From NCBI GenBank assembly GCA_005880615.1, contig VBID01000116.1, positions 1,494 to 65,493 on the forward strand: 64,000 bases of DNA. The letters run 5' to 3'. Each line of letters begins with the position of its first letter. Within the stretch, counting starts at the first letter, position 1. Both the position numbers and the translations under genes were made by a program. This stretch comes from Chloroflexota bacterium (lineage in GTDB: Bacteria > Chloroflexota > Dormibacteria > CF-121). Below the pieces are notes generated by a model. The model saw only the letters and a list, made by a program, of their open reading frames with translations. It made no database searches and was not told where the DNA came from. Below are positions 1 to 64,000 of this stretch, piece by piece.

Positions 1-387
1 GTCATACACCGGCACCGGCTCCAACCCTTCGCGGACCACGAATGCCTCGCACTGCGCCAGCGCCTGGGGATGGGAGAGGACACGACGGAGCGCGGTGCGG
101 TCGCTGTCAGGCAGGCCGAGCAGGCAGTGGTCGACCTGTAACGCGACTTCGCCGACTACCAGCACCCGGTACTCCAGCATCAGGTCATAGGTCTCGAGCA
201 CGCTGCCGGCCTGCGAGTTCTCGACCGGCACCAGCGCCAGGTCGACCGTCCCGTCGGCCACACGATGGAAGACATGGCGCAGGGTGCGAAAGGCGACTGC
301 CTCGGTCTGCGGGAAGAAGGCGTGCAGCGCCTCCTCCGAGTAGGCGCCGGGCTCACCCTGATAGCCGACAGTGAGCGTGCGGGTCAT
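1..387 (-). CDS. pheA: Prephenate dehydratase, N-terminal portion (gene continues beyond the window start)
   Basis: No in-window stop, so absent from the ORF track. Reverse translation from the ATG at the reverse complement of 385-387 gives MTRTLTVGYQGEPGAYSEEALHAFFPQTEAVAFRTLRHVFHRVADGTVDLALVPVENSQAGSV..., a typical PDT-domain N-terminus. Confidence 0.7.
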   Translation of the reverse strand, partial: MTRTLTVGYQGEPGAYSEEALHAFFPQTEAVAFRTLRHVFHRVADGTVDLALVPVENSQAGSVLETYDLMLEYRVLVVGEVALQVDHCLLGLPDSDRTALRRVLSHPQALAQCEAFVVREGLEPVPVYD

Positions 388-416
388 GTCCGGACACTCT
401 ATAGAATGAGGGCGCT

Positions 417-1577
417 TTGCCCGCCTCCGTAGATTTTCTGGGCCTCGACGAGCTGCTCAGCAACGAGGAGCGGCTGGTGCGATCGACCGTGGCCCGCTTC
501 GTCGACCAACGCTTCCTGCCCCTCATCGTCGACCACTACGAGCGCGCCACCTTTCCCATGGAGCTGGTCCCCGAGCTGGCCAAGCTCGGGTTGCTCGGCA
601 TGCACCTTCACGGCTACGGTGCCGCGGGCATGAACAACGTCATGTACGGCCTCGCCTGCCAGGAGCTGGAGCGTGGCGACAGCGGCCTGCGCAGTTTCGT
701 CTCGGTCCAGGGATCGCTCTGCATGTTTCCCATCGACCGGTACGGATCCGACGAGCAGAAGCAGCGATGGCTGCCCGCCATGGCCAAGGGCGAGGTGATC
801 GGATGCTTCGGGTTGACGGAGCCAGACTTCGGCTCCAACCCGGCCGGCATGCAAACCCGCGCCCGCAAGGATGGCCGCGACTGGATCCTGAACGGCACCA
901 AGCGTTGGATCACGAATGGGAGCATTGCCGGATTGGCCATCATCTGGGCTCGGACCGAGGGCGGGATCCGCGGGTTCCTGGTGGAGAAGGGGACGCGCGG
1001 GTACCAGGCCCACGACATCCATCACAAGCTCTCGATGCGGGCCTCGGTGACCTCGGAGCTGATCCTGGAGGACTGCCGCGTCCCCGCCGACCACGAACTG
1101 CCGGGCGCCCAGGGCTTGAAGGGCCCCCTCGCTTGCCTGAACGAAGCGCGCTTTGGGATTGTCTGGGGGACGATCGGCGCCGCCATCGCCTGCTATCAGA
1201 GCGCGCTGGACTACAGCCGGACGCGGATCCAGTTCGACCGCCCCATCGGCGGATTCCAGCTCACCCAGGAGAAGCTCGTCGGCATGCTCACCGAGATCAC
1301 CAAAGCGCAGCTGCTCGCCCTGCAGCTCGGCCGGCTCAAGGACGCGGGGCGGATCACTCCCACCCAGATCTCGATGGGGAAGCTCAACAACGCGCGGGAA
1401 GCGCTGCGCATCGCCCGCGAGGCGCGCAGCATCCTGGGCGCGAACGGCATCAGCCTCGAATATCCGGTCATGCGGCACATGGCCAACCTGGAAACGGTCG
1501 CGACCTACGAAGGCACCAGCGAGATCCACACCCTCGCCATCGGCGAAGAGATCACAGGAATCAGCGCGTTCAAGTAG
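417..1577 (+). CDS. Acyl-CoA dehydrogenase, glutaryl-CoA dehydrogenase-like
   Basis: 386-aa ORF with a TTG start. ACAD-family motifs are present (GLTEPDFGSNPAGM, WITNG, YEGTSEIH). Confidence 0.85.
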   Translation: MPASVDFLGLDELLSNEERLVRSTVARFVDQRFLPLIVDHYERATFPMELVPELAKLGLLGMHLHGYGAAGMNNVMYGLACQELERGDSGLRSFVSVQGSLCMFPIDRYGSDEQKQRWLPAMAKGEVIGCFGLTEPDFGSNPAGMQTRARKDGRDWILNGTKRWITNGSIAGLAIIWARTEGGIRGFLVEKGTRGYQAHDIHHKLSMRASVTSELILEDCRVPADHELPGAQGLKGPLACLNEARFGIVWGTIGAAIACYQSALDYSRTRIQFDRPIGGFQLTQEKLVGMLTEITKAQLLALQLGRLKDAGRITPTQISMGKLNNAREALRIAREARSILGANGISLEYPVMRHMANLETVATYEGTSEIHTLAIGEEITGISAFK

Positions 1578-1581
1578 CACC

Positions 1582-1624
1582 GAGACCCCCTCCCCTGCCC
1601 CTCCCCGCAAGGGGGAGGGAGACC
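1582..1624. repeat. REP-like palindromic element, copy 1 (GAGACCCCCTCCCCTGCCCCTCCCCGCAAGGGGGAGGGAGACC)
   Basis: Stem CTCCCC/GGGGAG with a GCAA loop, immediately after the stop codon at 1577. The same element recurs at 5496, 7090, 34287, 37313, 54161, with a variant at 24571. Confidence 0.8.
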
Positions 1625-1704
1625 TGAACCGCAAGGGTATGCGAGTCGCGACGAGACTCCTTCCCCGACCCTCCTTCGGTTCAAGGGACGGGGAGAACAA
1701 GAAT

Positions 1705-2412
1705 TTAGGTAGGGCGGATGGTGCGGGGCTTGTTGGTGTAGACGGCGTTGGCCGGCAGCGCCTGGGTCCAGGCCAGGGCGATCGGATCGTCGACCGTCCA
1801 GACCCCGATCAGCTTGCCGGCCGCGTGGAGCTCGCGCGCGGTCTCGGGCTCGATCGCCGACCAATGCGGACAGAAGACCTCGGCGCCGGCGTCCGCCAAC
1901 AGTCCCAGGATGTCGACCGGGCGGGAGGCTTCCAGGGCGCCGGTAAGGATCGCCGGCGAGAGCTCCCGGAGGCGGCGCAGGCAGCGGTGGTCGAAGGCGA
2001 TCACGATCACATCGCTGAGCATGCCTGCGGCCTGGGTCGCCTCCAGCACGGCCTGTTCGATGCCGGGGTAGGCGAGCGGCAGGTTCTTGATCTCGATGGC
2101 CACGCCCACCCGCCCGCGAGCGAGATCCAGCACTTCGGTGAGGGTGGGCACGCGCTCGCCACGGAACTGCGGCGCCTTCCAGGATCCGGCATCGAGCTGC
2201 TTGATCTCGGCCATGGTCAGGTCGCGCACCAATCCGTGGCCGTTGGTGGTGCGATCCAGCAGGTGGTCATGGATGACCGCCAGCTGATGATCCGCGGTCA
2301 GGTGCACGTCACACTCGATCACGTCCACCCCGAGGTCGATGGCCGACCGGAACGAGGCCATGGTGTTTTCGGGGAACTCATCCGCGTTGCCGCGGTGACC
2401 GCCCAGCAACAT
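1705..2412 (-). CDS. Glycerophosphodiester phosphodiesterase (GDPD family)
   Basis: Minus-strand ORF. The start is placed at the internal Met (MLLGGHRGNADEFPENT...), which gives 236 aa. The HRG...E.D GDPD catalytic motif is present. Confidence 0.8.
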   Translation of the reverse strand: MLLGGHRGNADEFPENTMASFRSAIDLGVDVIECDVHLTADHQLAVIHDHLLDRTTNGHGLVRDLTMAEIKQLDAGSWKAPQFRGERVPTLTEVLDLARGRVGVAIEIKNLPLAYPGIEQAVLEATQAAGMLSDVIVIAFDHRCLRRLRELSPAILTGALEASRPVDILGLLADAGAEVFCPHWSAIEPETARELHAAGKLIGVWTVDDPIALAWTQALPANAVYTNKPRTIRPT

Positions 2413-2700
2413 CCGGCCGCTGTCCAGCTTGGCGTGGAGCCCCTGACGGGCTGACGTCACCACGTCCACGCCGTTTCTTGCGGGTTGGCTAACAACGCCG
2501 CTATCGTACCCGGCCGGAAAAGATCGGTCCCCGCCGGGCGTTGTATCGGTGAGGCGAATTCGGTGCATTCATACCCCGGTTTCGGGAGCCGCCGGTCAGG
2601 GAAAAACTCCCGGCGGGGGAGCCTTGATGCGGTTGCCGGCCGGGCGCACGCTGGGCGGCACACCAAGGACGGCGCCACCGGCGCGCACCTTTGGCTCCGG

Positions 2701-3870
2701 ATGCAAATGCCCACTTTGTTGACGACCCTGCGCCGCTCGGGACGTCTCCCATCGATTGTGGTGGGCCTCTTGGTGCTGGCGGGCCTGGTCGGGCCGCTCC
2801 ATCTGCTGATGCCCGCTCGGGCCAAGGCGCACGCGGTCCTGCCACCGGTGGCCGTGGGCACCAGCTTCAGCCCGCTGCGCGCCGCCAACCTCGGACTCGA
2901 CTACCAGTCGGCTTTCAAACAGCTGGAGACAATGCACTTCCGCGTCATCCGGCTCTCCGCCTACTGGAACGAGGTCGACGCGTTCGGCTACGGTGACCTG
3001 GACTGGCTCACCGCCGAGGCGGAGCGGTCGGGGCAGCCGATCGTCCTCTCGGTGGGGATGAAAGGGGTGGGGTGGCCGGAGTTCTACATCCCGCCGGCGG
3101 CGTTCACGGGTCCGACCCCCGCGGCCGGCCACGACGTGACTCAGGACCCGGGGCTGCGCGACGCAGCGATGCTTTTCGTGGAGAACACGGTCGCCCGCTA
3201 TCGGCACAATCGCGCGCTCTACGCCTGGCAGATCGAAAACGAACCATTCAACCGGGCCGGCCCCTCTCACTGGTGGATCAGCCCGTCCTTTGTCAGCGAT
3301 GAGATCGAGGCCACCCGCTCGCTGGACGACCGCCACCGGCCGGTGATCGTCAATGCCTTCGGGCATTTCAACCTGTTCTTTGACCAGGCATCCAACCGGG
3401 ATGGCCTTGACCTGCGCAGCCTGCTCGGCTTCGAGGGCGACAGCGCCGAGAAGGAAAGCCTATCGGTGCTGAACCAGGGAGACATTCTCGGGCTGGACGT
3501 GTACACCGGGATCGGGTACCAGCTGATGGGCGGCAACCACTTGAGCCGGGCCGGCTCGGACTGGCCGGAGCAGATCGCTCACTGGCGCACGGTGGCCCGG
3601 GCCCAGGGCAAACAGGTGTGGATCACGGAGGCGCAGGCCGAACCGTGGGAGGCGTCGATGACCACCTATGCCAATCCCAAGAGTGTCAGCCCGGCGGCAA
3701 TCCGGACCATGTTCGGCGCGCTCAAAGACGGCGGGTACAACACCATCCTCCTCTGGGGCAGCGAGTACTGGCTCTGGCGGTCGGCGTCCGGCGATACCCA
3801 GTGGATCGACACGGTGCAGAGCATCCTGCACAGCGAGGCCCGCGCGCCATCGCTGACGCTGGTGACCTAA
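2701..3870 (+). CDS. Secreted or membrane-anchored glycoside hydrolase, GH5-like TIM barrel
   Basis: Start chosen at ATG 2701, ahead of the hydrophobic segment LLTTLRRSGRLPSIVVGLLVLAGLVG. The NEP (WQIENEP) and ITE (VWITEAQ) catalytic glutamate motifs are typical of clan GH-A. Confidence 0.6.
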   Translation: MQMPTLLTTLRRSGRLPSIVVGLLVLAGLVGPLHLLMPARAKAHAVLPPVAVGTSFSPLRAANLGLDYQSAFKQLETMHFRVIRLSAYWNEVDAFGYGDLDWLTAEAERSGQPIVLSVGMKGVGWPEFYIPPAAFTGPTPAAGHDVTQDPGLRDAAMLFVENTVARYRHNRALYAWQIENEPFNRAGPSHWWISPSFVSDEIEATRSLDDRHRPVIVNAFGHFNLFFDQASNRDGLDLRSLLGFEGDSAEKESLSVLNQGDILGLDVYTGIGYQLMGGNHLSRAGSDWPEQIAHWRTVARAQGKQVWITEAQAEPWEASMTTYANPKSVSPAAIRTMFGALKDGGYNTILLWGSEYWLWRSASGDTQWIDTVQSILHSEARAPSLTLVT

Positions 3871-3873
3871 CTA

Positions 3874-4496
3874 AAGCCCAAATCCACCGGCTCGGGCTAG
3901 CATCTTGGGCGCGGATGCGGCCTGAGCCCGAGACCGCCGGAACAAACTCGCATCTTGGGCGCGGATGCGGCCGATCCGGGCGTCGTCTCCTGCGCGCGCT
4001 CGGTCACGCATCGACGGATGCGCTCCCTCGCGTGCTCGTCGCCTCCTGCGGCTCGGCACGCCCCACATCCCAATCTGCTTCGTTCGTCCGACGGCCCCGG
4101 GCTCCCGGAGCGTCGTCTCCTGCGCGCGCTCGGTCACGCCGCGACGGATGCGCTCCCTCGCGTGCTCGTCGCCTCCTGCGGCTCGGCACGCCCCACATCC
4201 CAATCTGCTTCGTTCGTCCGACGGCCCCGGGCTCCCGGAGCGTCGTCTCCTGCGCGCGCTCGGTCACGCCGCGACGGATGCGCTCCCTTGCGTGCTCGTC
4301 GCCTCCTGCGGCTCGGCACGCCCCACATCCCAATCTGCTTCGTTCGTCCGACGGCCCCGGGCTCCCGGAGCGTCGTCTCCTGCGCGCGCTCGGTCACGCA
4401 TCGACGGATGCGCTCCCTTGCGTGCTCGTCGCCTCCTGCGGCTCGGCACGCCCCGCATCCCGATCTGCTGCGCCCGACCGGTAGATCCGGGCTTCT
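3874..4496. mobile_element. MITE-like structured repeat, copy A, with four tandem copies of an internal 130-bp unit
   Basis: Starts AAGCCCAAATCCACCGG directly after the TAA at 3868-3870 and ends ...GATCCGGGCTTCTAG. The TAG supplies the stop of the minus-strand gene that ends at 4495. The 130-bp unit CGTCGTCTCCTGCGCGCGCTCGGTCACGC... is repeated four times (~3983, 4113, 4243, 4373). Related copies lie at 19295, 22518 and 41175. Confidence 0.8.
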
Positions 4497-5772
4497 AGAA
4501 CACCGCCCAGTTCACCGTGGACAGCTGGTCGTCGGAAAAGGTCTGGCCCGGTTCCTGGAGGTAGAGGTAGCCGATCAGCCGGGTCACTCGCGGCTCCTGA
4601 AAGTAGAACTCGCGGTGCTGCTGATAGGCGCTGCTGTGGATCTGACTCGCTGTTTGCGTGCCCGCATTTTCCTCGGCGGCCAGGATCAGGTCATAGTTCT
4701 CCAGGAATCGCTTGAGACGGGAGTCGCGATAGGCGATGAGCCGCGCCGGCACATTGGTGGCCAGGTCCTGGGCGATCCGCGGAAAATCACTCCGCATGGT
4801 CTGCAGCGCACTGGGCGGTGCGCCGCGCACCTGCTCCCGGTCCAGGTCGTCGTTCAAGACCTTGAGATCAGCGGCCACCCGATCGAGGTAGGCGGACTCG
4901 GTCGGCTGCAACGTCGCCGGGGCCACATAGGGCAGTACGAGGTCGTGCAGGAAATCGAGCACCTCGTACTGCTGTTCCCCGTTGGCGGATGCGTTCGGCA
5001 GGAAGAGCGCATCGACAGGCGGGGATTGCTGGGCGCTGTACCGATAGAAGGCGACCCGGTGCGCGTTGATCAGGCGTGCCTGGGCCTGGCGCTCGGCGAG
5101 ACATTGGGACCCGAACACCGAGAGCTCCGGCCGCTGAAGAACGAATAAGCGGCCGTTCGAGTAGGCGGCCAGGGCCTCATCCCGGCTGTCCAACACGAAC
5201 GCTTCGTTCAGGAACACATCCTGCTTGGTGGCGGCCAGCGCCCGGCCCAGCGCCTCGGCGCTGGCCTGGTCAAGGGGTCGCCGACCGAAGGCATTCATTT
5301 CGAAGACATCCGGCGACGAGCGCTTCCAGCAGTGGAGTGGCGTGAACCCGGCGGTGGCCGGTGGGCAGGCGACGGCGCGTTCTCCCGACGGCTGGGCGCT
5401 GAGCGCCCCGAACGCCAGGTAGAGGGCCGCGGCCGCCACGGCTAGCCCCGCAAACGCCAGGCTCCAGAGCCGCACTACGCGTCGCCGAGGGGAAGCACCC
5501 CCACCCTGACCCTCCCCCTGAGGGGGAGGGAGATCTTGCCTGCCTCGGCGGGCGAGCGCCGTTAGGACGAGCAGGATGACCGCGGTTGGGAGGAAGAAGA
5601 GTAGGTAAGAGAAGCGCTCGAGCAGCGACGCCGCTCCGGCGGTGCAGGGCAGGCCGGGAAACTCGGCGTTGGCCTTAAAGGGCGCGATCAGCCAGGCGAC
5701 GGCGAGCAGGGCGAGCGGCCACAGCACCCACAGCCACCGGCCCAGGGAATTCCTGGTGGCTGTCCTAGTCAC
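4495..5772 (-). CDS. Hypothetical membrane or secreted protein; start uncertain (alternative GTG near 5475 gives a signal-peptide-like N-terminus)
   Basis: 425-aa ORF with two N-terminal TM helices. A REP-like element (5496-5535) lies in frame and encodes LPPPQGEGQGGGAS. Downstream of it, VVRLWSLAFAGLAVAAAALYLAFGALSA looks like a signal peptide. Confidence 0.5.
   Translation of the reverse strand: MTRTATRNSLGRWLWVLWPLALLAVAWLIAPFKANAEFPGLPCTAGAASLLERFSYLLFFLPTAVILLVLTALARRGRQDLPPPQGEGQGGGASPRRRVVRLWSLAFAGLAVAAAALYLAFGALSAQPSGERAVACPPATAGFTPLHCWKRSSPDVFEMNAFGRRPLDQASAEALGRALAATKQDVFLNEAFVLDSRDEALAAYSNGRLFVLQRPELSVFGSQCLAERQAQARLINAHRVAFYRYSAQQSPPVDALFLPNASANGEQQYEVLDFLHDLVLPYVAPATLQPTESAYLDRVAADLKVLNDDLDREQVRGAPPSALQTMRSDFPRIAQDLATNVPARLIAYRDSRLKRFLENYDLILAAEENAGTQTASQIHSSAYQQHREFYFQEPRVTRLIGYLYLQEPGQTFSDDQLSTVNWAVF
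5496..5535. repeat. REP-like palindromic element, copy 2 (inside the ORF 4495..5772)
   Basis: CACCCCCACCCTGACCCTCCCCCTGAGGGGGAGGGAGATC. Confidence 0.75.
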
Positions 5773-6700
5773 CCGCTGCCAGGGTCAGTCCGGTCCTGTT
5801 CCAGGCGGGCAGCAAGCAATGGATCCCCGGCTCCACTTGGCCATCCAGTCCCAGGCCGCCACCCCGCAGAAACGCGTGGGCGCGCCGGTACGACTCGTCG
5901 ATCAACCGCTCGACCTGGCTGAAATTGGTGCCCTCAGTGCCGAACTCGATGTTGGGCATGAGCAACGTGATCTGGGCCTGCTGGGCGTAGCGCTGATACT
6001 CCTCCATCATTCGCTGGCCGAGCAAGATTTGGAGGCTCTGGGCCAGCACACCAGTCAGGTTACGGGATGACAGCGGCCGGCGTGGGTTGGTGGTGCTGTT
6101 GTCGATCACGATGATCGACGTGGCGCCCATGGCCACCGCTTCCCCCAGGCCGGCGTTATCCGCCGCTGCTCCATCCACAAACTCGTCGCCGTCGATGCGG
6201 AAGGGATTGAAGACCCCGGGGATGGCGGAGGAGGCCGCCACCGCATCCGGCAGGCTGCCGGTGGTGAAGACCTCCTTACGGGCCCGGGTCAGGTTGGTTG
6301 CGATGATGGCGCAGGGGATGGCCAGGTCCGCGAAGGTGGGTGGCAGGTGGCGGGCCGCCAGGGCCCGCAGGTAGCGGCTGTCGAAGAAGCTGTTGTGGCT
6401 TTGGGCGTAGCGAAGGGCCATGCGCAACGGATTTCGGTTGAAGAGGTCGCGGTTGCGGATGGATCGCCACACGAGGGCCAGCCGTTCGATGGTCTCCAGC
6501 TCGGGCTTCCAGGCCAGGGCGGCGGCGTTGAAGGCGCCCGAGCTGCACCCCACCACCCCGTCGGGCCGGATCCCCGCCTCCAGCAGGGCCCGGAGCACGC
6601 CGACCGTGCAGGCTCCCCGGCTGCCTCCGCCCCCGAGTACGAAGATCCGTTTGGGCGGACGCGTCGGCGCCGGCAGCCGGCGCCGGATCCAATTCAGCAT
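5765..6700 (-). CDS. Patatin-like phospholipase
   Basis: Oxyanion motif GGGGSRG, GxSxG (GCSSGA) and DGA/DGG motifs are present. 311 aa. Confidence 0.8.
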   Translation of the reverse strand: MLNWIRRRLPAPTRPPKRIFVLGGGGSRGACTVGVLRALLEAGIRPDGVVGCSSGAFNAAALAWKPELETIERLALVWRSIRNRDLFNRNPLRMALRYAQSHNSFFDSRYLRALAARHLPPTFADLAIPCAIIATNLTRARKEVFTTGSLPDAVAASSAIPGVFNPFRIDGDEFVDGAAADNAGLGEAVAMGATSIIVIDNSTTNPRRPLSSRNLTGVLAQSLQILLGQRMMEEYQRYAQQAQITLLMPNIEFGTEGTNFSQVERLIDESYRRAHAFLRGGGLGLDGQVEPGIHCLLPAWNRTGLTLAAGD

Positions 6701-6863
6701 TCACTCAGGCAACGGGATTAAAGCGCGAACCGTTGCGTCCGCTAAATATGGTGCCGGAAAACCGTTGCCACCGGCGTTGCACCCCCAGGACTCATTCCCC
6801 CCGTATTTCGGGGCCCGGCTCTTCCAGCGATTATGTTAGCCTTGGAGTATCACCTTTTAACCT

Positions 6864-7076
6864 ATGCGCTGCCCCTATCTCGAGCAAATCCTCCGCAAGC
6901 GGGAGACCTTCCTCAAGGTCTTTCAGGCTGACTGCCACGTGGACGGGCGCGTCCACAAGTTCCGCGGGGTGGTCAGCTGGCCCAAGCCACCGTGCCTGCT
7001 CAAGCCTGTCACCTGCGCCTTGTTCCAGGAGGCGCGCGCTTCCGAGGATCTCCGCCTGCGTCGGCTGATCGACTAG
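6864..7076 (+). CDS. Hypothetical small Cys-containing protein (70 aa)
   Basis: ATG-initiated ORF in a lower-GC intergenic stretch. No recognisable domain and only a weak RBS. Confidence 0.25.
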   Translation: MRCPYLEQILRKRETFLKVFQADCHVDGRVHKFRGVVSWPKPPCLLKPVTCALFQEARASEDLRLRRLID

Positions 7077-7089
7077 AGGCCCTCGCCCC

Positions 7090-7134
7090 GAGACCCCCTC
7101 CCCTGCCCCTCCCCGCAAGGGGGAGGGAGAAATC
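7090..7134. repeat. REP-like palindromic element, copy 3
   Basis: GAGACCCCCTCCCCTGCCCCTCCCCGCAAGGGGGAGGGAGAAATC, nearly identical to copy 1. Confidence 0.8.
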
Positions 7135-7162
7135 CCGCGAGGGCCTTGCCTAATATCAAAGC

Positions 7163-8275
7163 GTGGGTTCCGACGTCGTGGTCGTCGGGGGTGGAGTCAT
7201 CGGGGCGTGCATCGCCTACGAGCTGGCCAAAGCGGGCGCCCGGGCGGTGGTGATGGACCGAGAAGCCAGCGGCCAGGCCAGCCGGGCTTCGGCCGGCATG
7301 CTGGCGCCGCTGTCCGAAGCTGATGGTCCGGGGGCATTCCTGGACCTGGGCATGGAGGGCCTGCGGCTGCATCGCCCGCTGGCCGAAGAGCTCCAGGAAC
7401 GAACTGGCATCGACGTGGGCTACCGGCCCACCGGGCTGCTGCGCGTGGCGCTCAATGAGACCGACGAGGTTGCCGTCCGGCGCCGGCGCAGCTGGCATAT
7501 GGCGGCCGGCTTCTCGGTCGGCTGGCTGGATCCGGCCCGCGTCCACGACGCTGAGCCTGCCCTGAGTCGCGACATTCGTGGGGCTGCCTATTACAGCCAG
7601 GAACATCAGGTCAGCCCTCCCCTCCTGGCGCAGGCCGCGCTGCGCGCGGCTGCCGACCTGGGGGCGGTGGTCCGGATGGGCCTCAACGTGGAGGGTTTCC
7701 TCATCTCGGGGAGCCGGGTGCATGGCGTGCGAGCTGGCGGCGAGCAGCTTGAATGCGATGAGGTCGTGATCGCGGCCGGAGCCTGGTCGGGGGCGTTCGC
7801 CGAGCTGCCGCCCGCGCTGCCGGTGCGGCCCGTGCGGGGCCAGCTGGTCGCGCTCCAGACGGTGAGCACGCCCCTCCGCCACCTGATCTACAGCTCGGGC
7901 GGCTACCTCAGCCCCAAGCCGGACGGCTTGATCCTGGTGGGGGCCACCCAGGAGGAAGTTGGCTTCGACCCGCGACCGACTGCCGCCGGGGTGGCCGGCT
8001 TGCTGCATTCGGTGGCGCGGCTCACTCCGACGCTCGCTTCCGCCGCCTTTGCCCACGCCCTGGCTGGGCTGCGGCCGGGCTCGCCCGACGGCCTGCCACT
8101 CATTGGCCGGCTACCGGGCTGGTCGGGGATCGCGGCGGCGACCGGCCATTTCCGCAACGGCGTGCTGCTGGCGCCGATCACCGCTCACCTGATCACCGAC
8201 CTGTTGCTCCGCGGCCGGCCGCGGTTGCCGCTGGAGGCGTTCGATCCGGCGCGCTTCGCCGTCCGCGCCGCGTGA
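7163..8275 (+). CDS. thiO: FAD-dependent glycine oxidase / D-amino-acid oxidase family (ThiO-like)
   Basis: GTG start. N-terminal dinucleotide-binding motif VVVVGGGVIGACIAYELA. DAO-family length (370 aa) and C-terminal motif. Confidence 0.7.
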   Translation: MGSDVVVVGGGVIGACIAYELAKAGARAVVMDREASGQASRASAGMLAPLSEADGPGAFLDLGMEGLRLHRPLAEELQERTGIDVGYRPTGLLRVALNETDEVAVRRRRSWHMAAGFSVGWLDPARVHDAEPALSRDIRGAAYYSQEHQVSPPLLAQAALRAAADLGAVVRMGLNVEGFLISGSRVHGVRAGGEQLECDEVVIAAGAWSGAFAELPPALPVRPVRGQLVALQTVSTPLRHLIYSSGGYLSPKPDGLILVGATQEEVGFDPRPTAAGVAGLLHSVARLTPTLASAAFAHALAGLRPGSPDGLPLIGRLPGWSGIAAATGHFRNGVLLAPITAHLITDLLLRGRPRLPLEAFDPARFAVRAA

Positions 8276-8625
8276 GCCACGCCGACGACCTGACGCCGCG
8301 TTGGTTCGACCGGCGGGCAGACGGCTTCCGCCACGCGGTCGCCGGCGGCCTCTGGCTGGCGCCCCTGATCTACCTGACCAATGCGCGCTTCGGCCCGGGG
8401 TGGTATGGCAAGGTGGTCAGCGCGGATCCAAACCGCCTGCTCCGCTGGGCGGCTAGCACCGGGATCCCCGCCAGGGGGCTGGAGGCGAAGTCCATCCCGG
8501 ACGTGGACTCGGGACCCCGGACCGCCCGCCGCCGGGTGCCCGCATACCACATCGATCTGTGGGGCCCGCGCCTGGCGCTGGCCTACGACGCGAAGTACCT
8601 GGCGCGGGTCGAGGGCCGGGGTTAG
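8272..8625 (+). CDS. Hypothetical protein (117 aa), translationally coupled to the ThiO-like gene
   Basis: GTG start overlaps the ThiO-like stop (GTGA). No confident domain assignment. Confidence 0.45.
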   Translation: MSHADDLTPRWFDRRADGFRHAVAGGLWLAPLIYLTNARFGPGWYGKVVSADPNRLLRWAASTGIPARGLEAKSIPDVDSGPRTARRRVPAYHIDLWGPRLALAYDAKYLARVEGRG

Positions 8626-9587
8626 TAGCGCGGAATCGCCTTCAGGCCAGATCCGGTAATGATGATGACCGTCCCCGGGGGCAAGTCCAACCGCTCCCCG
8701 GCGGCCAGCGCCGCCGCGGACGTGGGTTCCATCAGCAAGCCCCTGGCCGCCGCCCCCCGCCAGGCCGACTCGATCTCCCGCTCGGCGACCGTCACCCAGC
8801 GGCCGCCGCTGTGGCGCACCGCGTTGTAGCTACGCTCCGACCGGGTTGGCTCCGGGATGCTGATCCCGTCGGCGATGGTCGGCTGCCGGGTGACGGGCGC
8901 CGGGCGGAAATTGGGGAGGCCGCGCACCAGCGGCGCGCAGGCTTCGCTCTGCACCCCGTAGAGGCGCGGCGGCTTGGGCAGCGCACCCGCCGCCACCAGG
9001 TCGGCGAACCCCATGGCCAGGCCGATCAGCACCGTCCCCTGGCCAACCGGCGTCACCACGTCCCGCAGTTCCGCTCCGAGCTCCTCGAAAAGCTCGAAGG
9101 CGATGGTCTTGGTGCCCTCCAGGAAGGCATCGTCCCGGGCATGACCGACGTCATACACATCCGCGGCCGCCGCCACCGTGGCGGCCGTCACCGCCGACCG
9201 TGGGCCAGGGACGCGGATCAGCTCGGCGCCCAGCACTTCGATGGTGCGCGCCTTGACCTCGACGATATCGGCCGGCGCGAAGATCCGCGCCCTAAGCCCG
9301 GCCGCCGCGGCGTAGGCGGCGATGGCGCTGCCGGCATTCCCGGAGGAATCTTCCACGACCGTGTGAGCTCCGGCAGCCCGGGCCGCCGTGATGGCCGTCG
9401 CGGCGCCCCGGTCCTTGAAGGACCCGGTTGGCCCGGCGCCTTCCAGCTTGAGGAGGTATCGGTCCCAGGGGATCAGCGGCGTGCCCCCTTCGCCCAGGGT
9501 GACCGGGTCACCCGGGACGGCCAGGTCAGCCCGGTAGCGCCAGACTCCGCGGCCCCGCCACTCGGACCGATGGAGGCCACCGTTCAT
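8622..9587 (-). CDS. Threonine synthase-like PLP-dependent enzyme (fold type II)
   Basis: TGSFKDRGA PLP-lysine motif. Start placed at MNGGLHRSEW (ATG at the reverse complement of 9585-9587), which overlaps the upstream permease stop (ATGA). Confidence 0.7.
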   Translation of the reverse strand: MNGGLHRSEWRGRGVWRYRADLAVPGDPVTLGEGGTPLIPWDRYLLKLEGAGPTGSFKDRGAATAITAARAAGAHTVVEDSSGNAGSAIAAYAAAAGLRARIFAPADIVEVKARTIEVLGAELIRVPGPRSAVTAATVAAAADVYDVGHARDDAFLEGTKTIAFELFEELGAELRDVVTPVGQGTVLIGLAMGFADLVAAGALPKPPRLYGVQSEACAPLVRGLPNFRPAPVTRQPTIADGISIPEPTRSERSYNAVRHSGGRWVTVAEREIESAWRGAAARGLLMEPTSAAALAAGERLDLPPGTVIIITGSGLKAIPRY

Positions 9588-10357
9588 CGCTGGAGCCGGC
9601 GGGGGAGGACGAGCAGCGGGGCCTGCGCCAGGATCACAGCGACGACGACCATGTAGGCCGCATCCCAGAGCAGCGCGGGCGACGGGTTCCCGGTGACCAG
9701 CGCTCGGCAGATGGTGGCCGCGTGATACAGGGGCGAGACCAGCCAGATGCCATCGCGGATCGCCACCGGCAGCCGGTCCAGCGGAAAGAAGACGCCGCTG
9801 AAGAAGAACATGGGCGTGATCAGCAGGCCAATGTAGTAGAAGAGGTGCTCGAAGTTGTCCATCACGGCCGCCCAGGTGAGGGCCGGGGCGGCGAACAGCG
9901 GGCCCATCAGCACCAGCACCAGGGGGAGGGCCAGGGCCCATGGCGACCGGATCAGGCCCACCGCGAACATCACCAGGGCAAAGGTCATCCCGTAGAGCAG
10001 CGCCCGCGACGCCTGCCAGAAGAATTCGCCGAGCACCAGGTCCTGCGGGGTGATGGGCGCGGTCACGATCGCCTCAAAGACCCGCTTGTCGTGCATGTTG
10101 TTCCAGCTTCCGAACAGGGAATCGAAGGTGACGGCGTTCATGGCCGTGACGGCGATCAGGGCCGGCGCCACGAAGGCGGCGTAGGTCTGGCCCCGGCCCA
10201 GGTTCACGTACGCGCCCAGCGCGAAACCGAACGCCACCAGGTAGAGGAAGGGCTCTCCGAAGTTGAGGATCACGGACGTCTTGAACACCCGGCGCCAGGA
10301 GATGAACTCCCGCCACCAGACGCGACGGGCGCGGACCGGATGGGGCAGCACCACCAT
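9584..10357 (-). CDS. ABC-2 type transporter permease
   Basis: 257 aa with six predicted TM helices, ABC-2 family. Forms an operon with the ATPase immediately upstream. Confidence 0.8.
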   Translation of the reverse strand: MVVLPHPVRARRVWWREFISWRRVFKTSVILNFGEPFLYLVAFGFALGAYVNLGRGQTYAAFVAPALIAVTAMNAVTFDSLFGSWNNMHDKRVFEAIVTAPITPQDLVLGEFFWQASRALLYGMTFALVMFAVGLIRSPWALALPLVLVLMGPLFAAPALTWAAVMDNFEHLFYYIGLLITPMFFFSGVFFPLDRLPVAIRDGIWLVSPLYHAATICRALVTGNPSPALLWDAAYMVVVAVILAQAPLLVLPRRLQR

Positions 10358-10363
10358 GGCTCT

Positions 10364-11302
10364 CTACTCCTCCTGCAGGTCGCGTCCGGTCAGGTGGATG
10401 AACACGTCCTCCAGGGTTGCCGGCCGGATCAGGGCGGTCTCCGTGGGGACGCGGCTGGCGAGCGCGCTCAGGATTCCGGCTGGATCGGCGGTGAAGAGGA
10501 GCAGCCGATCGCCGACCTGTTCCACGCGGCGCACAGCTCGATCCGGCAGATCAGGAGCGGGCGCGTCGACCGGCCACTCGAGCTCCAGCACCTGGGTGCC
10601 GGCGTGCTTCTCGATCAGGGGCCGCGGCGCGCCGGCTTCCACGATGCGGCCGTGGTCCATGATCACCAGCCAGTCGCACAAGCGGCTGGCCTCCTCCATG
10701 TAGTGGGTGGTCAGGATGATGGTGACGCCGCGCTGCTTCAGCTCGGCGAGTCGCTGCCAGACCACCAGGCGAGCCTGGGGATCGAGACCTGTGGTCGGTT
10801 CGTCCAGGATCAGCAGCTCCGGGTCGTTCAGGAGCGCGCGCGCGATCAGCAAGCGGCGCTGCATCCCTCCACTGAGCTCCCACATCCGGCTCTGGGGACG
10901 GGACTGCAGCTGGACGAACTCCAGAAGCCGTTCGGCACGTTCCCGGGCCTCCCGCCGGCCGATGCCAAAGAATCCGGCGAAGACCATCAGGTTCTCCACC
11001 ACGGAGAGGTCGCCGTCCAGATTGTTCGTCTGCGGCACCACGCCGATGCGTTCCCGAATGGCGCGGGATTGGGTCGAGGGATCCAGCTCCAGGACGCGGA
11101 GCGCGCCGCCGGTGCGCATCACCCGGCCATACAGCATGCGCATGGTGGTGGTCTTCCCAGCGCCATTCGGTCCCAGGAAGCCAAAGCACTGGCGGGGCGC
11201 AATGTGGAACGAGATGCCATCGACCGCCTGAACCGAGCCGTAATTCTTCACGAGTTCGCGCGCCTCGACCACTGCATCCACGGCTGGATTAGGGTAGCGC
11301 AC
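10364..11302 (-). CDS. ABC transporter ATP-binding protein (DrrA-like)
   Basis: Walker A GPNGAGKTT, signature LSGGMQRR, Walker B LLILDEPT. Confidence 0.9.
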   Translation of the reverse strand: MRYPNPAVDAVVEARELVKNYGSVQAVDGISFHIAPRQCFGFLGPNGAGKTTTMRMLYGRVMRTGGALRVLELDPSTQSRAIRERIGVVPQTNNLDGDLSVVENLMVFAGFFGIGRREARERAERLLEFVQLQSRPQSRMWELSGGMQRRLLIARALLNDPELLILDEPTTGLDPQARLVVWQRLAELKQRGVTIILTTHYMEEASRLCDWLVIMDHGRIVEAGAPRPLIEKHAGTQVLELEWPVDAPAPDLPDRAVRRVEQVGDRLLLFTADPAGILSALASRVPTETALIRPATLEDVFIHLTGRDLQEE

Positions 11303-11319
11303 GCGCGCTGAAAGCCAGG

Positions 11320-12504
11320 CTAGAGGATCTGCTTCAGCTTGGAGTCGAGCACATCCTGGTCCAGGGTGAATGGCCAGTAGGTGCTCACGGTCCCGTCGCG
11401 GGCGATGAAGACGCTGACCGGCAGCCCGGAGGTCTTGAGCCCGACCCCGTACGCGTCGGCCACCCGGCCACCCGGATCCAGGGCCGGCGCCGGCTGGAGG
11501 CCCATCGAGTCCCAGAAGGCGCGGACCGTGTCGGCCGACTCATCGCCGAAGTCGACGGCGACGACCGCCAATCCCTGGTCGCGGTGGGCGAGGTAGGCCG
11601 ACCGGATCAGCGGCAACTCCTGGCGGCAGGGTGCGCACCAGGTGGCCCAGAAGGTGACCAGGACCGGCTTGCCCTTCAGTCCCGCCAGGCTCACGGGTTG
11701 GCCGTTGAGGTCCGTGAGGCTGAACGCCGGGGCACGCTGGCCCGCTTTGAGCGGCGCGGCCACGGTGGTGGCCGGCAGCGAGACGATCGGCTGGGGAGTA
11801 TCGAAGTACGGAATCATGGAGTTCAAGGCGGTCAGCCGGTTGGTGAAGATGAGCACCCCCATGCCAATCAGGAAGACGGCCGCCACCGCGTTGATGGCAC
11901 CGTACGCGCCGCGAATCCGGCTCAGCGCTTGCATGATGACGCCCGAGAGGCCGGCCGCCAGCAGGAAGGGGATGCCCAGACCAGCCGAGTAGGTGGCCAG
12001 CAGGATGGCGCCCTGGCCGGCCGTGTTGCTGGCACCGGCACGAATCAAGATGGCCGCCAGGATCGGCCCGACGCAGGGGGTCCACCCGACGGCGAAGGCC
12101 AGCCCGACCAGGTAGGCGGTCCATGGCGCTCGGGGCAGGCGATGGGCGATGTCCAGCCGGCGCTCTTGCATCAGCCAGGGAATCCTCCAGATGCCCAGCA
12201 ACGCGACGCCCAGCACGATCAGGGCCACCCCTGCCACCTGCAGCAGGACGGGGCGGAAGGCCTTGATGTCGGCTCCCAGGAGGCCGGCCGAGGCGCCCAA
12301 TGCCACGAAGGCGGTGCTGAAGCCGAGGACGAAGAGGAATGCATTGCCCAGGACGCGCGCCTGCTGCCGGATCCCTGGCTGGGGCGAGCCGGCGGCGACC
12401 TGCCCGCCCATGTAGGCCACATAGGCGGGCACCAGGGGCAGCACGCAGGTGGACGCGAAGGAGAGCAAGCCGGCGACGAAGGCCAGGCCGAGATCGACGA
12501 TCAT
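11320..12504 (-). CDS. ccdA: Cytochrome c biogenesis / thiol-disulfide membrane protein: CcdA(DsbD-core)-TlpA-like thioredoxin fusion
   Basis: Polytopic N-terminal domain with the conserved Cys pair (STCVLP...TPCVGP). C-terminal thioredoxin-like domain with WCAPC. Confidence 0.85.
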   Translation of the reverse strand: MIVDLGLAFVAGLLSFASTCVLPLVPAYVAYMGGQVAAGSPQPGIRQQARVLGNAFLFVLGFSTAFVALGASAGLLGADIKAFRPVLLQVAGVALIVLGVALLGIWRIPWLMQERRLDIAHRLPRAPWTAYLVGLAFAVGWTPCVGPILAAILIRAGASNTAGQGAILLATYSAGLGIPFLLAAGLSGVIMQALSRIRGAYGAINAVAAVFLIGMGVLIFTNRLTALNSMIPYFDTPQPIVSLPATTVAAPLKAGQRAPAFSLTDLNGQPVSLAGLKGKPVLVTFWATWCAPCRQELPLIRSAYLAHRDQGLAVVAVDFGDESADTVRAFWDSMGLQPAPALDPGGRVADAYGVGLKTSGLPVSVFIARDGTVSTYWPFTLDQDVLDSKLKQIL

Positions 12505-12520
12505 CGGACGACTAGCTTAG

Positions 12521-12754
12521 TTAGACTCGCCGCTCCTCCGTGGGCAGCTTTCGGACCCAGGCCCGCAGGCGCGCTGGGGCCTCGTCCTGGCAGCACTCCT
12601 TGCGGACCAGTCGCTTCAGGCCAGCCTGCAGCTCAAAGATCTGCAGACAGGGCGGGCAGTCGTCCAGGTGCCGCTGCACCTCTCCCAGTTCGCCGGCGGT
12701 CAGCTCCCGGTCGACGAAGGCGTTCAGCTGGTCGCCGCATTCGTTGCAGTTCAC
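12521..12754 (-). CDS. Anti-sigma factor, ZAS family (RsrA-like)
   Basis: 77 aa. HLDDCPPC matches the H-x3-C-x2-C zinc-binding ZAS motif. Overlaps the sigma factor gene by 4 nt. Confidence 0.8.
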   Translation of the reverse strand: MNCNECGDQLNAFVDRELTAGELGEVQRHLDDCPPCLQIFELQAGLKRLVRKECCQDEAPARLRAWVRKLPTEERRV

Positions 12755-13377
12755 GAAACCCCGCCTCCAATCGCGGCCGCCTGAGGCTGCCGCCCGGAAT
12801 ACTCCCAGAGCTTCTTTTGCAGGCTCCGCCGACCGCGGTGCAGGCGCGACATCACGGTGCCGATCTTGATGCCCAGGATCTTGGCGACCTCCTTATAAGA
12901 GAAGTCTTCCACATCGACCAGGATCACCACCATCCGCATCGGGACCGGGAGCTCCTCCAGCGCCCGCCGGACTTCGTTGCCGAAGCCGCGCTCCACGATC
13001 AGCTGCTCGGGCGTCATCAGGTGGAGGGGCAGGCCCTCGCGCTCCAGCTGCTGATAGATGTAAGCGTCGTTGGACGGCTCATCGATGGATTCCTGGATGG
13101 GCGGGCGCTGGCGCAGCTTGTTCCGAAAGACATTGGTCATGATGGTGAAGAGCCACGCCTTTTCGTTGGTTCCAGGCGTGAACCGCTTCCGATAGCGAAA
13201 GGCTCGCAAATACGTCTCCTGCACGAGATCTTCGGCGTCTTCCGGCTTGCGTGTTAGCCGCAGCGCGCTGCGATACAGCGCATCGAGATGGCGCTCGAAT
13301 ACCGTGAAATCGTCATTCTGTTCAACGCGGGAGCCGGCCGTTCTATTCCGATCCTCGGTGCCGGTGGCGGGAGTCAT
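12751..13377 (-). CDS. ECF sigma factor (SigR/SigH-like)
   Basis: Sigma-70 region 2 (DLVQETYLRAF) and region 4 (EVAKILGIKIGTVMSRLHRGR). Start set at the ATG (MTPATGTEDR...) that overlaps the upstream ORF stop (ATGA). The long RP-rich in-frame extension is rejected. Confidence 0.85.
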   Translation of the reverse strand: MTPATGTEDRNRTAGSRVEQNDDFTVFERHLDALYRSALRLTRKPEDAEDLVQETYLRAFRYRKRFTPGTNEKAWLFTIMTNVFRNKLRQRPPIQESIDEPSNDAYIYQQLEREGLPLHLMTPEQLIVERGFGNEVRRALEELPVPMRMVVILVDVEDFSYKEVAKILGIKIGTVMSRLHRGRRSLQKKLWEYSGRQPQAAAIGGGVS

Positions 13378-13949
13378 GGGGCTGGCGATGGGCCACTCCG
13401 CGGCGGGCCGCCGCGTCGCCTTCCGCGGCGCCGTCCGCGCCGGCGTCCGGGTCCGCCCTCGCCTCCCTGACCGGGCGGGCCGCCCTGGCCTGGCCCCGGA
13501 CCTGGCTGCTGACCGGGCCTGGACTGGGGCCGCGGTGGCCGGGGTTGCCGCGGTGCACGCGGCTCGTTGCGCTGGGGTCGCTGGCTGCCTGCGTCCGGAC
13601 GCGGCGTCTGTTGTCCCTCGGGCCGCGGCGGGCCGCCTCGACCGCGACGACCGCGCCGCCGGCCGCGTTCGTCCGGCTCTGCTCGGCGGGTGGGGGCCGG
13701 GACCAGCCGGTCCAGGCCCTTCGGTCGCCGGCGCCGGATCAGGGAGCCCTGTTGATTGGGACTGGCATCGGATTGCTGGACGCGATCGGTGAACTCGGCC
13801 AGCCATTCCTCAAGGGGGCGTTTGATCTGCGGCTTCGGCGCCCGCGGCACTTCGGGCCAGACCCGCGGCCGATCGGGGACGATCGTTTCCGGCGGGCTCA
13901 GGTCCTCGTTCAGGATCTCGGACTGTGTCGGCGGCTCCAGCTCGGGCAT
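13374..13949 (-). CDS. Hypothetical Arg/Pro/Gly-rich disordered basic protein, translationally coupled to the ECF sigma gene
   Basis: N-terminus MPELEPPTQSEILNEDLSPPETIVPDRPRVWPEVP is non-repetitive; the rest is an R/G/P-rich tail. Its TGA overlaps the sigma ATG. The 5' end overlaps the tail of the upstream gene in another frame, so the exact start is uncertain. Confidence 0.4.
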   Translation of the reverse strand: MPELEPPTQSEILNEDLSPPETIVPDRPRVWPEVPRAPKPQIKRPLEEWLAEFTDRVQQSDASPNQQGSLIRRRRPKGLDRLVPAPTRRAEPDERGRRRGRRGRGGPPRPEGQQTPRPDAGSQRPQRNEPRAPRQPRPPRPQSRPGQQPGPGPGQGGPPGQGGEGGPGRRRGRRRGRRRGGPPRSGPSPAP

Positions 13950-14736
13950 CTCCCAGCATGTTAGCGGGCAGGCCTTCCCATTCCACCAGGAAACGGCGCC
14001 GGAAGCGAAGCAGGGCCGCCACCACCGGTTGTCCCAAAAGCAGAATCAGGATGGCGTTGCCTCCGGCCCGAAAACTGTCATACACGAGCGAGGTGGCCAC
14101 GTAGAAGGTGCCGAACCGGCGCAGCAGCTCAGCCGGCGGCAGGCCCGCCGCCCAGCTGATGGAGGTGGACTGCCCCCCCACGAAGAGCGGCCATTGCCAC
14201 AGGTCGAGTAGGGCGCCAAAAGCAAAGCCACTGGCGATGCCCCAGCCGGCCAGCACCAGCATGGGCGGCCGTGACAGGCGCCGGCCCATCGCTGACCCAA
14301 CCAATCCGGCCCCGGCGCCCACCCAGCCGCAGCCCAGCATCTGGTACGGCAGCCAGGGGCCGAACCCGGCGGTGAAGACCGCCGACAGGAGCAACGTCAG
14401 CGCTCCCATGGCAAAGCCGATGCCGGGACCAAAAACGTATCCGCAGACCAGGATGAGGAAAAAGATGGGCGAGAACCCGGCCACGCCGACGACCGCGGCC
14501 AGCCGCAGGGCCGCATCCACCGCGATCAGGGCGGCCAGCACCGCGGCCAGGCGTGCCGACAGCCGATGCGTCTGCAGCGCCAGCGCCAGCAACAGCGCGA
14601 CCGCGGCGACCACAAACGAGACCAGCAAGCCGGTGGAGGCGCGCGGACCCGACCAGAGGGGAAGCACGAAGGCGCCCAGGCCGGCGAGGCTGACCAGTCC
14701 GAAGACGATGGGCTCGACCGGCCGGGTCAGGGTCAT
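13810..14736 (-). CDS. Polytopic membrane protein, ECF-transporter substrate-capture (S) component-like
   Basis: About 7 TM helices and a low-complexity C-terminal tail. Last gene of the EcfT/EcfA operon downstream of a cobalamin riboswitch. Confidence 0.55.
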   Translation of the reverse strand: MTLTRPVEPIVFGLVSLAGLGAFVLPLWSGPRASTGLLVSFVVAAVALLLALALQTHRLSARLAAVLAALIAVDAALRLAAVVGVAGFSPIFFLILVCGYVFGPGIGFAMGALTLLLSAVFTAGFGPWLPYQMLGCGWVGAGAGLVGSAMGRRLSRPPMLVLAGWGIASGFAFGALLDLWQWPLFVGGQSTSISWAAGLPPAELLRRFGTFYVATSLVYDSFRAGGNAILILLLGQPVVAALLRFRRRFLVEWEGLPANMLGDARAGAADTVRDPERGPEPAGNDRPRSAAGLARSAAGAEAADQTPP

Positions 14737-16256
14737 CCGGGTGATGGCAGGGGAACCTCATCGGGGAGGAGCCAGCCCTTCCCCAGCAATTTGTTGACCT
14801 GCGTGGCGAAGACCAGCGAGTCCGTCAGGACGGCCCGGGGAGCGCCCTCGGCATAGATGGCGCCTTCCGACATCAGCGCCACCCGGTCGGCGGCGCGGGC
14901 CGCCCACTCCACGTCGTGGGTGGCGATCAGGATGCTGGCACCGGCATCGGCGCGAACCCGCAGGTAGGCGGCCAGGTTGCGCTTGGCGTCCGGGTCGAGA
15001 CCGCGGGTGGGCTCATCCAGCAGGACCACGTCGGCTCGCCCTGCCGCCGCGGCAATCGCCACCCGTTGCCGTTCTCCGGTGCTCAGGTCGCGCGGATACC
15101 GGGGCAGCCAGTCCGCCACGCCCAGCGGCAGCATGGAACCTGGATGATCCTTGACCTCCTCCTGCACCGTGGGCGCGTAGAGCAGCGTGTCGGCATCCTG
15201 GGGGACGTAGGCGACCGTGCCCTGCCGGGTGACGCGACCGCGAGCCGGGCTTAAGAGGCCTGCGACCAGCTTCAGGAGCGTCGTCTTGCCCGAACCGTTG
15301 CGACCCATTAGGACTGCGATCTCACCACGGTGTAGGCGCAGCGAGGCGTCCCGCAGGGCAGGGGTCCCGTTGTAGTTGAAGGCCGCGCCCGCCACTTCGG
15401 CGGTGGACGCTGGCGGCGATACACGATCCACACGAGCGGCCTGGCCGAGCGTGGCCCGCAAGCCGGCCGCCGCCCGGCGCGCTTCGCCCAGGGTGATCGG
15501 GATGGGGTCCCATCCGGCTCGGACGGCCAGGTCGACAATCGGCGGCCGGGCCCCGCCCTCGCCCAACGCTACGCGAGGCGAGGCATCCGCGATGGGCGCC
15601 CCCGGAGCCGTCAGCGTAAAGACGCGATCGACGAAGGGCGCGATCCGTTCCACTCGATGCTCGGCGATGACGACGGTGAGCCCCAGCTCGCTGACCAGCC
15701 GGGCGAGCACCTGCAAGACGTCTTCGGCCGCCTGCGGATCGAGCTGCGAGGTCGGTTCATCCAGCGCCAGCACCGACGGATGGGTGACCAGGGTGGCGGC
15801 GATCGCTACCCGCTGCCGTTCCCCCCCCGAGAGGGTGCGAATCGCGCGATGGCGCAGGCCGGCGATGCCCACCTGGTCCAGGACTTCCTCCACCCGCTTG
15901 CGCATCAGCGGGCGGGGAAGGCCGAGATTCTCCAGGCCGAAGGCCAGCTCGGATTCGACGTCCTCCAGCACGAATTGCGCGTCGGGATGCTGGAAGACGA
16001 ACCCGACGTGGGCGCCGAGCTGGCGAGGCGGGACGGTCCGGGTGTCGAGGCCGTCGACCACCACGCGGCCACTGAAGTGGCCCCCACTGCTGTGCGGAAC
16101 CAGTCCGTTCAAGCAGCGGAGCAGCGTCGACTTACCGCTCCCAGACGGCCCACGAACCAGAATGACGTGCCCGGGGTCGATCCGGGCGGAGAAGTCGGCG
16201 ATCACCGGCTGCTCCGTCTCCGGGTAGCGGAAGGTCAGGCGGTCAAACGTGATCAA
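14733..16256 (-). CDS. ECF transporter ATPase with duplicated ABC domains (EcfA1-EcfA2 fusion)
   Basis: Two Walker A motifs (GPSGSGKST, GRNGSGKTT) and two signature/Walker B sets in 507 aa. Confidence 0.85.
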   Translation of the reverse strand: MITFDRLTFRYPETEQPVIADFSARIDPGHVILVRGPSGSGKSTLLRCLNGLVPHSSGGHFSGRVVVDGLDTRTVPPRQLGAHVGFVFQHPDAQFVLEDVESELAFGLENLGLPRPLMRKRVEEVLDQVGIAGLRHRAIRTLSGGERQRVAIAATLVTHPSVLALDEPTSQLDPQAAEDVLQVLARLVSELGLTVVIAEHRVERIAPFVDRVFTLTAPGAPIADASPRVALGEGGARPPIVDLAVRAGWDPIPITLGEARRAAAGLRATLGQAARVDRVSPPASTAEVAGAAFNYNGTPALRDASLRLHRGEIAVLMGRNGSGKTTLLKLVAGLLSPARGRVTRQGTVAYVPQDADTLLYAPTVQEEVKDHPGSMLPLGVADWLPRYPRDLSTGERQRVAIAAAAGRADVVLLDEPTRGLDPDAKRNLAAYLRVRADAGASILIATHDVEWAARAADRVALMSEGAIYAEGAPRAVLTDSLVFATQVNKLLGKGWLLPDEVPLPSPG

Positions 16257-17079
16257 CGGCAGCCCTACGACTGACCGCGTTCAGCCACGCGGGAATAGAG
16301 AGAGGAACCAACAACACGATCAGGGCGGTTTGCGGCAGCCCCGGTGCCAGCTGGAGGTAGGGGTCATACCCCGACGGCGCCAGCATCGTGGCGGCTAGCG
16401 CGCCGATGGCGCCCAGCAGGACCAGCCCGTCCGCCAGACCCCAGCGCGAGGGGTGGTAGCGCGTCCGGCGCTGGCACCCAAATCCGCGAGCGTCCAGGGA
16501 TTCGGCATATTGCAGCGCCCGCTCCAGGGTGGTGAGGAGGACCGGCAGCAGCAGGCCGAGCCCCGTTCTCCATCCGGCCCGCACGCCGCGTAGCCGGCGC
16601 GTTTCGCTCACCGCCTGCAGGGAGGCCAGGGCCTGGGGGACCAACGCCAGGGCCAGCGCGACCAGCGTTCCGAGTCGATAGAGCGGCCGGGGCAGCACCG
16701 CCAGGAGGTCGGCGGTCCGCAGCGCGGACTGGGCGATGGCGAACACCAGCACGGTTAGCAGCAGGGCGGCACCGGTGCTGGCCCCATACAGTGCAGCCTC
16801 CACAGTCCAGGCGCCGCCGATGACCGGGAGGTGCGAGGGGAGACGGAACAGCACGTGAGAACCGAAGCGGCTGAAGACCAGCGAGAACAGAATCGGCAGC
16901 AGGCCCAGGGCCAGGGCGGCGCGCCAGTATCCGATCGATCGGTCGTGCCGGGCCGCAATCCAGACGGTTAGCAGGATAGCGAGCAGCAGGAGCTGCAGAT
17001 AGGGATTGCGCTCCACGAGGGCGGCGGCGATCGCCGCCAGCGCCCAGGCGCACCACGTCAGCGGGTTGAGGCCGGTCAT
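16243..17079 (-). CDS. ECF transporter transmembrane component (EcfT/CbiQ family)
   Basis: Start set at MTGLNPLTW (ATG at the reverse complement of 17077-17079). The 228-aa upstream extension in the ORF track overlaps the next gene in another frame and is rejected. 5-6 TM helices. Confidence 0.7.
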   Translation of the reverse strand: MTGLNPLTWCAWALAAIAAALVERNPYLQLLLLAILLTVWIAARHDRSIGYWRAALALGLLPILFSLVFSRFGSHVLFRLPSHLPVIGGAWTVEAALYGASTGAALLLTVLVFAIAQSALRTADLLAVLPRPLYRLGTLVALALALVPQALASLQAVSETRRLRGVRAGWRTGLGLLLPVLLTTLERALQYAESLDARGFGCQRRTRYHPSRWGLADGLVLLGAIGALAATMLAPSGYDPYLQLAPGLPQTALIVLLVPLSIPAWLNAVSRRAAVDHV

Positions 17080-17774
17080 GGACCCCGTCGCAACAGGTTC
17101 CACGCACTGAGGCCGGCCAGCGCCAGCAGGCTCCCGCCCAGCGCGCCCAACGGTCCCGCGGCGGATGAGGATGACGGTGGCCTGGGGCTTGGTCTCGGCG
17201 TCGCCATGGCAACCGGTGTGCGGAGATCGGGTGATGAGGACGGCGATGGGAAGGGGGTTGGCGCCGCGGTCGGCGGGACCGTCGATGCGGTCGGTGTGCT
17301 GGCGGTTGGCCGCGGCGGCGGCGCGCAGATCTGCTCCACCGTCCAGGCGGGCAGCATCTGGCCGGCCCGGTCGCTGTAGAGCCATCCATCCATGTCCCCG
17401 TTGCGCAGGATCCATTCGCTGGCGCCCAGCTGAGACGGAACCCATCGACTCCCGGCTCTGTGCAAGTACTGCCAGTAGGGACCCGTGCCGAGACAGTTGG
17501 CCGGTACCGGCGAAGGCTCGCCGTCGAGCTGGCAGATGGCCTGACCCATAGACCCGTACGACTGTGCCTGGTAGGAAAGGCCCGAGCGCTGGATGAGCGC
17601 AAAGCCCGAGATCTGGTCCTCCACGAAGGTGACGCAGCGCGTCACCAGCCGTCCGCTGGCGTGCTCGATCACCAGGCCGGCCCGGTGGACGGCCGCGTGC
17701 GCGGGATGGCCAAGGACCACGGCGGCGGCGCCCACCAGGCCGACCGCCGCCAACACGCGCCAAAGGAGCCGCAA
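17076..17774 (-). CDS. Secreted DUF4430-like protein with Pro/Thr-rich linker and C-terminal hydrophobic anchor
   Basis: Signal peptide. C-terminal pattern WQYLHRAG...ILRNGDMDGWLY resembles the DUF4430 (transcobalamin-like) signature. The ATG overlaps the EcfT start region (ATGA coupling). Confidence 0.55.
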   Translation of the reverse strand: MRLLWRVLAAVGLVGAAAVVLGHPAHAAVHRAGLVIEHASGRLVTRCVTFVEDQISGFALIQRSGLSYQAQSYGSMGQAICQLDGEPSPVPANCLGTGPYWQYLHRAGSRWVPSQLGASEWILRNGDMDGWLYSDRAGQMLPAWTVEQICAPPPRPTASTPTASTVPPTAAPTPFPSPSSSPDLRTPVAMATPRPSPRPPSSSSAAGPLGALGGSLLALAGLSAWNLLRRGP

Positions 17775-17779
17775 TCCCT

Positions 17780-18856
17780 TCAGCCCCGTCGCAGAGTCCT
17801 CCGCAGCAGGAGTCCGAGCACGACCAGTCCGATGCCCAACGCCAGTGGCAGCGCCGGTTGACCCCCGGTCTGGGCCAGGTGGGGAGCGGATGGCGTCGGC
17901 GGACAGGCTGGGGACGTCCCCGCTTCAGAGCCGGAAGCCGGCTGCGTCAGCGGGCGCTCCGTGAACGCCGCCGGCGCCAGCGTCGTGGCGAACAGCTTAT
18001 CGCCGGCAGTGAGCGCGCCGGCGTCGGGACCGCTGGCGATTTGCTCACTGGCCAGGCTGGCCTCGGCGGCGGTGAGCATGTCCGACCAGGGCGCGGTGTG
18101 CCGGAGGCCGGCCGCCACGATGGCTTGGATGCCCAGCTCGTTGGAGTTGGGATCGGGGGTGGAGCCAAACGAGAAGAAGCCCCCGTTGGCGAACTGGGTC
18201 TTGAGGTAGGCGAAGCCATTCTGGATGGCGGGGTCGGCCGGCGAGACGCCGGCCGCGAGCAGCGCCTGCAGGACTATCGCCGTGGTGTTGGAATCGCTGC
18301 CGTATTTGCCGGCCGTATCGAAGCTCCAGCCACGGTCGGTCGGGTTCTGCTTGGCGCGCAGGAAGGGCACTGCCTCCGCCCCCAGTCGCTGGCCGACGGC
18401 GCGGAGCCCCAGGATGGCCAGGCCATCGCTAAAGATACTGCCGCCATACTGTCCCGGAGCCGCGGCGCAGGCCTGGAGATAGGCGGCGTTCAGCTGCGCG
18501 ATCAGGGGGGCGGTGGGACCGATGTCCGGCCAGGCGGCCCGGGCCAGTAACAATTCGCCGGCGGTTCCCACGTCGGTGGGGACGGCGGGCTTGAGGTAAT
18601 CGGCCAGCGACGCGGTTCCGTCCTTGAAGGTGGCAGGGTCCTGCGAGGTGGCGGCCAGGCTGAGCGCGATCTCGGCCGAGCGGGCCAGCGGGTTCTCTGG
18701 CGCGGCGCCCACTTGCCCCGTGGTCTTGTCCTGCTGGGTCAGTAACCAGGCAACGGCGGCCTGCGCCCGGGTCGGAGCCGGCTGGGCCGCGGCCGGAATG
18801 GACTGGGTCGCGACGACGATGACAGCGCCGATGGCGGCGAGTGTGATCCGACGCAT
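17780..18856 (-). CDS. Secreted prenyltransferase/squalene-oxidase-repeat (terpene-cyclase-fold) protein with C-terminal LAQTG sorting signal
   Basis: Start at MRRITLAAIGAVIVVATQSIPAAA (signal peptide; GGAGG RBS 9 nt upstream). C-terminus LAQTG followed by a hydrophobic stretch and RRTLRRG, i.e. an LAxTG sortase-type cell-wall sorting signal. Confidence 0.55.
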   Translation of the reverse strand: MRRITLAAIGAVIVVATQSIPAAAQPAPTRAQAAVAWLLTQQDKTTGQVGAAPENPLARSAEIALSLAATSQDPATFKDGTASLADYLKPAVPTDVGTAGELLLARAAWPDIGPTAPLIAQLNAAYLQACAAAPGQYGGSIFSDGLAILGLRAVGQRLGAEAVPFLRAKQNPTDRGWSFDTAGKYGSDSNTTAIVLQALLAAGVSPADPAIQNGFAYLKTQFANGGFFSFGSTPDPNSNELGIQAIVAAGLRHTAPWSDMLTAAEASLASEQIASGPDAGALTAGDKLFATTLAPAAFTERPLTQPASGSEAGTSPACPPTPSAPHLAQTGGQPALPLALGIGLVVLGLLLRRTLRRG

Positions 18857-18984
18857 AGAAACCTCCAGGGAAGTAATGACCGCTGGAGGCCGATCGGAGT
18901 GCAAACAAAAAGCTCCCAATCCTTCCGAAGGGGAGCCGAAGATGTTGTGTGCATCTCCCTCTCAGCCTCGAAGAGGGTCGACGT

Positions 18985-19135
18985 CGAATCCCGGCAGGCA
19001 GGTCTCCTGGCTTCTGGATCGGCGCACCTCGCGACTCCTTCCCAAGGCCTTCGCCTCAGTGGACCGCTGTCGGAGGGCTCCCCAGTCACAGTGACGGGTT
19101 CGCGCCGGAATCGCACCGGCTTCCCTTTTCAGCTC
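18985..19135 (-). promoter_or_regulatory. Cobalamin (B12) riboswitch in the leader of the ECF/DUF4430 operon
   Basis: The minus strand reads AAGGGAAGCCGGTGCGATTCCGGCGCGAACCCGTCACTGTGACTGGGGAGCC ... AAGCCAGGAGACCTGCCTGCC. This matches the conserved GGGAA/GGTG-AATCC/CCCG-ACTGT core and the B12 box (AGCCAGGAGACCTGCC). Confidence 0.8.
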
Positions 19136-19294
19136 GTGTGAGCCACCTGTCGAGCTATTCAGTTGTGTGACCGACGACAGGCACCACCTCCCCTTCCATT
19201 GAGAGCCGGCCTTGTAAGGGCGCCATTATATCCCCTCCGGAAACGAAAACGCCGGCCGTTGGGCCGGCGTTCAACCGTAGGCGCTGATCGATTC

Positions 19295-19655
19295 AAGCCC
19301 GAATCCACCGAGTCGAACTTGCATCTTGGGCGCGGGACGAGCGATCGGTGCGTCGTCTCCTGCGCGCGCTCAGTTACGCACCGACGGGTGCGCGCCTTCG
19401 CGTGCTCGTCGCCTCCTGAAGCCCGAATCTACCGGCTCGAGCTAGCATCTCGGGTGCGGATGCGGCCGATCCGGGCGTCGTCTCCTGCGCGCGTTCAGTC
19501 ACGCATCGACGGATGCGCTCCTTCACGTGCTCGTCGCCTCCTTCGGCTCGGCACGCCCCTCATCCCGATCTGCGGCGCCCGACCGGTAGATCCGGGCTCC
19601 GCTCATCTCGCCCCGCATCCCAATCTGCGTCGTCCGATCGGTGGATCCGGGCTAG
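19295..19655. mobile_element. MITE-like structured repeat, copy B (duplicated 5' module, two partial internal units)
   Basis: Starts AAGCCCGAATCCACCGAGTCGAACTTGCATCTTGGGCGCGG and ends GGTGGATCCGGGCTAG. The terminal TAG is the stop of the minus-strand ORF 19652..20065. Confidence 0.8.
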
Positions 19656-20038
19656 GCGACGCGCGACTCCTCGAAGTAGGCTTCCAGCTCCTCGAGGGTT
19701 GGTACCCGGCCGGGATCCTCGGGCTCCACGTTCATGTAGTGCTCCTGCCTGGTGAAGACCAGCTCGATCAGGTCCGGGATCCGCACCGACGGCTGGTAGG
19801 GCACGCCGTAGGCCGTCAGCTGTTCGACCACGTCATCTGGGACGATCGTGCGCTCTTTGAGGTTGAGTTCCTCGAGATTCCAGAGAATGTTGTCGAGCGC
19901 GTAGAGGTTGAGCTTCCGCTCGGCCTCAGCAGCCTTTCGCTGCATCACCTCGTGACGCTGTCGCCAAGTTTCCTCTTGAATGGTTTCGTACATAATCCAG
20001 GAACTTTCCTCCGACTCGAATGGTTGGCTGTCGGTCAT
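19652..20038 (-). CDS. Hypothetical acidic protein, lower GC than surroundings (start at 20038 or 19993)
   Basis: 137-aa ORF. Plausible starts are MTDSQPFESEES or MYETIQEETW, the latter with GGAGGA upstream. No recognisable domain. GC is roughly 58% against ~68% for the window. Confidence 0.4.
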   Translation of the reverse strand: MTDSQPFESEESSWIMYETIQEETWRQRHEVMQRKAAEAERKLNLYALDNILWNLEELNLKERTIVPDDVVEQLTAYGVPYQPSVRIPDLIELVFTRQEHYMNVEPEDPGRVPTLEELEAYFEESRVA

Positions 20039-20166
20039 GGTCGTCTCAATTGCCGAGGGTGGCAAGTAAATTTCGTAAAGAGTTGTTAATCATTGACCCC
20101 GTGTGATCGTGTTCGCAATTCAGCGGACTCAGCCGCGTTCAACAGCCCGAGCTAGTCCCCCGCTCG

Positions 20167-20607
20167 CTAGCACCGCTCGGAGTGGAGCCATGAGCGCGAG
20201 GCGACCAGGTCGTAGAGCTGCCGCTGCTGCCGCCGCGTCAGGTGACCGTAGAGTTGCCCGGCCACCTGGGCCTGGATGGGGAGCAAGCGCTGCTGCATGC
20301 GGCGGCCGGCCAGGGTGAGAGAGACGGGCTTGTAGCGCCGGTCGCCGTCGGCGGCGGATCGGGTGATGAGCCGGCGTCGCTCCAACCGGCGCAACAGCGA
20401 GGTCAGGTTACTGACATCGCAATGCAGGGCCCTGGCCAGCGCCGATTGCGCCACGCCCTCGTCGGATAGGGCCAGCAGCACGCGCATCTGGGCGACCGTC
20501 AGGCGAAGCCGATGCAGCTTCACGGCCGTCTCGTGGTCGGCCGCGATCGCCAACTCCGCGAGTCGGTTGGCGATCAGCGCGGTCAGGCCGGGTTTCGGGC
20601 GTGCCAC
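20167..20607 (-). CDS. MarR family transcriptional regulator
   Basis: Winged-helix MarR C-terminal 147 aa (LTVAQMRVLLALSDEGVAQSALARALHCDVSNLTSLLRRLERRRLITR). GTG start assumed. The 484-aa track ORF is an upstream read-through. Confidence 0.7.
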   Translation of the reverse strand: MARPKPGLTALIANRLAELAIAADHETAVKLHRLRLTVAQMRVLLALSDEGVAQSALARALHCDVSNLTSLLRRLERRRLITRSAADGDRRYKPVSLTLAGRRMQQRLLPIQAQVAGQLYGHLTRRQQRQLYDLVASRSWLHSERC

Positions 20608-20640
20608 AAGCTTGTTAGACCCAGCGGGATAATACCGGCA

Positions 20641-22395
20641 ATGGCGTACCTGGCGAGCGAGGAGCAACCCCATCCGGCGCGCGAGAGCGTGGAGGTCTAC
20701 GTGCGGACCTACAACACGCTGCTGCGCAGCTCCGGCGAAACTAAGATCCGGGTGCTGGAGCAGACCCACATCGGCATGGGCTCCAGCCTTCACCCGAAGG
20801 CGGGCGAGCCGGAGGTCGATGCCGGCGCCTTCATTTACGCGCTGCGCCGCTTGCCGCCCTGCATGATGAGCGTCCGGCGGGTCATCCTCGGCCAGTCGGC
20901 CGAGCTTTTCGAGCGGATGCTGCACGTCGACGTCGCAAGCTGGGAGATGCAGAGTGCCCCGGGACGCCGGCGGCGCTATTACTACGACGGTCGCGAGACC
21001 CTGGCGGCCTTTATTGCCAGCCCCTCCGACGTGGACGACATGGTGCCCCAGCTGGTGGCCTTCCAGATCGAATGGAACAAGATGCACGAGCTGCTGCAGC
21101 CCGAGGAGCTGCCCGCCGGCATGCCGGTCCCGGAGCAGCTGGCCCTGGCCGAGCGCCTGGGCATCTCCGAGGGCGACTGGATCCGGCTGGAGGAGATCTG
21201 GGGTCCCGACCTCCTCCGCAGCCTGCAAGCGATCAAAGTGGAAGAGAAGAACTGCACCATCCGGATGCTGGGCGGCACCCAGGTCGGGTACTCGAAGACC
21301 ACCCGGCGCTGGTGGGAGCCGATCCAGTCGCTGCTCCGAACCGAAGGCCTGGAGGGTCGCCCCATCTACTTTGTGTCCAGCAACACCCACAGCCTGGTCA
21401 ACCTGCTCAGCGGCTCGGCTCGCCGCCACCAGGACGAGATCGTGAAGTTCATCGAGCAGACGAACAACCTGGAGCTGGTGCCGGAGCTGCGCAAGCTCCG
21501 CCAGCGCCAGTCGCGGGGCAACTGGGACAACTTCCTGTACTACGCCGCCCGCGTCTACTACGGACAGTCGCCAGACGCCACCAGGCTGCGGGCTGCCCGT
21601 ACCCAGGAGGAGGAGCAGCACGGTATCTACTTCCTGGCCAGCCGGGCCGGGCTCGACGTGGCCGCCCAGGTGATGGTGCTGGACCGGCTGGACGCCTCTG
21701 CCCTGGATCCGCGCCTAGGGCATCCGGCGAGCGAGCGATTGCGCCAGTCGCCCGCCGTCATCCTCAACATCAACTATCCGCTGGGGCAGGCCTCGTACAA
21801 CATCCTGCGAGTGGTCACCGAGAGCATCGACCAGCTGCGGGGCGTCTATGTATTGGGGAAAGCGGCCACGCTCAACGCCAGCATCGGGGACATCATGATC
21901 TCGAATGTGGTCTACGACGAGCATTCCGAGAACACCTACTGGCTGGACAACTGCTTCAGCTTCAACAGCGTGGCGCCCTTCCTGGTGTACGGGTCGGCGC
22001 TGGACAACCAGCGGGCGGTGACCGTACGCGGCACGTTTCTGCAGAATCGCGGATACCTCGACTTCTATCACCGCGAAAGCTTCACGGTCGTGGAAATGGA
22101 AGCCGGCCCCTTCCTCGATGCCATTTACGAGACCAGCGAGTCGTCCCGCTATCCGGTGCGGGAGAACATCAACTTCACCCGGCTGCCCTTCGACGTGGGG
22201 GTCCTGCACTACGCCTCTGACACGCCGTACACTCAGGCCCGCACGCTGGGGGCTCGGGGGCTCTCCTATTACGGGCTGGACTCGACCTATGCCTCATCGG
22301 CCGCCATCCTCCGGCGGATCTGGGCCCAGGAACATGTGCTGGACTCGGAGCTGGAGCCGGCCTGGACGGAGGCGGAGTCCCCGCCGGGGGCGTAA
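20641..22395 (+). CDS. Two-domain protein: unknown N-terminal domain fused to a PNP/MTAP-type nucleoside phosphorylase or nucleosidase domain (AMP-nucleosidase-like architecture)
   Basis: Start at ATG 20641 (MAYLASEEQ...). C-terminal half has the PNP_UDP_1 pattern, including VVEMEAGPF (EME motif). Divergently transcribed from the MarR gene. Confidence 0.55.
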   Translation: MAYLASEEQPHPARESVEVYVRTYNTLLRSSGETKIRVLEQTHIGMGSSLHPKAGEPEVDAGAFIYALRRLPPCMMSVRRVILGQSAELFERMLHVDVASWEMQSAPGRRRRYYYDGRETLAAFIASPSDVDDMVPQLVAFQIEWNKMHELLQPEELPAGMPVPEQLALAERLGISEGDWIRLEEIWGPDLLRSLQAIKVEEKNCTIRMLGGTQVGYSKTTRRWWEPIQSLLRTEGLEGRPIYFVSSNTHSLVNLLSGSARRHQDEIVKFIEQTNNLELVPELRKLRQRQSRGNWDNFLYYAARVYYGQSPDATRLRAARTQEEEQHGIYFLASRAGLDVAAQVMVLDRLDASALDPRLGHPASERLRQSPAVILNINYPLGQASYNILRVVTESIDQLRGVYVLGKAATLNASIGDIMISNVVYDEHSENTYWLDNCFSFNSVAPFLVYGSALDNQRAVTVRGTFLQNRGYLDFYHRESFTVVEMEAGPFLDAIYETSESSRYPVRENINFTRLPFDVGVLHYASDTPYTQARTLGARGLSYYGLDSTYASSAAILRRIWAQEHVLDSELEPAWTEAESPPGA

Positions 22396-22419
22396 GGCTC
22401 GCCCCGCATAAAAGAAGAA

Positions 22420-22438
22420 GGCCGCGTGGGGCGCGGCC
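22420..22438 (+). terminator. Hairpin GGCCGCGTGGGGCGCGGCC followed by TT, putative terminator of the PNP-like gene
   Basis: Perfect 7-bp GC stem 25 nt after the stop codon. Confidence 0.45.
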
Positions 22439-22517
22439 TTCGAAGGGGAGGAGGGGGGTCGATGTACTGCGCACGATGAGGCTAGCAGTGGGCACTTACG
22501 GACGGTCTAACAAGCCT

Positions 22518-22708
22518 GAGCCCGAATCTATCGATCGAGCTTCCATCTCGGGCGCATGCGGCCTGAGCCCGAGGCGCTCCGGGCGTCGTCTCCTGTACGC
22601 GTTCGGTCACGCATCGACGGATGCGCTCCCTCCCGTGCTCGTCGCCTCCTGCGGCTCGGCACGCCCCGCCTCCCGATTAGCGGCGCCCGGCCGATAGATC
22701 CGGGCTTT
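22518..22708. mobile_element. MITE-like structured repeat, copy C (single internal unit)
   Basis: GAGCCCGAATCTATCGATCGAGC ... GATAGATCCGGGCTTTAGG. The 3' terminus overlaps the stop (TAA, minus strand) of the TPR gene. Confidence 0.8.
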
Positions 22709-23411
22709 AGGCGGCTTTGCGATTTCGGCGCGCCCGCTTCCTGTGGTTGGCAAGATCCTGTAACGCTTTGTCGATCAAGCGGTCCGCGGGGTCCAGATGT
22801 TTGGCATCCAGCAATACTCCCTGGGCGGCGACCACGTCGTCGTGCTGCAGGTAGGCCAGCCCCAGCTGCAGTGCCAGCCCGGCATCCGTTCGGGTCGCCT
22901 GCACCGCAGCCTTCAGGTATGGCAGCGCCTCCTGCGGGCGGCCGATCTCGAGCAGCAACGAGCCCAGCTCGGCCAGCACGTCGGGCTGGTCGGGAATAAT
23001 GGCCAGCGCCCGCCGGTAGGCGGCCTGCGCGACCTCCGCCCGACCCAGCTGACGATGCTGCCGGCCGATGAGGAACCACGTTTGCCAGCCGGCTGGCGCC
23101 AGCGCCATGGTCCGTCCGTAGGAGGCCGCGGCGGCGGTCCGGTCGCCCAGGGCGTCGCAGGCGGCACCCAACCGGAAGGCGATATCAGGATCGTTGGGGT
23201 CGAGCCCGGCCGCCCGCTCCAGCAGCTGGCGGGCGCGCTCGTAGTCGCGCAGCCGGTGGCAGAGTGTTCCGAGCCGCAGGGCGGGCGTGGCCGCATCGGG
23301 CGCGCTCTTGACCGCCGCCTCGTAACGGATCAATGCCTCGCGGACGTTTCCCGCGGACTCGGCCGTCAGTCCGCTTTCCAGAAGGCGCTCGACTTCGGTG
23401 ACCGCGGCCAT
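22707..23411 (-). CDS. TPR-repeat protein
   Basis: Start set at MAAVTEVERLLESG, giving 235 aa. Multiple TPR-like helical repeats (AxxYxxALxxxP patterns). Confidence 0.6.
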   Translation of the reverse strand: MAAVTEVERLLESGLTAESAGNVREALIRYEAAVKSAPDAATPALRLGTLCHRLRDYERARQLLERAAGLDPNDPDIAFRLGAACDALGDRTAAAASYGRTMALAPAGWQTWFLIGRQHRQLGRAEVAQAAYRRALAIIPDQPDVLAELGSLLLEIGRPQEALPYLKAAVQATRTDAGLALQLGLAYLQHDDVVAAQGVLLDAKHLDPADRLIDKALQDLANHRKRARRNRKAA

Positions 23412-23497
23412 GCGGGGATAACGCGCCGTTCCGGAGTCCTTTGCCGGCTGCCCGTCCCGGGGACGTGCAGCGGCGGTCACAAGTTGACTACGCCCGT

Positions 23498-23704
23498 TCA
23501 GCCCGCTGCCAAGAACTGGGTCAACTCGGGCTCGTCCATGCGCAGCGGCGGCACCACGGGGGTGTAGCTGAGCCGTGCCGCCAGCTTCATAGCCAGCTCG
23601 GGTTTGAAATCCACCGGGGTAAAGCCTTTGCCGGTAAAAATGCCCAACGCCTGGTCTCGGATCACCAGCGCGGCGCCATCTTTGCGGGCCAGGACGGTGA
23701 TCAT
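23498..23704 (-). CDS. Hypothetical small protein (68 aa), possibly Roadblock/LC7-like
   Basis: MITVLARKDGAALVIRDQALGIF... Start overlaps the stop of the upstream receiver gene (ATGA). Confidence 0.35.
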   Translation of the reverse strand: MITVLARKDGAALVIRDQALGIFTGKGFTPVDFKPELAMKLAARLSYTPVVPPLRMDEPELTQFLAAG

Positions 23705-24081
23705 GTCGAGGCGACCGGTGCCAGCTGGGCCACCAACTGGGCGAGCTGGGCTGGCTTGAACGGCTTCTCGACGGTGGCCGCCGTGCCGGCACGGCGGGCG
23801 CGCTCGGGCGCAGCCGCGTCACGGAACTCGGTCAGCATCACCACCAGGTTGCTGGGGACGAGACGTTGCAGCAGGAGGAAGGCATCGCCGTCTGGCAGGG
23901 TTGAGTCCAGCAACACCAGGTCCGGGCGAAACGAAACCGCCGCGGCCGCGACCCGCGTGGCCTCGGTCACCCAGGTGACCGTGTGGCCCTCCCGTTCCAG
24001 CTTGAAGACGATAATGGCGCCGATGTTGGGCTCATCTTCCACGACCAGGACGCGGGCCATCGTCGTTTCGATGATACGCAT
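23701..24081 (-). CDS. Single-domain response regulator (CheY-like receiver)
   Basis: VLVVEDEPN...PDLVLLDSTLPDGDAFLLL receiver motifs. Start at MRIIETTMARV (24081) or MARV (24060). Confidence 0.7.
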   Translation of the reverse strand: MRIIETTMARVLVVEDEPNIGAIIVFKLEREGHTVTWVTEATRVAAAAVSFRPDLVLLDSTLPDGDAFLLLQRLVPSNLVVMLTEFRDAAAPERARRAGTAATVEKPFKPAQLAQLVAQLAPVAST

Positions 24082-24094
24082 CCGGGGATAACCA

Positions 24095-24567
24095 TGATGC
24101 TCTGGCCGCGCCCGGTGATCGTGGTGGTCGCCCTCAATGAGGCCAGCTACGCATGCTGCGCGGCAGCTGCCCGTTACGGGAGCGAGATGTGGCGGCAGCG
24201 CCTTCGCCAGTTCATGGAACGGATGTCCGGCCGGTTGACGCCGCCGGAGGTCACGCCCGTGGACCGCATCCAGCTGATGCTGTTGCCGATCGCCGATCTC
24301 TTCATGATCCTGATGTACTCCCGGCCGCCCGGGGGGTCCCTGCGCACTGCCCGGGTCACCCTGATGACGATCTGGCTGGCTGGGGCGGTGGCGGTGCTGG
24401 TCGGTGTCCCGGCCGCCGTTCTGCTGGTGCACGGCGTCGCCGGGCTTCAGCCTCTCCCGATCGCGATCGGTCTGGTGGGGATGGCGGTCGGGCTCGGAGC
24501 GGGGATCCTGGCGGTGTTCGGCGTCCGGCAGCGAATCCTGATCGCCGCTCGGCAGGAGACCACCTAG
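24095..24567 (+). CDS. Hypothetical integral membrane protein (157 aa)
   Basis: Start at MMLWPRP. Three to four TM helices. Divergent from the receiver gene. Confidence 0.45.
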
Positions 24568-24570
24568 CAA

Positions 24571-24606
24571 CGCCCTCCCCGTTCGTCCCCGAGCGAGGGA
24601 GAAATG
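24571..24606. repeat. REP-like element, divergent variant (CGCCCTCCCCGTTCGTCCCCGAGCGAGGGAGAAATG)
   Basis: Shares the CCCTCCCC...GGGAGA(A)AT flanks with the main family. Confidence 0.5.
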
Positions 24607-24674
24607 AAGAAGGGGAAATCATGCAAAGAGCCCCACGCCGGGTGGCGCAGGGCTCTTGCTCCGGACTGCCGGTC

Positions 24675-24875
24675 TTAGGCGGCGAGGCGGACGTTCTTGG
24701 CGCGTGGTCCCTTGGGGCTTGGTTCAACCTCAAACTGGACCTTCTCGCCACCGAGCAGGCGGTCGAAATCGCTGTCGACGCCGCTCCGATGGAAGAAGTA
24801 GTCGCGCCCGTCTTCGGCGGCGATAAAGCCGAATCCGCGCTCAGACACGAGCTTCTTGATAGTCCCGGTTGCCAT
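24675..24875 (-). CDS. cspA: Cold-shock protein (CspA family)
   Basis: MATGTIKKLVSERGFGFIAAEDGRDYFFH with the RNP1/RNP2 motifs. GGAGGA RBS 7 nt upstream. Confidence 0.9.
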   Translation of the reverse strand: MATGTIKKLVSERGFGFIAAEDGRDYFFHRSGVDSDFDRLLGGEKVQFEVEPSPKGPRAKNVRLAA

Positions 24876-25132
24876 TGATGGCTCCTCCTTTCCCGAACCA
24901 GATAGGCCGCACGCACGGGCCTGTTCGAGAGAGAGCCACGGCGAGCGCGTCCCGAGCGGACGCTACCGCCTTCTTACCCCTGGCCGGTCCCTGGTAAACC
25001 CTGCGGAAGACCCCCTCCCCCGCCCCATCGATCCGGGATGCCATCGACCCCGAACCCTTGACTCTGGTCTGGACAGTGGCGTTAGATGGGTTCGGATCGC
25101 GGGGGCTCGTACCCAGTTCAGGAGGGCTGAAG

Positions 25133-26863
25133 ATGGCAGACGAGACATCTGTGGCGCTGACCCGGCGTGAGGTGCTCAAGCTCTCAGCGTTAGCCGGAGC
25201 GGGCGCGTCGCTGGCCGCCGTGGCCCGATCGCTGCCGGCGGCGGCGGCCGCCGCCCCGGGCGACTTCAATGAGGCCACCATTACCCAGCTTCAGGCCGGC
25301 ATGGCTGGGCGCCAGTTCAAGTCGATCGACCTGGTCAACTTCTATCTGGCGCGGATCGGCACGCTGGACCAGAAGGGGCCCACGGTTAACTCGGTCGTCG
25401 AGCTGAACCCCGATGCCAGGGCGATTGCCCTGGCGCTGGATGCCGAACGGCAGAAGGGCCAGACGCGCGGCCCCTTGCACGGCATCCCGGTCTTGCTCAA
25501 GGACAACATCGACACGCACGACGGCATGCAGACCGCCGCCGGCTCGCTGGCCCTGGTCGGCGCCGCCCCGCTGAAGGATTCGTTAGTGGCCGCCAACCTG
25601 CGCGCCGCGGGTGCCGTCATCCTCGGCAAGACCACCCTCAGTGAATGGGCCAACTTCCGATCCTTCTTCTCGACGAGCGGCTGGTCTGGCCGCGGCGGGC
25701 AGTGCAACAACCCCTACGCGCTGGATCGAAACCCCTGTGGGTCGAGCTCTGGATCGGCAGCCGCCGCGTCAGCGAACTTTACCGCCGTGTCGATCGGGAG
25801 CGAGACGGATGGCAGCATCGTCTGTCCCGCCAACGAGAGCGGCGTGGTGGGGATCAAGCCCACCGTCGGCCTGGTGAGCCGCGCCGGCGTGATCCCCATC
25901 TCTCACACCCAGGACACCCTGGGGCCGCATGCGCGAACCGTCGCCGACGCGGCAGCGGTGCTGACCGCCATCGTCCAGCGGACCCCGGACCCGCGAGACC
26001 CGGCGACGCAGGCAAATCGGAACCTGATTCCAGCCGACTACACGGCCTTCCTGGACTCGACCGGAGGCTCTCTCCAGGGAGCGCGGATCGGAGTCGGCCG
26101 CGACTTCGAAGGATTCAGTCCGCACACGGACGATGTGTTCGAGAATGCCCTGACGGCCCTGCGCAACGCCGGGGCCACCCTGGTGGACGTGTTTTTCCCG
26201 CACATCAAGGACATCAACAGCGGGACCGCCGAGTTCACCGTTCTGCTCTTCGACTTCAAGAAGGACCTGAACGCCTACCTGCGGACCCGGACCGGCGTCC
26301 CCATCGGCTCGCTCGCTGACGCGATCGCGTTCAACAACGCCAATGCCGCCCAGGAGATGCCGTTCTTCGCCCAGGAGATCTTTGAACTGGCGCAGTCGTT
26401 CGATGTGACCAACCCGGACGCCATTCAGCCGCTCGGCCTGTCATATAACCAGTCGCTGGTGATGGATCGCCAGTTCGGCGCCACCGAGGGGATCGACCTG
26501 CTTCTGCAGCAGAACAACCTGCAGGCGATCGTGGCCCCCACCGATACGGCGGCCTGGCCGACCGACCTGATCAACAGCGATCACTTTGTCTTTGGCAGCT
26601 CCTCCGCTGCGGCCATCGTCGGGTATCCCATCGTGGTGGTCCCGATGGGCATGGAGTTCGGTCTCCCGGTGGGGCTGTCGATCATGGGCACCGCGTTCAG
26701 CGAGCCCACCTTGATCAAGGTGGCCTCAGCCTTTGAGGCCGTGACCCACGCTCGCCAGGCGCCACAATTCCTGGCGACGTTGCCATTCAACACCAAGGGT
26801 GAACCGAGTCGGGTGCACCGCCGCCATCTGCTCGCCCCTCGCGTAGCGCCGGTCCGACTCTAG
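25133..26863 (+). CDS. Amidase-signature enzyme with Tat signal peptide
   Basis: Start at MADETSV (AGGAGGG RBS). Twin-arginine motif TRREVLK. Amidase signature GSSSGSAAA and the GIKPT motif. Confidence 0.85.
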   Translation: MADETSVALTRREVLKLSALAGAGASLAAVARSLPAAAAAAPGDFNEATITQLQAGMAGRQFKSIDLVNFYLARIGTLDQKGPTVNSVVELNPDARAIALALDAERQKGQTRGPLHGIPVLLKDNIDTHDGMQTAAGSLALVGAAPLKDSLVAANLRAAGAVILGKTTLSEWANFRSFFSTSGWSGRGGQCNNPYALDRNPCGSSSGSAAAASANFTAVSIGSETDGSIVCPANESGVVGIKPTVGLVSRAGVIPISHTQDTLGPHARTVADAAAVLTAIVQRTPDPRDPATQANRNLIPADYTAFLDSTGGSLQGARIGVGRDFEGFSPHTDDVFENALTALRNAGATLVDVFFPHIKDINSGTAEFTVLLFDFKKDLNAYLRTRTGVPIGSLADAIAFNNANAAQEMPFFAQEIFELAQSFDVTNPDAIQPLGLSYNQSLVMDRQFGATEGIDLLLQQNNLQAIVAPTDTAAWPTDLINSDHFVFGSSSAAAIVGYPIVVVPMGMEFGLPVGLSIMGTAFSEPTLIKVASAFEAVTHARQAPQFLATLPFNTKGEPSRVHRRHLLAPRVAPVRL

Positions 26864-27211
26864 CGAGCAACCCAGGGGGCGGCGTTCTTCGCCGCCTCCT
26901 GCTCGGCAAGGACTGCAATCTCTTGCTCGTCGCTCGCATGTGCGGATGGACCGCCGGCAGAAGACCGGCTTGATCCTGATCGGCATCTGGGCCGTGAGGG
27001 TGGTTGTCATCGCGATCGTCACGCATCGCCTCGTCGCACTAGGATTGCTCGGACTGTGCCCAGCGGCGGCTCTCCCTTTTCGCAAACTCCCGGCACCGCC
27101 GCCACCGAAGCCTCAGGGGAAATAAGGCCTGGTCTGGTTGGCCATGTTTCGGCGAGTCGTGGGCTACAGTTCACTGGAGCGAGCAGCCCGTCCGATCCAA
27201 GGAGGCCAGTC

Positions 27212-27646
27212 ATGACGGCACCCGAACACCCACCCACGTACCGCACCGGCAAGATCTGCTACATCGAGATTCCGGCGACGGATATCCAGCAGTCGGCCGA
27301 GTTCTACCGGCGCGCCTTCGGTTGGCAGATCCGCCGGCGGGGTGACGGCGCCACCGCCTTCGACGACACCGTCAACCAGGTAAGTGGTACCTGGGTGCTC
27401 GGGCGGCCTCCGGCGGCCGAGCCCGGGCTGATGGTGTACATCATGGTCGCCAGCGCGCCGGCGGCGATCGACGCGGTGGTCTCGGCAGGTGGTGAGATCG
27501 TCCAGCCAGTGATCCCGCAAGCGCGCGAGGTGGTCGCGACGTTTCGTGACCCGGCTGGAAACGTGATCGGGATCTACCAGCAGCCGGGCTTGGCCGAGAC
27601 CGAGGCGGGGGAGTCCTCTGCGGCAATTCCTCGATCACCTTCTTAA
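27212..27646 (+). CDS. VOC / glyoxalase-bleomycin-resistance family protein
   Basis: Start at MTAPEHPPTY with a GGAGG RBS. The YIEIPATDIQQSAEFY and DPAGNVIGIYQ beta-alpha-beta-beta-beta modules are typical of VOC proteins. Confidence 0.7.
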   Translation: MTAPEHPPTYRTGKICYIEIPATDIQQSAEFYRRAFGWQIRRRGDGATAFDDTVNQVSGTWVLGRPPAAEPGLMVYIMVASAPAAIDAVVSAGGEIVQPVIPQAREVVATFRDPAGNVIGIYQQPGLAETEAGESSAAIPRSPS

Positions 27647-28298
27647 CCGATTTGAGCGCAAGCTCATCGGCCAAGACCGAGTTTCGCAGGGTTCGCAGAC
27701 TTTACCCGATCACTCTGTGAGTGCGGCATAGTCGCCGACCGGGGACGAAAGGTGCGAGCGAGGTGGCGGCGGCGGCGGCATGTGGAGCGCTGAGCGCGAG
27801 CGCACCGGCGATGACTGAAATCAGTCCGAGCTTTGTCGCTCGGCAACGCTCCGCCTGTCGGCCTTCTACTACTATGGCACTCCGCTGCTGCACGGGCTCC
27901 AACTGACGTCCGTGTTGGGAGTGATCGCGGTCACCGCCCTGGCCTTAGGCCTCGGCGCGCTGCGATTCGTCCGCAAAGACATCGGGGTGTAGGCTCCGGC
28001 AAGGTCCGCCTGATGGTCGAGCTGCTGGACGAACGTCGATTCGGCAATGGCGTGGTTCACCTCCACTACCGCACGGGCGTGTGAGGAGAAGGAGATGCGT
28101 CGCGATCTCAGTCATGACGCGCTGCGCTGGGAACGCGGGTCAAGCCGTCGACCTACGCCGGGTAGGTCGGACGACCGCCGACCCGACGACCAAGAACAAC
28201 CTCTCTCCGAGCGTGCCACGTTAGGGCCGGTGTCGATTTGGTCCTGGCCTGTTCGACGTATAAGTGACGAGCGCTAACGCCATTCACAGGAGGCACAC

Positions 28299-28847
28299 AT
28301 GAGGCTGGTGGCAACGGAGTACCTATCGCTCGACGGAGTCTTCGAGGAGCCGGGCAAATGGTCCTTCCCGTTCTTCAACGACGAAGCCCAGCAGTTCAAG
28401 TGGAGTGAGCTGCAGGCAAGCGACGCGTTGCTGCTCGGCCGCAAGACTTACGAAGGATTCGCGGCCGCCTGGCCCACCATGCCTAATACCGGCGAGTTCG
28501 GCGAAAAGATGAACACCATGACGAAGTATGTCGTCTCCTCCACCCTCGACAAGGTGGAATGGAGCGGTTCAAAGCTGGTCAGGGGCGAGGTGGCGGCGGA
28601 GGTGCTCAAGCTCAAGCAGGCACCTGGCCACGACCTCTTGCTATCCGGAAGCGGGCAACTCTTCAACGCGCTAATGCATGCGAACCTGATCGACCTCTAC
28701 CGATTCATGCTGCACCCGATCGCCCTCGGAAAAGGCAAGCGCCTGTTCGCCAACGGGGTTGACCAAAGAATCCTCGAATTGGCGGAGACCAAGACGTTCG
28801 GCTCGGGCATCCTCATCCTCGAGTACCGTCCGGCCAAGCGCTCCTAG
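28299..28847 (+). CDS. Dihydrofolate reductase-like (RibD C-terminal domain / YwjB family) protein
   Basis: MRLVATEYLSLDGVFEEPG...LLGRKTYEGF...LLLSGSGQLF pattern. AGGAGG RBS. Confidence 0.8.
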   Translation: MRLVATEYLSLDGVFEEPGKWSFPFFNDEAQQFKWSELQASDALLLGRKTYEGFAAAWPTMPNTGEFGEKMNTMTKYVVSSTLDKVEWSGSKLVRGEVAAEVLKLKQAPGHDLLLSGSGQLFNALMHANLIDLYRFMLHPIALGKGKRLFANGVDQRILELAETKTFGSGILILEYRPAKRS

Positions 28848-28969
28848 CGGCACGGATTCGCTTGGCCTGCCTCGTCGATTCAGAAATATTGGACGGCTGC
28901 TGCGAGTTCTAGCCGCTCGGCGTCACTTGGATTCTGAGCCCAGCGCCGGCGGCCATAGGTAGAGCAGGA

Positions 28970-28998
28970 GTGTAGCCCGTGGCGGATACTAATCGAAC
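28970..28998. repeat. Degenerate copy of the tRNA-Glu 3' end (attR-like remnant R1)
   Basis: GTGTAGCCCGTGGCGGATACTAATCGAAC, against the + strand reading of the tRNA 3' end TGGTAGCCCGTAGCGGATTCGAACC. A 9-bp hairpin GAGCCCGGC-CGTT-GCCGGGCTC follows at 29008-29029. Confidence 0.65.
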
Positions 28999-29048
28999 AA
29001 TGAGGTTGAGCCCGGCCGTTGCCGGGCTCTTCTCATGACCGACTGAGG

Positions 29049-29486
29049 TCAGCGGGCGGGCACGGCCCCCGGTGCCGGGATGAAGCCCAGCTGCTGGAGC
29101 ATGCCGAGCTGATCCTGCACCTGCCAGTGCTCGACGATCTTGCCGTCCTTGACCCGGGTGATGTGGATCGCCTCCCAGGTCGCGGTCTTGCCGCTGGGGG
29201 GCATTCCAGCAAATTCGCCCTTCATCGTGCCGGTGGTGGTGACATGCTGGACCACGAGGTCACCCTCGGCGACCTGAAGATCGATCGTGATCTTGAAGTC
29301 TGGAAAAGCGCTGCGCAACGCCTTGACCAAGAGCTTGACACCTTCGTTACCGGGCGGCATACCCGGAGGCAGCTCGGCGTGGTCGATCGAGTTAGCCGCG
29401 ATCACCTCATCGATGACCTCGAGCTTGCCCCGGTTGAAGGCTTCCAAAGGGATGCGCGCGGCTAGTGCCTTGTTCTTGTCCGACAT
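29049..29486 (-). CDS. SnoaL-like / NTF2-fold protein (ester-cyclase-like), cassette gene 1
   Basis: Start at MSDKNKALAARIPLEAFNRGKLEVIDEVIAANSIDHA (GGGAGGA RBS). 146 aa. Confidence 0.65.
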   Translation of the reverse strand: MSDKNKALAARIPLEAFNRGKLEVIDEVIAANSIDHAELPPGMPPGNEGVKLLVKALRSAFPDFKITIDLQVAEGDLVVQHVTTTGTMKGEFAGMPPSGKTATWEAIHITRVKDGKIVEHWQVQDQLGMLQQLGFIPAPGAVPAR

Positions 29487-29610
29487 ATCATGTCCTCCCT
29501 CGTTGTTGACGGTGGTTTCCCACACTACGCCTTTGGTCCCGGGTTGGGGGTTTAAGTTCGGCCCGACCCTCATCGAGGACGGATAGATAACAGGCCTCAA
29601 TTAGGTAGTC

Positions 29611-29655
29611 GTGGTAGCCCGTGGCGGACACTAAATCGAACGACACTAACCGAAC
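29611..29655. repeat. Degenerate copy of the tRNA-Glu 3' end (R2) with a partial internal duplication
   Basis: GTGGTAGCCCGTGGCGGACACTAAATCGAAC followed by GACACTAACCGAAC. Confidence 0.65.
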
Positions 29656-29824
29656 TGAATCGCCCTGGGTTTCGTGGAGACTCAGGGGTGGACGAAAGTC
29701 TCTCCGATCCCCTTTCGTAGCCTTAGCCTTCGGGGCTTTCGGGTATTTCGGATGCGGCTCCTGCGGCTTGGGGCGCGGCTTGCGAGGTTCGGCACGGACG
29801 AATCTTAGGCCCTGATCGTCGGAG

Positions 29825-29854
29825 TGGTAGCCCGTTGCGGAGACCAAATCGCAT
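29825..29854. repeat. Degenerate copy of the tRNA-Glu 3' end (R3)
   Basis: GTGGTAGCCCGTTGCGGAGACCAAATCGCA. With R2 it delimits a 185-bp module with no gene. Confidence 0.6.
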
Positions 29855-29943
29855 AGGGTCACGGTAAGTCCGGCCAGGATTTGGGAAGATCGTTTCACTG
29901 AAGCCCGAATTAGGTTGATAGAGCAGTAGGTTGTACGGGGGAG

Positions 29944-30696
29944 ATGATGGATCCTGTCGAGAGCGAGACACACCGTCGGCTGCTGGCACTGCTGACTCGT
30001 GGGCAGACTGACCAAGATACCATCGCGGGGCGTCTGAGTCCAGACGAGCGCGCGGCGCGCGGCGAGCTGCACGCCTGGAGCGCCAAGGACCACGTGGCAC
30101 ACAACAATTTCTGGCGCCAGGACGCCGTACGACGGCTCCAAGCGGCGCTAGATGGCAGTGAGCCGCCAGATACGGAACGGGACGATACGCAGACTTTGCT
30201 ACTGAACGATCGCGTCTTCGAGGAACAGCGCGAGACCCTCTGGGAGGAGCTAGTGACGGAAACGGCACGGCTCCGCGCCGAGACCGCCGCATTGATTCAG
30301 CGACTCACCGCCGACGACATCGCCCAAAGAGGCCGGTATCCCTGGCAACGGGGCGGATCGCTGGGGGGTTTGATCTTCGTCAATTGGTATGACCACCCCG
30401 CCGAGCACTGGGCAGACATCTATCTGAGCCGCGGTGAGATCGATCGCGCGCTAGAGCTCCGTCAGGCCGTTGTCGCCACCGTTGGGGAGCTCTTCGCACA
30501 CGATCCCACGTTGTATTCGTACATGGTTTACAAGCTGGGAGGCATGTACGCGCGCAACGCCAGATCGGAGCAGGCTATTGGCGCCATCCGCGAGGCGCTG
30601 ACCGTCAATCCCTCCCTCATCGAGTGGGTCAGGAAAGACACCGACCTCGACCCGCTCCGCGCCCTGCCATCGTTCCTAGCGATCGACGAAACCTGA
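29944..30696 (+). CDS. DinB/ClbS-like four-helix-bundle family protein with C-terminal helical extension, cassette gene 2
   Basis: 250 aa. His-containing motifs (AKDHVAHNNFW, WYDHPAEHW) suggest a DinB_2/DUF1706-like metal-binding bundle. The assignment is tentative. Confidence 0.45.
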   Translation: MMDPVESETHRRLLALLTRGQTDQDTIAGRLSPDERAARGELHAWSAKDHVAHNNFWRQDAVRRLQAALDGSEPPDTERDDTQTLLLNDRVFEEQRETLWEELVTETARLRAETAALIQRLTADDIAQRGRYPWQRGGSLGGLIFVNWYDHPAEHWADIYLSRGEIDRALELRQAVVATVGELFAHDPTLYSYMVYKLGGMYARNARSEQAIGAIREALTVNPSLIEWVRKDTDLDPLRALPSFLAIDET

Positions 30697-30717
30697 AGCG
30701 GGCGTTCGAATAGTCTT

Positions 30718-30751
30718 CGGTTAAGTAGCCCCTGGCGGACACTAATCGAAC
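30718..30751. repeat. Degenerate copy of the tRNA-Glu 3' end (R4), including the 7 nt that flank the real tRNA
   Basis: CGGTTAAGTAGCCCCTGGCGGACACTAATCGAAC. The GGTTAAGT prefix is identical to the sequence immediately outside the tRNA at 31488-31495. Confidence 0.65.
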
Positions 30752-30951
30752 ATTTGAATTGGGGCTGGTCTCGAAAAACCCGCCGTAAACGGTCTGCGCA
30801 CATCAGCCAAGTGCTCAGAGCATGGCAACCACGCACCTCGTCCTTCCTCTGGCCCACTGATGCTCGCCGCGCGTTGTGAGGGTTATAAGCGGTGCGTGCG
30901 CGGGAGCGGATTTACGGGGGAACTTTCGGAGCTTCGTAGCGTTATAGGAAT

Positions 30952-31461
30952 GTGAGGGTTCTTAGGGGAATCGCCGGTCTCGGGGCCGGCATTATTCTGG
31001 CAAGCTGTAATCAGGCAGTACCGACGGCCGGAGCCGACAGCGTTGTCCCCGCTAACGGGCCGACGTGCGCGCCGAGTTTCGTCCATGCGCCGGACCTTGT
31101 CGCCCTGCATGCGCAGCATCCCCCCAGCATGAATGCTCCGGGCACTCTCTCGCTCAATAGCCCGAAACTGCAGCAAATCCTGACTAAGTGGCCCGACCCT
31201 CGATCATTCATCAGTCAGGCAACGCCCCGTGAGCTGGCGACGTACGGCTTCATCGGAGAGCCCGCGTATTCGGGACCTGGCGGCGTAGGGCCGCACTCTC
31301 CTGACGAGCCCGAGGACATTGCCGTTTTTCACGGCAACTGGTCGGCCAGCGAGGTGAACATGCATGGCTCCGGCCATGGTGCACATGTTCGCTGGGTCTT
31401 CGTCGACGCGGGAACGGGAGACGCTTTCGGCGGCGGCTACGCCGACTGCACGAACGAGTGA
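30952..31461 (+). CDS. Hypothetical lipoprotein, cassette gene 3
   Basis: Signal peptide with an ILASC lipobox. 169 aa; no other domain recognised. Confidence 0.5.
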   Translation: MRVLRGIAGLGAGIILASCNQAVPTAGADSVVPANGPTCAPSFVHAPDLVALHAQHPPSMNAPGTLSLNSPKLQQILTKWPDPRSFISQATPRELATYGFIGEPAYSGPGGVGPHSPDEPEDIAVFHGNWSASEVNMHGSGHGAHVRWVFVDAGTGDAFGGGYADCTNE

Positions 31462-31495
31462 TCATTCTGCGGTGCGGCGCACGGTCAGGGTTAAG

Positions 31496-31573
31496 TGGTA
31501 GCCCGTAGCGGATTCGAACCGCTGATTTCTGCCTTGAGAGGGCAGCGTCCTGGGCCAGCTAGACGAACGGGCC
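31496..31573 (-). tRNA. tRNA-Glu (anticodon CTC)
   Basis: The reverse complement reads GGCCCGTTCGTCTAGCTGGCCCAGGACGCTGCCCTCTCAAGGCAGAAATCAGCGGTTCGAATCCGCTACGGGCTACCA. It is co-linear with E. coli tRNA-Glu. Anticodon stem CTGCC/GGCAG, loop CTCTCAA, TTCGAAT T-loop, 7-bp acceptor stem and an encoded CCA. Confidence 0.85.
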
Positions 31574-31675
31574 ACGCGGGTCAGGCCGGCAGCGACATCC
31601 TATTATATGTGGGCTGCTTGGCCTGATCTCAGGAGGGTGCCCGTGATTTTCGACCCCACCAGCGTCAACTTCGTG

Positions 31676-31888
31676 ATGAGCACGCTGCAGGCTGCCAACT
31701 ATCTCGGCGTCCCGCCTGAAACGGTGGACGATCTCGTCACGCGGAAGCTGATCCCGTTCAGCCGCCTGGGCGAGCGCGTCGTCTTCTCCAAGGCCGCCAT
31801 CGACGCCTGGCTGTACGCCAAATCGATGGAGAACCTCACCGAGGACCTGCCTGGCCTCGGGTTTCATGGGGTGCGCCCACCCGCATGA
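31676..31888 (+). CDS. Excisionase-family helix-turn-helix DNA-binding protein (Xis/HTH_17-like)
   Basis: MSTLQAANYLGVPPETVDDLVTRKLIPFSRLGERVVFSKAAIDAWL matches the excisionase-type HTH domain. Lies beside the 5' side of the tRNA-Glu gene. Confidence 0.6.
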   Translation: MSTLQAANYLGVPPETVDDLVTRKLIPFSRLGERVVFSKAAIDAWLYAKSMENLTEDLPGLGFHGVRPPA

Positions 31889-32172
31889 TGAAGCCCGGCC
31901 GGCTGATCCGCACCGCCGTCCTGCTGCTGGCAGCCGCCGCCCTGGCCCAGGAGCTGGGCAAGCCGGAGGCAGAGCGCACCTGGCATGGACGCGTGCTGGG
32001 CGTCCCTTATGACTTCCGCTGGCCTACCTGGCAGCGAATCCGGGACGCCTACTGGAACCCTGGCGACCCGCGGATCCTGACGGACCGGGTGGTGGGGGTG
32101 GGCTGGTCGGTCAATATCGCCCAGCTGATCCCCCGGCTCCGGGAGGCTTACGTCACCCTGTCTGATCGCTAG
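31885..32172 (+). CDS. Hypothetical protein (95 aa) with N-terminal hydrophobic segment, coupled to the upstream HTH gene
   Basis: The ATG overlaps the TGA of the excisionase-like gene (ATGA). Confidence 0.45.
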   Translation: MMKPGRLIRTAVLLLAAAALAQELGKPEAERTWHGRVLGVPYDFRWPTWQRIRDAYWNPGDPRILTDRVVGVGWSVNIAQLIPRLREAYVTLSDR

Positions 32173-32276
32173 CGCCCGTCCCACCGTTACGGTCCCGTAA
32201 CGTCAGCGGCGTCAGGGTGACAGCCTTTTTCCCCGGCGTACGTTCTATTTAACGTGCCCGCTGGCAGGTCCTCCTC

Positions 32277-34244
32277 ATGATCGACACAGTGCGGACACTG
32301 GCCCAGCCGTACTCCCACTACCTGATGTCCCATCGGGACCTGGTGATCGTGCTGATGGGCCTGGTCGTGATGTGGACGGTTGGCCACGACCTGCTTACCC
32401 GCTGGCGAATCCAAAGACTCAATCGGGACGAGGCTGGCGGTCGGACCGACCCCCGCTCGGTCGTGCGTCGCACCTATGCGACAGCTGCGAAAGCCGAGAA
32501 GGCGGCCGAGCCCGAACCGGCGGGGGGCCTGCCGCCCATCCGCGGTGGCCGCACCTATGCGCGCAACCTGGGAAATGCGCTGCAAAAGGCCGGCATCGGG
32601 CCGACCCCCGTGTACACCCCGCCCGCCCCCGCCGGCTGGGGAGCTGGCCCGATGGCGGCGCCCGGCCGAGGCGCTCCGCCACCTCAGTACGCCCCGCCGC
32701 CCGCCCCGCCCTGGGCGACGCCGGGACCGCCGATGCAGCAGCCAGTCGGCCCGCGGCCCGCGCCAGCCCCGGCCGGTGCCGGTCCGTGGCCAACCTACGT
32801 CCCACCGGCCGGGCCTGCGCCAGCGTCGCCTGCGCAGCCGTCTCACCCGTTCTTCCAACCGCCGTTCCAATTGCCATTCCAGCAGGCGGCCTCTGCCGCG
32901 CCGCCGGCGATGCCGCCGGTCGGGGCGGCACCCGCGCTCGGCGTGCCCCTGTCGGAGCCGGTCCCGCCGCCCCTTCCTACCTACGCGCCCACTCCGGTAG
33001 CGATGACGGCCGGGCCCGCCTCCGCTCCGGTGGAGCCGCCAACAGCCAAGGCCAAGCCCAAGCGCAAGCGGTTCTCGCTGTCGGTGCTGCAGAACCTGGA
33101 GAAGACCCTGCAGCGGACGACCGGGTTCGGCGAAACCGCGCCCGTAGCCGAACCGCCCTCAGCATGGACACCCCCGCCCGCAACCATGGCGCCGCCCGCG
33201 CCTATCTCCGTGACGGCGCCGGCCGCCGAGGACGAGCCGGTCGTCTCGGCCTCACAAGAAGAGGAGGCCAGCCCGGCCCCCGACGCGCAAGAAACCACTG
33301 TCGCGCCACACGAAGAGGCAGCGCCCGCCTCGCCCGCCGCGGATTATTCGAGGGTGTGGGAGCAACCACAGCCGGCAGTCTCCGACTCACGCGCCGCCAT
33401 GCGGGCGATGCTCTTCGGCGAGGACGAGGAGGCGTCGCCCCCGGCTGCCGACGATAAGCCGACGTCGGTCACAGAGCCAGCGGCTGAGCCGGAGGAGCCC
33501 GTGTTTCGCTTCGAGCCGGTGGTCGCCGAACCGGCTCCCTCCAGCCATGACGACCTGACGCATGAGGAGACGAGCGTGTCGCCCGAGCCGGTGGAGGCCG
33601 CCGCTGAAGCGGTCGAAACCCCGGCGGAGAGCACCGCAGAATCTTTGGCCGATCCCTGGCGAACCGAACCGCCCGCCGAAACCGCCGAGAATGCCAAGCC
33701 GGCCGAGTCCCAGGCCTCGGTCTCGTCCGCCCCCGACGAATCCGAAACTCAGGTCGAGGAGCCCCTGTTCAGCTCGGTAGCCGCTGAGCCTGCCCCGGTC
33801 GAGCGCCACGGGTGGGCGCCGCCGGAGAGATCCGAAATGCCCACCGGGGGCGATCGGGGCACTCTCGTGATCATCGAGGACGACCAGACGGTGGCCGAGT
33901 ATTACGCGACGCTATTTCGGGGGAACGGCTACACGGTGCACGTCGCCAGCGATGGCATTTCCGGAGTCGACATCTGCGCCAAAGTGAAGCCGAGGGTGAT
34001 CCTCCTGGACGTGATGATGCCTCGGCAGAACGGGATGCTGGTGCTGCAAACGTTGCGCGCCTCGGATGAGACGAAAGAAACGCCGGTGGTGGTGCTCTCC
34101 AACTTCAGCGAGCCAACGCTGGTCAAGCGCGCCCTGCAGCTGGGAGCGCTCGAGTACGTGATCAAGACCCAGGTCGAAGGGGCGGCGCTGCTGGAAGCTC
34201 TGCCTCGGTGGATGAACCGCGAGAAGGCGTTCGCGGCCGCCTGA
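32277..34244 (+). CDS. Membrane-anchored protein with a ~450-aa Pro/Ala-rich disordered region and a C-terminal receiver (REC) domain
   Basis: N-terminal TM helix (LVIVLMGLVVMWTVG), a long PxxP-rich spacer, and a C-terminal REC domain (TLVIIEDDQTVAEYY...ILLDVMMP...VVVLSNF...LGALEYVIK). No output domain. Confidence 0.65.
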   Translation: MIDTVRTLAQPYSHYLMSHRDLVIVLMGLVVMWTVGHDLLTRWRIQRLNRDEAGGRTDPRSVVRRTYATAAKAEKAAEPEPAGGLPPIRGGRTYARNLGNALQKAGIGPTPVYTPPAPAGWGAGPMAAPGRGAPPPQYAPPPAPPWATPGPPMQQPVGPRPAPAPAGAGPWPTYVPPAGPAPASPAQPSHPFFQPPFQLPFQQAASAAPPAMPPVGAAPALGVPLSEPVPPPLPTYAPTPVAMTAGPASAPVEPPTAKAKPKRKRFSLSVLQNLEKTLQRTTGFGETAPVAEPPSAWTPPPATMAPPAPISVTAPAAEDEPVVSASQEEEASPAPDAQETTVAPHEEAAPASPAADYSRVWEQPQPAVSDSRAAMRAMLFGEDEEASPPAADDKPTSVTEPAAEPEEPVFRFEPVVAEPAPSSHDDLTHEETSVSPEPVEAAAEAVETPAESTAESLADPWRTEPPAETAENAKPAESQASVSSAPDESETQVEEPLFSSVAAEPAPVERHGWAPPERSEMPTGGDRGTLVIIEDDQTVAEYYATLFRGNGYTVHVASDGISGVDICAKVKPRVILLDVMMPRQNGMLVLQTLRASDETKETPVVVLSNFSEPTLVKRALQLGALEYVIKTQVEGAALLEALPRWMNREKAFAAA

Positions 34245-34286
34245 CGTAAGCCCGATCCGTGGCTCGGCGAGAGCCTCTCGAAATAC

Positions 34287-34324
34287 CCCCACCCTACCCT
34301 CCCCGCCGGGAGGAGGGAGATTTA
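34287..34324. repeat. REP-like palindromic element, copy 4
   Basis: CCCCCACCCTACCCTCCCCGCCGGGAGGAGGGAGATTT. Confidence 0.75.
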
Positions 34325-37093
34325 GGAGGGGCTGACGCGCAGGGTCGCAATCTCCCAGGGCCGGACGTCGAACCGGGCGGTGTCACCCTCGAGCGTGACC
34401 GGCTCCAACGGGGCGCCATCGAGCGTGACCCGCAGCACTCGGCTCGGTGTGGGCTTGAATCGGACTCGGGCCTCGTGTGCCTGGTCCGCGGCGTTCAGCA
34501 GCCGCAGCAGGTAGCCGTCGCCGTCGGGGAGGCACGCCGTGAGCTGGATGGTCGCCGGCTCCAGGGTGATGGACGCGCCGCCGCGCCGCGGGTCACCGGC
34601 TCCGCCGAAGATGCCCGCCACCTGGAGCGGCAGGAGGGTTGCCTCGGCCAGCCGCCAGCCGGCGTCCGGTGTCCACTCGCCGTCGTGGAAGCTCAGGCTG
34701 TACTGGAAGCGGTGCGATCCGAACGCCTGGGCGCCCGGGGTCCGAAGCGGCGGTCCAGCATGGCCGCGCCGGAAGCGCAGGTCCTCGCGGGAGAGCCAGC
34801 CGACCGCCCGGATCAGGGTCAGAGCCAGCACCGGCGGCGGTCCGGGCAGGACCTCGTACTCGTGCAGACCATCGGTCACCAGGGTCACGCCGCGCCGGCC
34901 GTCGGACAGGTGCACAAAGCTGCGCATCGGATAGGTGGGCAGTTCCCATTCCGACGCGCCCTCCTCCAGTTGGGCCCGGATCACCGGCCGGCGGGTCACG
35001 TGATAGGCGGTATCGGCGTGCGACCAGGCGACGTCGAACGGGATCGGAAAATGAACCCGGAGGCGATGGTCAGCGGCCTGGTTGTCCAGTTCCAGGGTGA
35101 AGTCCAGCCGCGCCTCCGCGCGTTCCAGCGTCACGCGCTGCCGGACCGGAACCTCGATCACCGTGTCCGACCGCCGGCCCCGGTCCGGGCTCAGGCTGGC
35201 CGGGAGACGGTAGATCAGCTCTCGCTCCAGGGCACCGCGGAGGGGACCGCCTTCCGCCGTCCAGGCCAGGCCGACGCGTTCCGGCTGCGTGAGCGGGGCC
35301 TCGTCCACCGGCGAGAAGTTGTACTCGTCGCCGGCATCGCCCTCGTCCACCAGGCGGTGCAGTCCCGGGTAGGCCATGTCCCGATGCTGCACTGTGATCG
35401 TGCCATCGGATTCGAGCTGAACCGCCAGGCGATCGTTCTCCAGGCGCTCGTCAGCGACGGCCACCCCGGCGTGGCCCCGCGGCCCGGCTCGGGGCGTCAG
35501 CCGCAGCCGGCTCCAGCCGAGGCCGTCGACCCTGCCTGCCGGCACGAGGAGGCGTTGGACAGGCAGGGGCTCGATCTGGATCTGGAAGCGGTGCACGCCC
35601 GGCGTGGTGGCAAACGACTCGGCCGTGCGACTGACCTGGTCGAGGTCGATCCCGGTCGCGCCTCGCCCCAGTTGCACTCGCACCCGGACCTCGGCGCCGG
35701 CCGCTTGGAAGTCGACCGCCCGAACGGCCTGGTTCAGGATGGGGCGCTCGCGCAGCCAACCGAGTAACCCATGCACGTCCTCGGCTGGCAGCTCGAAGGA
35801 TTGCTGCGCATTCGACTGGGCAACGGCCAGCGATTGGACAGCCTGGCGCCCGTCGGGGGTTTCGACGGTCCAGTGCGGGTGGTCGCCGCTGACCTCCAGT
35901 TCCACGAGGCCGGCCCGGGTGAACGGACTCGGGTTCCAGACGACCGCCTCGTAGCGCTCGGCGTCGACGTCGCTGCCTCCTGCCTGGGCAGCGACCCGAG
36001 CCAGCCCGCGGGAGACAACCGCGTCCGCCAGCTGCTGCGCCGCATCGCTGCGACCGCGTGCCTCGACGGACACCGCATCGATGCCGCTGCCGCAGGCGGT
36101 GTCGTGGGCGGCGTTCTGCAAGACGTAGGTCCAGGCCTCCCGCAGAAATCCCTGGGCCGGCAGGCCGGTCAGCGTCGCCAGCGGCTCGGCCAGCCGCTCC
36201 AGGGTCAGGCCGGCGCGGAAGTAGGCTTGCTTGTCCCGACCGCGGATGGAGAGCGTCCCCATCAGGACGTTGGCGCGCGATGAAGCACGCAGCTCTCCAG
36301 CCCAGCGGGGCCAGCCCGAGGTCGGGAGCCGGTCCAGGTACTCGGCGAGTCGGGCCAGGCGTACCGTGACGCCGTCGAGGTGGGTCCCGGTCGCCGCCAC
36401 CGCCGCGGTCAGGCCTAGCTGCGGGGACACGTGGTCGTTGCCGTTCATGACCAGGACGTCTGACCCTGGCCCAAACGGCTCCACCGCCTTCAGGATCGTT
36501 CGAATTCGCCGCGCCAGGGCCTGACCCGTGGTGGGCAGGTCGACCCCCTGGCCATATCCGCCGGCCAGGTAGGCGGCGAGCACCGTGGAACCATCGGGGG
36601 CGACCCACTCGAATGCCACCCGGTCGATGGCGCGGGGCACCCCGCGCATGACCACGGCATGGCGCATCCCGAACTGCCGGTAGATCTGGGGCATCTGGGC
36701 CGCGTGACCGAACGAGTCGGGAAGATATCCGACTCGCATGGACCCGCCGTGGGCCTGGGCCAAGGGAATCCCGCGGGCCAGGTTGCGGACGAGCGTCTCG
36801 CCGCTCACGAGGAACTCGTCCGGTAGCGTGTACCAGGGGCCGACCTGGATCTGTCCGGCTTGAATGGCGCGGTCAACACGCCCGCGGTGTTCGGGGCGGA
36901 TCGCCAGGTAGTCCTCGATGACGACCGTCTGGCCGTCCAGCAGGAAGCGGAACGCGGGGTCGGACTCGGTCAGCGCCAGCAGGTCATCCCAGAGATCGAC
37001 CAGCCGGGCTCGGAACGCCTGGAAGGGCGCGTACCACTCGCGGTCCCAGTGCGTGTGGGGAACGATGAAGACGGTGGTCGAAGCCAGGGCAGC
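34322..37093 (-). CDS. Alpha-mannosidase, glycoside hydrolase family 38; N-terminal start codon unresolved (possible pseudogene or non-canonical start)
   Basis: DSFGH motif and the conserved N-terminal TVFIVPHTHWDREWY. The latter lies upstream of the first canonical start (GTG at 36808), in an open frame bounded by a TGA at ~37094-37096 with no ATG/GTG/TTG in between. Confidence 0.7.
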   Translation of the reverse strand, partial: AALASTTVFIVPHTHWDREWYAPFQAFRARLVDLWDDLLALTESDPAFRFLLDGQTVVIEDYLAIRPEHRGRVDRAIQAGQIQVGPWYTLPDEFLVSGETLVRNLARGIPLAQAHGGSMRVGYLPDSFGHAAQMPQIYRQFGMRHAVVMRGVPRAIDRVAFEWVAPDGSTVLAAYLAGGYGQGVDLPTTGQALARRIRTILKAVEPFGPGSDVLVMNGNDHVSPQLGLTAAVAATGTHLDGVTVRLARLAEYLDRLPTSGWPRWAGELRASSRANVLMGTLSIRGRDKQAYFRAGLTLERLAEPLATLTGLPAQGFLREAWTYVLQNAAHDTACGSGIDAVSVEARGRSDAAQQLADAVVSRGLARVAAQAGGSDVDAERYEAVVWNPSPFTRAGLVELEVSGDHPHWTVETPDGRQAVQSLAVAQSNAQQSFELPAEDVHGLLGWLRERPILNQAVRAVDFQAAGAEVRVRVQLGRGATGIDLDQVSRTAESFATTPGVHRFQIQIEPLPVQRLLVPAGRVDGLGWSRLRLTPRAGPRGHAGVAVADERLENDRLAVQLESDGTITVQHRDMAYPGLHRLVDEGDAGDEYNFSPVDEAPLTQPERVGLAWTAEGGPLRGALERELIYRLPASLSPDRGRRSDTVIEVPVRQRVTLERAEARLDFTLELDNQAADHRLRVHFPIPFDVAWSHADTAYHVTRRPVIRAQLEEGASEWELPTYPMRSFVHLSDGRRGVTLVTDGLHEYEVLPGPPPVLALTLIRAVGWLSREDLRFRRGHAGPPLRTPGAQAFGSHRFQYSLSFHDGEWTPDAGWRLAEATLLPLQVAGIFGGAGDPRRGGASITLEPATIQLTACLPDGDGYLLRLLNAADQAHEARVRFKPTPSRVLRVTLDGAPLEPVTLEGDTARFDVRPWEIATLRVSPS

Positions 37094-37101
37094 CTCAGAC
37101 C

Positions 37102-37301
37102 TTACATACGCCGGCGAACGACGATGAGCATGCCGGCCAGGGCGAACCCGATCACGATCAGCAAGGCCGCCACCCAGTAGTCAAGGGTCAGAGGCGGAGC
37201 CGTGCTGTAATCGCTGCGGGGGTTGACGCACTGGATGGGGACGATGCAGTCTGCCAGCACCGTAAGCACGGCCCGAGTGTAACAAGTCGATCGCGAGGCC
37301 A
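37102..37301 (-). CDS. Hypothetical small membrane protein (about 55-67 aa; GTG start assumed)
   Basis: C-terminal TM helix WVAALLIVIGFALAGMLIVVRRRM just upstream of the GH38 frame. Only the segment downstream of the REP element is considered. Confidence 0.25.
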
Positions 37302-37312
37302 CGTTACCACTG

Positions 37313-37350
37313 GCACCCTCCCCTCCCCCTCCCTCCAGGGAGGGGACAAT
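37313..37350. repeat. REP-like palindromic element, copy 5
   Basis: CACCCTCCCCTCCCCCTCCCTCCAGGGAGGGGACAATT. Confidence 0.7.
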
Positions 37351-37387
37351 TAGGGAGCGGCCCGTTGGTACCGCACCCTGTCGCTCT

Positions 37388-38995
37388 CTAGATCCCGCTG
37401 TGCCAGACGGTGGAACCCAGGACGTGGATCCAGGTGAGCCCGGTGTCCAGCGTGATCGGGTCCCCGTCCGGCGTGTAGTAGGCCGCCGGCACGTCGGGGT
37501 CGGCATGCTGCCAAGTGGCGTGGATCACGATGCCATTGACGTAGACCTCGGCCGGCCCCTCCCCGGTCAACTCGTAAGCCTCCGTGTGGTAGCAGTGCCC
37601 CATGGAGCAGAAGGTGTTGGCGGGATTGGTGTCCAGGAAGGAGGTCACGTGCTCCACGATGACCGTCTTGGCGTGCACCTGGCCCGTCCCCATATTGATC
37701 ATGGGCGCCCCGTCCTGCCACTTCAGGTATTCCTTCCGGACCGGGTCGTATTTCCAGACCGCGTCCTGGTCCGGGACGATGATGGCCGTCGCCGGGTCCC
37801 CGCTATGGGCGGCATCGTCGTGCTTGGGCGCGATTTCGTACAGGGGCCCCGGCACGTTCTTCGCCGCGGCGAAGTTGGTGGCATTGGCCCCGTGGATCAT
37901 CACGTTGTGGGGCGCCCACCGGTCGGGCGTCCGGAAGAAGACGTTGCCCTGGCCGTAGCTGAAGTCGTTGACCAGGTCCGGGTGCTGCCAGACCTTGCCC
38001 AGGACGTAGTCGTTGGCTCCGGAGCAGTAGATGAAGCCCTTGTACATCAGCTCCAGCCGGATGGTGATCAGGCGGCAGCTGCGAATGGGGCCGACCAGGA
38101 CCGGCAGGGGGTGCCAGTACACGGCCGTCAGGCGTGGCACGGACCCTTCGCTCAGGTACTCATAGATCATGTCGGCTTGCTGCATGCCGGCTTGCGGCCG
38201 CGCGTCCAGGCTGTTTTCGATCTGCATCAGGATGGGCGCTCCCGACCCAATCCGGCTGGGGTCGCCGGCCGACGGAACCTCCAGGACGGTGGTGAAGCTC
38301 AGCGTCCAGTCCGCCAGGAACGGATCGTGCTTGCGGTTGAGCGCTTGCTGCGACACCCCCAGCACGTAGGGCTTGCTGTGCTTGAGGGTCAGATCCAGAG
38401 TGGCGGTGAGCCCGTCGCCGGACCACTGCACCTGGCCGGCTGGCACCGGCTTGCTGTCCAGCAGGAGGGGCGTGCGGACGCTGTCCATCGCCTGAGTGAA
38501 GGCGATGGCCAGCTTGCCGTGCACCGGGACGAACTGGGCCGCATCTTTGAGCGGCTGATTATCAAATCGGACGGCGGCCACCGTGGGCGCCGCCTCGGTC
38601 CGAAACGTCAAGCTCCGGGTGACGGTGCCGCTCCCGGAGGCCTCCCTGGCTCCGGTGAGCACCACGTGGTAGGTGGTCTCAGGCGTCATGGTGGGGGAGA
38701 ACTGGAACTCGCGCGGGCTCACCGTGGCGAAGGTCACCGGGACCGACGGCGTCATGGTGAAGCCCTGCTGGACTGAACTGGCCAGCATGTCCTTGTTGAA
38801 CTTGAAGTCGATACTCGCCGTCCGGGCGACGGCCTGGTCCCCGTCGGCGACGTTGGCGCTGACTTCCAGCGGCATGGTCAGCAGCCGGACGACGGCCGCC
38901 AGTCCGACCAGGACCAGCGGGATCACCCCCACCCACCACCGACGGCGCGCACCCTGCGCCAGGCTTATTGATCCGATCCGATGACGTGAACCCAT
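37388..38995 (-). CDS. DUF3048 (YerB-like) family secreted or membrane-anchored protein with N-terminal Ig-like region, paralog A
   Basis: 535 aa. Conserved blocks PRLTAVYWHP, GPIRSCRLIT, YCSGAND, APHNVMI and GTGQVHAKTVIVEHV are shared with the adjacent paralog and typical of DUF3048. Confidence 0.6.
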   Translation of the reverse strand: MGSRHRIGSISLAQGARRRWWVGVIPLVLVGLAAVVRLLTMPLEVSANVADGDQAVARTASIDFKFNKDMLASSVQQGFTMTPSVPVTFATVSPREFQFSPTMTPETTYHVVLTGAREASGSGTVTRSLTFRTEAAPTVAAVRFDNQPLKDAAQFVPVHGKLAIAFTQAMDSVRTPLLLDSKPVPAGQVQWSGDGLTATLDLTLKHSKPYVLGVSQQALNRKHDPFLADWTLSFTTVLEVPSAGDPSRIGSGAPILMQIENSLDARPQAGMQQADMIYEYLSEGSVPRLTAVYWHPLPVLVGPIRSCRLITIRLELMYKGFIYCSGANDYVLGKVWQHPDLVNDFSYGQGNVFFRTPDRWAPHNVMIHGANATNFAAAKNVPGPLYEIAPKHDDAAHSGDPATAIIVPDQDAVWKYDPVRKEYLKWQDGAPMINMGTGQVHAKTVIVEHVTSFLDTNPANTFCSMGHCYHTEAYELTGEGPAEVYVNGIVIHATWQHADPDVPAAYYTPDGDPITLDTGLTWIHVLGSTVWHSGI

Positions 38996-40560
38996 GTCAG
39001 CCCCGTGTTGAGATCGACGGGGTTGCCATCGGGCCCGTAGTAGACGACGGGTACAGTCCGATCAGGGTGGCGCCATGTGGCATGAATCACTCCTCCGTCT
39101 GAATAGATTTCGGCCGAGCCCTCCCCAGCGAGCTCGTAGTACTCGGTGTAGTAGTGGTGGAAGAAGTTCCCCGGGGTGGTGTCGATGCGTGAGCGGACGT
39201 GTTCGACGATGACGGTCTTGGCATGGACCTGGCCGGTCCCTGCGTTGGTAAAGGGGGCACCGTCCTGCCATTTGAAATACTCCTTGGCGCTGGCGTTGTA
39301 GCGCCAGATGGCGCCGTGCTGGGGCAGTGCGATGTCGGTGGCCGGGACGGCGCCCGGCAGCGGCGCATCCGGGTGCGCGGGGGCCACATCGTAGGGCAAA
39401 GGCCCCAGGGCGGCGGCCGTGCGCTGGGTGACCTGGTCCGGCCGGGCCATCACGTTGTGCGGCGCGGCTCGCGCATCCGTCCGGAACATGATGGGCAGCC
39501 AGTAGGCGTAGTCATACACGATGTTCGGATACTTCCAGACCTGGCCCAGCACGAAATCGTTGGCGCCAGAACAGTAGATCATGCCGTGGTACATCTGCTC
39601 CAGCTGGACCGTGATCAGGCGGCAGCTGCGGACCGGCCCGATCAAGCTGGTCGGAGGATGCCAGTAAACTGCGGTCAGGCGAGGAATGCCGTACTCGCTG
39701 ATGTACTCGTAGATCATGTCGGCCTGCTGCATCCCCGATTGCGGGCGGACGGTTGGCTGGCCGCTGTTCTCGATCTGGATGATCACCGGGCCATAGCCGC
39801 TCCCAATCCGGGCCGTGGAGCCCGCGGAGGGGACCTGGATCATGGTGGTGAATCCAACCTTCCAATCCGCGAGCAGCGGGTCGTGCCGGCGGTTCAACGC
39901 CTGCTGGGGGACCGAAACCGAGTGGAGCCGACTGTGGGCCAGGCTGATCGGAACCGAGGCCGTGGTGGAGGTGGGATCCCAGCGGATGCTAGTCGCGTCG
40001 ACCGGCGCGCCGTCGACCAGGATGGGCACGTGGCTGGCATCCATCGGTTGGGAGAAGGTAATGGCCAGCGTGCCGCGCAGCGGCACCGCCTGCTGTCCAT
40101 CCGAAAGCGGCGCTCCTTCCAGGCTCAGCCCGGTGATCTTGGGCGCCGGTTCGGTGTGAAAGCTGAACGCATAGGTGAGCCCGCCCAAACCGATCGCCTT
40201 CCGCAGCCCGGCCAGGTGAACGTGGTAGGTGGTGTCTGGCTCCAGTTGGGGCTTAAACAGGAAGTGGCGGGGATTGATCTGGGCGAGGGTGAAGGGCGCG
40301 GCGGGGTCGATGCTGACGCCCTGCCGCACCGATGGTTCGTTCATGTCCTGGTTGAAGGTGAAGTCGATGGCGGTGGTGCGGGCCACCTGCTGATCGCCAT
40401 CCGGAACGGTAGCGCCGACTGACAGCGGGGCCGTGGCGGTCCGCGCCCCGACCACCAGGACGGCGGCGAGCAGCGCCAGGGGGAGCAGCCACCAGCGACG
40501 GCGAAGGCGTTGGGTGAGGATCGGCGGAAACCGGGGCATCGAATCTCTGGAAGGGTACAC
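38965..40560 (-). CDS. DUF3048 (YerB-like) family protein, paralog B (overlaps paralog A by 31 nt)
   Basis: 531 aa, about 55-60% identical to paralog A with the same conserved blocks. Confidence 0.6.
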   Translation of the reverse strand: MYPSRDSMPRFPPILTQRLRRRWWLLPLALLAAVLVVGARTATAPLSVGATVPDGDQQVARTTAIDFTFNQDMNEPSVRQGVSIDPAAPFTLAQINPRHFLFKPQLEPDTTYHVHLAGLRKAIGLGGLTYAFSFHTEPAPKITGLSLEGAPLSDGQQAVPLRGTLAITFSQPMDASHVPILVDGAPVDATSIRWDPTSTTASVPISLAHSRLHSVSVPQQALNRRHDPLLADWKVGFTTMIQVPSAGSTARIGSGYGPVIIQIENSGQPTVRPQSGMQQADMIYEYISEYGIPRLTAVYWHPPTSLIGPVRSCRLITVQLEQMYHGMIYCSGANDFVLGQVWKYPNIVYDYAYWLPIMFRTDARAAPHNVMARPDQVTQRTAAALGPLPYDVAPAHPDAPLPGAVPATDIALPQHGAIWRYNASAKEYFKWQDGAPFTNAGTGQVHAKTVIVEHVRSRIDTTPGNFFHHYYTEYYELAGEGSAEIYSDGGVIHATWRHPDRTVPVVYYGPDGNPVDLNTGLTWVHVIGSDQ

Positions 40561-40714
40561 CAGGCCCCGCGGGAGGCCGATGCCGAACGCTACCGGAGGC
40601 GGCTCACCGGGTCAACGGGCCGGTCTGGCCCGCTTGGTGAGTGCGACGTGGACAGGTTTTTGCAGCGCCCCGCTGCCTGGTCTGCCAGCCTGCCTCCTGC
40701 CCGCGCTCCGAGCG

Positions 40715-41032
40715 TTAGGCCGCGAGCCTGGGCTGCCGTGCCCTCAGCAACTCCTGGGCATCGAACAGCACATCCAGGACCCGCACCGGATCGCGCGTGA
40801 CGTTCCGGCTGAGCACGCGGTGCAACTTGCGGCTGACAGGACGGACAAAGCGCATGATCTCGTCCATCAGGCTCTCGGGGATGGCGGCATGCCGTCCCTC
40901 GATCAGGTTCTCGACCTGGAGCAAGAAGGAGTCCAGCTGTCGCACTCCCGCCCGCCGCCGCAGCTCCGCCTGGCGGCGATCCTCGGCCATCTGGTAACCC
41001 CGGTGAATCTCTTCGATCGCCTCACTGAGCAT
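40715..41032 (-). CDS. Hypothetical protein (105 aa)
   Basis: ATG start with AAGGGGG upstream. No recognisable domain. Confidence 0.4.
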   Translation of the reverse strand: MLSEAIEEIHRGYQMAEDRRQAELRRRAGVRQLDSFLLQVENLIEGRHAAIPESLMDEIMRFVRPVSRKLHRVLSRNVTRDPVRVLDVLFDAQELLRARQPRLAA

Positions 41033-41174
41033 GGCATGAACCCCCTTCCGGCTTGCCTTGTTGTCTCACCTTGACGCTGGCATAGAACTTGATAGCTAGC
41101 ATAGTACCAAACACGAAACCCCTGTCAAGGGTTTGGTATCTACAGAAAGTCCGCGGGTGAAGTTGGCTCCCCCT

Positions 41175-41354
41175 TAGCCCGAATCCACCGAGTCGAACTA
41201 GCATCTTGGGCGCGGGACGAGCGATCGGGGCGTGTCTCCTGCGCGCGCTCGGTTACGCACCGACGGGTGCGCGCCCTCGCGTGCTCGTCGCCTCCTTCCG
41301 CTCATCTCGCCCCGCATCCCAATCTGCGTCGTCCGATCGGTGGGTCCGGGCTTA
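41175..41354. mobile_element. MITE-like structured repeat, copy D (minimal ~180-bp form)
   Basis: TAGCCCGAATCCACCGAGTCGAACTAGCATCTTGGGCGCGGG ... GGTGGGTCCGGGCTTAGG. The 3' end overlaps the TAA stop of the minus-strand MerR gene. Confidence 0.8.
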
Positions 41355-41690
41355 GGCCGGACGGGCGAGGTCCTGGAGGCCCTGTAGCTCGTGTACCTGA
41401 TCGAGCTCCAGGCCCTGCCGCACAAGGGCTTCCAAGAGGCGAAGGACGTATTTAACCCCGGCCAGGTTTACGCCCTTTTCTCGGGTCAGAAACTGAATGG
41501 CCTGGACCCGGCGGATGTCCTCCTCTGAATAGCGCCGCCGATTGGTCACCGTCCGCTGCGGCTTGATCAGGTTTTCGCTCTCGTAGATCATCAGCGTCCG
41601 GGGATGCAAATTGAGGATCTCGCTGGCAATACTCGGGGTAAAGACGGCGCGGCTGGACGCGATGTCGTTCGCCGGCTGTGCGCGACCCAC
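41352..41690 (-). CDS. MerR-family regulator, HspR-like, paralog 1
   Basis: IASEILNLHPRTLMIYESENLIKPQRTVTNRRRYSEEDIRRVQAIQFLTREKGVNLAGVKYVL matches the HspR-type MerR HTH. Confidence 0.75.
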   Translation of the reverse strand: MGRAQPANDIASSRAVFTPSIASEILNLHPRTLMIYESENLIKPQRTVTNRRRYSEEDIRRVQAIQFLTREKGVNLAGVKYVLRLLEALVRQGLELDQVHELQGLQDLARPA

Positions 41691-41832
41691 TCGCTAGGCC
41701 ACCTCCCGGTGCGAGGAAAGCCTCGAATACGGCTCCCAGTTAGCTTACAGTTAGGGTATCACGAAATGGGCTCCCTCTGCAACCGGCCCGCCTGCTGACG
41801 GGCAGACAGGCTGGCGGGCGATACTGGAGCCC

Positions 41833-43365
41833 ATGATTGCCATCGAGGAATACACCCGGCAGCTCCTCAAGGACCTGCATCCCGTGATCGTGGCCAACCG
41901 GGCCCCGGTCGACGTCCAGCTGGAGGCCGACGAGGAATACCGCTTCGTGCGCGGCGGCGGCGGCCTGGTCACCGGGCTGGCCGGGCTGGCGCAGGCGACC
42001 GGGGCGGTCTGGGTGGCCTGTGCCCGCGAAGGGCCAGACCAGGAGCTGTCGGCCAGCGACGGCTCGGAGCCAATGTCGCTGCAAACCGAGGAAGGGCTGC
42101 GCTACCGGGTCCTGTGGGTGAAGCCGCCCCGGCCGGCCTACGACCTCTACTACAACACCATCGCCAACCCGCTGCTGTGGTTTGTCCAGCACTACCTGTG
42201 GAACCTGGCCGAGGCCCCCATCCTGGACGACAGCACCCATCACGCCTGGACCGAAGGCTACCGCCGGGTCAACCAGCTGTTCGCCCAGCAGGTGGTGAAC
42301 GAGGCCCGCCGCGGCCACAAGCGGTCGCTGGTCCTCTCCCACGACTACCAGCTCTACCTGGTGCCCCGGCTGGTGCGCCGGGAACTACCGGACGCCATCC
42401 TGCAGCATTACGTCCACATCCCCTGGCCCACCCCCCAGTACTGGAAGGTGCTGCCCCAGTACATGCGCGACGAGATCATGGATGGCCTACTGGCCAGCGA
42501 CGTGGTCGGCCTGCAGACGCGCAGTGACGTCCGCAACTTCCTGCTGACCTGCGAAGAGAACATGGGTCTGCCCATCGACCTGCGCCAACAGGTCGCCTTC
42601 TACCGAGGTCGGACGGTGTGGGTGCGTAACTACCCAATCTCCATCGACGTGCGCGAGTTCGAAGCGTCGGCCCGGACGCCGGCCGTCGAGCGCGCTGAAC
42701 GCGATATCCTGCGCTGGCGACCGCGCCACGTGATCTTCCGGGTCGATCGGATGGACCTGTCCAAGAACATCGTCCGCGGGTTTCTCGCCTACGATCGGCT
42801 GCTCCAGGTCCATCCGGAGTGGCGCGGCGAGGTGGTCTTCTGGGCGCTGCTGCAGAAGACGCGTCAGAACGTCAGCGAGTACCGCGAGTATGCCCGCCAG
42901 GTCCAGCAGGCCGTTCGGGTGGTCAATGAACGACACGGCACCCCTACCTGGCAGCCCATCCGGCTCGAACTGCGCGACGACATCCCGCGGGCCATTGCCG
43001 GCTACAAGCAGTTCGACGTGCTGCTGGTGAACGCCATCTACGACGGCATGAACCTGGTCGCCAAGGAGGGCATCACCGTCAACCGGCGGGGCGGCGTGCT
43101 GGTGCTCTCCGAGAATGCCGGTGCCCACGAAGAGCTGGGCCAGTGGGCGATCACCATCAACCCCTTCGACGTGGACGGCACGGCCGAGGCGCTCCACCGG
43201 GCGTTGCTGATGGACGGGGTGGAACGCCATGCCCGCGCCGAGAAAATGCGCGGGGTGGTGGAACAGAACGACATTGCCCGCTGGATCTCGGCCCAGCTGC
43301 AGGACCTGCGTGACCTGGTGGAACCCGCGGCCGCCCGCCGGCCGGAGTTACGACAGCTGAGCTAA
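41833..43365 (+). CDS. otsA: Alpha,alpha-trehalose-phosphate synthase (GT20)
   Basis: 510 aa. ANPLLWFVQHYLWN and the UDP-binding region (VNRRGGVLVLSENAGA) are typical of OtsA. Confidence 0.85.
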   Translation: MIAIEEYTRQLLKDLHPVIVANRAPVDVQLEADEEYRFVRGGGGLVTGLAGLAQATGAVWVACAREGPDQELSASDGSEPMSLQTEEGLRYRVLWVKPPRPAYDLYYNTIANPLLWFVQHYLWNLAEAPILDDSTHHAWTEGYRRVNQLFAQQVVNEARRGHKRSLVLSHDYQLYLVPRLVRRELPDAILQHYVHIPWPTPQYWKVLPQYMRDEIMDGLLASDVVGLQTRSDVRNFLLTCEENMGLPIDLRQQVAFYRGRTVWVRNYPISIDVREFEASARTPAVERAERDILRWRPRHVIFRVDRMDLSKNIVRGFLAYDRLLQVHPEWRGEVVFWALLQKTRQNVSEYREYARQVQQAVRVVNERHGTPTWQPIRLELRDDIPRAIAGYKQFDVLLVNAIYDGMNLVAKEGITVNRRGGVLVLSENAGAHEELGQWAITINPFDVDGTAEALHRALLMDGVERHARAEKMRGVVEQNDIARWISAQLQDLRDLVEPAAARRPELRQLS

Positions 43366-43377
43366 CCCGGGGTCGAG

Positions 43378-43734
43378 CTACTCCCAGAGGTGGCGAGCAG
43401 CCGCCAGCTCGGGGAAGTCCGCCTCGGGGAGAGGCAGCCGCTGCTTGGAGGCGGCCTCCATCAACGAGAAAATGACCTTCACGCCGGCCAGGTTGATCCC
43501 GCTGACGGTGGTCAGCTCGCGGATCAGGCGGACGCGTTCGATGTCGCGCCGCGAGTAGCGCCGGCGCTGGGTGGGGGTGCGCTCGGGCGCGATCAGGTGC
43601 TCACTCTCGTACACGAAGAGGGTGCGCGGTTCAATGTCGAACATGTCCGAGACTTCGCTGGACTTATGGGCCACCGGCTCGCCTCCCGCAAAGCAGTATA
43701 GCCGATATATCAACATTCGTGATAAACGTCGCAC
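43378..43734 (-). CDS. MerR-family regulator, HspR-like, paralog 2 (divergent N-terminus)
   Basis: EPRTLFVYESEHLIAPERTPTQRRRYSRRDIERVRLIRELTTVSGINLAGVKVI. Confidence 0.6.
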   Translation of the reverse strand: MRRLSRMLIYRLYCFAGGEPVAHKSSEVSDMFDIEPRTLFVYESEHLIAPERTPTQRRRYSRRDIERVRLIRELTTVSGINLAGVKVIFSLMEAASKQRLPLPEADFPELAAARHLWE

Positions 43735-43907
43735 CGTACCGAAACTGCGCCTTCACCGGCTTCGGCTCGCACCCGACCGATGTGGTGATCGGACATTCGC
43801 AACTGGTGTGGCGCTGCTTATCACCTTAGCGAGGCAAGGCTTCGCTTGAACGGCCGGCGGACGGCCGCTACGCTGTCGCACCAGGCCTGACCAGCCTTAA
43901 GCCCAGC

Positions 43908-45038
43908 ATGTCGAGCATCTTACGGCACGCCTCCGCCTTCGCACGACAGCTCGTGCTGAGCTTGTGCCTGTTCAGCCTGCTGGCGTCGCCGTTCGGGGTC
44001 CGGACCTATCTGGACGTGCAGGCGGCCCAGCGCGCCGCGGCGGCCCAGCAACTGAGCGTCATCGACCGGCCGGCCATCGTGTCGGCTCGGACCTCCGCCA
44101 CCAGCGTCCGGCCGTTTGATCAGCCCGAGCGCGCGGCGATCGATGCGGTGCGCGGCAAGGGCGCCTGGTTCATGATCTTCGCCAGCGACTGGACGAATCC
44201 TGATGCCGACCGGGCCTGGGACATGGTGGATGCGGCGGTCAAGGCCGACCTGAGCCACATCTACGTGCGGGTGGCCGACTCCCGGGCGCACTTCTACGGT
44301 GCCCCGGCGCTCCAGGACCTGCTTCCCATTGCCCACTCTCGCGGGGTGCGTGTGATCGGCTGGGTCGAACCCGAGCTCTCCGACGCCCATTCCGATGCCG
44401 TCGATGCCATCGCAGCGGCGCGCTACCAGAGTGCTGGACAGCACCTGGATGGCCTGGCGCTGACCGTCGAGCAGAATTGGGACGACAGCTCGATCGAGTG
44501 GTACCTGGGCGGCATCCGGCGCGGCATTGATGGCGCAGTCGGACTGGGTGACCGCTACCTGCTGGTGGCCAGCACCTTCCCGGTTCCGTCCGAGCACCGC
44601 AGCTATCCCTGGGCCACCATGTCCCGCTACTGCCAGGTCTTTGCCCCAATGGCCTACTGGCGGGCCACCGGGCGGCGTCAATTCGTGGGAAGCGGTGGGG
44701 TGCGCGCCTTCCTGGACCAGATCTTTGCCGAGTTCCGCGATCCCGGGATCAATCCCTACCAGCGCCCGGTGTCCATCACGGCACAGGCTTACGACGCGAC
44801 GCTCGAGTACGGCATCCCCGGCTCACCCCCGGGGGAGGAGATCGTCGCCTCCATGGATGAGACCCGGGCCCAGGGTGGGCTCAGCTGGTCCTTCTACCGA
44901 CTGTCCAACGCGGACAACGGCGTGACCGGCGACGAGGCCGCGGCCATCACCGCCTATCCGTTCTGGCAGCGCCCGGCCCCGGCAACGATTGCGCAGAAGG
45001 CCCTGATCGCGGTCGTTGACCAGCCGGCTGCGTACTGA
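43908..45038 (+). CDS. Secreted hypothetical protein, putative TIM-barrel glycosidase-like fold
   Basis: Signal peptide. 376 aa. The assignment is weak. Confidence 0.4.
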   Translation: MSSILRHASAFARQLVLSLCLFSLLASPFGVRTYLDVQAAQRAAAAQQLSVIDRPAIVSARTSATSVRPFDQPERAAIDAVRGKGAWFMIFASDWTNPDADRAWDMVDAAVKADLSHIYVRVADSRAHFYGAPALQDLLPIAHSRGVRVIGWVEPELSDAHSDAVDAIAAARYQSAGQHLDGLALTVEQNWDDSSIEWYLGGIRRGIDGAVGLGDRYLLVASTFPVPSEHRSYPWATMSRYCQVFAPMAYWRATGRRQFVGSGGVRAFLDQIFAEFRDPGINPYQRPVSITAQAYDATLEYGIPGSPPGEEIVASMDETRAQGGLSWSFYRLSNADNGVTGDEAAAITAYPFWQRPAPATIAQKALIAVVDQPAAY

Positions 45039-45055
45039 TTCCAGGAAGCCAACGC

Positions 45056-46966
45056 ATGAATCTGTTTCGCCGCCGCCAACCGCCCGCCTCCGGTGGCCTC
45101 CCCGACTGGCGGATCGGGCTGGCGGTGGGCGCCGGGGCGGTGGCCGCCACCGCCCTGGCGTTCGTCATCGCCACGGCTACCGGGTCCACCCGGTCCATCT
45201 GGAATCAGCCTCAGACCCCCATCGGCGATGTCCTGAACCGGGTTGACGCCGGGCAGGTCAAGAGCGCCGTCATCACCGGCGAGCGCGTCGTCCTGACCGA
45301 TCGCAAAGGCGCCACCTTCTGGACCCAGAAGGAAAGCGGGACGGCGATCGCCGACGAACTGCGCCAGCATGGGGTGCAGGTCAGCGTTGCCCCCGGCGAC
45401 TCCTCCGACCTGGTGCGGACCCTGCCCAACCTGGTGGGGCTGCTCCTGCTGGTGGCGCTGGTGTTCCTGCTCCTGCGCCGGTCCAACCTGCTGGGGAGCC
45501 CGATGGGCGCCTTCTCCAAGCACCTGCGGGAGGCCGGCCGGGAATCGTCCGCGGTCGTCACCTTCGCCGAGGTGGCGGGCGTGGACGAGGCCAAGCAGGA
45601 GCTGGAAGAGGTCGTTCGATTTCTCCGGACGCCCGCCGGCTTTCGCGAGCTGGGGGCGCGCATGCCGCGCGGCGTGCTCCTGATCGGCCCCCCCGGGACT
45701 GGCAAGACGTTGCTGTCGCGAGCCGTGGCCGGCGAGGCCGGGGTGCCCTATTTCTCCCTCAGCGGGTCCGACTTCGTGGAGATGTTCGTCGGGGTGGGAG
45801 CGGCGCGGGTCCGGGACCTGTTCCGCCACGCCAAGAAGCACGCCCCCTGCATCATCTTCATCGACGAGATCGATGCCCTGGGTCGGAAGCGCGGGGCATC
45901 GTTCGGGCGCACCAACGAGGAGCGAGAACAAACCCTCAACCAGCTGCTGGTGGAGATGGACGGCTTCCACACCGACGAGGCGGTGGTCGTGGTGGCGGCC
46001 ACCAACCGGCCCGACGTGCTGGATCCGGCCTTGCTCCGATCCGGCCGCTTCGACCGACGGGTGGCCATCGAGTCCCCCGACATCAACGGGCGGCGCGCCA
46101 TCCTCGCCCTGTACGCGCGCGCGAAACCGTTGTCGCCCGAGATCGACCTGGAGGTGATCGCCCGGCAGACGCCGGGGTTCACGGGGGCGGACCTGGCCAA
46201 CCTGCTGAACGAGGCGGCCATCCTGGCCGCCCGGGGCGGCAAGCGGGTGATCGGCCGCAGCGAGATGGAAGAGGCCGCCTTTCGGGTGATGGCGGGGCCC
46301 GAGAAGCGCAGCCGGATCCTCACCCCGGAGGAGAAGGCCATCGTTGCCTACCACGAGGTGGGCCATGCGCTCTGCATGAAGTCGATCGCCAAGAGCGACC
46401 CGGTCCATAAGGTTTCCATCGTGGCCCGCGGCCAGGCGCTGGGCGTGACCGTGCAGCTGCCGAGACGCGATCGCTATCTCACCTCGAAGTCCGAATTGCA
46501 GGCCCGGATGGTGGCGGCCATGGGCGGTCGGGCGGCCGAAGAGATCATCTTCGGCGATGCCACCACCGGGGCGAAGCAGGACATCGAGGTCGCCACCAGC
46601 ATCGCCCGGCACATGGTGTGTGAGTTCGGGATGAGCGAGCGGCTGGGCCTGGTCACCCTGCGCGCCCGCGACGATGATGACTCGCCGCTGATCTCGGAGC
46701 TGACCGCTGAGGACGTGGACGCGGAGGTGAAGGCGCTGATCGACGCGGCGTACCGGCAGGCGGTGCAGATCCTGCAGGAGAAGCGCGCCATCCTGGTCCA
46801 AATCGCGGAACATCTGCAGCAGGTGGAGACCATTGATGGGGCCGAGCTGGATGGCCTCCTCGCCTCGGACCCGGCGGCCATGCCGAGGCTGCCGGAGCGG
46901 CGGATGCCGGTCGAGGAGTCTGGTCGGGGCGCGCAGGTCGCGGCGGCGGAAGCCGACCAGGCCTAG
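45056..46966 (+). CDS. ftsH: ATP-dependent zinc metalloprotease FtsH
   Basis: N-terminal TM helices, AAA module ([18 protein letters not shown] region) and the M41 peptidase HEVGHAL zinc motif. Confidence 0.9.
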
Positions 46967-46990
46967 CCCGAATCTACCGGCTTCCTCTAG
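46964..46990. repeat. Short remnant of the MITE-like element (terminal repeat only)
   Basis: TAGCCCGAATCTACCGGCTTCCTCTAG. It supplies the TAG stop of ftsH and the CTA (TAG) stop of the minus-strand MerR gene. Confidence 0.55.
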
Positions 46991-47334
46991 ATAATCTCGG
47001 CGTACAGCTCGTACACGATGCGCAGGTCGTCTGGCGGGCGAACCTTATTTAGCTTCAGCGCTTGCAGCAGCATCAGGATGTACTTGACGCCGGCCAGGTT
47101 GACGCCCTTCTCTCGGGTCAGCTGCTGGATGACCTGCAGTTTGCGCACATTGCGCTGCGAGTAGCGTCGCCGGTTGGTCGACGTCCGGTAGGGTTCGATC
47201 AGGCCCAGGTCCTCATACATCATCAGCGTGCGGGGATGGGTTTCCAGGATTTCGGACGCGACGCTGATGGTGTAGAGGGGCTTGTCGAGGTCGAACCCGG
47301 CGGACAAGGGGACCCGACGCTCGGTAGCGGCCAC
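46987..47334 (-). CDS. MerR-family regulator, HspR-like, paralog 3 (operon with the upstream receiver gene)
   Basis: LDKPLYTISVASEILETHPRTLMMYEDLGLIEPYRTSTNRRRYSQRNVRKLQVIQQLTREKGVNLAGVKYIL. Confidence 0.75.
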   Translation of the reverse strand: MAATERRVPLSAGFDLDKPLYTISVASEILETHPRTLMMYEDLGLIEPYRTSTNRRRYSQRNVRKLQVIQQLTREKGVNLAGVKYILMLLQALKLNKVRPPDDLRIVYELYAEII

Positions 47335-47337
47335 GGC

Positions 47338-47727
47338 TCAGTCCTTGACCCAGTCCTGCACGCCGCGGCTGAGGCTGGCTGGCGTCGTCTCCGACTTGAT
47401 CAAGTAATCAAGGGCGCCCAGCTTGAGGCCGCGGTCGACCAGCTCCTTCTCGCCGTAGTTGGAGAGGATGATGACCGGAATGTTCCTGGTCACGGTGTCC
47501 TGGCGGAGGTTTTCGAGCACGGCGAACCCGTCCATCTTGGGCAGCCGGATATCCAGGAAGACGATGTCCGGGACCAGCTTCTTGGCCTGTTCCAGGCCCT
47601 CCTCGCCCGACTTGGCCACGGTCACGCGGTAGCCATCCAGCTCCAGCTTGAGTTTGTACATCTCAGCCACAGCCGGGTCGTCCTCGATAAAGAGGACGTT
47701 GACCTCCTCGTCGACGACTTCACTCAT
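47338..47727 (-). CDS. Orphan single-domain response regulator (receiver only), paired with MerR paralog 3
   Basis: Start at MSEVVDEE with a strong GGAGGAAGGAG RBS. Receiver motifs VLFIEDD, IVFLDIRLPKMDG, VIILSN, LGALDYLIK. Confidence 0.75.
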   Translation of the reverse strand: MSEVVDEEVNVLFIEDDPAVAEMYKLKLELDGYRVTVAKSGEEGLEQAKKLVPDIVFLDIRLPKMDGFAVLENLRQDTVTRNIPVIILSNYGEKELVDRGLKLGALDYLIKSETTPASLSRGVQDWVKD

Positions 47728-47903
47728 GGGCGCTCCTTCCTCCTGTATAACATCTCTATCACCTTTCCCGCACTGGCGCCGGGGAAAGTATACGGCAGCG
47801 TGGGATGAAATAGCACCCTGGGCGGGGGGTGTTTTGGGCGGGTCGCCGAGACAGTGGTACGATGGCACGATCGCGCGGCGCAGACCGCCAGGAGGCTGAC
47901 AGG

Positions 47904-48125
47904 GTGGGCTATTTAAGGGGTGTCGTACACGGGGCGTTGCTGGGCGCGTGCCTGGGGTTGCTCTATGCGCCGGCAGCGGGGGTGGTAACCCGCAAGCGGG
48001 TGAGCCACTGGCTCCAGGAGGCCGAGGAGGCTCTGGGCGGAGCCGGCGACGGGGCCGAACGCCGGGCTCCCGCCCGCAGCGGATCAGGGGTAGCCAGCCG
48101 GCCAAAGCGGGCACCGGCGTCATAG
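47904..48125 (+). CDS. YtxH-like (DUF948) general-stress membrane protein
   Basis: GTG start preceded by AGGAGG. GALLGACLGLLYAPAAGVVTRKRV matches the YtxH hydrophobic helix + KxGxETRE pattern. Confidence 0.5.
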   Translation: MGYLRGVVHGALLGACLGLLYAPAAGVVTRKRVSHWLQEAEEALGGAGDGAERRAPARSGSGVASRPKRAPAS

Positions 48126-48134
48126 GAGGAACCG

Positions 48135-48488
48135 ATGGAGCAGACCGTGGACAAGACTGTGGAGCGTCTGAGCGAGATCCTGGACCGCGCCACCAAGGCG
48201 GCTAGCGACCTGGAGCTGAAGGACCGGCTGGGCGACGCGGTGTCAGCCCTGCGCCGGACCCGGCTGCGGCAACCCGATGAGGATGCGGGGATCGAACGCT
48301 TTGTCACCGGGTTGCTGCTCGGGGTGGGCATCGGTTTTGGCCTGGCCCTCTTGCTGGCCCCCAAGAGCGGCGAGGAGATGCGGGAAGACCTGATGCAGCG
48401 GGGGATCGAGCTCCGGGACCGGGCCAGCGGTCTGGCCGCGCGGGTGCCGTTCGGCGACGGCGGCGAAAAGACCCCCAGCGAGTCCTAG
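48135..48488 (+). CDS. YtxH-like (DUF948) general-stress protein
   Basis: GLLLGVGIGFGLALLLAPKSGEEMREDLMQRG is the YtxH signature. Confidence 0.6.
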   Translation: MEQTVDKTVERLSEILDRATKAASDLELKDRLGDAVSALRRTRLRQPDEDAGIERFVTGLLLGVGIGFGLALLLAPKSGEEMREDLMQRGIELRDRASGLAARVPFGDGGEKTPSES

Positions 48489-48512
48489 CCCGAATCCCGG
48501 CTTAGCCCGATC
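48487..48512. repeat. Minimal remnant of the MITE-like element (terminal repeat pair, no core)
   Basis: TAGCCCGAATCCCGGCTTAGCCCGATCC directly after the stop codon at 48488. Confidence 0.45.
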
Positions 48513-48527
48513 CGCGCCTGGTCCGTC

Positions 48528-50780
48528 CTACCCATGGGGCGACGGCGACGGCGATGGTGACACTCCGGGCTGCGGCGGCAGCTTCTGGCACAGCCCGGGC
48601 GGCAGGTCGATCGGGCAGGGGAGCAGGTCTTCGGGGGGCGGGGGCGGTGGCGGAACCGGGTTGATGACGCAGTAGACACCGTCCACGATGGTGTCGCTCC
48701 AGGTGAGGGTCCACTTGTTGAAGGTGGTGAAGGGGCAGCGCGGCCAGTCCTTGTCCAGGCTGGGGTTGGCGCCTGCGGTGCCCGGCAGGAAGTAGTTGTC
48801 GCCCTGGCGGGTAAGCCCGTCTGGGACCGGATACCACTCGTCGGGCACCCCGCCCAGAGCTTCCATCATGTAGCGGTGCCAGATGGGGGCGGCGCCGATG
48901 ATGCCGGTGGAGTTGTGGCTGAGGGGAGCGTTGTTCGGATTGCCGATCCAGACCGCGGTCGCCAGCCGCGGGGTGAAGCCGACCGTCCAGTTGTCCCGAA
49001 AGTCCTGCGTGGTCCCCGTCTTGGCGGCCACCCGCCGGCCCGGGAGTGTGAGGTCGCCGTGGCAGCCGAACGACAGGCAGCGGTTCCGGTCGTCCGACAT
49101 GATCGCCCCGACGATGTAGCTGACCTGCGGGGAGAGGGCGCGGTATTCATTCTTTGATGGGTCGTAGGTGTACTTGACGCGGCCCAGTCCGTCCTGGATC
49201 TTCAAAATGGCGGTCGGCTGGTGGCGAATCCCCAGGGTGGCCAGGGTCGAGGCCCCGGTCGCCATGTCGAGCACGCGCACGCCATAGGAGCCGAGTGTCA
49301 GGCTGATCGAAAAGTGGTTGTCGTCGAACTCCTGACAATCGCTTGGATTCCCTGGGACTGCCCAGCAGCTAATCCCCATGCGGCGGGCGGCGCTCAGCAC
49401 GGTCGGGACGCCTACCTTCATCTCCACCTTGAGGGCCGGGATGTTGAGGGAGTTGCCCATCACCATCTTGACCGGCAGGGTGCCGTGATACGCGCCGTCA
49501 TAGTTCTGGGGGGCGTACTGCTCGTGGCCGGACCCGCCACCGATGGGGAAGACCAGCGCTTCGTCCTTGACCGGCGTCGTCATGTTGACCCGCCCGCTCT
49601 CGATGGCGGCGGTGTAGGTGAACATCTTGAAGCTGGAACCCGGCTGCCGCGGTGCAACCGCCATGTTGATCTGGCCTCCGGGGCGGTTATAGTCATCGCC
49701 GCCCACCATGGCCAGGATCTCGCCGGTCCGCGGATCCATGGAGACCAGCGCGGCATCGTGGAAGTTGTAATAGTTCCCCACCGAGGTGATCTGGTCGCGG
49801 ACGGTCCGTTCGGCAATCTGCTGGAGGTCCATGCGCAGGCTGGTGAAGATCCGGTACCCCTTCCGGTCGCTGGGGGCGATGCCGTAGTCCTTCTGCAGGG
49901 AATGCAGCACGTAGTCGACGAAGTGCGGTGCCAGGAACTTGTTGATGGGCGGGTAGATGGTGAGCTGCTCGGCAAACGCCTTATCGGCCTGGGCCTGGGT
50001 GATGTCGTGTTGCTCGACCATGCCCTGCAAGACCTCACGCTGCCGGATCTTGGCCTGTTGTGGATTGCGCAGGGGATCGTTCCGGGTGGGCGCCTGGGGC
50101 AGGCCGGCCAGCATAGCCGCTTGGGCTAGGGTCAGGTCGTGGGCATTGCTCTGAGGGCCAAAGTAGCTGCGGGCCGCCGACTCCACGCCGTAGCTTTGCT
50201 CGCCGTAGTAGATGGTGTTGAGGTAGAGCTCCAGGATCTGGTTCTTGGTATACCGCTGGTTCAACTCCAGCGCCAGGATGCCTTCGCGCACCTTGCGCTG
50301 CAGCGTAGGCGGGGGGTTGGCTCCGATGAACACTTGCTTAACCAGCTGCTGGCTGATGGTGCTGCCCCCTTGGGTGATCTTGCGATGGGTGAGGTTGGCG
50401 AAGGCGGCCCGGACGATGCCGCCCAGGTCAATGCCACTGTTCTGGAAGAAGGTGCGGTCCTCGCTGGACAGGGTCGCTTTGACCAGCAGGGGTGACATGT
50501 AGCTGAGCGGGACCACGATCCGGTGGTCGCCGGATGCGCCAATATCGGCCAGCAATGCCCCGTTGCGGTCGAAGATCAGGGTGTCCTGATCCAGGCCGCT
50601 GGCGGACAGACCTTGCACGGTGGGCAGCGGCCCCACGGTCTGGGCGGCGACCGCCGGGATCGCCATGCCGGTCAGGATGAAGAGGACCAGGAAGCCCAGC
50701 AGCAGGATGCGCCGCAGATCGGCGCGGCTGCGCCGCCGCCACAGCTGGACATGACGCCGGGTTCGCTGCCTGGACGTCAT
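48528..50780 (-). CDS. Class A penicillin-binding protein (transglycosylase + transpeptidase)
   Basis: GT51 motifs (EDRTFFQNSGID, RKITQGGSTISQQ). Transpeptidase SSFK, SLN and KTGT motifs. N-terminal TM anchor. Start set at MTSRQRTRR. Confidence 0.85.
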   Translation of the reverse strand: MTSRQRTRRHVQLWRRRSRADLRRILLLGFLVLFILTGMAIPAVAAQTVGPLPTVQGLSASGLDQDTLIFDRNGALLADIGASGDHRIVVPLSYMSPLLVKATLSSEDRTFFQNSGIDLGGIVRAAFANLTHRKITQGGSTISQQLVKQVFIGANPPPTLQRKVREGILALELNQRYTKNQILELYLNTIYYGEQSYGVESAARSYFGPQSNAHDLTLAQAAMLAGLPQAPTRNDPLRNPQQAKIRQREVLQGMVEQHDITQAQADKAFAEQLTIYPPINKFLAPHFVDYVLHSLQKDYGIAPSDRKGYRIFTSLRMDLQQIAERTVRDQITSVGNYYNFHDAALVSMDPRTGEILAMVGGDDYNRPGGQINMAVAPRQPGSSFKMFTYTAAIESGRVNMTTPVKDEALVFPIGGGSGHEQYAPQNYDGAYHGTLPVKMVMGNSLNIPALKVEMKVGVPTVLSAARRMGISCWAVPGNPSDCQEFDDNHFSISLTLGSYGVRVLDMATGASTLATLGIRHQPTAILKIQDGLGRVKYTYDPSKNEYRALSPQVSYIVGAIMSDDRNRCLSFGCHGDLTLPGRRVAAKTGTTQDFRDNWTVGFTPRLATAVWIGNPNNAPLSHNSTGIIGAAPIWHRYMMEALGGVPDEWYPVPDGLTRQGDNYFLPGTAGANPSLDKDWPRCPFTTFNKWTLTWSDTIVDGVYCVINPVPPPPPPPEDLLPCPIDLPPGLCQKLPPQPGVSPSPSPSPHG

Positions 50781-51235
50781 GCGTGCGCGAAGCCAGCGAT
50801 GCCAGCCAGCATGAGCCAAGCCGCCAGCAGGAGAGCGAATGCCCAGACCGATGCGGTGCCGAGCGAGCGCCAGAGGGCCTGCCGGCGCCGGCGGCGCCGC
50901 TGCTCACGGCGGAGCAGCATGGCGGGCGCCGCGGCGGTCACGCTGGCCACCTGCCTCGGATCCATGATCGGCATCCTCAAGGGCATTCAGTTCTCTCGCG
51001 CAGGCCGTCGCCGGCCCGCGTCCTGTCCAACGACCCAGCGGGTGGGAAGTTACGCGCTCCTTCGACTGTGCGTGTCGTAAGTAGATATACCATTCCTATC
51101 AGTTAAGGTCGGTGTGATTTCTGACGGCGCTCTGGGGCGCCGGGGCTTCGGGAGACCCGCAGCTGGCCGCCTATAATGCCTGCTAGCTCAGCAGAATGCA
51201 ACCCCCAGGGGCTGTATGAATGGAGGGGATTCCCG

Positions 51236-51715
51236 GTGTTTTGTCGGGCCTGCGGCAAGCAGATCGAAGCGGACGCCCGCTTCTGCCGCTTCTGCGGGAA
51301 GTCTCAAGCGGAGGGGCCGGCGGTGGCCTCGGCAGGGCCGGGCGCCAAGGCGGCCACCGGCTCCGGTTCGAAGACCCGGTTGGATGACGTGCTAGGAGGT
51401 ATGGGGTTGGAACGCTGGCTCCGCCGGGTCTTTCCCCGGCACCATCTGCAGGACGAGATCACCCATTTCCTGACCATCGCCGCCATCGTGATCGGGGTGG
51501 TCGGCTTTCTGCTGGCTCTCTTTCCGCCCCTGGGAGCTGGGTTGTACGCGCTGGCCTGGCTGCTGTTCGCCGTCCTCTTGATGCTGTTTGTCATGCACCG
51601 AGATGCCACACTGGCTCATACCCGAACCGACCAGGTCGGGGATGCCTCGACCGGGCGCCATCACGCCGGCCGGGGAGCGGCGCCCGACCGTGGGGATGCC
51701 CAGGTAAAGAAATAG
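51236..51715 (+). CDS. Zinc-ribbon domain membrane protein
   Basis: GTG start with GGAGGGG 7 nt upstream. FCRACGKQIEADARFCRFCG is a double CxxC. Two TM helices follow. Confidence 0.5.
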   Translation: MFCRACGKQIEADARFCRFCGKSQAEGPAVASAGPGAKAATGSGSKTRLDDVLGGMGLERWLRRVFPRHHLQDEITHFLTIAAIVIGVVGFLLALFPPLGAGLYALAWLLFAVLLMLFVMHRDATLAHTRTDQVGDASTGRHHAGRGAAPDRGDAQVKK

Positions 51716-51862
51716 CAGGCCCTGAGCGGGCCGGCTTGTCGAGTTGGGCGGAGTTAGGGGGCGGTCGGCTCGGTAGGCTCCTCGGCCGGCTTGGCCGTCG
51801 CCCGGCGGACCCAGTTGCCGGCGCGCGTTCGATCCTGCTCTTGGCCTGCTGGCCTTTGCCTT

Positions 51863-51943
51863 CCTACTCCATCTTCTGGTTGCCAGTCAGCTTGCCGGCC
51901 AGATCCTTGGCCTCGCCCTGGATCTTGTCTTTGTATCCGCCCA
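51863..51943 (-). CDS. CsbD-like stress-response peptide (26 aa, possibly a truncated gene)
   Basis: Minus strand encodes MGGYKDKIQGEAKDLAGKLTGNQKME (GTG start, AGAGG 7 nt upstream). It matches one CsbD KxxGxxK...GxxTGN repeat. Not in the ORF track because it is under the length cut-off. Confidence 0.3.
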
Positions 51944-52093
51944 CGGATGCACCTCTCAGCAGCAGGTTGATAGCCGCGCTATCAGCTATACCAGTGGCCC
52001 TCGATCGCGAGAGTCTCCTGCTGCAGGTATCCCCGATTCCGCCCAGCAGGTTCGCGTCGCCATGCCCATTTCATAAGTCTTTACAAAACTTCG

Positions 52094-52123
52094 GTTGAGG
52101 GGAATCCGTGGCGAGGAATATAC
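52094..52123 (+). promoter_or_regulatory. Putative sigma-70-type promoter (TTGAGG-N18-TATACT) upstream of MerR paralog 4
   Basis: Hexamer match by eye about 100 nt upstream of the ATG at 52228. Not supported by anything else. Confidence 0.3.
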
Positions 52124-52227
52124 TGCTAGCCAATTTCCGGCCGGGCGGGCTATCAGACAACCCGCTACGACAGCCGGGCGAAGAAGTGACTAGAGCAGCC
52201 CCCGGGGTAAAAGGAGTCGCGCCCAAC

Positions 52228-52575
52228 ATGGCAACTGCCGTCCAACCAGAGACCCGCCGTGATGTCAGCATCTCCCTGGACAAGCCGATCTACACCATCA
52301 GCGTCGCGTCGGAGATCCTGGAAACGCATCCCCGGACGCTCATGATGTACGAGCACCTCGGCCTGGTGGTACCCAAGCGGACGTCCACCAACCGGCGCCG
52401 CTTCTCCCAGCGGGACGTCATGAAATTGCAGACCATCCAGAAGCTGACCCGGCACCACTCGGTCAACCTGGCCGGCGTGCGCTACATCCTGAAGCTACTC
52501 AAGCTGCTGCACGAGAACCGGATTGCCCCGCCGGTCGAGCTCAAAGACATCGACGTGTCCCGGCTGGAAGTCTAG
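52228..52575 (+). CDS. MerR-family regulator, HspR-like, paralog 4
   Basis: Start at MATAVQPETRR with AAGGAG 11 nt upstream. DKPIYTISVASEILETHPRTLMMYEHLGLVVPKRTSTNRRRFSQRDVMKLQTIQKLTRHHSVNLAGVRYIL. Confidence 0.75.
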   Translation: MATAVQPETRRDVSISLDKPIYTISVASEILETHPRTLMMYEHLGLVVPKRTSTNRRRFSQRDVMKLQTIQKLTRHHSVNLAGVRYILKLLKLLHENRIAPPVELKDIDVSRLEV

Positions 52576-52793
52576 GGCCGGCACTCAGGCGTTGACCGAC
52601 AATATGACTCCGGGGGTGTTGACAAGTCTCTCCACCGCCGCTAAACTTAACTTTGTTTCAACCTGCCCCCCTCTTCGGGCCCTCCTCGCCGGAGGGCCTT
52701 TTTTCTGTACTGCGGGTTGATAGGGGGCATATCATTAAAAGTCAGCCACAGCCGAAGCGGCGCGGCGGACCTGCGGCCCAGGCCGACGAGGAC

Positions 52794-53162
52794 GTGGTCG
52801 AGGTGCTGCTGGTGGAAGACGACCAATCCGTGCTGGAGATGTACCGGTTGAAGCTGGAACTCGATGGCTACCGGGTGAGCACCGCGACCGACGGGGAGGA
52901 GGGGCTGAGCAAGGCGGAGACGCTGCGACCCGACATCATCTTCCTGGACATCCGGCTCCCCAAGATGGACGGGTTCGAAGTCCTGCGCCGGCTGCGTGGC
53001 CAGGAAGCGACCAAGGAAATACCGGTTATCATCCTTTCGAACTATGGGGAGGACGACCTGGTGGCCCGCGGTTTGCGGCTTGGCGCGCACGAGTACCTGA
53101 TCAAGGCGCGCACCACGCCCAGCAGTCTGTCGGAGGGAATCGACGATTGGCTAAGGGAGTAA
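52794..53162 (+). CDS. Orphan single-domain response regulator (receiver only), paired with MerR paralog 5
   Basis: About 70% identical to the receiver at 47338..47727 (VLLVEDDQSVLEMYRLKLELDGYRV...IIFLDIRLPKMDGFEVL...VIILSNYGE). Start uncertain; GTG at ~52794 assumed. Confidence 0.65.
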   Translation: MVEVLLVEDDQSVLEMYRLKLELDGYRVSTATDGEEGLSKAETLRPDIIFLDIRLPKMDGFEVLRRLRGQEATKEIPVIILSNYGEDDLVARGLRLGAHEYLIKARTTPSSLSEGIDDWLRE

Positions 53163-53497
53163 CCACCCGCCGCGCCCCGGCCGAGGCCAGCCTGTCCCTG
53201 GACAAGCCCATCTACACCATCAGCGTGGCGTCCGAAATCCTGCAAACGCATCCCCGGACGTTGATGATGTACGAGCACCTGGGGCTGGTGATTCCCAAGC
53301 GAACCTCGACCAACCGGCGCCGGTTTTCGCAGCGCGACATCCGCAAGCTGCAGGCCATCCAGACGCTGACCCGGGTGCACGGCGTTAATCTGAACGGCGC
53401 TCGCTACATCCTGCGGCTGCTGCGCATCCTGCAGGACAACGGGCTGACCGGGCCCTCGGAATTGCGCGACCTCGACGTCCGCGAACTCGACGTATAG
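53147..53497 (+). CDS. MerR-family regulator, HspR-like, paralog 5 (overlaps the receiver gene end by 16 nt)
   Basis: TTG start assumed. LDKPIYTISVASEILQTHPRTLMMYEHLGLVIPKRTSTNRRRFSQRDIRKLQAIQTLTRVHGVNLNGARYIL. Confidence 0.7.
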   Translation: MAKGVTTRRAPAEASLSLDKPIYTISVASEILQTHPRTLMMYEHLGLVIPKRTSTNRRRFSQRDIRKLQAIQTLTRVHGVNLNGARYILRLLRILQDNGLTGPSELRDLDVRELDV

Positions 53498-53532
53498 CCG
53501 GGATCGGGGCCAGCCCCGAATCGGGCTCAGCC
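53495..53532. repeat. Remnant related to the MITE terminal repeats (TAGCCGGGATC + palindrome AGCCCCGAATCGGGCT)
   Basis: Begins with the TAG stop of MerR paralog 5. It resembles the element's 3' TIR, followed by a hairpin like the one in the 5' module of copy A. Confidence 0.4.
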
Positions 53533-53624
53533 GGAGTTCAGCGTAACGGCCGACTGACGAGGCTGCCACGCGTTGGTGCTCGCAAGGTTTCGGCTGAGAT
53601 GGGCGGCTACCGTAGAGACTACCA

Positions 53625-54113
53625 ATGACCTTTCGGCCAGATAGCCCGCTGAACCGGCTCATCCTGCTCTGGCCCGGCGTCCCGATCGCCGCCTGCGCCC
53701 TGGGATACGTGCTGGCCACCATCGAGATCAGCCGGACCCGCGAATCCTCGTTCGCTGCGCTGGCGATCGCCATGGGGTGCGGCCTGGCGTTAAGCCTGGG
53801 CCTCCTCTTTCATACCTTCTTTATCGCCTGGCTGGAAGTCACGGTGCGACCGGAGGGAATCGGATTCCGGCCCATCGGCTTCGCCTGGCTCGGCCGGCAG
53901 CCAAAGCTCGTGCCCTGGTCGTTGATCCAGGCCACCCGGGAAGTCGTAACCCGGGATGGCGGCCACCTGACCATCGCGGCCACCACCGAGGTGTTCCAGG
54001 TGCCTCGGGCACTCTTCCGCGAGGACACCTACGTGGAGCTGGTGCGGGCGCTCAGTCGAGCGGACCTGACCAGCGGCGACCAGCCCAGCTCATCCATCCG
54101 GGCCGCGGCTTAG
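53625..54113 (+). CDS. Hypothetical membrane protein (two N-terminal TM helices plus a soluble domain)
   Basis: 162-aa ORF. No recognisable domain. Confidence 0.4.
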   Translation: MTFRPDSPLNRLILLWPGVPIAACALGYVLATIEISRTRESSFAALAIAMGCGLALSLGLLFHTFFIAWLEVTVRPEGIGFRPIGFAWLGRQPKLVPWSLIQATREVVTRDGGHLTIAATTEVFQVPRALFREDTYVELVRALSRADLTSGDQPSSSIRAAA

Positions 54114-54160
54114 CCCTACGGTTCGCTTCCCTGGGTCGAGGCTCCAGCCTCGCGAAATGC

Positions 54161-54204
54161 CCCCACCCTACCCTCCCCGCAAGGGCAAGGGGGAGGGAGA
54201 TTCA
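54161..54204. repeat. REP-like palindromic element, copy 6 (GCAAGG duplicated in the loop region)
   Basis: CCCCCACCCTACCCTCCCCGCAAGGGCAAGGGGGAGGGAGATTC. Confidence 0.75.
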
Positions 54205-54207
54205 GAC

Positions 54208-54840
54208 TTACGAGCTGGACGGCACCCGGTAGTAGACCCGCGCGGAGTACACGCCGGTCTCATAGGGCCCGTAGCGGCGGGCCAGGGTGGTGCGGTCGCC
54301 GTACCAGGGATCGTTGATCAGGAAGTCCGGTCCGGCCGACCCGGTGAGGACCACGAAGTGCATGTTGCCGTGCAGACGCACCTCCACTATCACCAGGTTG
54401 CCCGCGCCCAGCTCCTGCCGGATTACCGCTGGCGGCGGCCGGTCGCTGCTGTCCTGGTCGTCCCAACGGAGCTGGGGAACGATGCCGGGGATGTGGATCC
54501 ATTTGAGCCGCACGCTGCCGGCTGTCGGGCCCATGGCCGTCCGCCAGAGGATGGCGTCATTTTCGACGTAGCCGCCGTGCTCGGTCAGCCACTGGTTCAG
54601 CAGATGGGGATTGGTCTGGTAGCCGAAGGCGGCCTGAACCATGGTCACGGCGGTCAGCGCGCAACCCGAGGAGCCGATCGTATCGATGGGATCCGTGCCG
54701 AGGGGCTCGTGCGCCCACACCGGCGAGCGCTGGGTGAACACGGGGACGGCGCTGGTCCCAGCCAGCGCGGGCACCGATCCGCCGGCCCCCGCCGCCACCG
54801 CCAGCAGGCTGCACGCGGCTCGCACCAACGCCCTCCTCAC
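54208..54840 (-). CDS. Secreted peptidase C39-like (papain-fold cysteine peptidase) domain protein
   Basis: Signal peptide. GSSGCALTAVTM catalytic-Cys context and a downstream His (HGNMHFVV) are typical of C39-like domains. Confidence 0.5.
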   Translation of the reverse strand: MRRALVRAACSLLAVAAGAGGSVPALAGTSAVPVFTQRSPVWAHEPLGTDPIDTIGSSGCALTAVTMVQAAFGYQTNPHLLNQWLTEHGGYVENDAILWRTAMGPTAGSVRLKWIHIPGIVPQLRWDDQDSSDRPPPAVIRQELGAGNLVIVEVRLHGNMHFVVLTGSAGPDFLINDPWYGDRTTLARRYGPYETGVYSARVYYRVPSSS

Positions 54841-54940
54841 GGCGCCATCGTACGGAGTGCGGGGGCCGAAGTCCAGCGGTGCCGCTGGGCGCTTTGGTCC
54901 GTTACGAGATCGTCACCGTCCGGCTGGGCCGGTTCCCCGG

Positions 54941-55264
54941 TTAGCGGGTCAGCAGGCTCTTGAGGTCGCCGGCATGGCCGGCCAGGGCCAGCCGGACATC
55001 GAGGACGTCATCGACGCCGATGGCCGGGTCGTCGGAGAGGGGTTGATCGAGGACGGGTACGGACTCCCCCACCCAGGCCGCCGCCTGGACCACCACCAGC
55101 CGACTGGCCTCGCATTGGCCACAAGTGATGCGGACCACGGACTCGTGGTCGGTGGACGAGACCAGGTCAAGCTCACAGTCGGCCAGGCTCTGGCCGCAGC
55201 TCGGACACTGATACCGGGCGGCCTGGCGGCGCAGGACTTCCAGAAGATCCACGGCTTGATTCAT
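54941..55264 (-). CDS. Hypothetical zinc-ribbon protein (107 aa)
   Basis: CPSC...CGQC pair of CxxC motifs. Confidence 0.4.
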   Translation of the reverse strand: MNQAVDLLEVLRRQAARYQCPSCGQSLADCELDLVSSTDHESVVRITCGQCEASRLVVVQAAAWVGESVPVLDQPLSDDPAIGVDDVLDVRLALAGHAGDLKSLLTR

Positions 55265-55373
55265 ACCCCGATCGCGCGGACCCCAAAACGGCCACCTGAT
55301 AGCAGGCTGCGCAGCTTATGGGGGCACGCCGGCGGCTTGTTGCCACCGGCAAAGGTCGCGATACTCGGCCGGG

Positions 55374-57017
55374 ATGAGGGGCCCGCTGGTGCGCTTCGGA
55401 ATCGTGGCCGGCGGCCTGCTCGTCGGCGGTCTGCTCTTCATCCGGTTGAGCGCGCCCACGGTCGCGGTGCAGGCGGTGGAGCTCGACGGCCAGCGTGTTC
55501 TGCCGCGGGGCGCCGCGGAGGTGTCGCCTACCCCCCGTCTGCATGTGGCCCTCAGCCGGCAGCTGGCGGCCCAGGACTGGCATATCCGTCTCGATGGCCA
55601 CATGGTGTCGATCCCGATGGCGGGCGGGCCGGCCCGCTTCCTCGACCTGGCCCTGCCCGGCCCGCTGGGCCTGGGTACCAGCCACCGGCTGCGGATCGAG
55701 ACCGGCTCCAGGCCGATCGACGTGGCGTTCCGGGTGGTCGGGCCGCTGCAAGCGAGCGTCGAGATGCGCTTTGGGCCGCTCGCCATCCAGACGGTGCCCA
55801 TCATTCGGACGCGGATCCACTTCTCGCGTCCGATTTTCGATCAGGCGTCGGCGCAGGAGCACGTGCGGGTGACCCGCGGGATGTCCGCGTACAGCTGGGT
55901 CGACGCCAGCACGCTGGAGATCGTCTCCACCGGACTGTCGCTGGGCACGTCGGAGGTCGTGATGCTGGACTCCGGGATTGTCGCTGCCGACCAATCGTTC
56001 ACAGCCGGCTTTGCCAGCGCCGGCCTGGCCATCCCCTCCACCCTGAGCGTCGTGACGCCGGACCGGGTGGTGCAGACGTATTACGTCAACACGCCCGAGG
56101 CCAAGGCGTCGTTCCTGGCGCACGCCAACCAGATCGACGTCCTGAGCCCGAGCTGGTACGACGCCAACGCGGATGGCAGTATCACCGGGTCCGCCCGGCA
56201 GGGGATTATCGACGCGGCCCATGCCCGCGGGGTCCAGATCGTGCCGCTCGTAGTCAACGCGGACGTGGATCCGGACGTGGCCCACGCCATCCTGGCCGAC
56301 CCCGCTCGGCGGGCGGCCCTCGCTACCCGGTTGGTGGCGGAGGCACGGACTTACGGATACGCCGGATTTCAGCTGGACTTCGAGCAGGTCCGCTGGACCG
56401 ATCGGGACCTGCTGACCGCGTTGGTGCAGGACTGCGCTAAGGTCTTCCGCCCGGCCGGGCTCAGCCTGTCGGTCGCCGTCATCCCCCGGCTCCCCGGCGA
56501 CGAGAATGCCACGGGCGCGGCCCTCGACTATTACCAGTCGTGGTCAGGCGCTTACGACTTTCCGGCCCTGGCGCGAGCGGCGGACTACCTCTCGGTCATG
56601 ACCTACGACGAGCACAATGGCGTGACCCTGGCGGGACCGGTCTCGGGGATCCCCTGGATGCGCCAGGCGCTGGACTACACGCTCCGGGATGTGCCGCCCG
56701 GCAAGGCGATGCTGGGGCTGCCCACCTACTATCACGACTGGACCGGAGTGGGCTACCTGACCTCCAGCTCATACGCCGATGCGCTGATCCTCGCCGGCCG
56801 CTACCACGCCACGCCGACCCTCGATCCCACCGAGGATGAGATGCATTTCAGCTACGTGACCCGGTGGGGCGTGCATCACGAGCTCTGGTTCGAGAGCGGA
56901 GACACGCTCCGACAGAAGCTGCCCTTGCTGTACGAGTATCAGCTGCGGGGGGTCAGCGTCTGGCGGCTCGGCTTCGAAGACCCGGCCTTCTGGGACCTGA
57001 TGGTCCCCCGCCGCTGA
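55374..57017 (+). CDS. Secreted glycoside hydrolase family 18-like protein (YaaH/chitinase-like) with an N-terminal Ig-like region
   Basis: GTG start plus a TM/signal segment. The GH18 catalytic block YAGFQLDFEQV (DxxDxDxE-type), plus MTYDEH and LGLPTYY motifs. Confidence 0.65.
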   Translation: MRGPLVRFGIVAGGLLVGGLLFIRLSAPTVAVQAVELDGQRVLPRGAAEVSPTPRLHVALSRQLAAQDWHIRLDGHMVSIPMAGGPARFLDLALPGPLGLGTSHRLRIETGSRPIDVAFRVVGPLQASVEMRFGPLAIQTVPIIRTRIHFSRPIFDQASAQEHVRVTRGMSAYSWVDASTLEIVSTGLSLGTSEVVMLDSGIVAADQSFTAGFASAGLAIPSTLSVVTPDRVVQTYYVNTPEAKASFLAHANQIDVLSPSWYDANADGSITGSARQGIIDAAHARGVQIVPLVVNADVDPDVAHAILADPARRAALATRLVAEARTYGYAGFQLDFEQVRWTDRDLLTALVQDCAKVFRPAGLSLSVAVIPRLPGDENATGAALDYYQSWSGAYDFPALARAADYLSVMTYDEHNGVTLAGPVSGIPWMRQALDYTLRDVPPGKAMLGLPTYYHDWTGVGYLTSSSYADALILAGRYHATPTLDPTEDEMHFSYVTRWGVHHELWFESGDTLRQKLPLLYEYQLRGVSVWRLGFEDPAFWDLMVPRR

Positions 57018-58498
57018 CGCTGGGCTGCGAAGAGCCGGTCGTATAACTCGGCTTGCCGCTTCATGGCTGCGGCGTAAGCCCGCCGGGAGGTGGGTTGCGG
57101 ATGAAAGGTGCGCCCCACTCGGGGCTGGTCGCGCCAGAGTGCGGGTCGCCGGCCCAGCGCGTAGAGCGCGAGCAAAGCGGCCCCGCGGCTGGAGGCTTCG
57201 GGCTCCGCGGACGCGCTGACCGGCACGTCCAGCACATCGGCCAGCATCTGCATCCAGGTGTTCGAATGCAGCAGCTGGCCCCCGGTGGCGATCACCCGGC
57301 GAGGCCGGCGGGTGCTTTCGCGCAGGGCCCCGTAGACGTGGCCGATCTGAAAGCTGATGCCTTCCATGGCGGCCCGCAGGACGTCCTCCGGCCGGGTGCT
57401 GAGGGACAGCCCGCTGATCACGCCGAGAACGTCGCCCCGCCAGTTCGGACTGCGCTCGCCGGCCCAGAAGGGCAGGACGGTCAGGCCGTGGCCGTCGGCG
57501 GGGATGGTTCGCACCGCGGCTTCAGCCTCGGCCCGCTTCTTGAAGCCGAGGAGTTTGTGCAGCCAGCGGATGACATTGCCGCCCTCGCTGAGGGCGCCCC
57601 CCAGCACAAACCGGCGGCGGTCGAGCCGGTATGCGAAAGCCCCCCAGGGCACCTCCACGTCGGGCGTCTCCAGCACCAGGCGCAGCGCCGACGAGGTGCC
57701 GACCATGGCGCATAGCCACTCCGGCTTTAGGCAGCCGGCCCCTACATTGCTCAGGGCGCCGTCGCCCAGAGGCAGATACCAGGGCAGGTCAGCCAGTCGG
57801 GGCCAGCGCCGGGCATAGGCAGGCCGGAGGCCAGTGCTTGGGGTGTCCCAATCGGCGATTGGCGAGAGGGCGGTGCCGCGGATCCCCGCGAGGCGCAGCG
57901 CCTGGGCGTCCCAGCGGCAGCGGTGCACATCCAGGAGCCCGGTGCCGGAGGCGATCGACAGGCTGACCGGAGCCGTCCCGAAGAACCGGCCGTAGAGGTA
58001 CTCGGCCAGCGAGACCCAGCGCACGGTCTTGCCGAACGCCACCGGCCGGGTGGCCTTCAGCCAGCGCAGCTTGGCCGGCCAGAAGCTGGCGTGGAAGTAG
58101 CAGCCGGTCCGGCGATGGTAGGCGCGCTCGTCGTGCGACGCGCGCAACGCCGCCGCCGCGGGCTGGCTGCGGGTGTCGGCCCAGGTCAGCAGCTCCGTGG
58201 TGGGACGACCGGCGCGGTCGACGCCCATGAGGCTGTGCCAGTAGCACGACGCCGCCACTGCCGTGATGGAGAGCTTTTCCTTTTTGGCGGCCTTCACGGC
58301 GGTGTCGATGGCGCCTACGATCAGAGCGACGAGCTGGTCGGCATCGGAGCTGGCCTGGCCAGGCATCGACGTATCCAGCTGGTAGGGGACCTCGGCGAAG
58401 GTCGGGTCCACCAGCCGCCCGCGCTGGTCATAGACCACCGCCCGTACCGAGGAGGTCCCCAGGTCGAGCGCCAGGACACCGATCTGGGCGCGAGTCAT
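56939..58498 (-). CDS. FGGY-family carbohydrate kinase (gluconokinase/xylulokinase-like)
   Basis: N-terminal LALDLGTSSVRAVVYD and the FGGY C-terminal ATPase motifs. 519 aa. Convergent 3' overlap with the GH18 gene. Confidence 0.8.
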   Translation of the reverse strand: MTRAQIGVLALDLGTSSVRAVVYDQRGRLVDPTFAEVPYQLDTSMPGQASSDADQLVALIVGAIDTAVKAAKKEKLSITAVAASCYWHSLMGVDRAGRPTTELLTWADTRSQPAAAALRASHDERAYHRRTGCYFHASFWPAKLRWLKATRPVAFGKTVRWVSLAEYLYGRFFGTAPVSLSIASGTGLLDVHRCRWDAQALRLAGIRGTALSPIADWDTPSTGLRPAYARRWPRLADLPWYLPLGDGALSNVGAGCLKPEWLCAMVGTSSALRLVLETPDVEVPWGAFAYRLDRRRFVLGGALSEGGNVIRWLHKLLGFKKRAEAEAAVRTIPADGHGLTVLPFWAGERSPNWRGDVLGVISGLSLSTRPEDVLRAAMEGISFQIGHVYGALRESTRRPRRVIATGGQLLHSNTWMQMLADVLDVPVSASAEPEASSRGAALLALYALGRRPALWRDQPRVGRTFHPQPTSRRAYAAAMKRQAELYDRLFAAQRQRRGTIRSQKAGSSKPSRQTLTPRS

Positions 58499-58508
58499 CG
58501 GGTCACCA

Positions 58509-58817
58509 GTGGGGAGCGTACCCTACGACTCAATGTCCACCGAGCGGCTCGAGCCGGACGAAACCCGCAAGCTCCTGAAGGGGTTCGGGGTGATGGTGAC
58601 GGAATACCAGGCCAGCACGCGTCGCCTGCTCGAGCGCCGGGCCGCGGCGGACACGGCCGAAGCCGAGGAGACCATCCGGCGGGAGGCGGCCGAGCTGAGC
58701 GCCGAGCTCAACCGCGCGCTGCGCGATATCACCAATCACGTGCTGCAGTTGCAAAGCGACTTCTTGATGGAGCTGGTCGCCCGCCAGCCGGCGGGCGACC
58801 AGTCCGGGGAAGTCTAA
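58509..58817 (+). CDS. Hypothetical small helical protein
   Basis: 102-aa ORF (possible start at MSTERLEPDE). No recognisable domain. Confidence 0.35.
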   Translation: MGSVPYDSMSTERLEPDETRKLLKGFGVMVTEYQASTRRLLERRAAADTAEAEETIRREAAELSAELNRALRDITNHVLQLQSDFLMELVARQPAGDQSGEV

Positions 58818-59800
58818 GCCGCAGGCGGAGTCGAGGGCGCCGGTGGCCCGGATGCAGCCGAGGGCGTGGTAGAGCTCACCGGCAGCAGGGGCGCCCCCGG
58901 CCCCTGGGTTCCGAATCGCGACAGGAGGGCCGCCCCCAGGGCGACGCTGCCGCCGATCAGCAGGACGAGGATGTTCAGCACCGGGATGTTCGCCAGGATC
59001 ACGACCAGCACTCCACCGATGAGAAGGGCGGGGACCAGCTCCTGCGGACGCTGCATGGAGTGCAGCAGCCGCTGGCCGATCAGCAGGAAGATGGCGGCCC
59101 AGCCGAAGAGCCAGGCGACCGTCATCACCCCCAGCACGACGAAGGGGAGGACCAGGGTGATCACCAGGAGGACGCTGAGCACGATGCCCGCGATGGTCCC
59201 CCCGCAGCCCAGGGCGAACGTTTCCACGGGTCGCCGCTCGACCACCGAGGCCGCCGTCTGCAGGTGGGTGGGGAAGAACAGCAGGATGATCAGGGCCAGC
59301 ACCAGGATGCCGAGCCCGGTCACCAGGCCAAACGCGAGATCCGAAAAACCGGTACGTCCGAAGGCGCTGCCCCAGTGCCGGAATACGCGCGGGTCAAATT
59401 GGCCGCGACCCTCCACGACGTTGCGCCCGACGAAGGCTCCGGGCATCCGGTTGAGCGAGCCGCCGGCAAACGAGACATCGCGGCCGACATAGGAGTTAGG
59501 CCCCAGCGTCAGCGTTCCGCCGACCACCGCCACGTCACGCTCGACCCGGCCGTTGACCACCACGTTGCCGCCGAAGGCCACCAGGTCCTGGGTCACGGTG
59601 CCATCGACCTCGATATTGCCGCCGAAGGCGACCAGATCGCCGTTGTGGGTTTCGCCCGCCGGGACGACGATGTTGCCGCCGAAGGTCACCTGATCGTTGC
59701 TGGTGCTGGTCGATTCGTCGGCGGCCGCGGCCGGGACGAGCGCCCCCAGGGCGAAGGCCGCCGCCATGGTGAAGGACAGAATGATGCGCTTGAGATTCAT
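58814..59800 (-). CDS. Secreted beta-helix repeat (bactofilin/DUF4097-like) protein with a C-terminal polytopic membrane domain
   Basis: Signal peptide. Repeats VAFGGNIEV / VAFGGNVVV / VVGGTLTL, then about 4 TM helices. Last gene of an ECF sigma / anti-sigma operon. Confidence 0.5.
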   Translation of the reverse strand: MNLKRIILSFTMAAAFALGALVPAAAADESTSTSNDQVTFGGNIVVPAGETHNGDLVAFGGNIEVDGTVTQDLVAFGGNVVVNGRVERDVAVVGGTLTLGPNSYVGRDVSFAGGSLNRMPGAFVGRNVVEGRGQFDPRVFRHWGSAFGRTGFSDLAFGLVTGLGILVLALIILLFFPTHLQTAASVVERRPVETFALGCGGTIAGIVLSVLLVITLVLPFVVLGVMTVAWLFGWAAIFLLIGQRLLHSMQRPQELVPALLIGGVLVVILANIPVLNILVLLIGGSVALGAALLSRFGTQGPGAPLLPVSSTTPSAASGPPAPSTPPAA

Positions 59801-60297
59801 CGAGTGACCCGCCTCCTCTGAAATGCGATGGATTGATACAGGCGGACCCAGAGCCCGCAGACGATGATGACGAGCACCGCGTACCCGGCAATGACCGCCG
59901 GCCGGTCGGCAAACAGGACCCGCGGCACCGCCAGGATGCCGTTCACGATGGTGGCGACGATGTCGAGCGCATTCGACGCGACGCCCAGCGGCTTGGCCAC
60001 GGTGGCGGGGGCCAGCCAGATGGTCAAGGCGGCGAGGACCGTGGCTACCACGAGAAGACCCGCGGCAGCGGCCAGACCCAGGCGCCAGGAGACCCGTGGC
60101 GCCCGCCAGCGTCGGAGCACCCCAGCGGCGATGGCGGCCGGCACTTCACGGACCTCGGGTCGGGCGGCGCGCAGCACCCCGGCCAGTGGATCGCCCTCCT
60201 CCAGGACGGCGAAGCAGGTGGCGCACTCGGCCAGGTGGGCCTCGGCCTCCACGTCCTCGCCGCTCCGAAGGCGCCGGCGCGCTTCCTCACACTGCAT
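59797..60297 (-). CDS. Anti-sigma factor, zf-HC2 type, membrane-spanning
   Basis: HLAECATC zinc-finger motif near the N-terminus and two TM helices. Overlaps neighbours by 4 and 11 nt. Confidence 0.7.
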   Translation of the reverse strand: MQCEEARRRLRSGEDVEAEAHLAECATCFAVLEEGDPLAGVLRAARPEVREVPAAIAAGVLRRWRAPRVSWRLGLAAAAGLLVVATVLAALTIWLAPATVAKPLGVASNALDIVATIVNGILAVPRVLFADRPAVIAGYAVLVIIVCGLWVRLYQSIAFQRRRVTR

Positions 60298-60820
60298 CGG
60301 TTGCCACCTCCCGGGTCAGGATTCCCGCCAGCGAGCGCCGAGCGCGCAGCAGGGCAACCTTGGCAGCACCCTCCGACATGCCGAGCAGCTGCGCAATGCG
60401 GTCGACCGGCTGGTCTTCCCAATAACGAAGCACCAGGAGCGTGCGGTCGCGGTTGGGCAGCCGGTTGACGGCGGCTTGCACCCGGGCCCGGTCCAGGCGG
60501 TCGAGGACGGTGCGCTCGACGTCCACCGACGAAGACGGCTCAACCAGGTCGGCCGCCGGGCGGCGCTGGCGAAGGACGTCGATGCTGTAGTGGCGGGCGA
60601 TGCCCGTGAGCCACCCGCCAAAGGGTTCGCTGGGGCGATACTGGTGCAGCCGCTGAAACGCCCGCAGGAACACTTCCTGGGTGGCATCCTCGGCGTCGGC
60701 CTGGTTTCCCAACATGCGGTAGGTCAGGGTGTACACGCTCATTTGATACCGAGCCAGGAGCCATTCGGGGCCGCGGCGGTCCCCCTGTCGGGTGAGATCG
60801 ACCGCTGCCTCATCGTCCAC
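60287..60820 (-). CDS. ECF sigma factor
   Basis: Region 2 (RYQMSVYTLTYRMLGNQADAEDATQEVFLRAF) and region 4 (DRIAQLLGMSEGAAKVALLRARR). Start trimmed to the GTG (MDDEAAVDL), because the longer ORF would overlap tRNA-Gln. Confidence 0.8.
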   Translation of the reverse strand: MDDEAAVDLTRQGDRRGPEWLLARYQMSVYTLTYRMLGNQADAEDATQEVFLRAFQRLHQYRPSEPFGGWLTGIARHYSIDVLRQRRPAADLVEPSSSVDVERTVLDRLDRARVQAAVNRLPNRDRTLLVLRYWEDQPVDRIAQLLGMSEGAAKVALLRARRSLAGILTREVATDAV

Positions 60821-60917
60821 TCGCTCTACCCCCTCTACGACGCCCCCGCCCAGCAGGTTACAGAAGCGGGATTTCCGCAGAACGTTTGGTAGACTGTGGC
60901 AGCCTGACCCGGCCCGC

Positions 60918-60993
60918 TGGGGCGTGGCCAAGCTGGTAAGGCGCCTGACTCTGGATCAGGTAATCCTAGGTTCGAATCCTAGCGCCCCAGCCA
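60918..60993 (+). tRNA. tRNA-Gln (anticodon CTG)
   Basis: TGGGGCGTGGCCAAGCTGGTAAGGCGCCTGACTCTGGATCAGGTAATCCTAGGTTCGAATCCTAGCGCCCCAGCCA. Co-linear with E. coli tRNA-Gln. Anticodon loop CTCTGGA, T-loop TTCGAAT, encoded CCA. Confidence 0.85.
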
Positions 60994-61067
60994 CTTCCTC
61001 AGGTCGGACCCGCCCGATCGGCCTTGATCGTCAGGGACTCTGATGCGCGGGGCTACAATGCCGGTCG

Positions 61068-62291
61068 ATGAGTCCGGCCGTTGACGTCGTTATTGTCGGC
61101 GCCGGACAGGCCGGGCTGTCGCTCAGCCACGAGCTCGCCGCCGCCGGCGTAGACCACATCGTTCTCGAGCGGGGCCGGGTGGGCGAGACCTGGCGCGGGC
61201 GCTGGGACAGCTTCTGCCTGGTCATTCCCAATTGGACGGTCCAGCTGCCGGGCGGCCGCTATCGCGGAGACGATCCCGACGGATTCATGCCCAAGAGCGA
61301 GATTGTCCGCCACTTGGTCGGGTACGCGGAAAGTTTCAACGCGCCGGTGCGTGAGGGCGTGAGGGTGACCAGCCTGGAGCCAGGCGACCACGGCGCGTTT
61401 CTCCTCAGAACGTCCGCAGGTGAGATTCGCGCGAAGGAGGTCGTGCTCGCGTCGGGCGGATACCAGAAACCGCACCGGCCACCGGCGGCCGCTCAGCTCC
61501 CCGCCGCAATCCACGCCATCGACGCCGAGGCCTACGCCAACCCAACTGCGCTGCCGCCCGGGAAGGTCCTCGTGGTCGGCAGCGGTCAGACGGGGTGCCA
61601 GCTGGCCGAAGAGATCTTCGAGGCCGGCCGGGAGGTGGCCCTGGCATGCGGGCGTGCCCCCTGGATTCCACGTCGACTCGAGGGCCGCGACACCATCGCG
61701 TGGATCAACGACACGCGGTTCTTCGACGTCAAGCCGGCCGATCTGCCCAGCCCAAAGTCGCGACTCCTCGCCAATCCCCAGACCAGCGGCCGCCTGGGAG
61801 GTCACGAGTTGCACTACCGAACCTTGCAAGCCCAGGGCGTGCGGCTGCTGGGCCATTTCCTCGGCGTGGCAGACGGCCGGGCTCATTTCGCGCGCGACCT
61901 GGCGGACTCGGTGGCCTTTGGCGACGCTCGCTACGCCGAGATCTGCGAGCTGATCCGCAAGAGCTGCGCCGAGCGAGCAACCCGACCACCCGAGATGGCC
62001 CCCCCGCCGCCGTTTAATGCCGACGCTCGGGAGACCCTGGACCTCAGCGGCTTCGGCACGGTCATCTTCACGTCGGGTTTCCGCCCTGACTACGCGAGCT
62101 GGGTCAGGTTCCCTGACGCGTTCGACGACATGGGCTTTCCGATCCAGCAGGATGGCTCCAGCACACTGGTCCGTGGACTGCATTTCATGGGAGTGCATTT
62201 CCAGCGCAAGCGTAAGTCCGCCACGCTTCTCGGGGTGGCCGAGGACGCCACCGTCCTGGCCGGGACCATTTCAGCGGCCGTTCGCCTGTAG
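61068..62291 (+). CDS. FAD/NAD(P)-binding oxidoreductase, flavin-containing monooxygenase-like (COG2072/CzcO family)
   Basis: VVIVGAGQAGLSLSHEL dinucleotide-binding motif and a second GSGQTG motif. 407 aa. Confidence 0.8.
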   Translation: MSPAVDVVIVGAGQAGLSLSHELAAAGVDHIVLERGRVGETWRGRWDSFCLVIPNWTVQLPGGRYRGDDPDGFMPKSEIVRHLVGYAESFNAPVREGVRVTSLEPGDHGAFLLRTSAGEIRAKEVVLASGGYQKPHRPPAAAQLPAAIHAIDAEAYANPTALPPGKVLVVGSGQTGCQLAEEIFEAGREVALACGRAPWIPRRLEGRDTIAWINDTRFFDVKPADLPSPKSRLLANPQTSGRLGGHELHYRTLQAQGVRLLGHFLGVADGRAHFARDLADSVAFGDARYAEICELIRKSCAERATRPPEMAPPPPFNADARETLDLSGFGTVIFTSGFRPDYASWVRFPDAFDDMGFPIQQDGSSTLVRGLHFMGVHFQRKRKSATLLGVAEDATVLAGTISAAVRL

Positions 62292-62428
62292 GAGTCGACC
62301 GAAGTCACGCGAGAGATACGGCATGTCACGGCGCTGCAACGTCGCATCTCAGCCCTGCTGACTCCCGCATATTCGCGGTGAGTTGTACGACGCAGTGTTG
62401 GGAGCCATGAACCGGCCAGAGATCACCT

Positions 62429-63535
62429 GTGAGCAATGAAGCCGATCGCCTGTTTGCCCTTTCGATCGACATGCTCTGCATCGCGGGCTTCGACGGCTAC
62501 TTCAAGAAACTGAACCCCGCCTGGAGCCAGGCCCTCGGCTTCACCAGCGAGGAACTGACGGCCCGGCCGTATCTCGACTTTGTCCATCCAGAGGACCGGG
62601 CGGCGACCATCGCGGAAGCCACGAAGCTCTCCGGCGGCATCGACACGATCCATTTCGAGAACCGCTACGGATGCAAGGACGGATCGTACAAGTGGCTGGC
62701 CTGGACGGCCAAGCAGTCGGTGCCCGAGCAGCTGATCTTCGCCATCGCCCGAGACATGACCGCCCAGAAGCACGCGGAGGACGAGATCAACCGTCTGAAC
62801 GTGGCCCTGGCGGAGCGGCTGGCCGAGCTCGAGGCGAGCAACAAGGGCCTCGAAGCCTTTTCCTACAGCGTCTCCCACGATCTGCGCGCCCCGTTGCGTT
62901 CGATCGACGGCTTCGTGCGCATTTTGGTCGATGAGCACGCGCCGCAGCTGGACCCAGGGGCCCGGCGATACCTGGAGATCATTGCGGGCAGCGCCCGCAC
63001 CATGGGTCTCCTGATCGACGACCTGCTCAAGTTCTCGAGGCTTGGGCGGCAGCCTCTGCGCAAGGTCGCGATTGATACGACCGAGCTGGTACGCCGCATC
63101 CTTCGCCAACAACTGGGCGCGATCGAGCCTCGTCGCGTCGAAGTTCGTCTGGATGAGCTGCCCGGATGCCAGGGGGACGAGAGTCTTCTGGAGCATGTTT
63201 TTACGAATCTGATCGGCAACGCGACCAAGTACACGCGGCGAGTCGAGGTGGCACGCATCGAAATCGGCTGCCAGTCGAATGATCAGGGTGAGCTCGTCTA
63301 TTACGTCAAGGACAACGGCGCGGGTTTTGACATGCGGTACGTCGACAAACTGTTCGGTGTCTTCCAGCGCCTCCATCGGGCGGACGAGTTTGAAGGGACC
63401 GGGGTCGGCTTGGCCCTGGCTCAGCAGATCATCAACCGGCACGGCGGACGGATCTGGGCCGAGGCCGCGGTCGGAAAGGGAGCCACGTTCTTCTTCACCC
63501 TCTTCGGGAGCAGTCGGCCGGCGATGGCGGCCTGA
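62429..63535 (+). CDS. Sensor histidine kinase with N-terminal PAS domain (cytoplasmic)
   Basis: PAS block (YKWLAWTAKQ...IARDMT). HisKA H-box SHDLRAPL. HATPase N, G1 (DNGAGFD) and G2 (GTGVGL) boxes. Confidence 0.85.
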   Translation: MSNEADRLFALSIDMLCIAGFDGYFKKLNPAWSQALGFTSEELTARPYLDFVHPEDRAATIAEATKLSGGIDTIHFENRYGCKDGSYKWLAWTAKQSVPEQLIFAIARDMTAQKHAEDEINRLNVALAERLAELEASNKGLEAFSYSVSHDLRAPLRSIDGFVRILVDEHAPQLDPGARRYLEIIAGSARTMGLLIDDLLKFSRLGRQPLRKVAIDTTELVRRILRQQLGAIEPRRVEVRLDELPGCQGDESLLEHVFTNLIGNATKYTRRVEVARIEIGCQSNDQGELVYYVKDNGAGFDMRYVDKLFGVFQRLHRADEFEGTGVGLALAQQIINRHGGRIWAEAAVGKGATFFFTLFGSSRPAMAA

Positions 63536-63673
63536 CGTTCGGATGCCCGACCACATGCTCTGAGCCATCGCCTTCGGAACCCGAACCGGGCTCGCTTCCC
63601 CTACGCTGTCCGGCGTGACGCATGGCGCCGCCGACCGAAAGCAAGGATCATTCGGGCGCTCCGTCGAGCCTTG

Positions 63674-64000
63674 ATGAGAGCGCCCGCCTGGCCGATCCTC
63701 AGGCGAGCGGTCACGGCGAGGGCCCACTCGGGAGGGGTCCGGCTATTTGGGCTCAGCTTCTGCATGCTCTTCCTGGAGCTCGCCCTCATTCGGTGGACGG
63801 GCTCCAACGTTCTCTACCTGTCCTATTTCTCCAACTTCATCTTGCTGGCAAGCTTCCTCGGGATCGGCGTCGGGTTCCTGAGAGCCAATGCCCGCCACGA
63901 CCTGTTTCGCTTCGCGCCCATCGGCTTGGCGGCGCTGGTCGCCTTCGTCCGGGTGTTTCCGGTCGAGATCGATCGAGCCGGCACCGAGCTCATCTTCTTC
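63674..64000 (+). CDS. Hypothetical polytopic membrane protein, N-terminal part (runs off the window end)
   Basis: Open frame from ATG ~63674 (MRAPAWPILRR...LFGLSFCMLFLELALIRWTGSNVLYLSYFSNFILLASFLGIGVGFL...) with several hydrophobic helices. No stop within the window. Confidence 0.4.
   Translation, partial: MRAPAWPILRRAVTARAHSGGVRLFGLSFCMLFLELALIRWTGSNVLYLSYFSNFILLASFLGIGVGFLRANARHDLFRFAPIGLAALVAFVRVFPVEIDRAGTELIFF

Follow-up and report, generated by a model that had tools for sequence, protein, structure and literature searches.

A recently active family of hairpin-forming, probably MITE-like repeats at gene ends of uncultured soil Chloroflexota

The window analysed here, a stretch of 64,000 nucleotides with a G+C content of 67% from a 65.5-kb soil-metagenome scaffold (ENA ERZ28573622, CRIT18-1 scaffold_74), contains a GC-rich repeat of about 180 bp in four full or composite copies, along with no fewer than four short remnants, or roughly one element per 10–16 kb. 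The family unit of about 177 bp has GCCC at one end and GGGC at the other and folds as a long imperfect hairpin, and we regard the repeats as probably being non-autonomous, non-coding MITE-like DNA transposons. The family is recently active, dispersed, and polymorphic between closely related strains, in support of a preliminary description that had proposed a mobile, non-coding, multi-copy family with terminal inverted repeats. It is new for uncultured soil Chloroflexota, and while its kind is ordinary, the part that stays conserved is unusual.

A profile built from the window copies gave nhmmer matches at 3874–4494, 19295–19653, 22517–22707 and 41174–41353, with E values between 1e-28 and 1e-56, confirming all four of the full copies described previously. 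The 11-mer AGCCCGAATCC occurred 11 times in the window when up to one mismatch was allowed, compared to 1.9 occurrences expected, and none of 100 shuffled sequences had as many. The ends of the family are imperfect inverses of each other, 5' (T/A)AGCCCGAATCCACCG... and 3' ...CGGTGGATCCGGGCT(T/A), and in every copy the terminal inverted repeats are complementary for 25 nt or more. The four copies in the window, all of which lie in one orientation, are as follows:

3873–4496 (nhmmer 3874–4494), plus strand: composite copy A, from nhmmer and reading of the sequence; it consists of a standard 5' module (3875–3922), a variant full element (3923–4103), three more 130-nt units, and a standard 3' end reaching to 4494
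3976–4469, plus strand: tandem array of copy A (TRF: 130 bp x 3.8 copies, 97% matches, score 925)
19294–19655, plus strand: composite copy B, in which nhmmer matched profile positions 2–125, 2–181 and 127–181 in succession
22517–22709, plus strand: unit copy C, about 190 nt (nhmmer E 7e-52), between the stop of a TPR gene and a terminator-like hairpin
41174–41354, plus strand: unit copy D, 177 nt with TTA on each side (nhmmer E 1.6e-52, and reading of the sequence)

Within copy A, separate matches were obtained at 3874–3921, 3923–4103, 4107–4233, 4237–4363 and 4367–4494, and the same architecture was present at the unrelated loci L056, L082, L073, L043 and L035 (the prefix L denotes loci outside the window). 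The tandem array that had been described in this copy is real, although it comprises 3.8 copies of the 130-bp unit with 97% matches rather than four perfect ones. The number of units differs by locus in a VNTR-like manner, with two to three units in L107, L135, L090, L112, L150 and L163, and such arrays may expand and contract through slippage or unequal recombination. Copy B, in which TRF reports a 125-bp duplication, had been interpreted as carrying a duplicated 5' module, but the succession of nhmmer matches reveals instead an element nested inside an element, with a full element (19419–19598) between the two halves (19296–19417 and 19599–19653) of a second one. This nested composite recurs in L001 (95% identity over 359 nt, with different flanks), L138, L109, L136 and L144/L156. 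Composites A and B were found at 90–96% identity in contigs with unrelated flanks, and therefore move as units.

Presence or absence at orthologous sites, a comparison suggested in the preliminary description, favours mobility, as both filled and empty sites were found. At two sites, a related locus has an element where the window has none:

12516–12521, no strand: empty site in the window; L143 is filled with a full element, and the flanks are 97% identical
22407–22408, no strand: empty site in the window, by a terminator tail; L168 is filled with a full element

In L143, a 179-nt element is flanked by positions 1–363 and 541–1348, and the corresponding DNA of the window is contiguous; both of these window-anchored insertion events have imprecise junctions, 1 nt off. 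Clean pairs of filled and empty sites were seen in L104/L138 (TAA), L192/L177 (YTA) and L110/L157 (TTA), and more than ten other filled/empty orthologous pairs occur among the related loci.

The insertions are associated with a direct duplication of three base pairs. With the element defined as GCCC...GGGC, identical triplets flanked 19 of 59 de-duplicated copies (TTA/TTA in 10, TAA/TAA in eight, and TGA/TGA in one), whereas 5000 permutations gave 6.9 on average and 15 at most. None of these 59 copies had the inverted combination TTA/TAA, which indicates a true duplication rather than inverted repeats that reach further outward. Copies with a perfect duplication had C at position -1 in 17 of 20 cases and G at position +1 in 17 of 20, giving the target C-TWA-G. 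The perfect duplication is kept in just about one third of the copies, and the nested copy B is located at a non-TWA site. The preliminary description had recommended a search for target-site duplications and had proposed TA/CTAG targeting, as in IS630-derived MITEs; a duplication does exist, but it is a direct one of 3 bp, TTA/TTA or TAA/TAA, and not TA. We also considered a TA duplication model with AGCCC...GGGCT ends, which fails on one side in each triplet class. The style of duplication is IS5/PIF-Harbinger-like, not IS630-like. The preferred target of PIF is palindromic and contains CTTAG. Precedents for a 3-bp duplication of TTA/TAA are found in PIF/Harbinger elements and Tourist MITEs (PMC2213677), and the IS5-family element IS1237 is a further precedent for TTA/TAA duplication (PMC2516522).

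The placement of the copies at gene ends is explained by this target, because C-TWA-G carries a stop on each strand, TAA on one and TAG on the other. The window contains 255 TWA sites, approximately half of the number expected from composition, with 157 within ORFs, 14 representing TAA stops, and 84 in intergenic DNA. Among 51 elements, a gene reads into the element at 35 ends, and about two thirds of these genes have their stop no more than 5 nt from the triplet. It had been claimed previously that the element termini donate the stop codons of their neighbours, and this is true of some of the genes named. The stops of ORF 19652, ftsH and a YtxH-like gene (48135–48488) overlap the terminal base(s) of an element, with the ftsH stop TAG (46964–46966) overlapping the first bases of a remnant at 46964–46985, and the MerR stop, a TAA on the minus strand, is itself the right-hand TTA triplet of copy D (offset 0). 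The claim did not hold for the TPR stop (22707–22709, minus strand), which starts 1 nt beyond copy C, or for the neighbours of copy A, whose stops at 3868–3870 and 4495–4497 lie 4–5 and 2 nt outside the element. Target preference and selection suffice for the gene-end pattern, and a special "stop-codon donation" is unneeded. Pfam searches confirmed the TPR, MerR and FtsH assignments; the "GH5-like" and "membrane" labels given to two other proteins were not upheld, as neither has a Pfam match.

Two hairpins lie downstream of copies in the window:

22417–22441, minus strand: terminator-like hairpin downstream of copy C, from the terminator scan
19240–19269, minus strand: GC hairpin ending in a T-rich tail, downstream of copy B, read directly and missing from the list of the terminator scan

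The hairpin beyond copy C means that this copy belongs to the TPR gene's 3' UTR. Each of copies B, C and D is bounded by a stop codon on one side and a terminator-like hairpin on the other, and is therefore part of a 3' UTR; for copy B, the terminator is probably the hairpin at 19240–19269. Directly to the left of copy B, and upstream of a minus-strand operon, is a cobalamin riboswitch (18980–19165, minus strand; 114 bits in the Rfam scan). Among the 57 called genes of the window with a stop, TAG (25) is more frequent than TGA (18) and TAA (14), an unusual order at 67% G+C, and the excess of TAG may be linked to CTWAG insertions that reshape gene ends.

We propose that a transposase supplied in trans would cut with a 3-bp stagger, as do the enzymes of the IS5 family (IS427/IS1031 type) and of PIF/Harbinger. 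With TWA being rare in a genome of 67% GC and mostly intragenic, the tolerated targets would be stop codons and the A/T-rich stretch from stop to terminator. The duplication would preserve the host stop codon, so that copies would pile up at gene ends and be co-transcribed in 3' UTRs, and insertion junctions would recreate CTWAG, favouring adjacent or nested insertions such as composite B. Propagation appears to require paired arms and an invariant central core, and not a particular terminal sequence.

Copies also appear to be lost by decay. The remnants in the window are:

46964–46985, plus strand: deletion remnant that fuses the beginning of the 5' arm to the final bases of the 3' arm (from the L147 orthologue)
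48486–48512, plus strand: terminal-repeat relic, a short palindromic TIR-TIR at the stop of the YtxH-like gene (sequence reading)
53495–53532, plus strand: two terminal-repeat-type mini-palindromes, AGCCGGGATCGGGGC and AGCCCCGAATCGGGCT (sequence reading)
34247–34265, approximate coordinates, minus strand: 3'-end relic (GAGCCACGGATCGGGCTTA); in the related contig L125 the element is complete here

The first of these remnants had been noted previously and is confirmed by the L147 orthologue, which has at least 166 nt of the full element at this site, including the 3' portion, in a flank that is 93% identical, where the window keeps just TAGCCCGAATCTACCGGCT downstream of ftsH. Because L147 holds the full element there, the relic can be identified as a deletion product joined at a CCGG microhomology. 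The terminal-only remnants reported earlier at 48487–48512 and 53495–53532 are present in the form of short palindromic TIR-TIR relics. The former is missing from the L147 orthologue, and the latter are similar to TTA-GCCCGAATCCGGGC-TTA mini-elements that lie beside full copies in L064 and L104/L138. The L168 orthologue of copy C has a 98-nt internal deletion. Decay may proceed via microhomology deletion between both arms, which would leave palindromic relics of approximately 15–30 bp.

The repeats are non-coding. Long ORFs running through them, which the preliminary description considered artefactual, have no Pfam match, and the 130-nt tandem period, not being a multiple of 3, breaks any reading frame. 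A protein-coding core was rejected, as the candidate short ORFs show non-synonymous variation and frame-breaking indels. Rfam returned nothing relevant to the repeats, either in a gathering scan of the whole window or in scans of copy D and L061 at E<=5. A search for a full-length IS with the terminal inverted repeats of the family, also recommended previously, found no autonomous element with matching termini, either in the window or across the 1.38 Mb of related loci; this search, which covered inverted terminal-repeat pairs 0.3–4 kb apart, repeated segments of 0.6–3.5 kb and split 5'/3' halves, yielded nothing beyond chance pairs, orthologous segments and nested composites. Under our main explanation, an autonomous partner would be expected to bear GCCCGAATCC ends and to encode a DDE transposase.

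Copy D folds at -94.9 kcal/mol on the plus strand (z -4.3) and at -109 kcal/mol on the minus strand (z -8.8), and standard pairs occupy 97.9% of pair cells across 35 copies. Compensatory changes affected both sides of 17 of 51 pairs, compared to 7.8 in shuffles (0/500), and both sides of 10 of the 18 pairs in the terminal helix, indicating that the ends are kept complementary rather than kept in sequence. The fold was better as the G-rich strand in 38 of 38 copies and in 20 of 20 sister elements, and the stronger folding of the minus strand may simply reflect G-richness.

The sister elements, about 30 of which were found in Dormibacterota and other Chloroflexota, match the centre of the profile only, and form hairpins of similar size. 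Their termini are unrelated to those of the window family, many resembling TA-GTGTCCCG...CGGGACAC-TA, apparently with TA duplicated in a YTAG context, and TA may be the duplication in sister families with GTG...CAC ends. All of them carry a 66-nt core, GTCGnCTCCTGCGCGCGCTCGGTCACGCATC-loop-GATGCGCTCCCTCGCGTGCTCGTCGCCTCCT, whose stems covary, whose apical loop is variable, and whose single-stranded CUCCU/AGGAG runs are invariant. Among 20 elements the core is approximately 90% identical, compared to 44–56% for the arms, and the arms of the window family and of the sister elements are 31–42% identical, while the ends of every element are complementary to each other at 21–25 of 30 positions. In a classical MITE, the transposase reads the termini, which are the most conserved part; here the centre is conserved and the ends are free, which is the reverse. 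These identities, together with termini that vary by compensatory substitution, speak against our main explanation, because a conserved centre with compensatory termini is unexpected if a transposase reads the terminal sequence. Counting against it as well are the failure to find an autonomous element in the loci searched, the minority of copies with a perfect duplication, the imprecise junctions of the two window-anchored events and the non-TWA site of nested copy B. It is conceivable, though in our view doubtful, that the 66-nt core forms the key functional part of a mobile element, found in Chloroflexota and Dormibacterota, of a kind not described before. The core may be the recognition module of a structure-dependent transposition that does not read the termini, or it may be a functional RNA or protein-binding module that spreads with hairpins of different termini (TWA type and TA type). 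If the centre-conserved pattern does reflect mobilisation, it would represent an undescribed mode of small-DNA movement or a mobile structured RNA. A literature search with the core sequence gave only one unrelated paper. In a Dormibacteraceae MAG (L071, 1700–1760), 13 nt from the end of the neighbouring pyrH gene reappear in the left arm of a sister element, with TGGGACGTGAGGC occurring twice in tandem, and the right arm is the complement of the left arm, suggesting that arms may at times be copied from flanking host DNA.

Structure-dependent mobility, in which an HUH single-strand transposase or a recombinase would read the core and stem and not the termini, would mean that these are not classical DDE MITEs. 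We consider this unlikely, although the conserved core, the divergent arms (31–56%), the complementarity of each element's own ends, and the excess of compensatory pairs all point towards it, as does a sister family that appears to duplicate TA and not TWA. Also on this side, 46 of 70 locus clusters have a positive GC skew in their flanks when these are read in the orientation of the element (p=0.012), which hints weakly at an orientation bias with respect to replication or transcription. However, DDE enzymes typically leave such a clean direct duplication of 3 bp at a palindromic target, a combination that is not known for HUH transposons. The co-orientation of neighbouring elements, 25:4 in the raw counts, fell to 8:4 and was not significant once orthologous contigs were collapsed, and no candidate enzyme was found in the window and related loci. 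Orientation bias is also not specific, as a replication-related bias has been reported for many ordinary IS families (PMC3971601).

It is also possible that selection acts on a structured RNA or protein-binding module encoded by the core, such as a 3'-UTR stabiliser, RNase target, regulator or ribozyme, with the hairpin as its vehicle or with copies kept by the host; we think this quite improbable. Copies B, C and D must be transcribed, given their position between stop and terminator-like hairpin, and the fold z-scores of -4.3 and -8.8, the uniformly better folding of the G-rich strand, and the covarying stems and invariant single-stranded runs of the core are consistent with an RNA. The orientation of the elements with respect to the genes reading in is nevertheless even (18 left versus 17 right), co-directional contexts are weakly biased (24 versus 11), and private stem mutations show an excess of the wobble-preserving type on one strand that is not significant (A.C 23 versus G.T 16). 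The lack of any Rfam match weighs in the same sense, and the presence/absence and relic decay seen between close strains speak against a host function for each copy. Finally, hairpin-forming copies at gene ends might be immobile, vertically inherited structures (REP-like terminators) homogenised by gene conversion, but this is very improbable and is contradicted by the insertion polymorphisms, with filled and empty orthologous sites at 93–97% flank identity, by the direct duplications, and by identical composites in unrelated contexts and different MAGs.

Our preferred reading of the family as MITE-like transposons can be compared to several known systems. Tourist-like MITEs, PIF/Harbinger elements and relatives of IS5 (IS427/IS1031 type, IS1237) have short terminal inverted repeats and non-autonomous derivatives at high copy number, as does the Chloroflexota family, and they share with it the 3-bp TTA/TAA duplication (PMC2213677; PMC2516522). 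They differ from the Chloroflexota family in that the latter yielded no cognate transposase in the window and related loci, its termini are not the conserved part, and the entire element folds as a single long hairpin whose centre is conserved. The Correia/NEMIS elements of Neisseria, ERIC and RUP are 100–200 bp in length, hairpin-forming, intergenic and co-transcribed, with a TA-containing target duplication and strain polymorphism, and these features are held in common; however, they duplicate TA and keep their termini, whereas the Chloroflexota family duplicates TWA and is very GC-rich. BOX in pneumococcus and MIRU in mycobacteria are modular, with variable internal tandem units and a gene-end or operon position overlapping stop codons. 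They resemble the Chloroflexota family in this modular tandem build and gene-end position, but are without clear target duplications or the hairpin-with-core anatomy, and are unlike it in sequence. REP/REPIN sequences, mobilised by RAYT, are extragenic palindromes with compensatory stem changes, like the Chloroflexota family, and a structure-reading single-strand enzyme of the RAYT type would be a possible analogue for structure-dependent mobility. Target duplication is absent from REPs. REPs are reported to be 20–40 bp in length, with GTAG/CGTC tags (PMC3733652). Membership of the Chloroflexota element in this group was rejected, as it is about 180 bp long, has a 3-bp duplication, and has no GTAG/CGTC tag.

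The family is large, with at least 139 full-length copies, at least 115 of them distinct, in 198 sequences among the matches listed, and a metagenome scan found at least 113 soil contigs with the element. An invariant 20-mer, compared to one genome per species, gave real matches only in a MAG labelled Candidatus Limnocylindria (Chloroflexota), which has dozens of loci, many at contig ends, in an 'Eisenbacteria' MAG from the same study, and in several Dormibacterota/Chloroflexi MAGs. Matches of the 20-mer in Alphaproteobacteria, Flavobacterium, Planctomycetota, Cohnella and others were due to chance, with similarity absent around them, and there was no match to the element in viral contigs and plasmids. 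Chloroflexota-type elements are carried by L002, L015, L018 and others (DASQAY01, 'Eisenbacteria', with many elements) and by L031 (DASPYG01, 'Nitrosopolaris', a thaumarchaeon), and these may be mis-binned or mislabelled contigs.

The elements are frequent in soil Chloroflexota that are abundant and uncultured, and have practical consequences for the study of these genomes. They break short-read assemblies, with many copies lying at contig ends, give rise to long ORFs that are spurious, and make gene ends and stops hard to call. They also put a very stable hairpin into many 3' UTRs, and their insertions and tandem repeats can serve as markers to tell close strains apart.

Other repeats were also present in the window. 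A second intergenic family consists of hairpins of about 46 nt, CCCCTCCCC..GCAA..GGGGGAGGGAGA, at 1577–1622, 5488–5533, 7085–7130, 34275–34320 and 54149–54194, with two copies 98% identical and similar sequences in L155, L145, L141 and L136; the copy at 34275 shares its intergenic gap with a relic of the main family. Beside tRNA-Glu (31496–31573, minus strand), four partial copies of its 3' end, of about 24 nt (28969–28999, 29611–29641, 29824–29851 and 30722–30752), separate single small accessory genes (RibD_C, SnoaL, DinB_2 and one unknown) in a stretch of lower G+C (0.617). This stretch looks like the serial integration of tiny islets at the tRNA, but no integrase was seen there. Diverged direct repeats of about 270 nt, 74–78% identical, occur in neighbouring genes at 52261–52532 and 53183–53454 and at 37937–38200 and 39484–39747, and both pairs are probably tandem paralogues.

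Follow-up and report, generated by a model that had tools for sequence, protein, structure and literature searches.

A cobalamin-riboswitch-controlled operon of a Dormibacterota bacterium with a predicted role in surface capture and ECF import of corrinoids

Few microbes synthesise vitamin B12 and many obtain it by scavenging; its capture by monoderm soil bacteria is poorly known. A locus within a 64-kb stretch of Dormibacterota DNA (the window, that is, the whole stretch analysed) raises the question of what is imported by an ECF transporter whose genes lie behind a cobalamin riboswitch and two genes for secreted proteins, and what those two proteins contribute. As described in a first-pass annotation of the sequence, five co-directional, partly overlapping genes (g1 to g5) were found downstream of the riboswitch on the minus strand; they are translationally coupled, the ATG of g3 overlapping the stop codon of g2. 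The features of the locus are as follows.

19225..19230, minus strand: candidate -10 box TATAAT of the operon promoter (exact hexamer, about 60 nt upstream of the aptamer)
18980..19165, minus strand: cobalamin riboswitch aptamer (RF00174; Rfam full-model match)
18857..18979, minus strand: expression platform (from the leader fold and coordinates)
17780-18856, minus strand: g1, predicted secreted alpha/alpha-toroid protein with a C-terminal LAQTG sorting signal (358 aa; ATG start, GGAGG 8 nt upstream)
17076-17774, minus strand: g2, secreted SLBB/beta-grasp protein with a Pro/Thr/Ser stalk and membrane helix (232 aa from a TTG start, 226 aa if GTG)
16243-17079, minus strand: g3, EcfT (CbiQ family) transmembrane coupling subunit (278 aa; ATGA overlap with g2)
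14733-16256, minus strand: g4, fused EcfA-EcfA' ATPase (507 aa; 14-nt overlap with g3)
13810-14736, minus strand: g5, predicted CbrT-like ECF S-component (308 aa; ATGA overlap with g4)

The presence of a cobalamin riboswitch on the minus strand was confirmed with an Rfam scan, in which RF00174 was matched at 18980-19165 over its full length (model positions 1-189) with a score of 114.3 bits (E 6.9e-28), against a gathering score of 31.5 bits. The span of about 18985-19135 initially assigned to the element was correct in location but missed approximately 30 nt at the 5' end. The core strings on which that assignment had been based, GGTGCGATTCC (19117-19107) and CCCGTCACTGTGA (19098-19086), and the B12 box AGCCAGGAGACCTGCC (19012-18997) were all found on the minus strand. 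No complete sigma-70 site was detected by a consensus promoter scan, and the TATAAT hexamer at 19225..19230 is regarded as a candidate only. Folding of the leader placed three hairpins in the expression platform: a conserved CCCTCT..AGAGGG hairpin at 18977-18957, the loop of which holds GAGGCTGAG; a terminator-like GGCTCCC..GGGAGC hairpin at 18937-18912, followed by TTTTTGTTT at 18911-18903; and a pairing of the anti-RBS GATCGGCCTCCAG (18895-18883) with the opposite RBS CTGGAGG (18868-18862). Of the 19 close relatives examined, nearly all retained the GAGGCTGAG element and the anti-RBS/RBS hairpin; for L005, the extracted platform did not extend far enough to reveal the latter. The terminator-like hairpin with its U tract was seen only in the window and in L002, L009, L010 and L014. 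Ligand binding is likely to be coupled to the terminator and RBS helices, and the exact switching helices proposed here are those suggested by the leader fold.

The association between riboswitch and operon was assessed across the lineage by training a covariance model on 19 of the riboswitch elements and running it on 80 related loci (1.06 Mb) of Dormibacterota and of Chloroflexota (Herpetosiphon, Anaerolineae, Thermomicrobiales and Sphaerobacter). A single match per locus, on the strand of the gene and upstream of the toroid gene, was obtained in 79 of the 80 loci, and no matches were found elsewhere in the 1.06 Mb; the remaining locus has no upstream DNA. Rfam independently confirmed the riboswitch in all eight of the distant loci sampled. 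In these 79 loci the riboswitch always precedes the toroid gene, which is the first gene of the operon, and this linkage argues strongly, at the genomic level, for a role of the bacterial toroid and beta-grasp pairs in handling cobalamin. Every Dormibacterota locus with a long enough contig keeps the gene order toroid, SLBB, EcfT, EcfAA and S-component. As the SLBB gene or a detectable S-component is absent from some Chloroflexota loci, the parts are not all obligatory.

The first gene product, g1, was predicted by AlphaFold to form an alpha/alpha toroid (pLDDT 88.3). Its best Foldseek matches in the PDB were the single-domain squalene-hopene cyclase (SHC)-like cyclases 8pak and 8paj (E 3e-5), with transcobalamin appearing from rank 4 (2bb6, E 1e-4). 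A profile of the g1 family matched SHC (E 1e-7), 22 of 46 family members matched SQHop_cyclase_C, and two QW-like motifs, Q-x(n)-G-[WF], were present in g1. The terpene-cyclase fold attributed to this protein therefore holds at the level of fold and superfamily; it does not extend to Pfam membership, g1 alone being sub-threshold for cyclase similarity (E 0.05), nor to the DxDD catalytic motif of class II cyclases, which was found neither in g1 nor among the invariant columns of its family. A conserved Asp/Cys/His metal triad was likewise lacking from those columns. Profiles A1 and A2 gave no sequence-level match to transcobalamin chains. The C-terminus reads PHLAQTG-GQPALPLALGIGLVVLGLLL-RRTLRRG, with GQPALPLALGIGLVVLGLLL a hydrophobic stretch, as had been noted from the sequence, and this type of signal (LA[QRP]TG or LPQTG, a TM helix and an Arg-rich tail) is kept in all 24 Dormibacterota homologues. 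The signal is of the LAxTG (class E) type. Processing of g1 by a sortase is probable, as is an N-terminal signal peptide judged from the sequence; a simple motif scan of the 64-kb window revealed no convincing sortase gene.

The second product, g2, was modelled at a pLDDT of about 82-98 over residues 30-160. Its best 19 PDB fold matches were all beta domains of transcobalamin, haptocorrin or intrinsic factor, or 3u7z, and included 5no0 (E 1.9e-5, TM 0.74, rmsd 2.7 A), the first match after these 19 being at E 0.018. The model contains a helix (57-64) followed by strands 68-72 and 78-83, which form a beta-hairpin inserted after the helix. With this insert and its secretion, g2 would fall within the transcobalamin-like clade of the SLBB beta-grasp superfamily. 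The proposed likeness to DUF4430 proved to be one of fold and not of family: Pfam DUF4430 (PF14478) did not match g2 at E<=10 and matched none of 50 members of the g2 family even at E<=1, while g2 homologues carry PF28005. The initial description of g2 as a secreted protein with a Pro/Thr linker was upheld, as a signal peptide could be read from the sequence and a Pro/Thr/Ser stalk of about 60 aa precedes a C-terminal membrane helix. Stalk length ranges from 60 to >200 aa across homologues, and g2 contains four conserved Cys residues.

On the predicted folds, g1 supplies the alpha (toroid) half and g2 the beta (beta-grasp) half of a transcobalamin-type fold, and the two would not be independent curiosities. 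Neither showed sequence-level similarity to transcobalamin or DUF4430 in searches with Pfam and family profiles. Natural fusions of the two families were found in relatives under the same riboswitch and in both domain orders. P0196, with the riboswitch upstream and a g5-like gene downstream, joins alpha then beta, as does the in-frame fusion L070, whereas L062 and L075 are in-frame fusions of beta then alpha. Animal transcobalamin, intrinsic factor and haptocorrin have in common with the bacterial pair the alpha/alpha toroid and the beta-grasp, and rank at or near the top of the structural matches to g1 and g2; their alpha-then-beta order matches that of P0196 and L070. The animal carriers are, however, single soluble polypeptides that deliver to a receptor, whereas g1 and g2 are separate, cell-tethered chains with a proposed delivery to an ECF transporter, and structural alignments between the two groups have 13-17% identity with no detectable sequence similarity.

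The three remaining genes were identified as an ECF module, in agreement with the initial calls of EcfT, a fused EcfA1A2 and a polytopic S-like component. Pfam assigned g3 to CbiQ (PF02361, E 1.4e-6, 28.6 bits against a cutoff of 25) and found ABC_tran (PF00005) twice in g4 (E 7e-52). The latter also matched TIGR01166 cbiO (249.7 bits, cutoff 211.8), as well as ECF_ATPase_1 (298 bits) and ECF_ATPase_2 (272 bits), both below their equivalog cutoffs. Taken alone, g5 matched ECF_trnsprt (PF12822) with 22.7 bits, under the cutoff of 30.7, and 10 of 11 members of its family matched at E<=0.1 (best 2e-14). Searched against PDB sequences, the g5 family profile matched chain A of 6FNP (182 aa), the ECF-CbrT of L. 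delbrueckii, at E 2.8e-9, with profile positions 71-266 aligned to positions 6-175 of the chain; the second-best match was a folate S-component (E 0.003). About 60 extra N-terminal residues are present in g5, and its C-terminal tail is poorly conserved, the homologues ending at about residue 270. By this similarity, g5 can be named a CbrT-like S-component predicted to bind and transport corrinoids.

Taken with the riboswitch and the folds, the CbrT match makes surface capture of B12 and its ECF import under riboswitch control, as first suggested for this operon, the best-supported reading. The operon probably enables a soil Dormibacterota bacterium with a peptidoglycan wall to capture cobalamin or other corrinoids at its surface and to import them, under repression by B12. 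At low intracellular cobalamin the leader would leave the ribosome-binding site of g1 accessible and, in this lineage, transcription would also pass the terminator-like hairpin; with cobalamin on the aptamer, the anti-RBS would pair with the RBS, the terminator would form and the operon would be switched off. Once exported, g1 would be fixed to the cell wall through its LAQTG signal, and g2 would be held on the membrane by its C-terminal helix with the flexible Pro/Thr stalk between. Both are expected to bind B12 and may form a heterodimer, sandwiching the corrinoid in the manner of the alpha and beta domains of transcobalamin before handing it to g5, which would move it across the membrane with power from the dedicated EcfT (g3) and fused EcfA-A' (g4).

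No new kind of system is represented here, as Burroughs, Balaji, Iyer and Aravind had predicted in 2007 that toroid and SLBB proteins encoded in CbiO/CbiQ operons are B12 scavengers (PMC1796856). Common to those proteins and this operon are a secreted SLBB beta-grasp with a beta-hairpin insert, its association with an alpha/alpha toroid, Gram-positive anchors, and operons that also encode a CbiO-like ATPase and a CbiQ-like membrane protein. The proteins of that study are, however, toroid-SLBB fusions, mainly from Firmicutes and archaea, with no riboswitch mentioned, whereas the present toroid and SLBB are separate genes in Dormibacterota, are anchored differently (alpha by LAQTG wall sorting, beta by a stalk and TM helix), and are accompanied by a CbrT-like S-component and preceded by an invariant cobalamin riboswitch. 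The view that the extracellular parts are poorly characterised is fair on the experimental side, but their architecture and B12-scavenging role were predicted in 2007 (PMC1796856) and a Lactobacillus sakei counterpart has been studied in connection with heme (bioRxiv 10.1101/864751).

A more specific hypothesis, advanced only tentatively, is that the wall-anchored g1 and stalk-tethered g2 may constitute a two-chain transcobalamin-like clamp that is the obligatory extracytoplasmic receptor of the ECF transporter, and that such split bacterial proteins may be the ancestral state of the fused animal B12 carriers. If so, a binding-protein receptor would exist in a transporter class defined by the lack of such proteins. 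As small secreted targets, g1 and g2 allow two questions to be addressed, namely whether extracellular binding proteins can serve an ECF transporter and whether a split bacterial prototype of transcobalamin exists.

The CbrT of L. delbrueckii relies on a shared, general ECF module. The present operon encodes a dedicated module of its own with fused ATPases, its S-component g5 exceeds CbrT by about 90 aa, and two surface proteins come in addition, while the ECF architecture with T and A subunits is the same as in ECF-CbrT (6FNP; Santos et al. 2018, PMC5997447). The S-components of ECF transporters normally function without extracytoplasmic binding proteins, and CbrT, expressed with a separately cloned ECF module, indeed worked with no such extracellular partner (PMC5997447). 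It could be that g5 binds free B12 itself, as CbrT does, and that the corrinoids bound on the cell surface by g1 and g2 are not fed to the transporter, the two proteins forming a store or a competitive sequestration ("piracy") layer, for which the absence of the SLBB gene from some related loci also speaks. The strict co-transcription and translational coupling of g1 and g2 with the ECF genes, the invariable position of the riboswitch ahead of the toroid gene as the first of the operon, and the tethering of both proteins to the producing cell all make this alternative unlikely.

The five-gene cluster lsa1836-1840 of L. sakei, from another phylum, has been assigned to heme uptake from mutant phenotypes, its deletion having lowered heme accumulation and complementation having restored it (bioRxiv 10.1101/864751). 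Judged by its part list, it comprises the same five components as separate genes (S-component, fused ATPases, T-component, transcobalamin-beta-like and toroid/alpha-like proteins), with no B12 riboswitch reported. By analogy, the toroid and beta-grasp pair could bind heme or another non-corrin tetrapyrrole for import. However, binding by the L. sakei proteins was docked in silico only (bioRxiv 10.1101/864751), the S-component family of g5 is related to CbrT, and a cobalamin riboswitch governs both this operon and those of 79 of 80 relatives, when an importer of heme would have no reason to be repressed by cobalamin. Heme import is accordingly regarded as quite improbable for this operon, and the riboswitch linkage also bears on the dispute between heme and B12 over the L. 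sakei-type system.

That g1 instead has enzymatic activity, as a terpene cyclase or prenyltransferase with an envelope lipid or the corrinoid tail as its substrate, is suggested by its weak HMM similarity to squalene-hopene cyclase domains and its top Foldseek matches, but is hardly credible for a wall-anchored, extracytoplasmic protein far from prenyl diphosphate substrates, with neither DxDD nor an invariant metal triad in its family, which is fused in relatives to a B12-carrier-type beta domain and shares its fold with the non-catalytic transcobalamin. Import of cobalt or nickel for B12 synthesis by a CbiMNQO/NikMNQO-type module, compatible with the CbiQ and cbiO matches of g3 and g4 and with the B12-riboswitch control that is also common for cobalt transporters, is equally far-fetched given the absence of a CbiM or CbiN gene, the ECF_trnsprt/CbrT type of g5 and the organic-cofactor-carrier folds of the two accessory proteins.

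A parallel to the preferred reading, corrinoid capture and import, is provided by BtuG and BtuH, the surface B12-binding lipoproteins of Bacteroides. As predicted for g1 and g2, they serve accessory B12 capture at the surface for a dedicated transporter from a B12-riboswitch-controlled locus; their folds, however, are unrelated, their anchor is that of outer-membrane lipoproteins, and they deliver to the TonB-dependent BtuB instead of an ECF transporter.

A search against Rfam called a full-length cobalamin riboswitch aptamer (114.3 bits, E = 6.9e-28, model positions 1-189, against a gathering score of 31.5), as the first-pass annotation had proposed, and the sequence motifs quoted there were all found in place. 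Behind the riboswitch lay the five co-directional, partly overlapping genes it had described, here designated g1 to g5. The leader, the operon and its neighbours are arranged as follows.

20512-22395, plus strand: DUF6909 protein of 584-627 aa (E = 1e-216, match nearly full-length), upstream of the operon and divergent
20167-20640, minus strand: MarR-family regulator, upstream of the operon
18980-19165, minus strand: cobalamin riboswitch aptamer (Rfam), first element of the leader
18977-18957, minus strand: conserved hairpin presenting GAGGCTGAG, after the aptamer
18937-18903, minus strand: terminator-like hairpin with a U tract, third element of the leader
18895-18883, minus strand: GATCGGCCTCCAG (anti-RBS), which could pair with GAGGCTGAG or with the RBS
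18868-18862, minus strand: RBS CTGGAGG, the alternative pairing partner of GATCGGCCTCCAG
17780-18856, minus strand: g1, toroid protein, 358 aa
17076-17774, minus strand: g2, SLBB/beta-grasp protein, 232 aa (or 226 aa if the alternative GTG is used)
16243-17079, minus strand: g3, EcfT, 278 aa
14733-16256, minus strand: g4, fused EcfA-A', 507 aa
13810-14736, minus strand: g5, CbrT-like S-component, 308 aa
11320-13435, minus strand: ECF sigma factor, zf-HC2 anti-sigma factor and DsbD-TM/thioredoxin fusion, downstream of g5, with an ABC-2 exporter pair next

Translational coupling of g1 to g5 was indicated by their junctions, with ATGA shared at g2/g3 and g4/g5, a 14-nt overlap of g3 with g4 and a spacing of 5 nt between g1 and g2. 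As 433 nt separate g5 from the unrelated ECF-sigma/anti-sigma/DsbD-thioredoxin cluster, the operon most likely ends with g5. The public source contig, a scaffold of 65.5 kb from a soil metagenome, has identical gene calls for the operon. A long ORF at 12751-13806 over-extends the sigma factor gene, which encodes 208 aa, and a 128-aa ORF without family lay between the MarR gene and the riboswitch. The DUF6909 and MarR neighbours had no evident tie to B12, and no B12-related gene was found elsewhere in the window when ten further large ORFs were compared with Pfam and the neighbour annotations were consulted. Two adjacent paralogous genes on the minus strand (37391-39061 and 38968-40611) each encoded Big_5, DUF3048 and DUF3048_C domains, their stop-to-stop frames overlapping by about 90 nt.

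The RBS-sequestering arrangement of the leader was kept in nearly all of 19 close relatives examined. The terminator-like hairpin with its U tract, by comparison with the leaders of the related loci L003-L023, was an insertion present only in the window, L002, L009, L010 and L014. This distribution points to transcriptional control as a lineage-specific addition to a translational riboswitch, and we infer an OFF switch on translation that is backed in this lineage by termination. The leader sequences were too invariant to yield covariation, and a scan with consensus terminator and promoter models detected neither the leader hairpin nor a promoter.

The fold of a terpene cyclase, claimed for g1 from the sequence, was borne out by structure prediction and by the family profile, but not by a Pfam match or a catalytic motif. 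Searched against Pfam, g1 gave nothing at E ≤ 0.01, SQHop_cyclase_C/N appearing only at E = 0.05-0.08; neither g1 nor g2 alone matched Pfam or NCBIfam significantly (SCO2322_fam, E = 0.097), and single-sequence PDB searches gave no significant match. Of 46 g1 family members, 22 matched SQHop_cyclase_C, and the family profile was related to squalene-hopene cyclase (E = 1e-7). An AlphaFold model built on a 46-sequence alignment had about twelve helices (pLDDT 88.3). When it was compared with the PDB by Foldseek, the top matches were single-domain squalene-hopene-cyclase-like proteins (8pak, E = 2.8e-5, TM 0.55), followed from rank 4 by cobalamin-loaded transcobalamin (2bb6, E = 1.1e-4) and, lower, haptocorrin. 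As the DxDD motif and any conserved metal-ligand set are absent, g1 is a toroid without the catalytic signature of a cyclase.

A plausible signal peptide (MRRITLAAIGAVIVVATQSIPAAAQ) begins g1, and at its C-terminus LAQTG is followed by 20 hydrophobic residues and RRTLRRG. The reading of this C-terminus as an LAxTG sorting signal was upheld by the Dormibacterota homologues, 24 of 24 of which carried LA[QRP]TG (LPQTG in one), a helix and an Arg-rich tail; those from Chloroflexota carried LPxTG, LPxSG or LPVAG, had a helix alone, or lacked an anchor. That the organism makes peptidoglycan is shown by a class A penicillin-binding protein encoded in the window. No sortase was visible in the window, where a motif scan gave a single weak match, TLATC, located in an overlapping ORF that is unlikely to be real.

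For g2, the transcobalamin-type fold implied by the earlier label "DUF4430-like" was recovered, but the family itself was not: the DUF4430 model matched neither g2 nor 50 relatives even at E ≤ 1, nor did any other model of the Pfam library used, which lacked PF28005. The relatives P0084-P0202 carry the precomputed accession PF28005.1, and a few homologues (P0124, P0191, P0198 and P0200) also had DUF11 repeats. Behind its signal peptide, g2 has a globular core, then a Pro/Thr/Ser stalk of about 60 residues and finally a C-terminal helix whose last residues are RRGP; homologues follow this plan, their stalks varying from 60 to over 200 residues. The core was modelled confidently (pLDDT > 90 for most of residues 30-150), and each of the best 19 PDB fold matches was either a transcobalamin, haptocorrin or intrinsic-factor beta domain or the Ruminococcus gnavus structure 3u7z (top match 5no0, E = 1.9e-5, TM 0.74 on the target, rmsd 2.7 Å); the first unrelated match had E = 0.018. 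The model also contained a two-strand insert after the helix, the defining mark of the transcobalamin-like SLBB clade (PMC1796856). Compared with PDB sequences, the g2 family profile gave only low-complexity Pro/Thr matches. Longer homologues (P0113 and others) were considered as toroid fusions and rejected, their extra length being longer stalks; P0125 (630 aa) had no similarity to g1.

The transporter genes agreed with the components named earlier (EcfT, a fused EcfA1A2 and an S-like protein), g3 being EcfT/CbiQ and g4 a CbiO/ECF-type ATPase with two fused ABC domains. Alone, g5 was sub-threshold for ECF_trnsprt; a profile of 11 homologues matched chain A of 6FNP (E = 2.8e-9), the crystal structure of the B12-specific ECF-CbrT complex (PMC5997447). 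With a CbrT-like S-component and no CbiM/N, import of cobalt by this module is unlikely. Roughly the final 40 residues of g5 (13810-13950, minus strand) were not conserved beyond close relatives, homologues ending near residue 270; an Arg/Pro-rich ORF without family match (13374-13949), which overlaps the tail in a different frame, is probably an artefact of high GC content.

Relatives of g1 were sampled at 80 loci, 24 from Dormibacterota (45-96% identity) and 56 from Chloroflexota (28-40%), including cultured Herpetosiphon species. Labels among the homologues included Candidatus Dormibacteraeota and Dormiibacterota. The order toroid, SLBB, EcfT, EcfAA, S was found in every Dormibacterota locus on a long enough contig, and toroid, SLBB, EcfT and EcfAA were kept in most Chloroflexota loci. 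No SLBB gene was detectable between toroid and EcfT in L036, L043, L049, L054, L064, L067, L073, L076 and L078, Chloroflexota loci that still had the riboswitch, toroid, EcfT and EcfAA. Many Chloroflexota operons (e.g., L061:7740-12492) had no detectable CbrT-like S-component, and Herpetosiphon loci L025, L027, L028, L032 and L040 no adjacent ATPase. The loci L001, L002, L008 and L012, 46-96% identical to this Dormibacterota operon, were deposited in MAGs that bear the names Limnocylindria, Eisenbacteria, Nitrosopolaris (an archaeon) and Sulfotelmatobacter, which suggests that these assemblies were wrongly binned or labelled.

In a sample of 8 distant loci, Rfam placed a cobalamin riboswitch upstream in all 8. 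A strict B12-box regular expression, which recovered only Dormibacterota elements, was superseded by Rfam together with a custom covariance model derived from 19 of the riboswitch elements. The latter gave exactly one match per locus, upstream of the toroid gene and on its strand, in 79 of 80 loci, and no further matches in 1.06 Mb; the exception, L069, starts inside the gene. This linkage argues for cobalamin as the ligand, and heme uptake, the published assignment of the five-gene Latilactobacillus sakei counterpart (bioRxiv 10.1101/864751), is hard to reconcile with such invariant control.

Four fusions of the toroid (alpha) and SLBB (beta) domains were found, all behind a cobalamin riboswitch. 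P0196 (L084:1219-2850) was alpha-then-beta (30% identity to g1, E = 3e-11; 34% to g2, E = 3e-21), preceded by the riboswitch (E = 2e-12) and followed by a g5-like gene; L070:7773-9362 had the same order, and L062:1507-2601 and L075:1868-3418 were in-frame beta-then-alpha fusions. Fusion in both orders is classic evidence that two products act as one unit. Together with the missing catalytic motif and the extracytoplasmic location, these fusions make an enzymatic role of g1 unlikely.

The original proposal of surface B12 capture and ECF import under a B12 riboswitch was supported, with refinements. If the two proteins work as transcobalamin does, g1 and g2 would enclose a corrinoid between them and hand it to the CbrT-like S-component, and the dedicated ECF module would import it. 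Given their different tethers, one may speculate that wall-sorted g1 provides a capture site and g2, on its flexible stalk, a mobile membrane-bound lid. Surface sequestration by g1 and g2 without hand-over to the transporter draws on the ability of ECF-CbrT to function without partners, and we regard it as rather improbable.

The locus belongs to a kind already predicted computationally, and its novelty is modest. Burroughs et al. (2007) had described transcobalamin-like SLBB domains that bacteria secrete, frequently joined to alpha/alpha toroids, with Gram-positive anchors and CbiO/CbiQ operons, and proposed that they scavenge B12 (PMC1796856); Verplaetse et al. had described an ECF cluster of five genes in which the alpha-like and beta-like proteins are separate (bioRxiv 10.1101/864751). 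New here are the extension to Dormibacterota and Chloroflexota, the riboswitch linkage, the S-component relationship to CbrT, the LAxTG and stalk-plus-helix anchoring, and fusions in both orders within one clade; the system is clean and testable rather than surprising. Full-text literature searches brought up no report that bacterial toroid/SLBB proteins of this type bind B12, and nothing on SCO2322, SLBB with ECF, or a riboswitch with prenyltransferase. Searched exhaustively, the g1 family profile returned 252 cluster representatives at E ≤ 1e-30, many with two, three or four tandem toroid copies per polypeptide; toroid-repeat proteins included P0204 (1786 aa), P0213 (1505 aa) and P0205-P0212 (about 870-970 aa).

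What the first reader, a model, noticed from the sequence alone, without database searches (positions are those of the whole stretch)
41352..53497. Five HspR-like MerR paralogs in 12 kb, two in operons with orphan receiver proteins, embedded in a stress-gene cluster
MerR/HspR-type regulators with near-identical HTH regions (ISVASEIL.THPRTLMMYE..GL..P.RTSTNRRRYSQRD..KLQ.IQ.LT...GVNLAGV.YIL) lie at 41352-41690, 43378-43734, 46987-47334, 52228-52575 and 53147-53497. Two of them immediately follow, and overlap or abut, single-domain CheY-like receiver genes (47338-47727 and 52794-53162). The receivers are about 70% identical to each other, which indicates a duplicated REC-MerR two-gene module. The paralogs are interleaved with classical stress genes: otsA, ftsH, two YtxH-like genes, a CsbD-like peptide, and cold-shock csp nearby. 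A receiver-gated HspR-like repressor would be an unusual wiring for heat or desiccation regulons, in which HspR is normally controlled by chaperone titration.
Basis: partly seen in the sequence, partly recalled or inferred. Interest (0 to 1): 0.65.

Follow-up and report, generated by a model that had tools for sequence, protein, structure and literature searches.

The report
Receiver-plus-MerR regulator pairs in Dormibacterota
An uncultured soil bacterium (phylum Dormiibacterota) has five small HspR/GlnR-like MerR regulators interleaved with stress genes; two of them are fused into operons with a stand-alone phospho-receiver protein, a pairing kept across the phylum and not found described in the papers I could search.

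Summary
Five MerR_1 proteins and two single-domain receivers (REC) lie at the stated places. Two starts need correcting: M2 starts at 43674, and the R2 start is uncertain.

The window comes from a Candidatus Dormiibacterota metagenome-assembled genome. In related contigs an R-type REC with enough downstream sequence is followed directly by a MerR gene in 202 of 205 cases. The pair duplicated as a unit and occurs in two unrelated contexts: this stress cluster, and the end of an rplU-rpmA-obg-nadD-rsfS operon.

The MerRs are not canonical HspR. They score below the NCBIfam cut-off, have no dnaK linkage and no HAIR operator. Their nearest solved relatives are GlnR/TnrA, minimal MerR proteins controlled by a protein partner through a C-terminal tail.

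A 17-bp dyad (TGAYA-N7-TRTCA) marks the promoters of M1, M2, R1-M3, a CsbD-like gene and a hypothetical gene, and almost nothing else.

Best reading: the paralogs repress their own genes and the stress genes that diverge from them, and the phosphorylatable REC is the protein partner that gates M3 and M5. The linkage is shown. The gating is inferred.

A conserved small-RNA-like gene of about 55 nt lies between M4 and R2.

The parts
40715..41032 (-). H105, hypothetical 105-aa protein at the edge of the syntenic cluster
   Evidence: No Pfam hit. Syntenic next to M1 in relatives. In 9 relatives a dyad (TAACA-N7-TATCA) lies upstream of it. In the window there is a TTGACA-16-TACTAT promoter-like site at 41128-41101.
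41352..41690 (-). M1, solo HspR/GlnR-like MerR paralog, divergent from the trehalose-6-P synthase-like gene
   Evidence: Pfam MerR_1 59 bits; NCBIfam HspR 83 bits, below 105. Never preceded by a REC. A 59%-identical relative of M3 (48% to M1) is divergent from a trehalose phosphatase gene elsewhere.
41745..41761 (.). Weak dyad TGATA-N7-TGTAA in the M1/otsA divergent promoter region
   Evidence: Read. In 11 of 12 relatives that carry M1, TGATA-N7-TATAA lies about 50 nt upstream of M1.
41833..43365 (+). GT20 trehalose-6-phosphate synthase-like gene (otsA-like)
   Evidence: TIGR02400 333 bits, below the cut-off of 565. Pfam Glyco_transf_20 in the public gene call.
43378..43674 (-). M2, the most divergent solo MerR paralog (98 aa from GTG 43674)
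   Evidence: Pfam MerR_1 60 bits. Called as 98 aa in the public record. The start is conserved as GTG/TTG after a GGAGGG Shine-Dalgarno in 34 relatives.
43695..43725 (-). M2 promoter with operator array: -35 TTATCA, 19-bp spacer, -10 TATACT; half-sites TATCA-N7-TGATA-N7-TATAC
   Evidence: The array T[AG]TCA-N7-TGA[CT]A-N7-TATA[AC] occurs once in each of 34 loci, always here, with TT[AG]TCA-19-TATAAT.
43908..46966 (+). X376 (secreted hypothetical protein, 43908-45038) and ftsH (45056-46966), an operon divergent from M2
   Evidence: FtsH TIGR01241 726 bits, above 600. X376 has no family hit. Syntenic.
46987..47334 (-). M3, REC-linked MerR paralog
   Evidence: Pfam MerR_1 60 bits; HspR 92 bits, below 105. 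AF2 model pLDDT 90. Best PDB matches are GlnR/TnrA-DNA complexes.
47338..47727 (-). R1, stand-alone receiver, first gene of the R1-M3 operon
   Evidence: Pfam Response_reg 91 bits, no output domain. D16, D17, D59, S89 and K111 are conserved in 97-100% of 101 family members. Followed by M3 after 3 nt, in the same reading frame.
47745..47792 (-). R1 promoter region: -10 TATACT (47787-47792) and dyad TGATA-N7-TATAC (47745-47761) in the 5' leader; possible 12-codon uORF (47724-47762)
   Evidence: The dyad TGAYA-N7-TRTCG is present in 23 of 38 syntenic loci.
47862..48488 (+). Two YtxH-like genes (47862-48125 and 48135-48488), divergent from R1-M3
   Evidence: Pfam YtxH 34 bits (below 37.5) and 47 bits.
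51864..51944 (-). CsbD-like gene, truncated by an in-frame stop in this genome, divergent from M4
   Evidence: Pfam CsbD 37.6 bits (cut-off 40) on the translation bridged across the stop. The ortholog in L004 has Trp at the stop position.
51968..51984 (.). Perfect dyad TGATAGCCGCGCTATCA, 24 nt upstream of the CsbD-like start
   Evidence: Relatives have TAACAGGCGCG[CA]TATCG at the same place, nearly the same 17-mer as in their R1 leaders.
52228..52575 (+). M4, solo MerR paralog, 70% identical to M5
   Evidence: Pfam MerR_1 57 bits; HspR 92 bits, below 105. Promoter TTGAGG-18-TATACT at 52095-52124. Never preceded by a REC.
52619..52708 (+). Small-RNA-like gene: promoter TTGACA-17-TAAACT, invariant C-rich core TGCCCCCCTCTTC, terminator hairpin and T-run
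   Evidence: No Rfam match.
52718..52734 (.). Perfect dyad TGATAGGGGGCATATCA just downstream of the R2 -10 (TGTACT 52706-52711), overlapping the R2 ribosome-binding site and ATT codon
   Evidence: Present only in the window's closest relatives (L001, L004).
52734..53162 (+). R2, stand-alone receiver (start ATT 52734, or GTG 52794/52812), first gene of the R2-M5 operon
   Evidence: Pfam Response_reg 95 bits. 66% identical to R1. Start alignment.
53147..53497 (+). M5, REC-linked MerR paralog, overlaps R2 by 16 nt
   Evidence: Pfam MerR_1 58 bits; HspR 86 bits, below 105. Preceded by a REC in 96 of 99 cases.
62429..63535 (+). Orphan soluble PAS-HisKA-HATPase kinase, 9 kb away; possible but unproven phosphodonor
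   Evidence: Pfam PAS_3, HisKA and HATPase_c. No response regulator gene next to it. Linkage to R1 or R2 not tested.

Best explanation
The region is a local stress regulon of a Dormiibacterota bacterium. It is run by five paralogous minimal MerR-type repressors of the HspR/GlnR/TnrA kind.

Each paralog has an N-terminal extension, a winged helix-turn-helix and a short C-terminal helical tail. None has a ligand-binding domain or a long coiled coil.

The paralogs bind 17-bp dyads of the form TGAYA-N7-TRTCA. These lie on or just downstream of their own promoters and of the promoters of divergently transcribed stress genes: trehalose-6-P synthase-like, X376-ftsH, two ytxH-like genes and a csbD-like gene.

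Two paralogs, M3 and M5, are each co-translated with a stand-alone, phosphorylatable receiver, R1 and R2. I propose that the receiver is the protein 'ligand' of its MerR. Depending on its phosphorylation state it would bind the MerR C-terminal tail and shift the equilibrium between monomer, dimer and DNA-bound forms, as glutamine synthetase does for GlnR/TnrA and DnaK does for HspR. Together the two proteins would act as a split response regulator fed by a kinase encoded elsewhere.

Shown: domain content, conserved phospho-acceptor chemistry, tight operon linkage across the phylum, co-duplication, the GlnR/TnrA-like fold, and the promoter-specific dyads.
Inferred: repression, which paralog binds which dyad, the REC-MerR contact, and its dependence on phosphorylation.
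For: Linkage:
- The top 80 loci of the genome scan (415 relatives found in the GTDB species collection) are, by record title and synteny, essentially all Dormiibacterota. A REC lies immediately upstream of the M3-type gene in 75 of 78 testable loci.
- Over all fetched loci, 202 R-type RECs are followed by a MerR, 3 are not, and 26 lie at contig edges.
- Gene calls show a 3-nt gap or 4- to 16-nt overlaps.

Independence of context:
- In other Dormiibacterota the pair sits after rplU-rpmA-obg-nadD-rsfS.
- In this window's lineage it sits in the stress cluster.

Co-duplication: REC and MerR identity matrices agree, (R1,R0),R2 and (M3,M0),M5.

Receiver competence: D16, D17, D59, S89 and K111 are 97-100% conserved in 101 RECs. 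R-type RECs sit in or next to GAF-HisKA-HATPase kinase operons with related MerRs in L087, L217 and L218.

MerR type:
- The best PDB sequence hit is B. subtilis GlnR (E = 3e-11).
- The AF2 model (pLDDT 90) matches GlnR/TnrA-DNA complexes best (TM 0.8-0.9 on the target, rmsd 1.2-1.4 A, 42% identity).
- GlnR and TnrA have extra N-terminal residues, no coiled coil and a C-terminal partner-binding sensor tail (PMC4335299).
- M3 shows the same helix order plus a conserved C-terminal helix. P101, L104, Y111 and E113 are at least 90% conserved.

Operators:
- Two perfect TGATA-N7-TATCA sites occur in the window, where 0.2 sites with at most 1 mismatch are expected.
- In 797 kb of related loci nearly all sites with at most 1 mismatch lie at M1, M2 or REC promoters.
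- The degenerate dyad occurs in 38 syntenic loci only at five promoter regions plus one coding spot.
- The obg-linked class carries CTGATAGGATTGCCATCAG over the -10 just upstream of the REC.
Against: - No direct test of a REC-MerR contact was possible. Complex modelling could not be run.
- No natural REC-MerR fusion was found among ten longer relatives.
- One sub-lineage (L075, L077, L079) keeps the MerR after rsfS but has lost the REC.
- In L087 and L217 the R-type REC is co-transcribed with a kinase, not with the MerR.
- Three of the five paralogs have no REC at all.
- All evidence comes from one phylum, so shared ancestry inflates the counts.
- Two dyad arrangements occur: TATCA-N7-TGATA at M2 and TGATA-N7-TATCA elsewhere. 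The right half-site resembles a -10 box. In most relatives the M4 and R2 promoters carry no dyad.
- No kinase is adjacent in the window.
Confidence: 0.5

Rival explanations
1. Hierarchy rather than partnership. The MerR autoregulates the operon, sensing stress some other way such as chaperone titration as in HspR. The receiver is simply its regulated output and acts on other targets, for example a phosphorelay, a protease adaptor or ribosome hibernation factors, without touching the MerR.
For: Dyads lie upstream of the REC genes, so REC expression is probably under MerR control. The REC is the first gene of the operon. The ancestral context next to obg-nadD-rsfS suggests other cellular targets. 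The REC is dispensable in L075, L077 and L079. In L087 and L217 R-type RECs are transcribed apart from the MerR.
Against: Overlapping or abutting reading frames and more than 98% adjacency through two rounds of duplication point to stoichiometric co-production. The MerRs have no sensor domain of their own, and their nearest solved relatives are partner-controlled.
Confidence: 0.25
2. These are ordinary HspR heat-shock repressors, controlled by DnaK titration and multiplied by duplication. The receivers are unrelated passengers kept by operon inheritance within one phylum.
For: HspR is the best-scoring NCBIfam family for all five (E = 1e-19 to 1e-26). Public annotations call relatives 'HspR'. 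All conservation data come from one phylum.
Against: All five score below the HspR equivalog cut-off (67-92 against 105). No dnaK, dnaJ, grpE or clpB lies beside any of the five paralogs, in the window or in the syntenic loci; only part of the rest of the window was annotated. True dnaK-hsp20-dnaJ-hspR(-clpB) operons belong to relatives only about 42-46% identical. The HAIR consensus gives one 3-mismatch hit inside a coding region, as expected by chance. The pair recurs in two unrelated contexts and co-duplicated.
Confidence: 0.1
3. They are GlnR/TnrA-type nitrogen regulators whose partner is glutamine synthetase. The REC provides an unrelated input.
For: GlnR/TnrA are the closest solved structures. 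M2-type operators in relatives fit TGTNA-N7-TNACA (TGTCA-N7-TGACA in L008). A glutamate synthase gene lies 1-2 genes from the pair in the obg-linked context.
Against: The NCBIfam TnrA model scores 24-29 bits against a cut-off of 140. No glnA is adjacent. The exact TnrA consensus has no hit in the window. The neighbouring genes are stress genes, not nitrogen genes.
Confidence: 0.05

Closest known systems
GlnR/TnrA of Bacillus and other Firmicutes (MerR offshoot; PDB 4r4e, 4r22, 7tea; PMC4335299)
   Same: The closest solved relatives by sequence and by predicted fold. Shared features: an N-terminal extension before the wHTH, no long coiled coil, a short C-terminal tail, 17-bp 5-7-5 dyad operators, and activity set by a protein partner that binds the tail rather than by a small ligand.
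   Different: The partner there is glutamine synthetase and the regulon is nitrogen assimilation. Here the co-encoded candidate partner is a receiver domain and the neighbours are stress genes. The NCBIfam TnrA model is far below its cut-off. The half-site is TGAYA/TRTCA, not TGTNA/TNACA, at most sites.
HspR (Streptomyces, Mycobacterium, Helicobacter, Deinococcus) with DnaK or CbpA as co-regulator
   Same: The best-scoring named family. A small MerR-type repressor without a ligand domain, autoregulated, modulated by a protein partner, with an inverted-repeat operator spaced by N7.
   Different: Below the equivalog cut-off. Not in a dnaK operon. No HAIR (CTTGAGT-N7-ACTCAAG). The partner encoded in the operon is a receiver, not a chaperone. 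Canonical dnaK-linked HspR genes are separate, more distant relatives.
PhyR-NepR-sigma(EcfG) partner switch of Alphaproteobacteria, and other stand-alone or adaptor receivers (RssB, CpdR, Spo0F); from my own knowledge
   Same: The logic: receiver phosphorylation controls a general-stress transcription factor by protein-protein binding rather than through a fused DNA-binding domain.
   Different: The components are unrelated (a sigma factor and anti-sigma there, a MerR-type repressor here). The receiver here is a bare CheY-like domain.
Classical MerR-family activators (MerR, CueR, SoxR, BmrR)
   Same: The Pfam MerR_1 wHTH. The M2 promoter has a 19-bp spacer between near-consensus hexamers, the hallmark of MerR-type promoters.
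   Different: No effector-binding domain and no long dimerisation helix. The dyads are not centred in the spacer. Other promoters have 17-18-bp spacers.

Membership tests
MerR superfamily (Pfam PF13411 MerR_1) | N-terminal winged HTH scoring above the Pfam gathering threshold | tested here: met
   57-60 bits against 21.6 for all five.
MerR superfamily (classical activators) | Long C-terminal coiled-coil dimerisation helix plus an effector-binding region | tested here: not met
   The AF2 model of M3 has helices 80-95 and 102-114 only, and the protein ends at residue 115. Full-length matches to CueR, SoxR and BmrR have rmsd of about 5-7 A, against 1.2-1.4 A for GlnR.
MerR superfamily (classical activators) | Target promoter with a 19-20-bp spacer and an operator dyad centred in the spacer | tested here: inconclusive
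   The M2 promoter has a 19-bp spacer in 34 of 34 loci, but its half-sites overlap the -35, mid-spacer and -10. The M4 and sRNA promoters have 17-18 bp spacers.
HspR (NCBIfam NF047375 equivalog) | Score at or above the curated cut-off (105 bits) | tested here: not met
   M1 83, M2 67, M3 92, M4 92, M5 86 bits.
HspR | Gene in or next to a dnaK/grpE/dnaJ or clpB operon | tested here: not met
   No chaperone gene lies in the cluster or in the syntenic loci. dnaK-linked HspR genes are found only for more distant relatives, P0290 and P0376.
HspR | HAIR operator CTTGAGT-N7-ACTCAAG at target promoters | tested here: not met
   One hit with 3 mismatches, inside R1 coding sequence; 0.95 expected by chance.
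HspR | DnaK (or CbpA) acts as co-repressor or modulator | not testable with these tools
   Needs biochemistry.
GlnR/TnrA family | Extra N-terminal residues before the wHTH, and a C-terminal tail instead of a coiled coil (PMC4335299) | tested here: met
   About 20 residues, including the conserved FDLDKPLYTI, precede helix 1 and align with GlnR 'SMPLFPIGIV'. Fold match TM 0.8-0.9. Architecture. Definition. The N-terminal segment is not predicted as a helix in the monomer model.
GlnR/TnrA family | NCBIfam TnrA/GlnR model above its cut-off | tested here: not met
   24-29 bits against 140.
GlnR/TnrA family | Operator TGTNA-N7-TNACA | tested here: inconclusive
   No exact hit in the window. The M2 operator is TATCA-N7-TGATA here and TGTCA-N7-TGA[CT]A in relatives. 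The other sites have the inverse arrangement, TGAYA-N7-TRTCA.
GlnR/TnrA family | Controlled by feedback-inhibited glutamine synthetase | not testable with these tools
   No glnA is adjacent. Biochemistry is needed.
Two-component response regulator, stand-alone receiver (CheY-like) | Response_reg domain with the conserved acidic pair, phospho-acceptor Asp, Ser/Thr and Lys, and no output domain | tested here: met
   Pfam 91 and 95 bits, one domain only. D16, D17, D59, S89 and K111 are conserved in 97-100% of 101 sequences.
Two-component response regulator, stand-alone receiver (CheY-like) | Cognate histidine kinase encoded nearby | tested here: not met
   No kinase lies within the cluster. The nearest is an orphan PAS kinase at 62429-63535. 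GAF kinases sit next to R-type RECs in L087, L217 and L218.

The most novel reading that the evidence does not exclude
The REC-MerR pair is a new kind of split response regulator. A bare receiver domain, once phosphorylated, serves as the 'ligand' of a GlnR/TnrA-type minimal MerR repressor.

In Dormiibacterota this module would be the phylum's general-stress or dormancy switch. It is ancestrally attached to the obg-nadD-rsfS ribosome-silencing operon. In this lineage it has been duplicated and is backed by three receiver-less paralogs with the same DNA-reading head but different tails. It would tie trehalose synthesis, YtxH/CsbD-type stress proteins and FtsH to kinase signalling, with a co-located C-rich small RNA as a further layer.
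Probability: 0.35. Interest if true: 0.75.

Novelty: new variant of a known kind. Interest (0 to 1): 0.6.

Why it matters
Dormiibacterota are abundant, uncultured soil and desert bacteria known for dormancy and persistence. Nothing is known about how they regulate stress genes.

A receiver domain acting through a separate MerR-type DNA binder would add an output class to two-component signalling. It would also extend the GlnR/TnrA and HspR principle, a minimal MerR protein controlled by a protein partner, to phosphorylation-based control.

The parts are small (129 + 115 aa). The candidate operators are defined to the base, and more than 200 natural pairs are available. The idea is therefore directly testable in vitro without culturing the organism.

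Tried and rejected
- **HAIR operator search:** chance level.
- **Exact TnrA/GlnR consensus:** no hit in the window.
- **Rfam scan of 40000-54500 at E <= 1:** only two chance snoRNA hits inside ftsH.
- **Modelling an R1-M3 complex:** A hand-joined sequence with unpaired homologs was misaligned by MAFFT, which placed the MerR rows on the REC half.
- **Rosetta-stone fusions:** ten longer relatives (177-358 aa) carry only MerR domains.
- **Small-RNA target test:** the C-rich seed pairs best with the R1 leader (-21.8 kcal/mol), but shuffled seeds pair equally well, so the test says nothing.
- **Looking beyond the phylum:** the three homolog searches and the genome scan list best hits first, and where a source name is given these are mostly Dormiibacterota or generic 'Chloroflexi' MAG labels. 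The more distant cluster representatives I could place were solo MerRs or dnaK-linked HspR, or GAF-kinase-linked relatives from similar high-GC contigs. Whether the pair exists outside the phylum remains open.
- **MerR-GAF-kinase-REC operon of L087:** a close homolog (P0429) is a solo gene, so this arrangement is not general.
- **Literature searches** for Dormibacterota + HspR, and for receiver + MerR partnerships, found no precedent.
- **Assembly artefact:** rejected, because the same gene order is present in dozens of independent metagenome-assembled genomes.

Full report
**1. What is there**

ORF listing and domain searches confirm five small MerR_1 proteins:
- M1, 41352-41690 (-)
- M2, 43378-43674 (-)
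- M3, 46987-47334 (-)
- M4, 52228-52575 (+)
- M5, 53147-53497 (+)

They also confirm two single-domain receivers: R1, 47338-47727 (-), and R2, ending at 53162 (+). tblastn finds no sixth paralog in the window.

R1 and R2 are 66% identical. M3, M4 and M5 are 60-70% identical to one another. M1 is about 51% and M2 about 38% identical to M3.

R1 stops 3 nt before M3, in the same reading frame. R2 overlaps M5 by 16 nt.

Two gene starts need correcting:
- M2 starts at GTG 43674.
- The R2 start codon that is ATG in relatives is ATT (52734-52736) here.

**2. Source and conservation**

The exact M3 protein lies on a 65.5-kb soil metagenome scaffold with the same gene order. Close homologs that carry a source name are labelled Candidatus Dormibacteraeota/Dormiibacterota or, generically, 'Chloroflexi bacterium' MAGs.

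A scan of one genome per GTDB species found 415 relatives. By record title and synteny the best 80 loci are essentially all Dormiibacterota; a few records carry other names.

In 37 of these loci the whole order is syntenic: M5-R2-M4-(Zn-ribbon protein)-PBP-YtxH-R1-M3-FtsH-X376-M2-OtsA-M1-H105.

An R-type REC lies directly upstream of the M3-type gene in 75 of 78 testable loci. Over all fetched loci, 202 R-type RECs are followed by a MerR, 3 are not, and 26 are at contig edges. M1, M2 and M4 never have a REC.

In the more distant Dormiibacterota (M3 identity about 70%) the pair sits in a different place, immediately after rplU-rpmA-obg-nadD-rsfS, with 4- to 16-nt overlaps. One sub-lineage has the same context without the REC.

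REC and MerR identities give the same branching: R1-R0 72% and R2 66%; M3-M0 73% and M5 60%. The pair therefore duplicated as a unit.

These counts come from related genomes and from loci chosen by similarity, so they are not independent events. Even so, two contexts plus one co-duplication argue for a functional unit.

**3. What kind of MerR**

HspR is the best NCBIfam family for all five, but every score (67-92 bits) is under the curated 105. None of the five is next to a chaperone gene, and no chaperone gene turned up in the parts of the window that were annotated.

Two more distant relatives, P0290 and P0376 (about 42-46% identical to M3 on pairwise alignment), sit in classical dnaK-hsp20-dnaJ-hspR(-clpB) operons. 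The HAIR consensus is at chance level.

By sequence the closest solved proteins are GlnR and TnrA. An AF2 model of M3 (pLDDT 90) matches GlnR/TnrA-DNA complexes best (rmsd 1.2-1.4 A, 42% identity to B. subtilis GlnR). Classical MerR proteins fit only the wHTH.

According to PMC4335299, GlnR and TnrA differ from classical MerR proteins in three ways:
- They have extra N-terminal residues.
- They lack the coiled coil and form weak dimers on DNA.
- They use a C-terminal tail as a protein-binding sensor, for glutamine synthetase. In GlnR this tail is also autoinhibitory.

M3 has the same order of elements:
- a conserved N-terminal FDLDKPLYTI segment
- helices 23-29 and 34-42
- a wing
- helices 60-75 and 80-95
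- a conserved terminal helix 102-114 (P101, L104, Y111 and E113 at least 90% conserved)

It works like this group. It is not a member by the NCBIfam TnrA model (24-29 bits against 140).

**4. The receivers**

Both are bare Response_reg domains. The acidic pair, the phospho-acceptor Asp59, Ser89 and Lys111 are conserved in 97-100% of 101 family members. They are therefore likely to be phosphorylated.

No kinase lies in the cluster. An orphan PAS kinase is 9 kb away.

In three contigs of related bacteria (L087, L217, L218) R-type RECs (58-61% identical to R1/R2) sit in or beside GAF-HisKA-HATPase kinase operons, next to M4/M5-like MerR genes. This shows the family belongs to real two-component pathways. 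That arrangement is not general, however.

**5. Operators and regulon**

Aligning orthologous upstream regions shows conserved -10 boxes (TATACT or TATAAT) and a recurring 17-bp dyad.

In the window, TGATA-N7-TATCA is perfect at two sites, where 0.2 sites with at most 1 mismatch are expected:
- 51968-51984, 24 nt upstream of the CsbD-like start
- 52718-52734, just after the R2 -10

The R1 leader has TGATA-N7-TATAC (47745-47761).

The M2 promoter has TATCA-N7-TGATA-N7-TATAC across a -35/19-bp/-10 promoter (43695-43725). That three-part array occurs exactly once in each of 34 loci, always there.

In 797 kb of related loci, nearly all sites with at most 1 mismatch fall at M1, M2 or REC promoters.

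A degenerate form of the dyad occurs in 38 syntenic loci only at these places:

| Location | Sites (loci) |
|---|---|
| M2 promoter | 35 |
| R1/ytxH intergenic region | 23 |
| M1/otsA intergenic region | 11 |
| csbD-like/M4 intergenic region | 9 |
| Upstream of H105 | 9 |
| One coding position in R2 | 17 |

The obg-linked pairs carry CTGATAGGATTGCCATCAG over a -10 directly upstream of the REC.

The geometry (5-7-5) equals that of GlnR/TnrA sites. Sites on or downstream of the -10 suggest repression.

Each M gene or operon is divergent from a stress gene: M1/otsA-like, M2/X376-ftsH, R1-M3/ytxH-like x2, and M4/csbD-like. The dyads can therefore serve both directions.

Caveats:
- Two dyad arrangements exist.
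- The right half-site resembles a -10 box.
- The M4 promoter, and R2 promoters in most relatives, have no dyad.
- M3, M4 and M5 have identical recognition helices, so which paralog binds where cannot be told.

**6. Mechanism proposed**

- Shown: a conserved, co-translated REC + minimal MerR unit; a phosphorylation-competent REC; a GlnR/TnrA-like MerR without a ligand domain; and promoter-specific dyads around the cluster.
- Inferred: the MerRs repress their own and the divergent stress genes. REC, depending on phosphorylation, binds the C-terminal tail of its partner MerR and changes dimerisation and DNA binding. The pair would act as a split response regulator.
- The receiver-less paralogs would bring other inputs to the same operators.
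- Rivals: MerR controls REC expression and REC acts elsewhere; ordinary HspR plus passenger genes; nitrogen regulators. They are weighed in the rival list.

**7. Comparison and novelty**

Four literature searches found no described receiver-MerR partnership and nothing on HspR-like regulators in this phylum. The library lacks most subscription papers, so this is absence of evidence only.

The parts are known kinds: a stand-alone receiver and a partner-controlled minimal MerR. The combination and its phylum-wide conservation appear new. I file it as a new variant of a known kind.

**8. Side finding**

Between M4 and R2 lies a near-consensus promoter (TTGACA-17-TATAAT in relatives). It is followed by an invariant C-rich stretch and a terminator whose loop varies while its stem does not.

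The 22-mer core is present in all 27 genome loci that include the interval, and in at least 119 metagenome contigs. It is always flanked by M4 upstream and R2 downstream. It has no Rfam match.

It looks like a roughly 55-nt small RNA gene, or a leader, tied to this module. A target test was uninformative.

Noticed in passing
window 52619-52708 (+): Small-RNA-like gene between M4 and R2. It has a strong sigma70-type promoter, an invariant C-rich single-stranded core (TGCCCCCCTCTTC) and an intrinsic terminator with a variable loop. It is found in at least 119 metagenome contigs, always in the order M4 -> element -> R2-M5. No Rfam family matches. The target is unknown.
   Followed up: partly
window 51864-51944 (-), remnant to about 51790: The CsbD-like gene is cut to 26 codons by an in-frame stop where the ortholog in L004 has Trp. 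This is either a pseudogene in this genome or a sequencing or assembly variant.
   Followed up: partly
window 52734-52736: The R2 start codon, ATG in relatives, is ATT in this genome and in L004. The perfect dyad 52718-52734 overlaps the ribosome-binding site. R2 may use a rare start codon or a downstream GTG.
   Followed up: partly
window 47724-47762 (-): Possible 12-codon upstream ORF (GTG...TGA) whose stop overlaps the R1 ATG. ATG- or GTG-started versions ending the same way occur in many relatives. It overlaps the leader dyad, so the two readings cannot be separated here.
   Followed up: partly
window 47335-47340 (-): R1 and M3 are in the same reading frame, separated only by the stop codon and one codon. 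Stop-codon read-through would give a REC-MerR fusion.
   Followed up: no
L019, L026, L028, L030, L031, L034, L037, L073: R1 5' leaders: One to three tandem copies of a roughly 35-nt hairpin element (GAGCCCGCTCCGGCGTGGAAAAGCGGGCGGTT) are inserted between the leader dyad and the R1 ribosome-binding site. It looks like a small mobile or REP-like repeat (seen).
   Followed up: no
L084-L086 and L041-L074: In other Dormiibacterota the REC-MerR pair is the tail of the rplU-rpmA-obg-nadD-rsfS gene string and has its own promoter-like site. This hints at a link with ribosome silencing and dormancy.
   Followed up: partly
L087 7611-10440; L217 902-4169: In related high-GC contigs, R-type receivers sit in or beside GAF-HisKA-HATPase kinase operons, next to M4/M5-like MerR genes. 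L087 carries three MerR genes and four REC genes in 12 kb.
   Followed up: partly
window 62429-63535 (+) and 33780-34244 (+): An orphan soluble PAS histidine kinase with no adjacent regulator, and a third receiver domain (38% identical to R1) at the end of a long ORF. Either could belong to the same signalling network.
   Followed up: no
window 37388-40560 (-): Two tandem paralogous genes encoding DUF3048 proteins (535 and 531 aa), just upstream of the cluster.
   Followed up: no
L093 6001-6744: A 247-aa tandem-duplicated ('fused homodimer') HspR-like MerR, divergent from a suf iron-sulfur assembly operon. The paralog family has diversified onto other targets.
   Followed up: no
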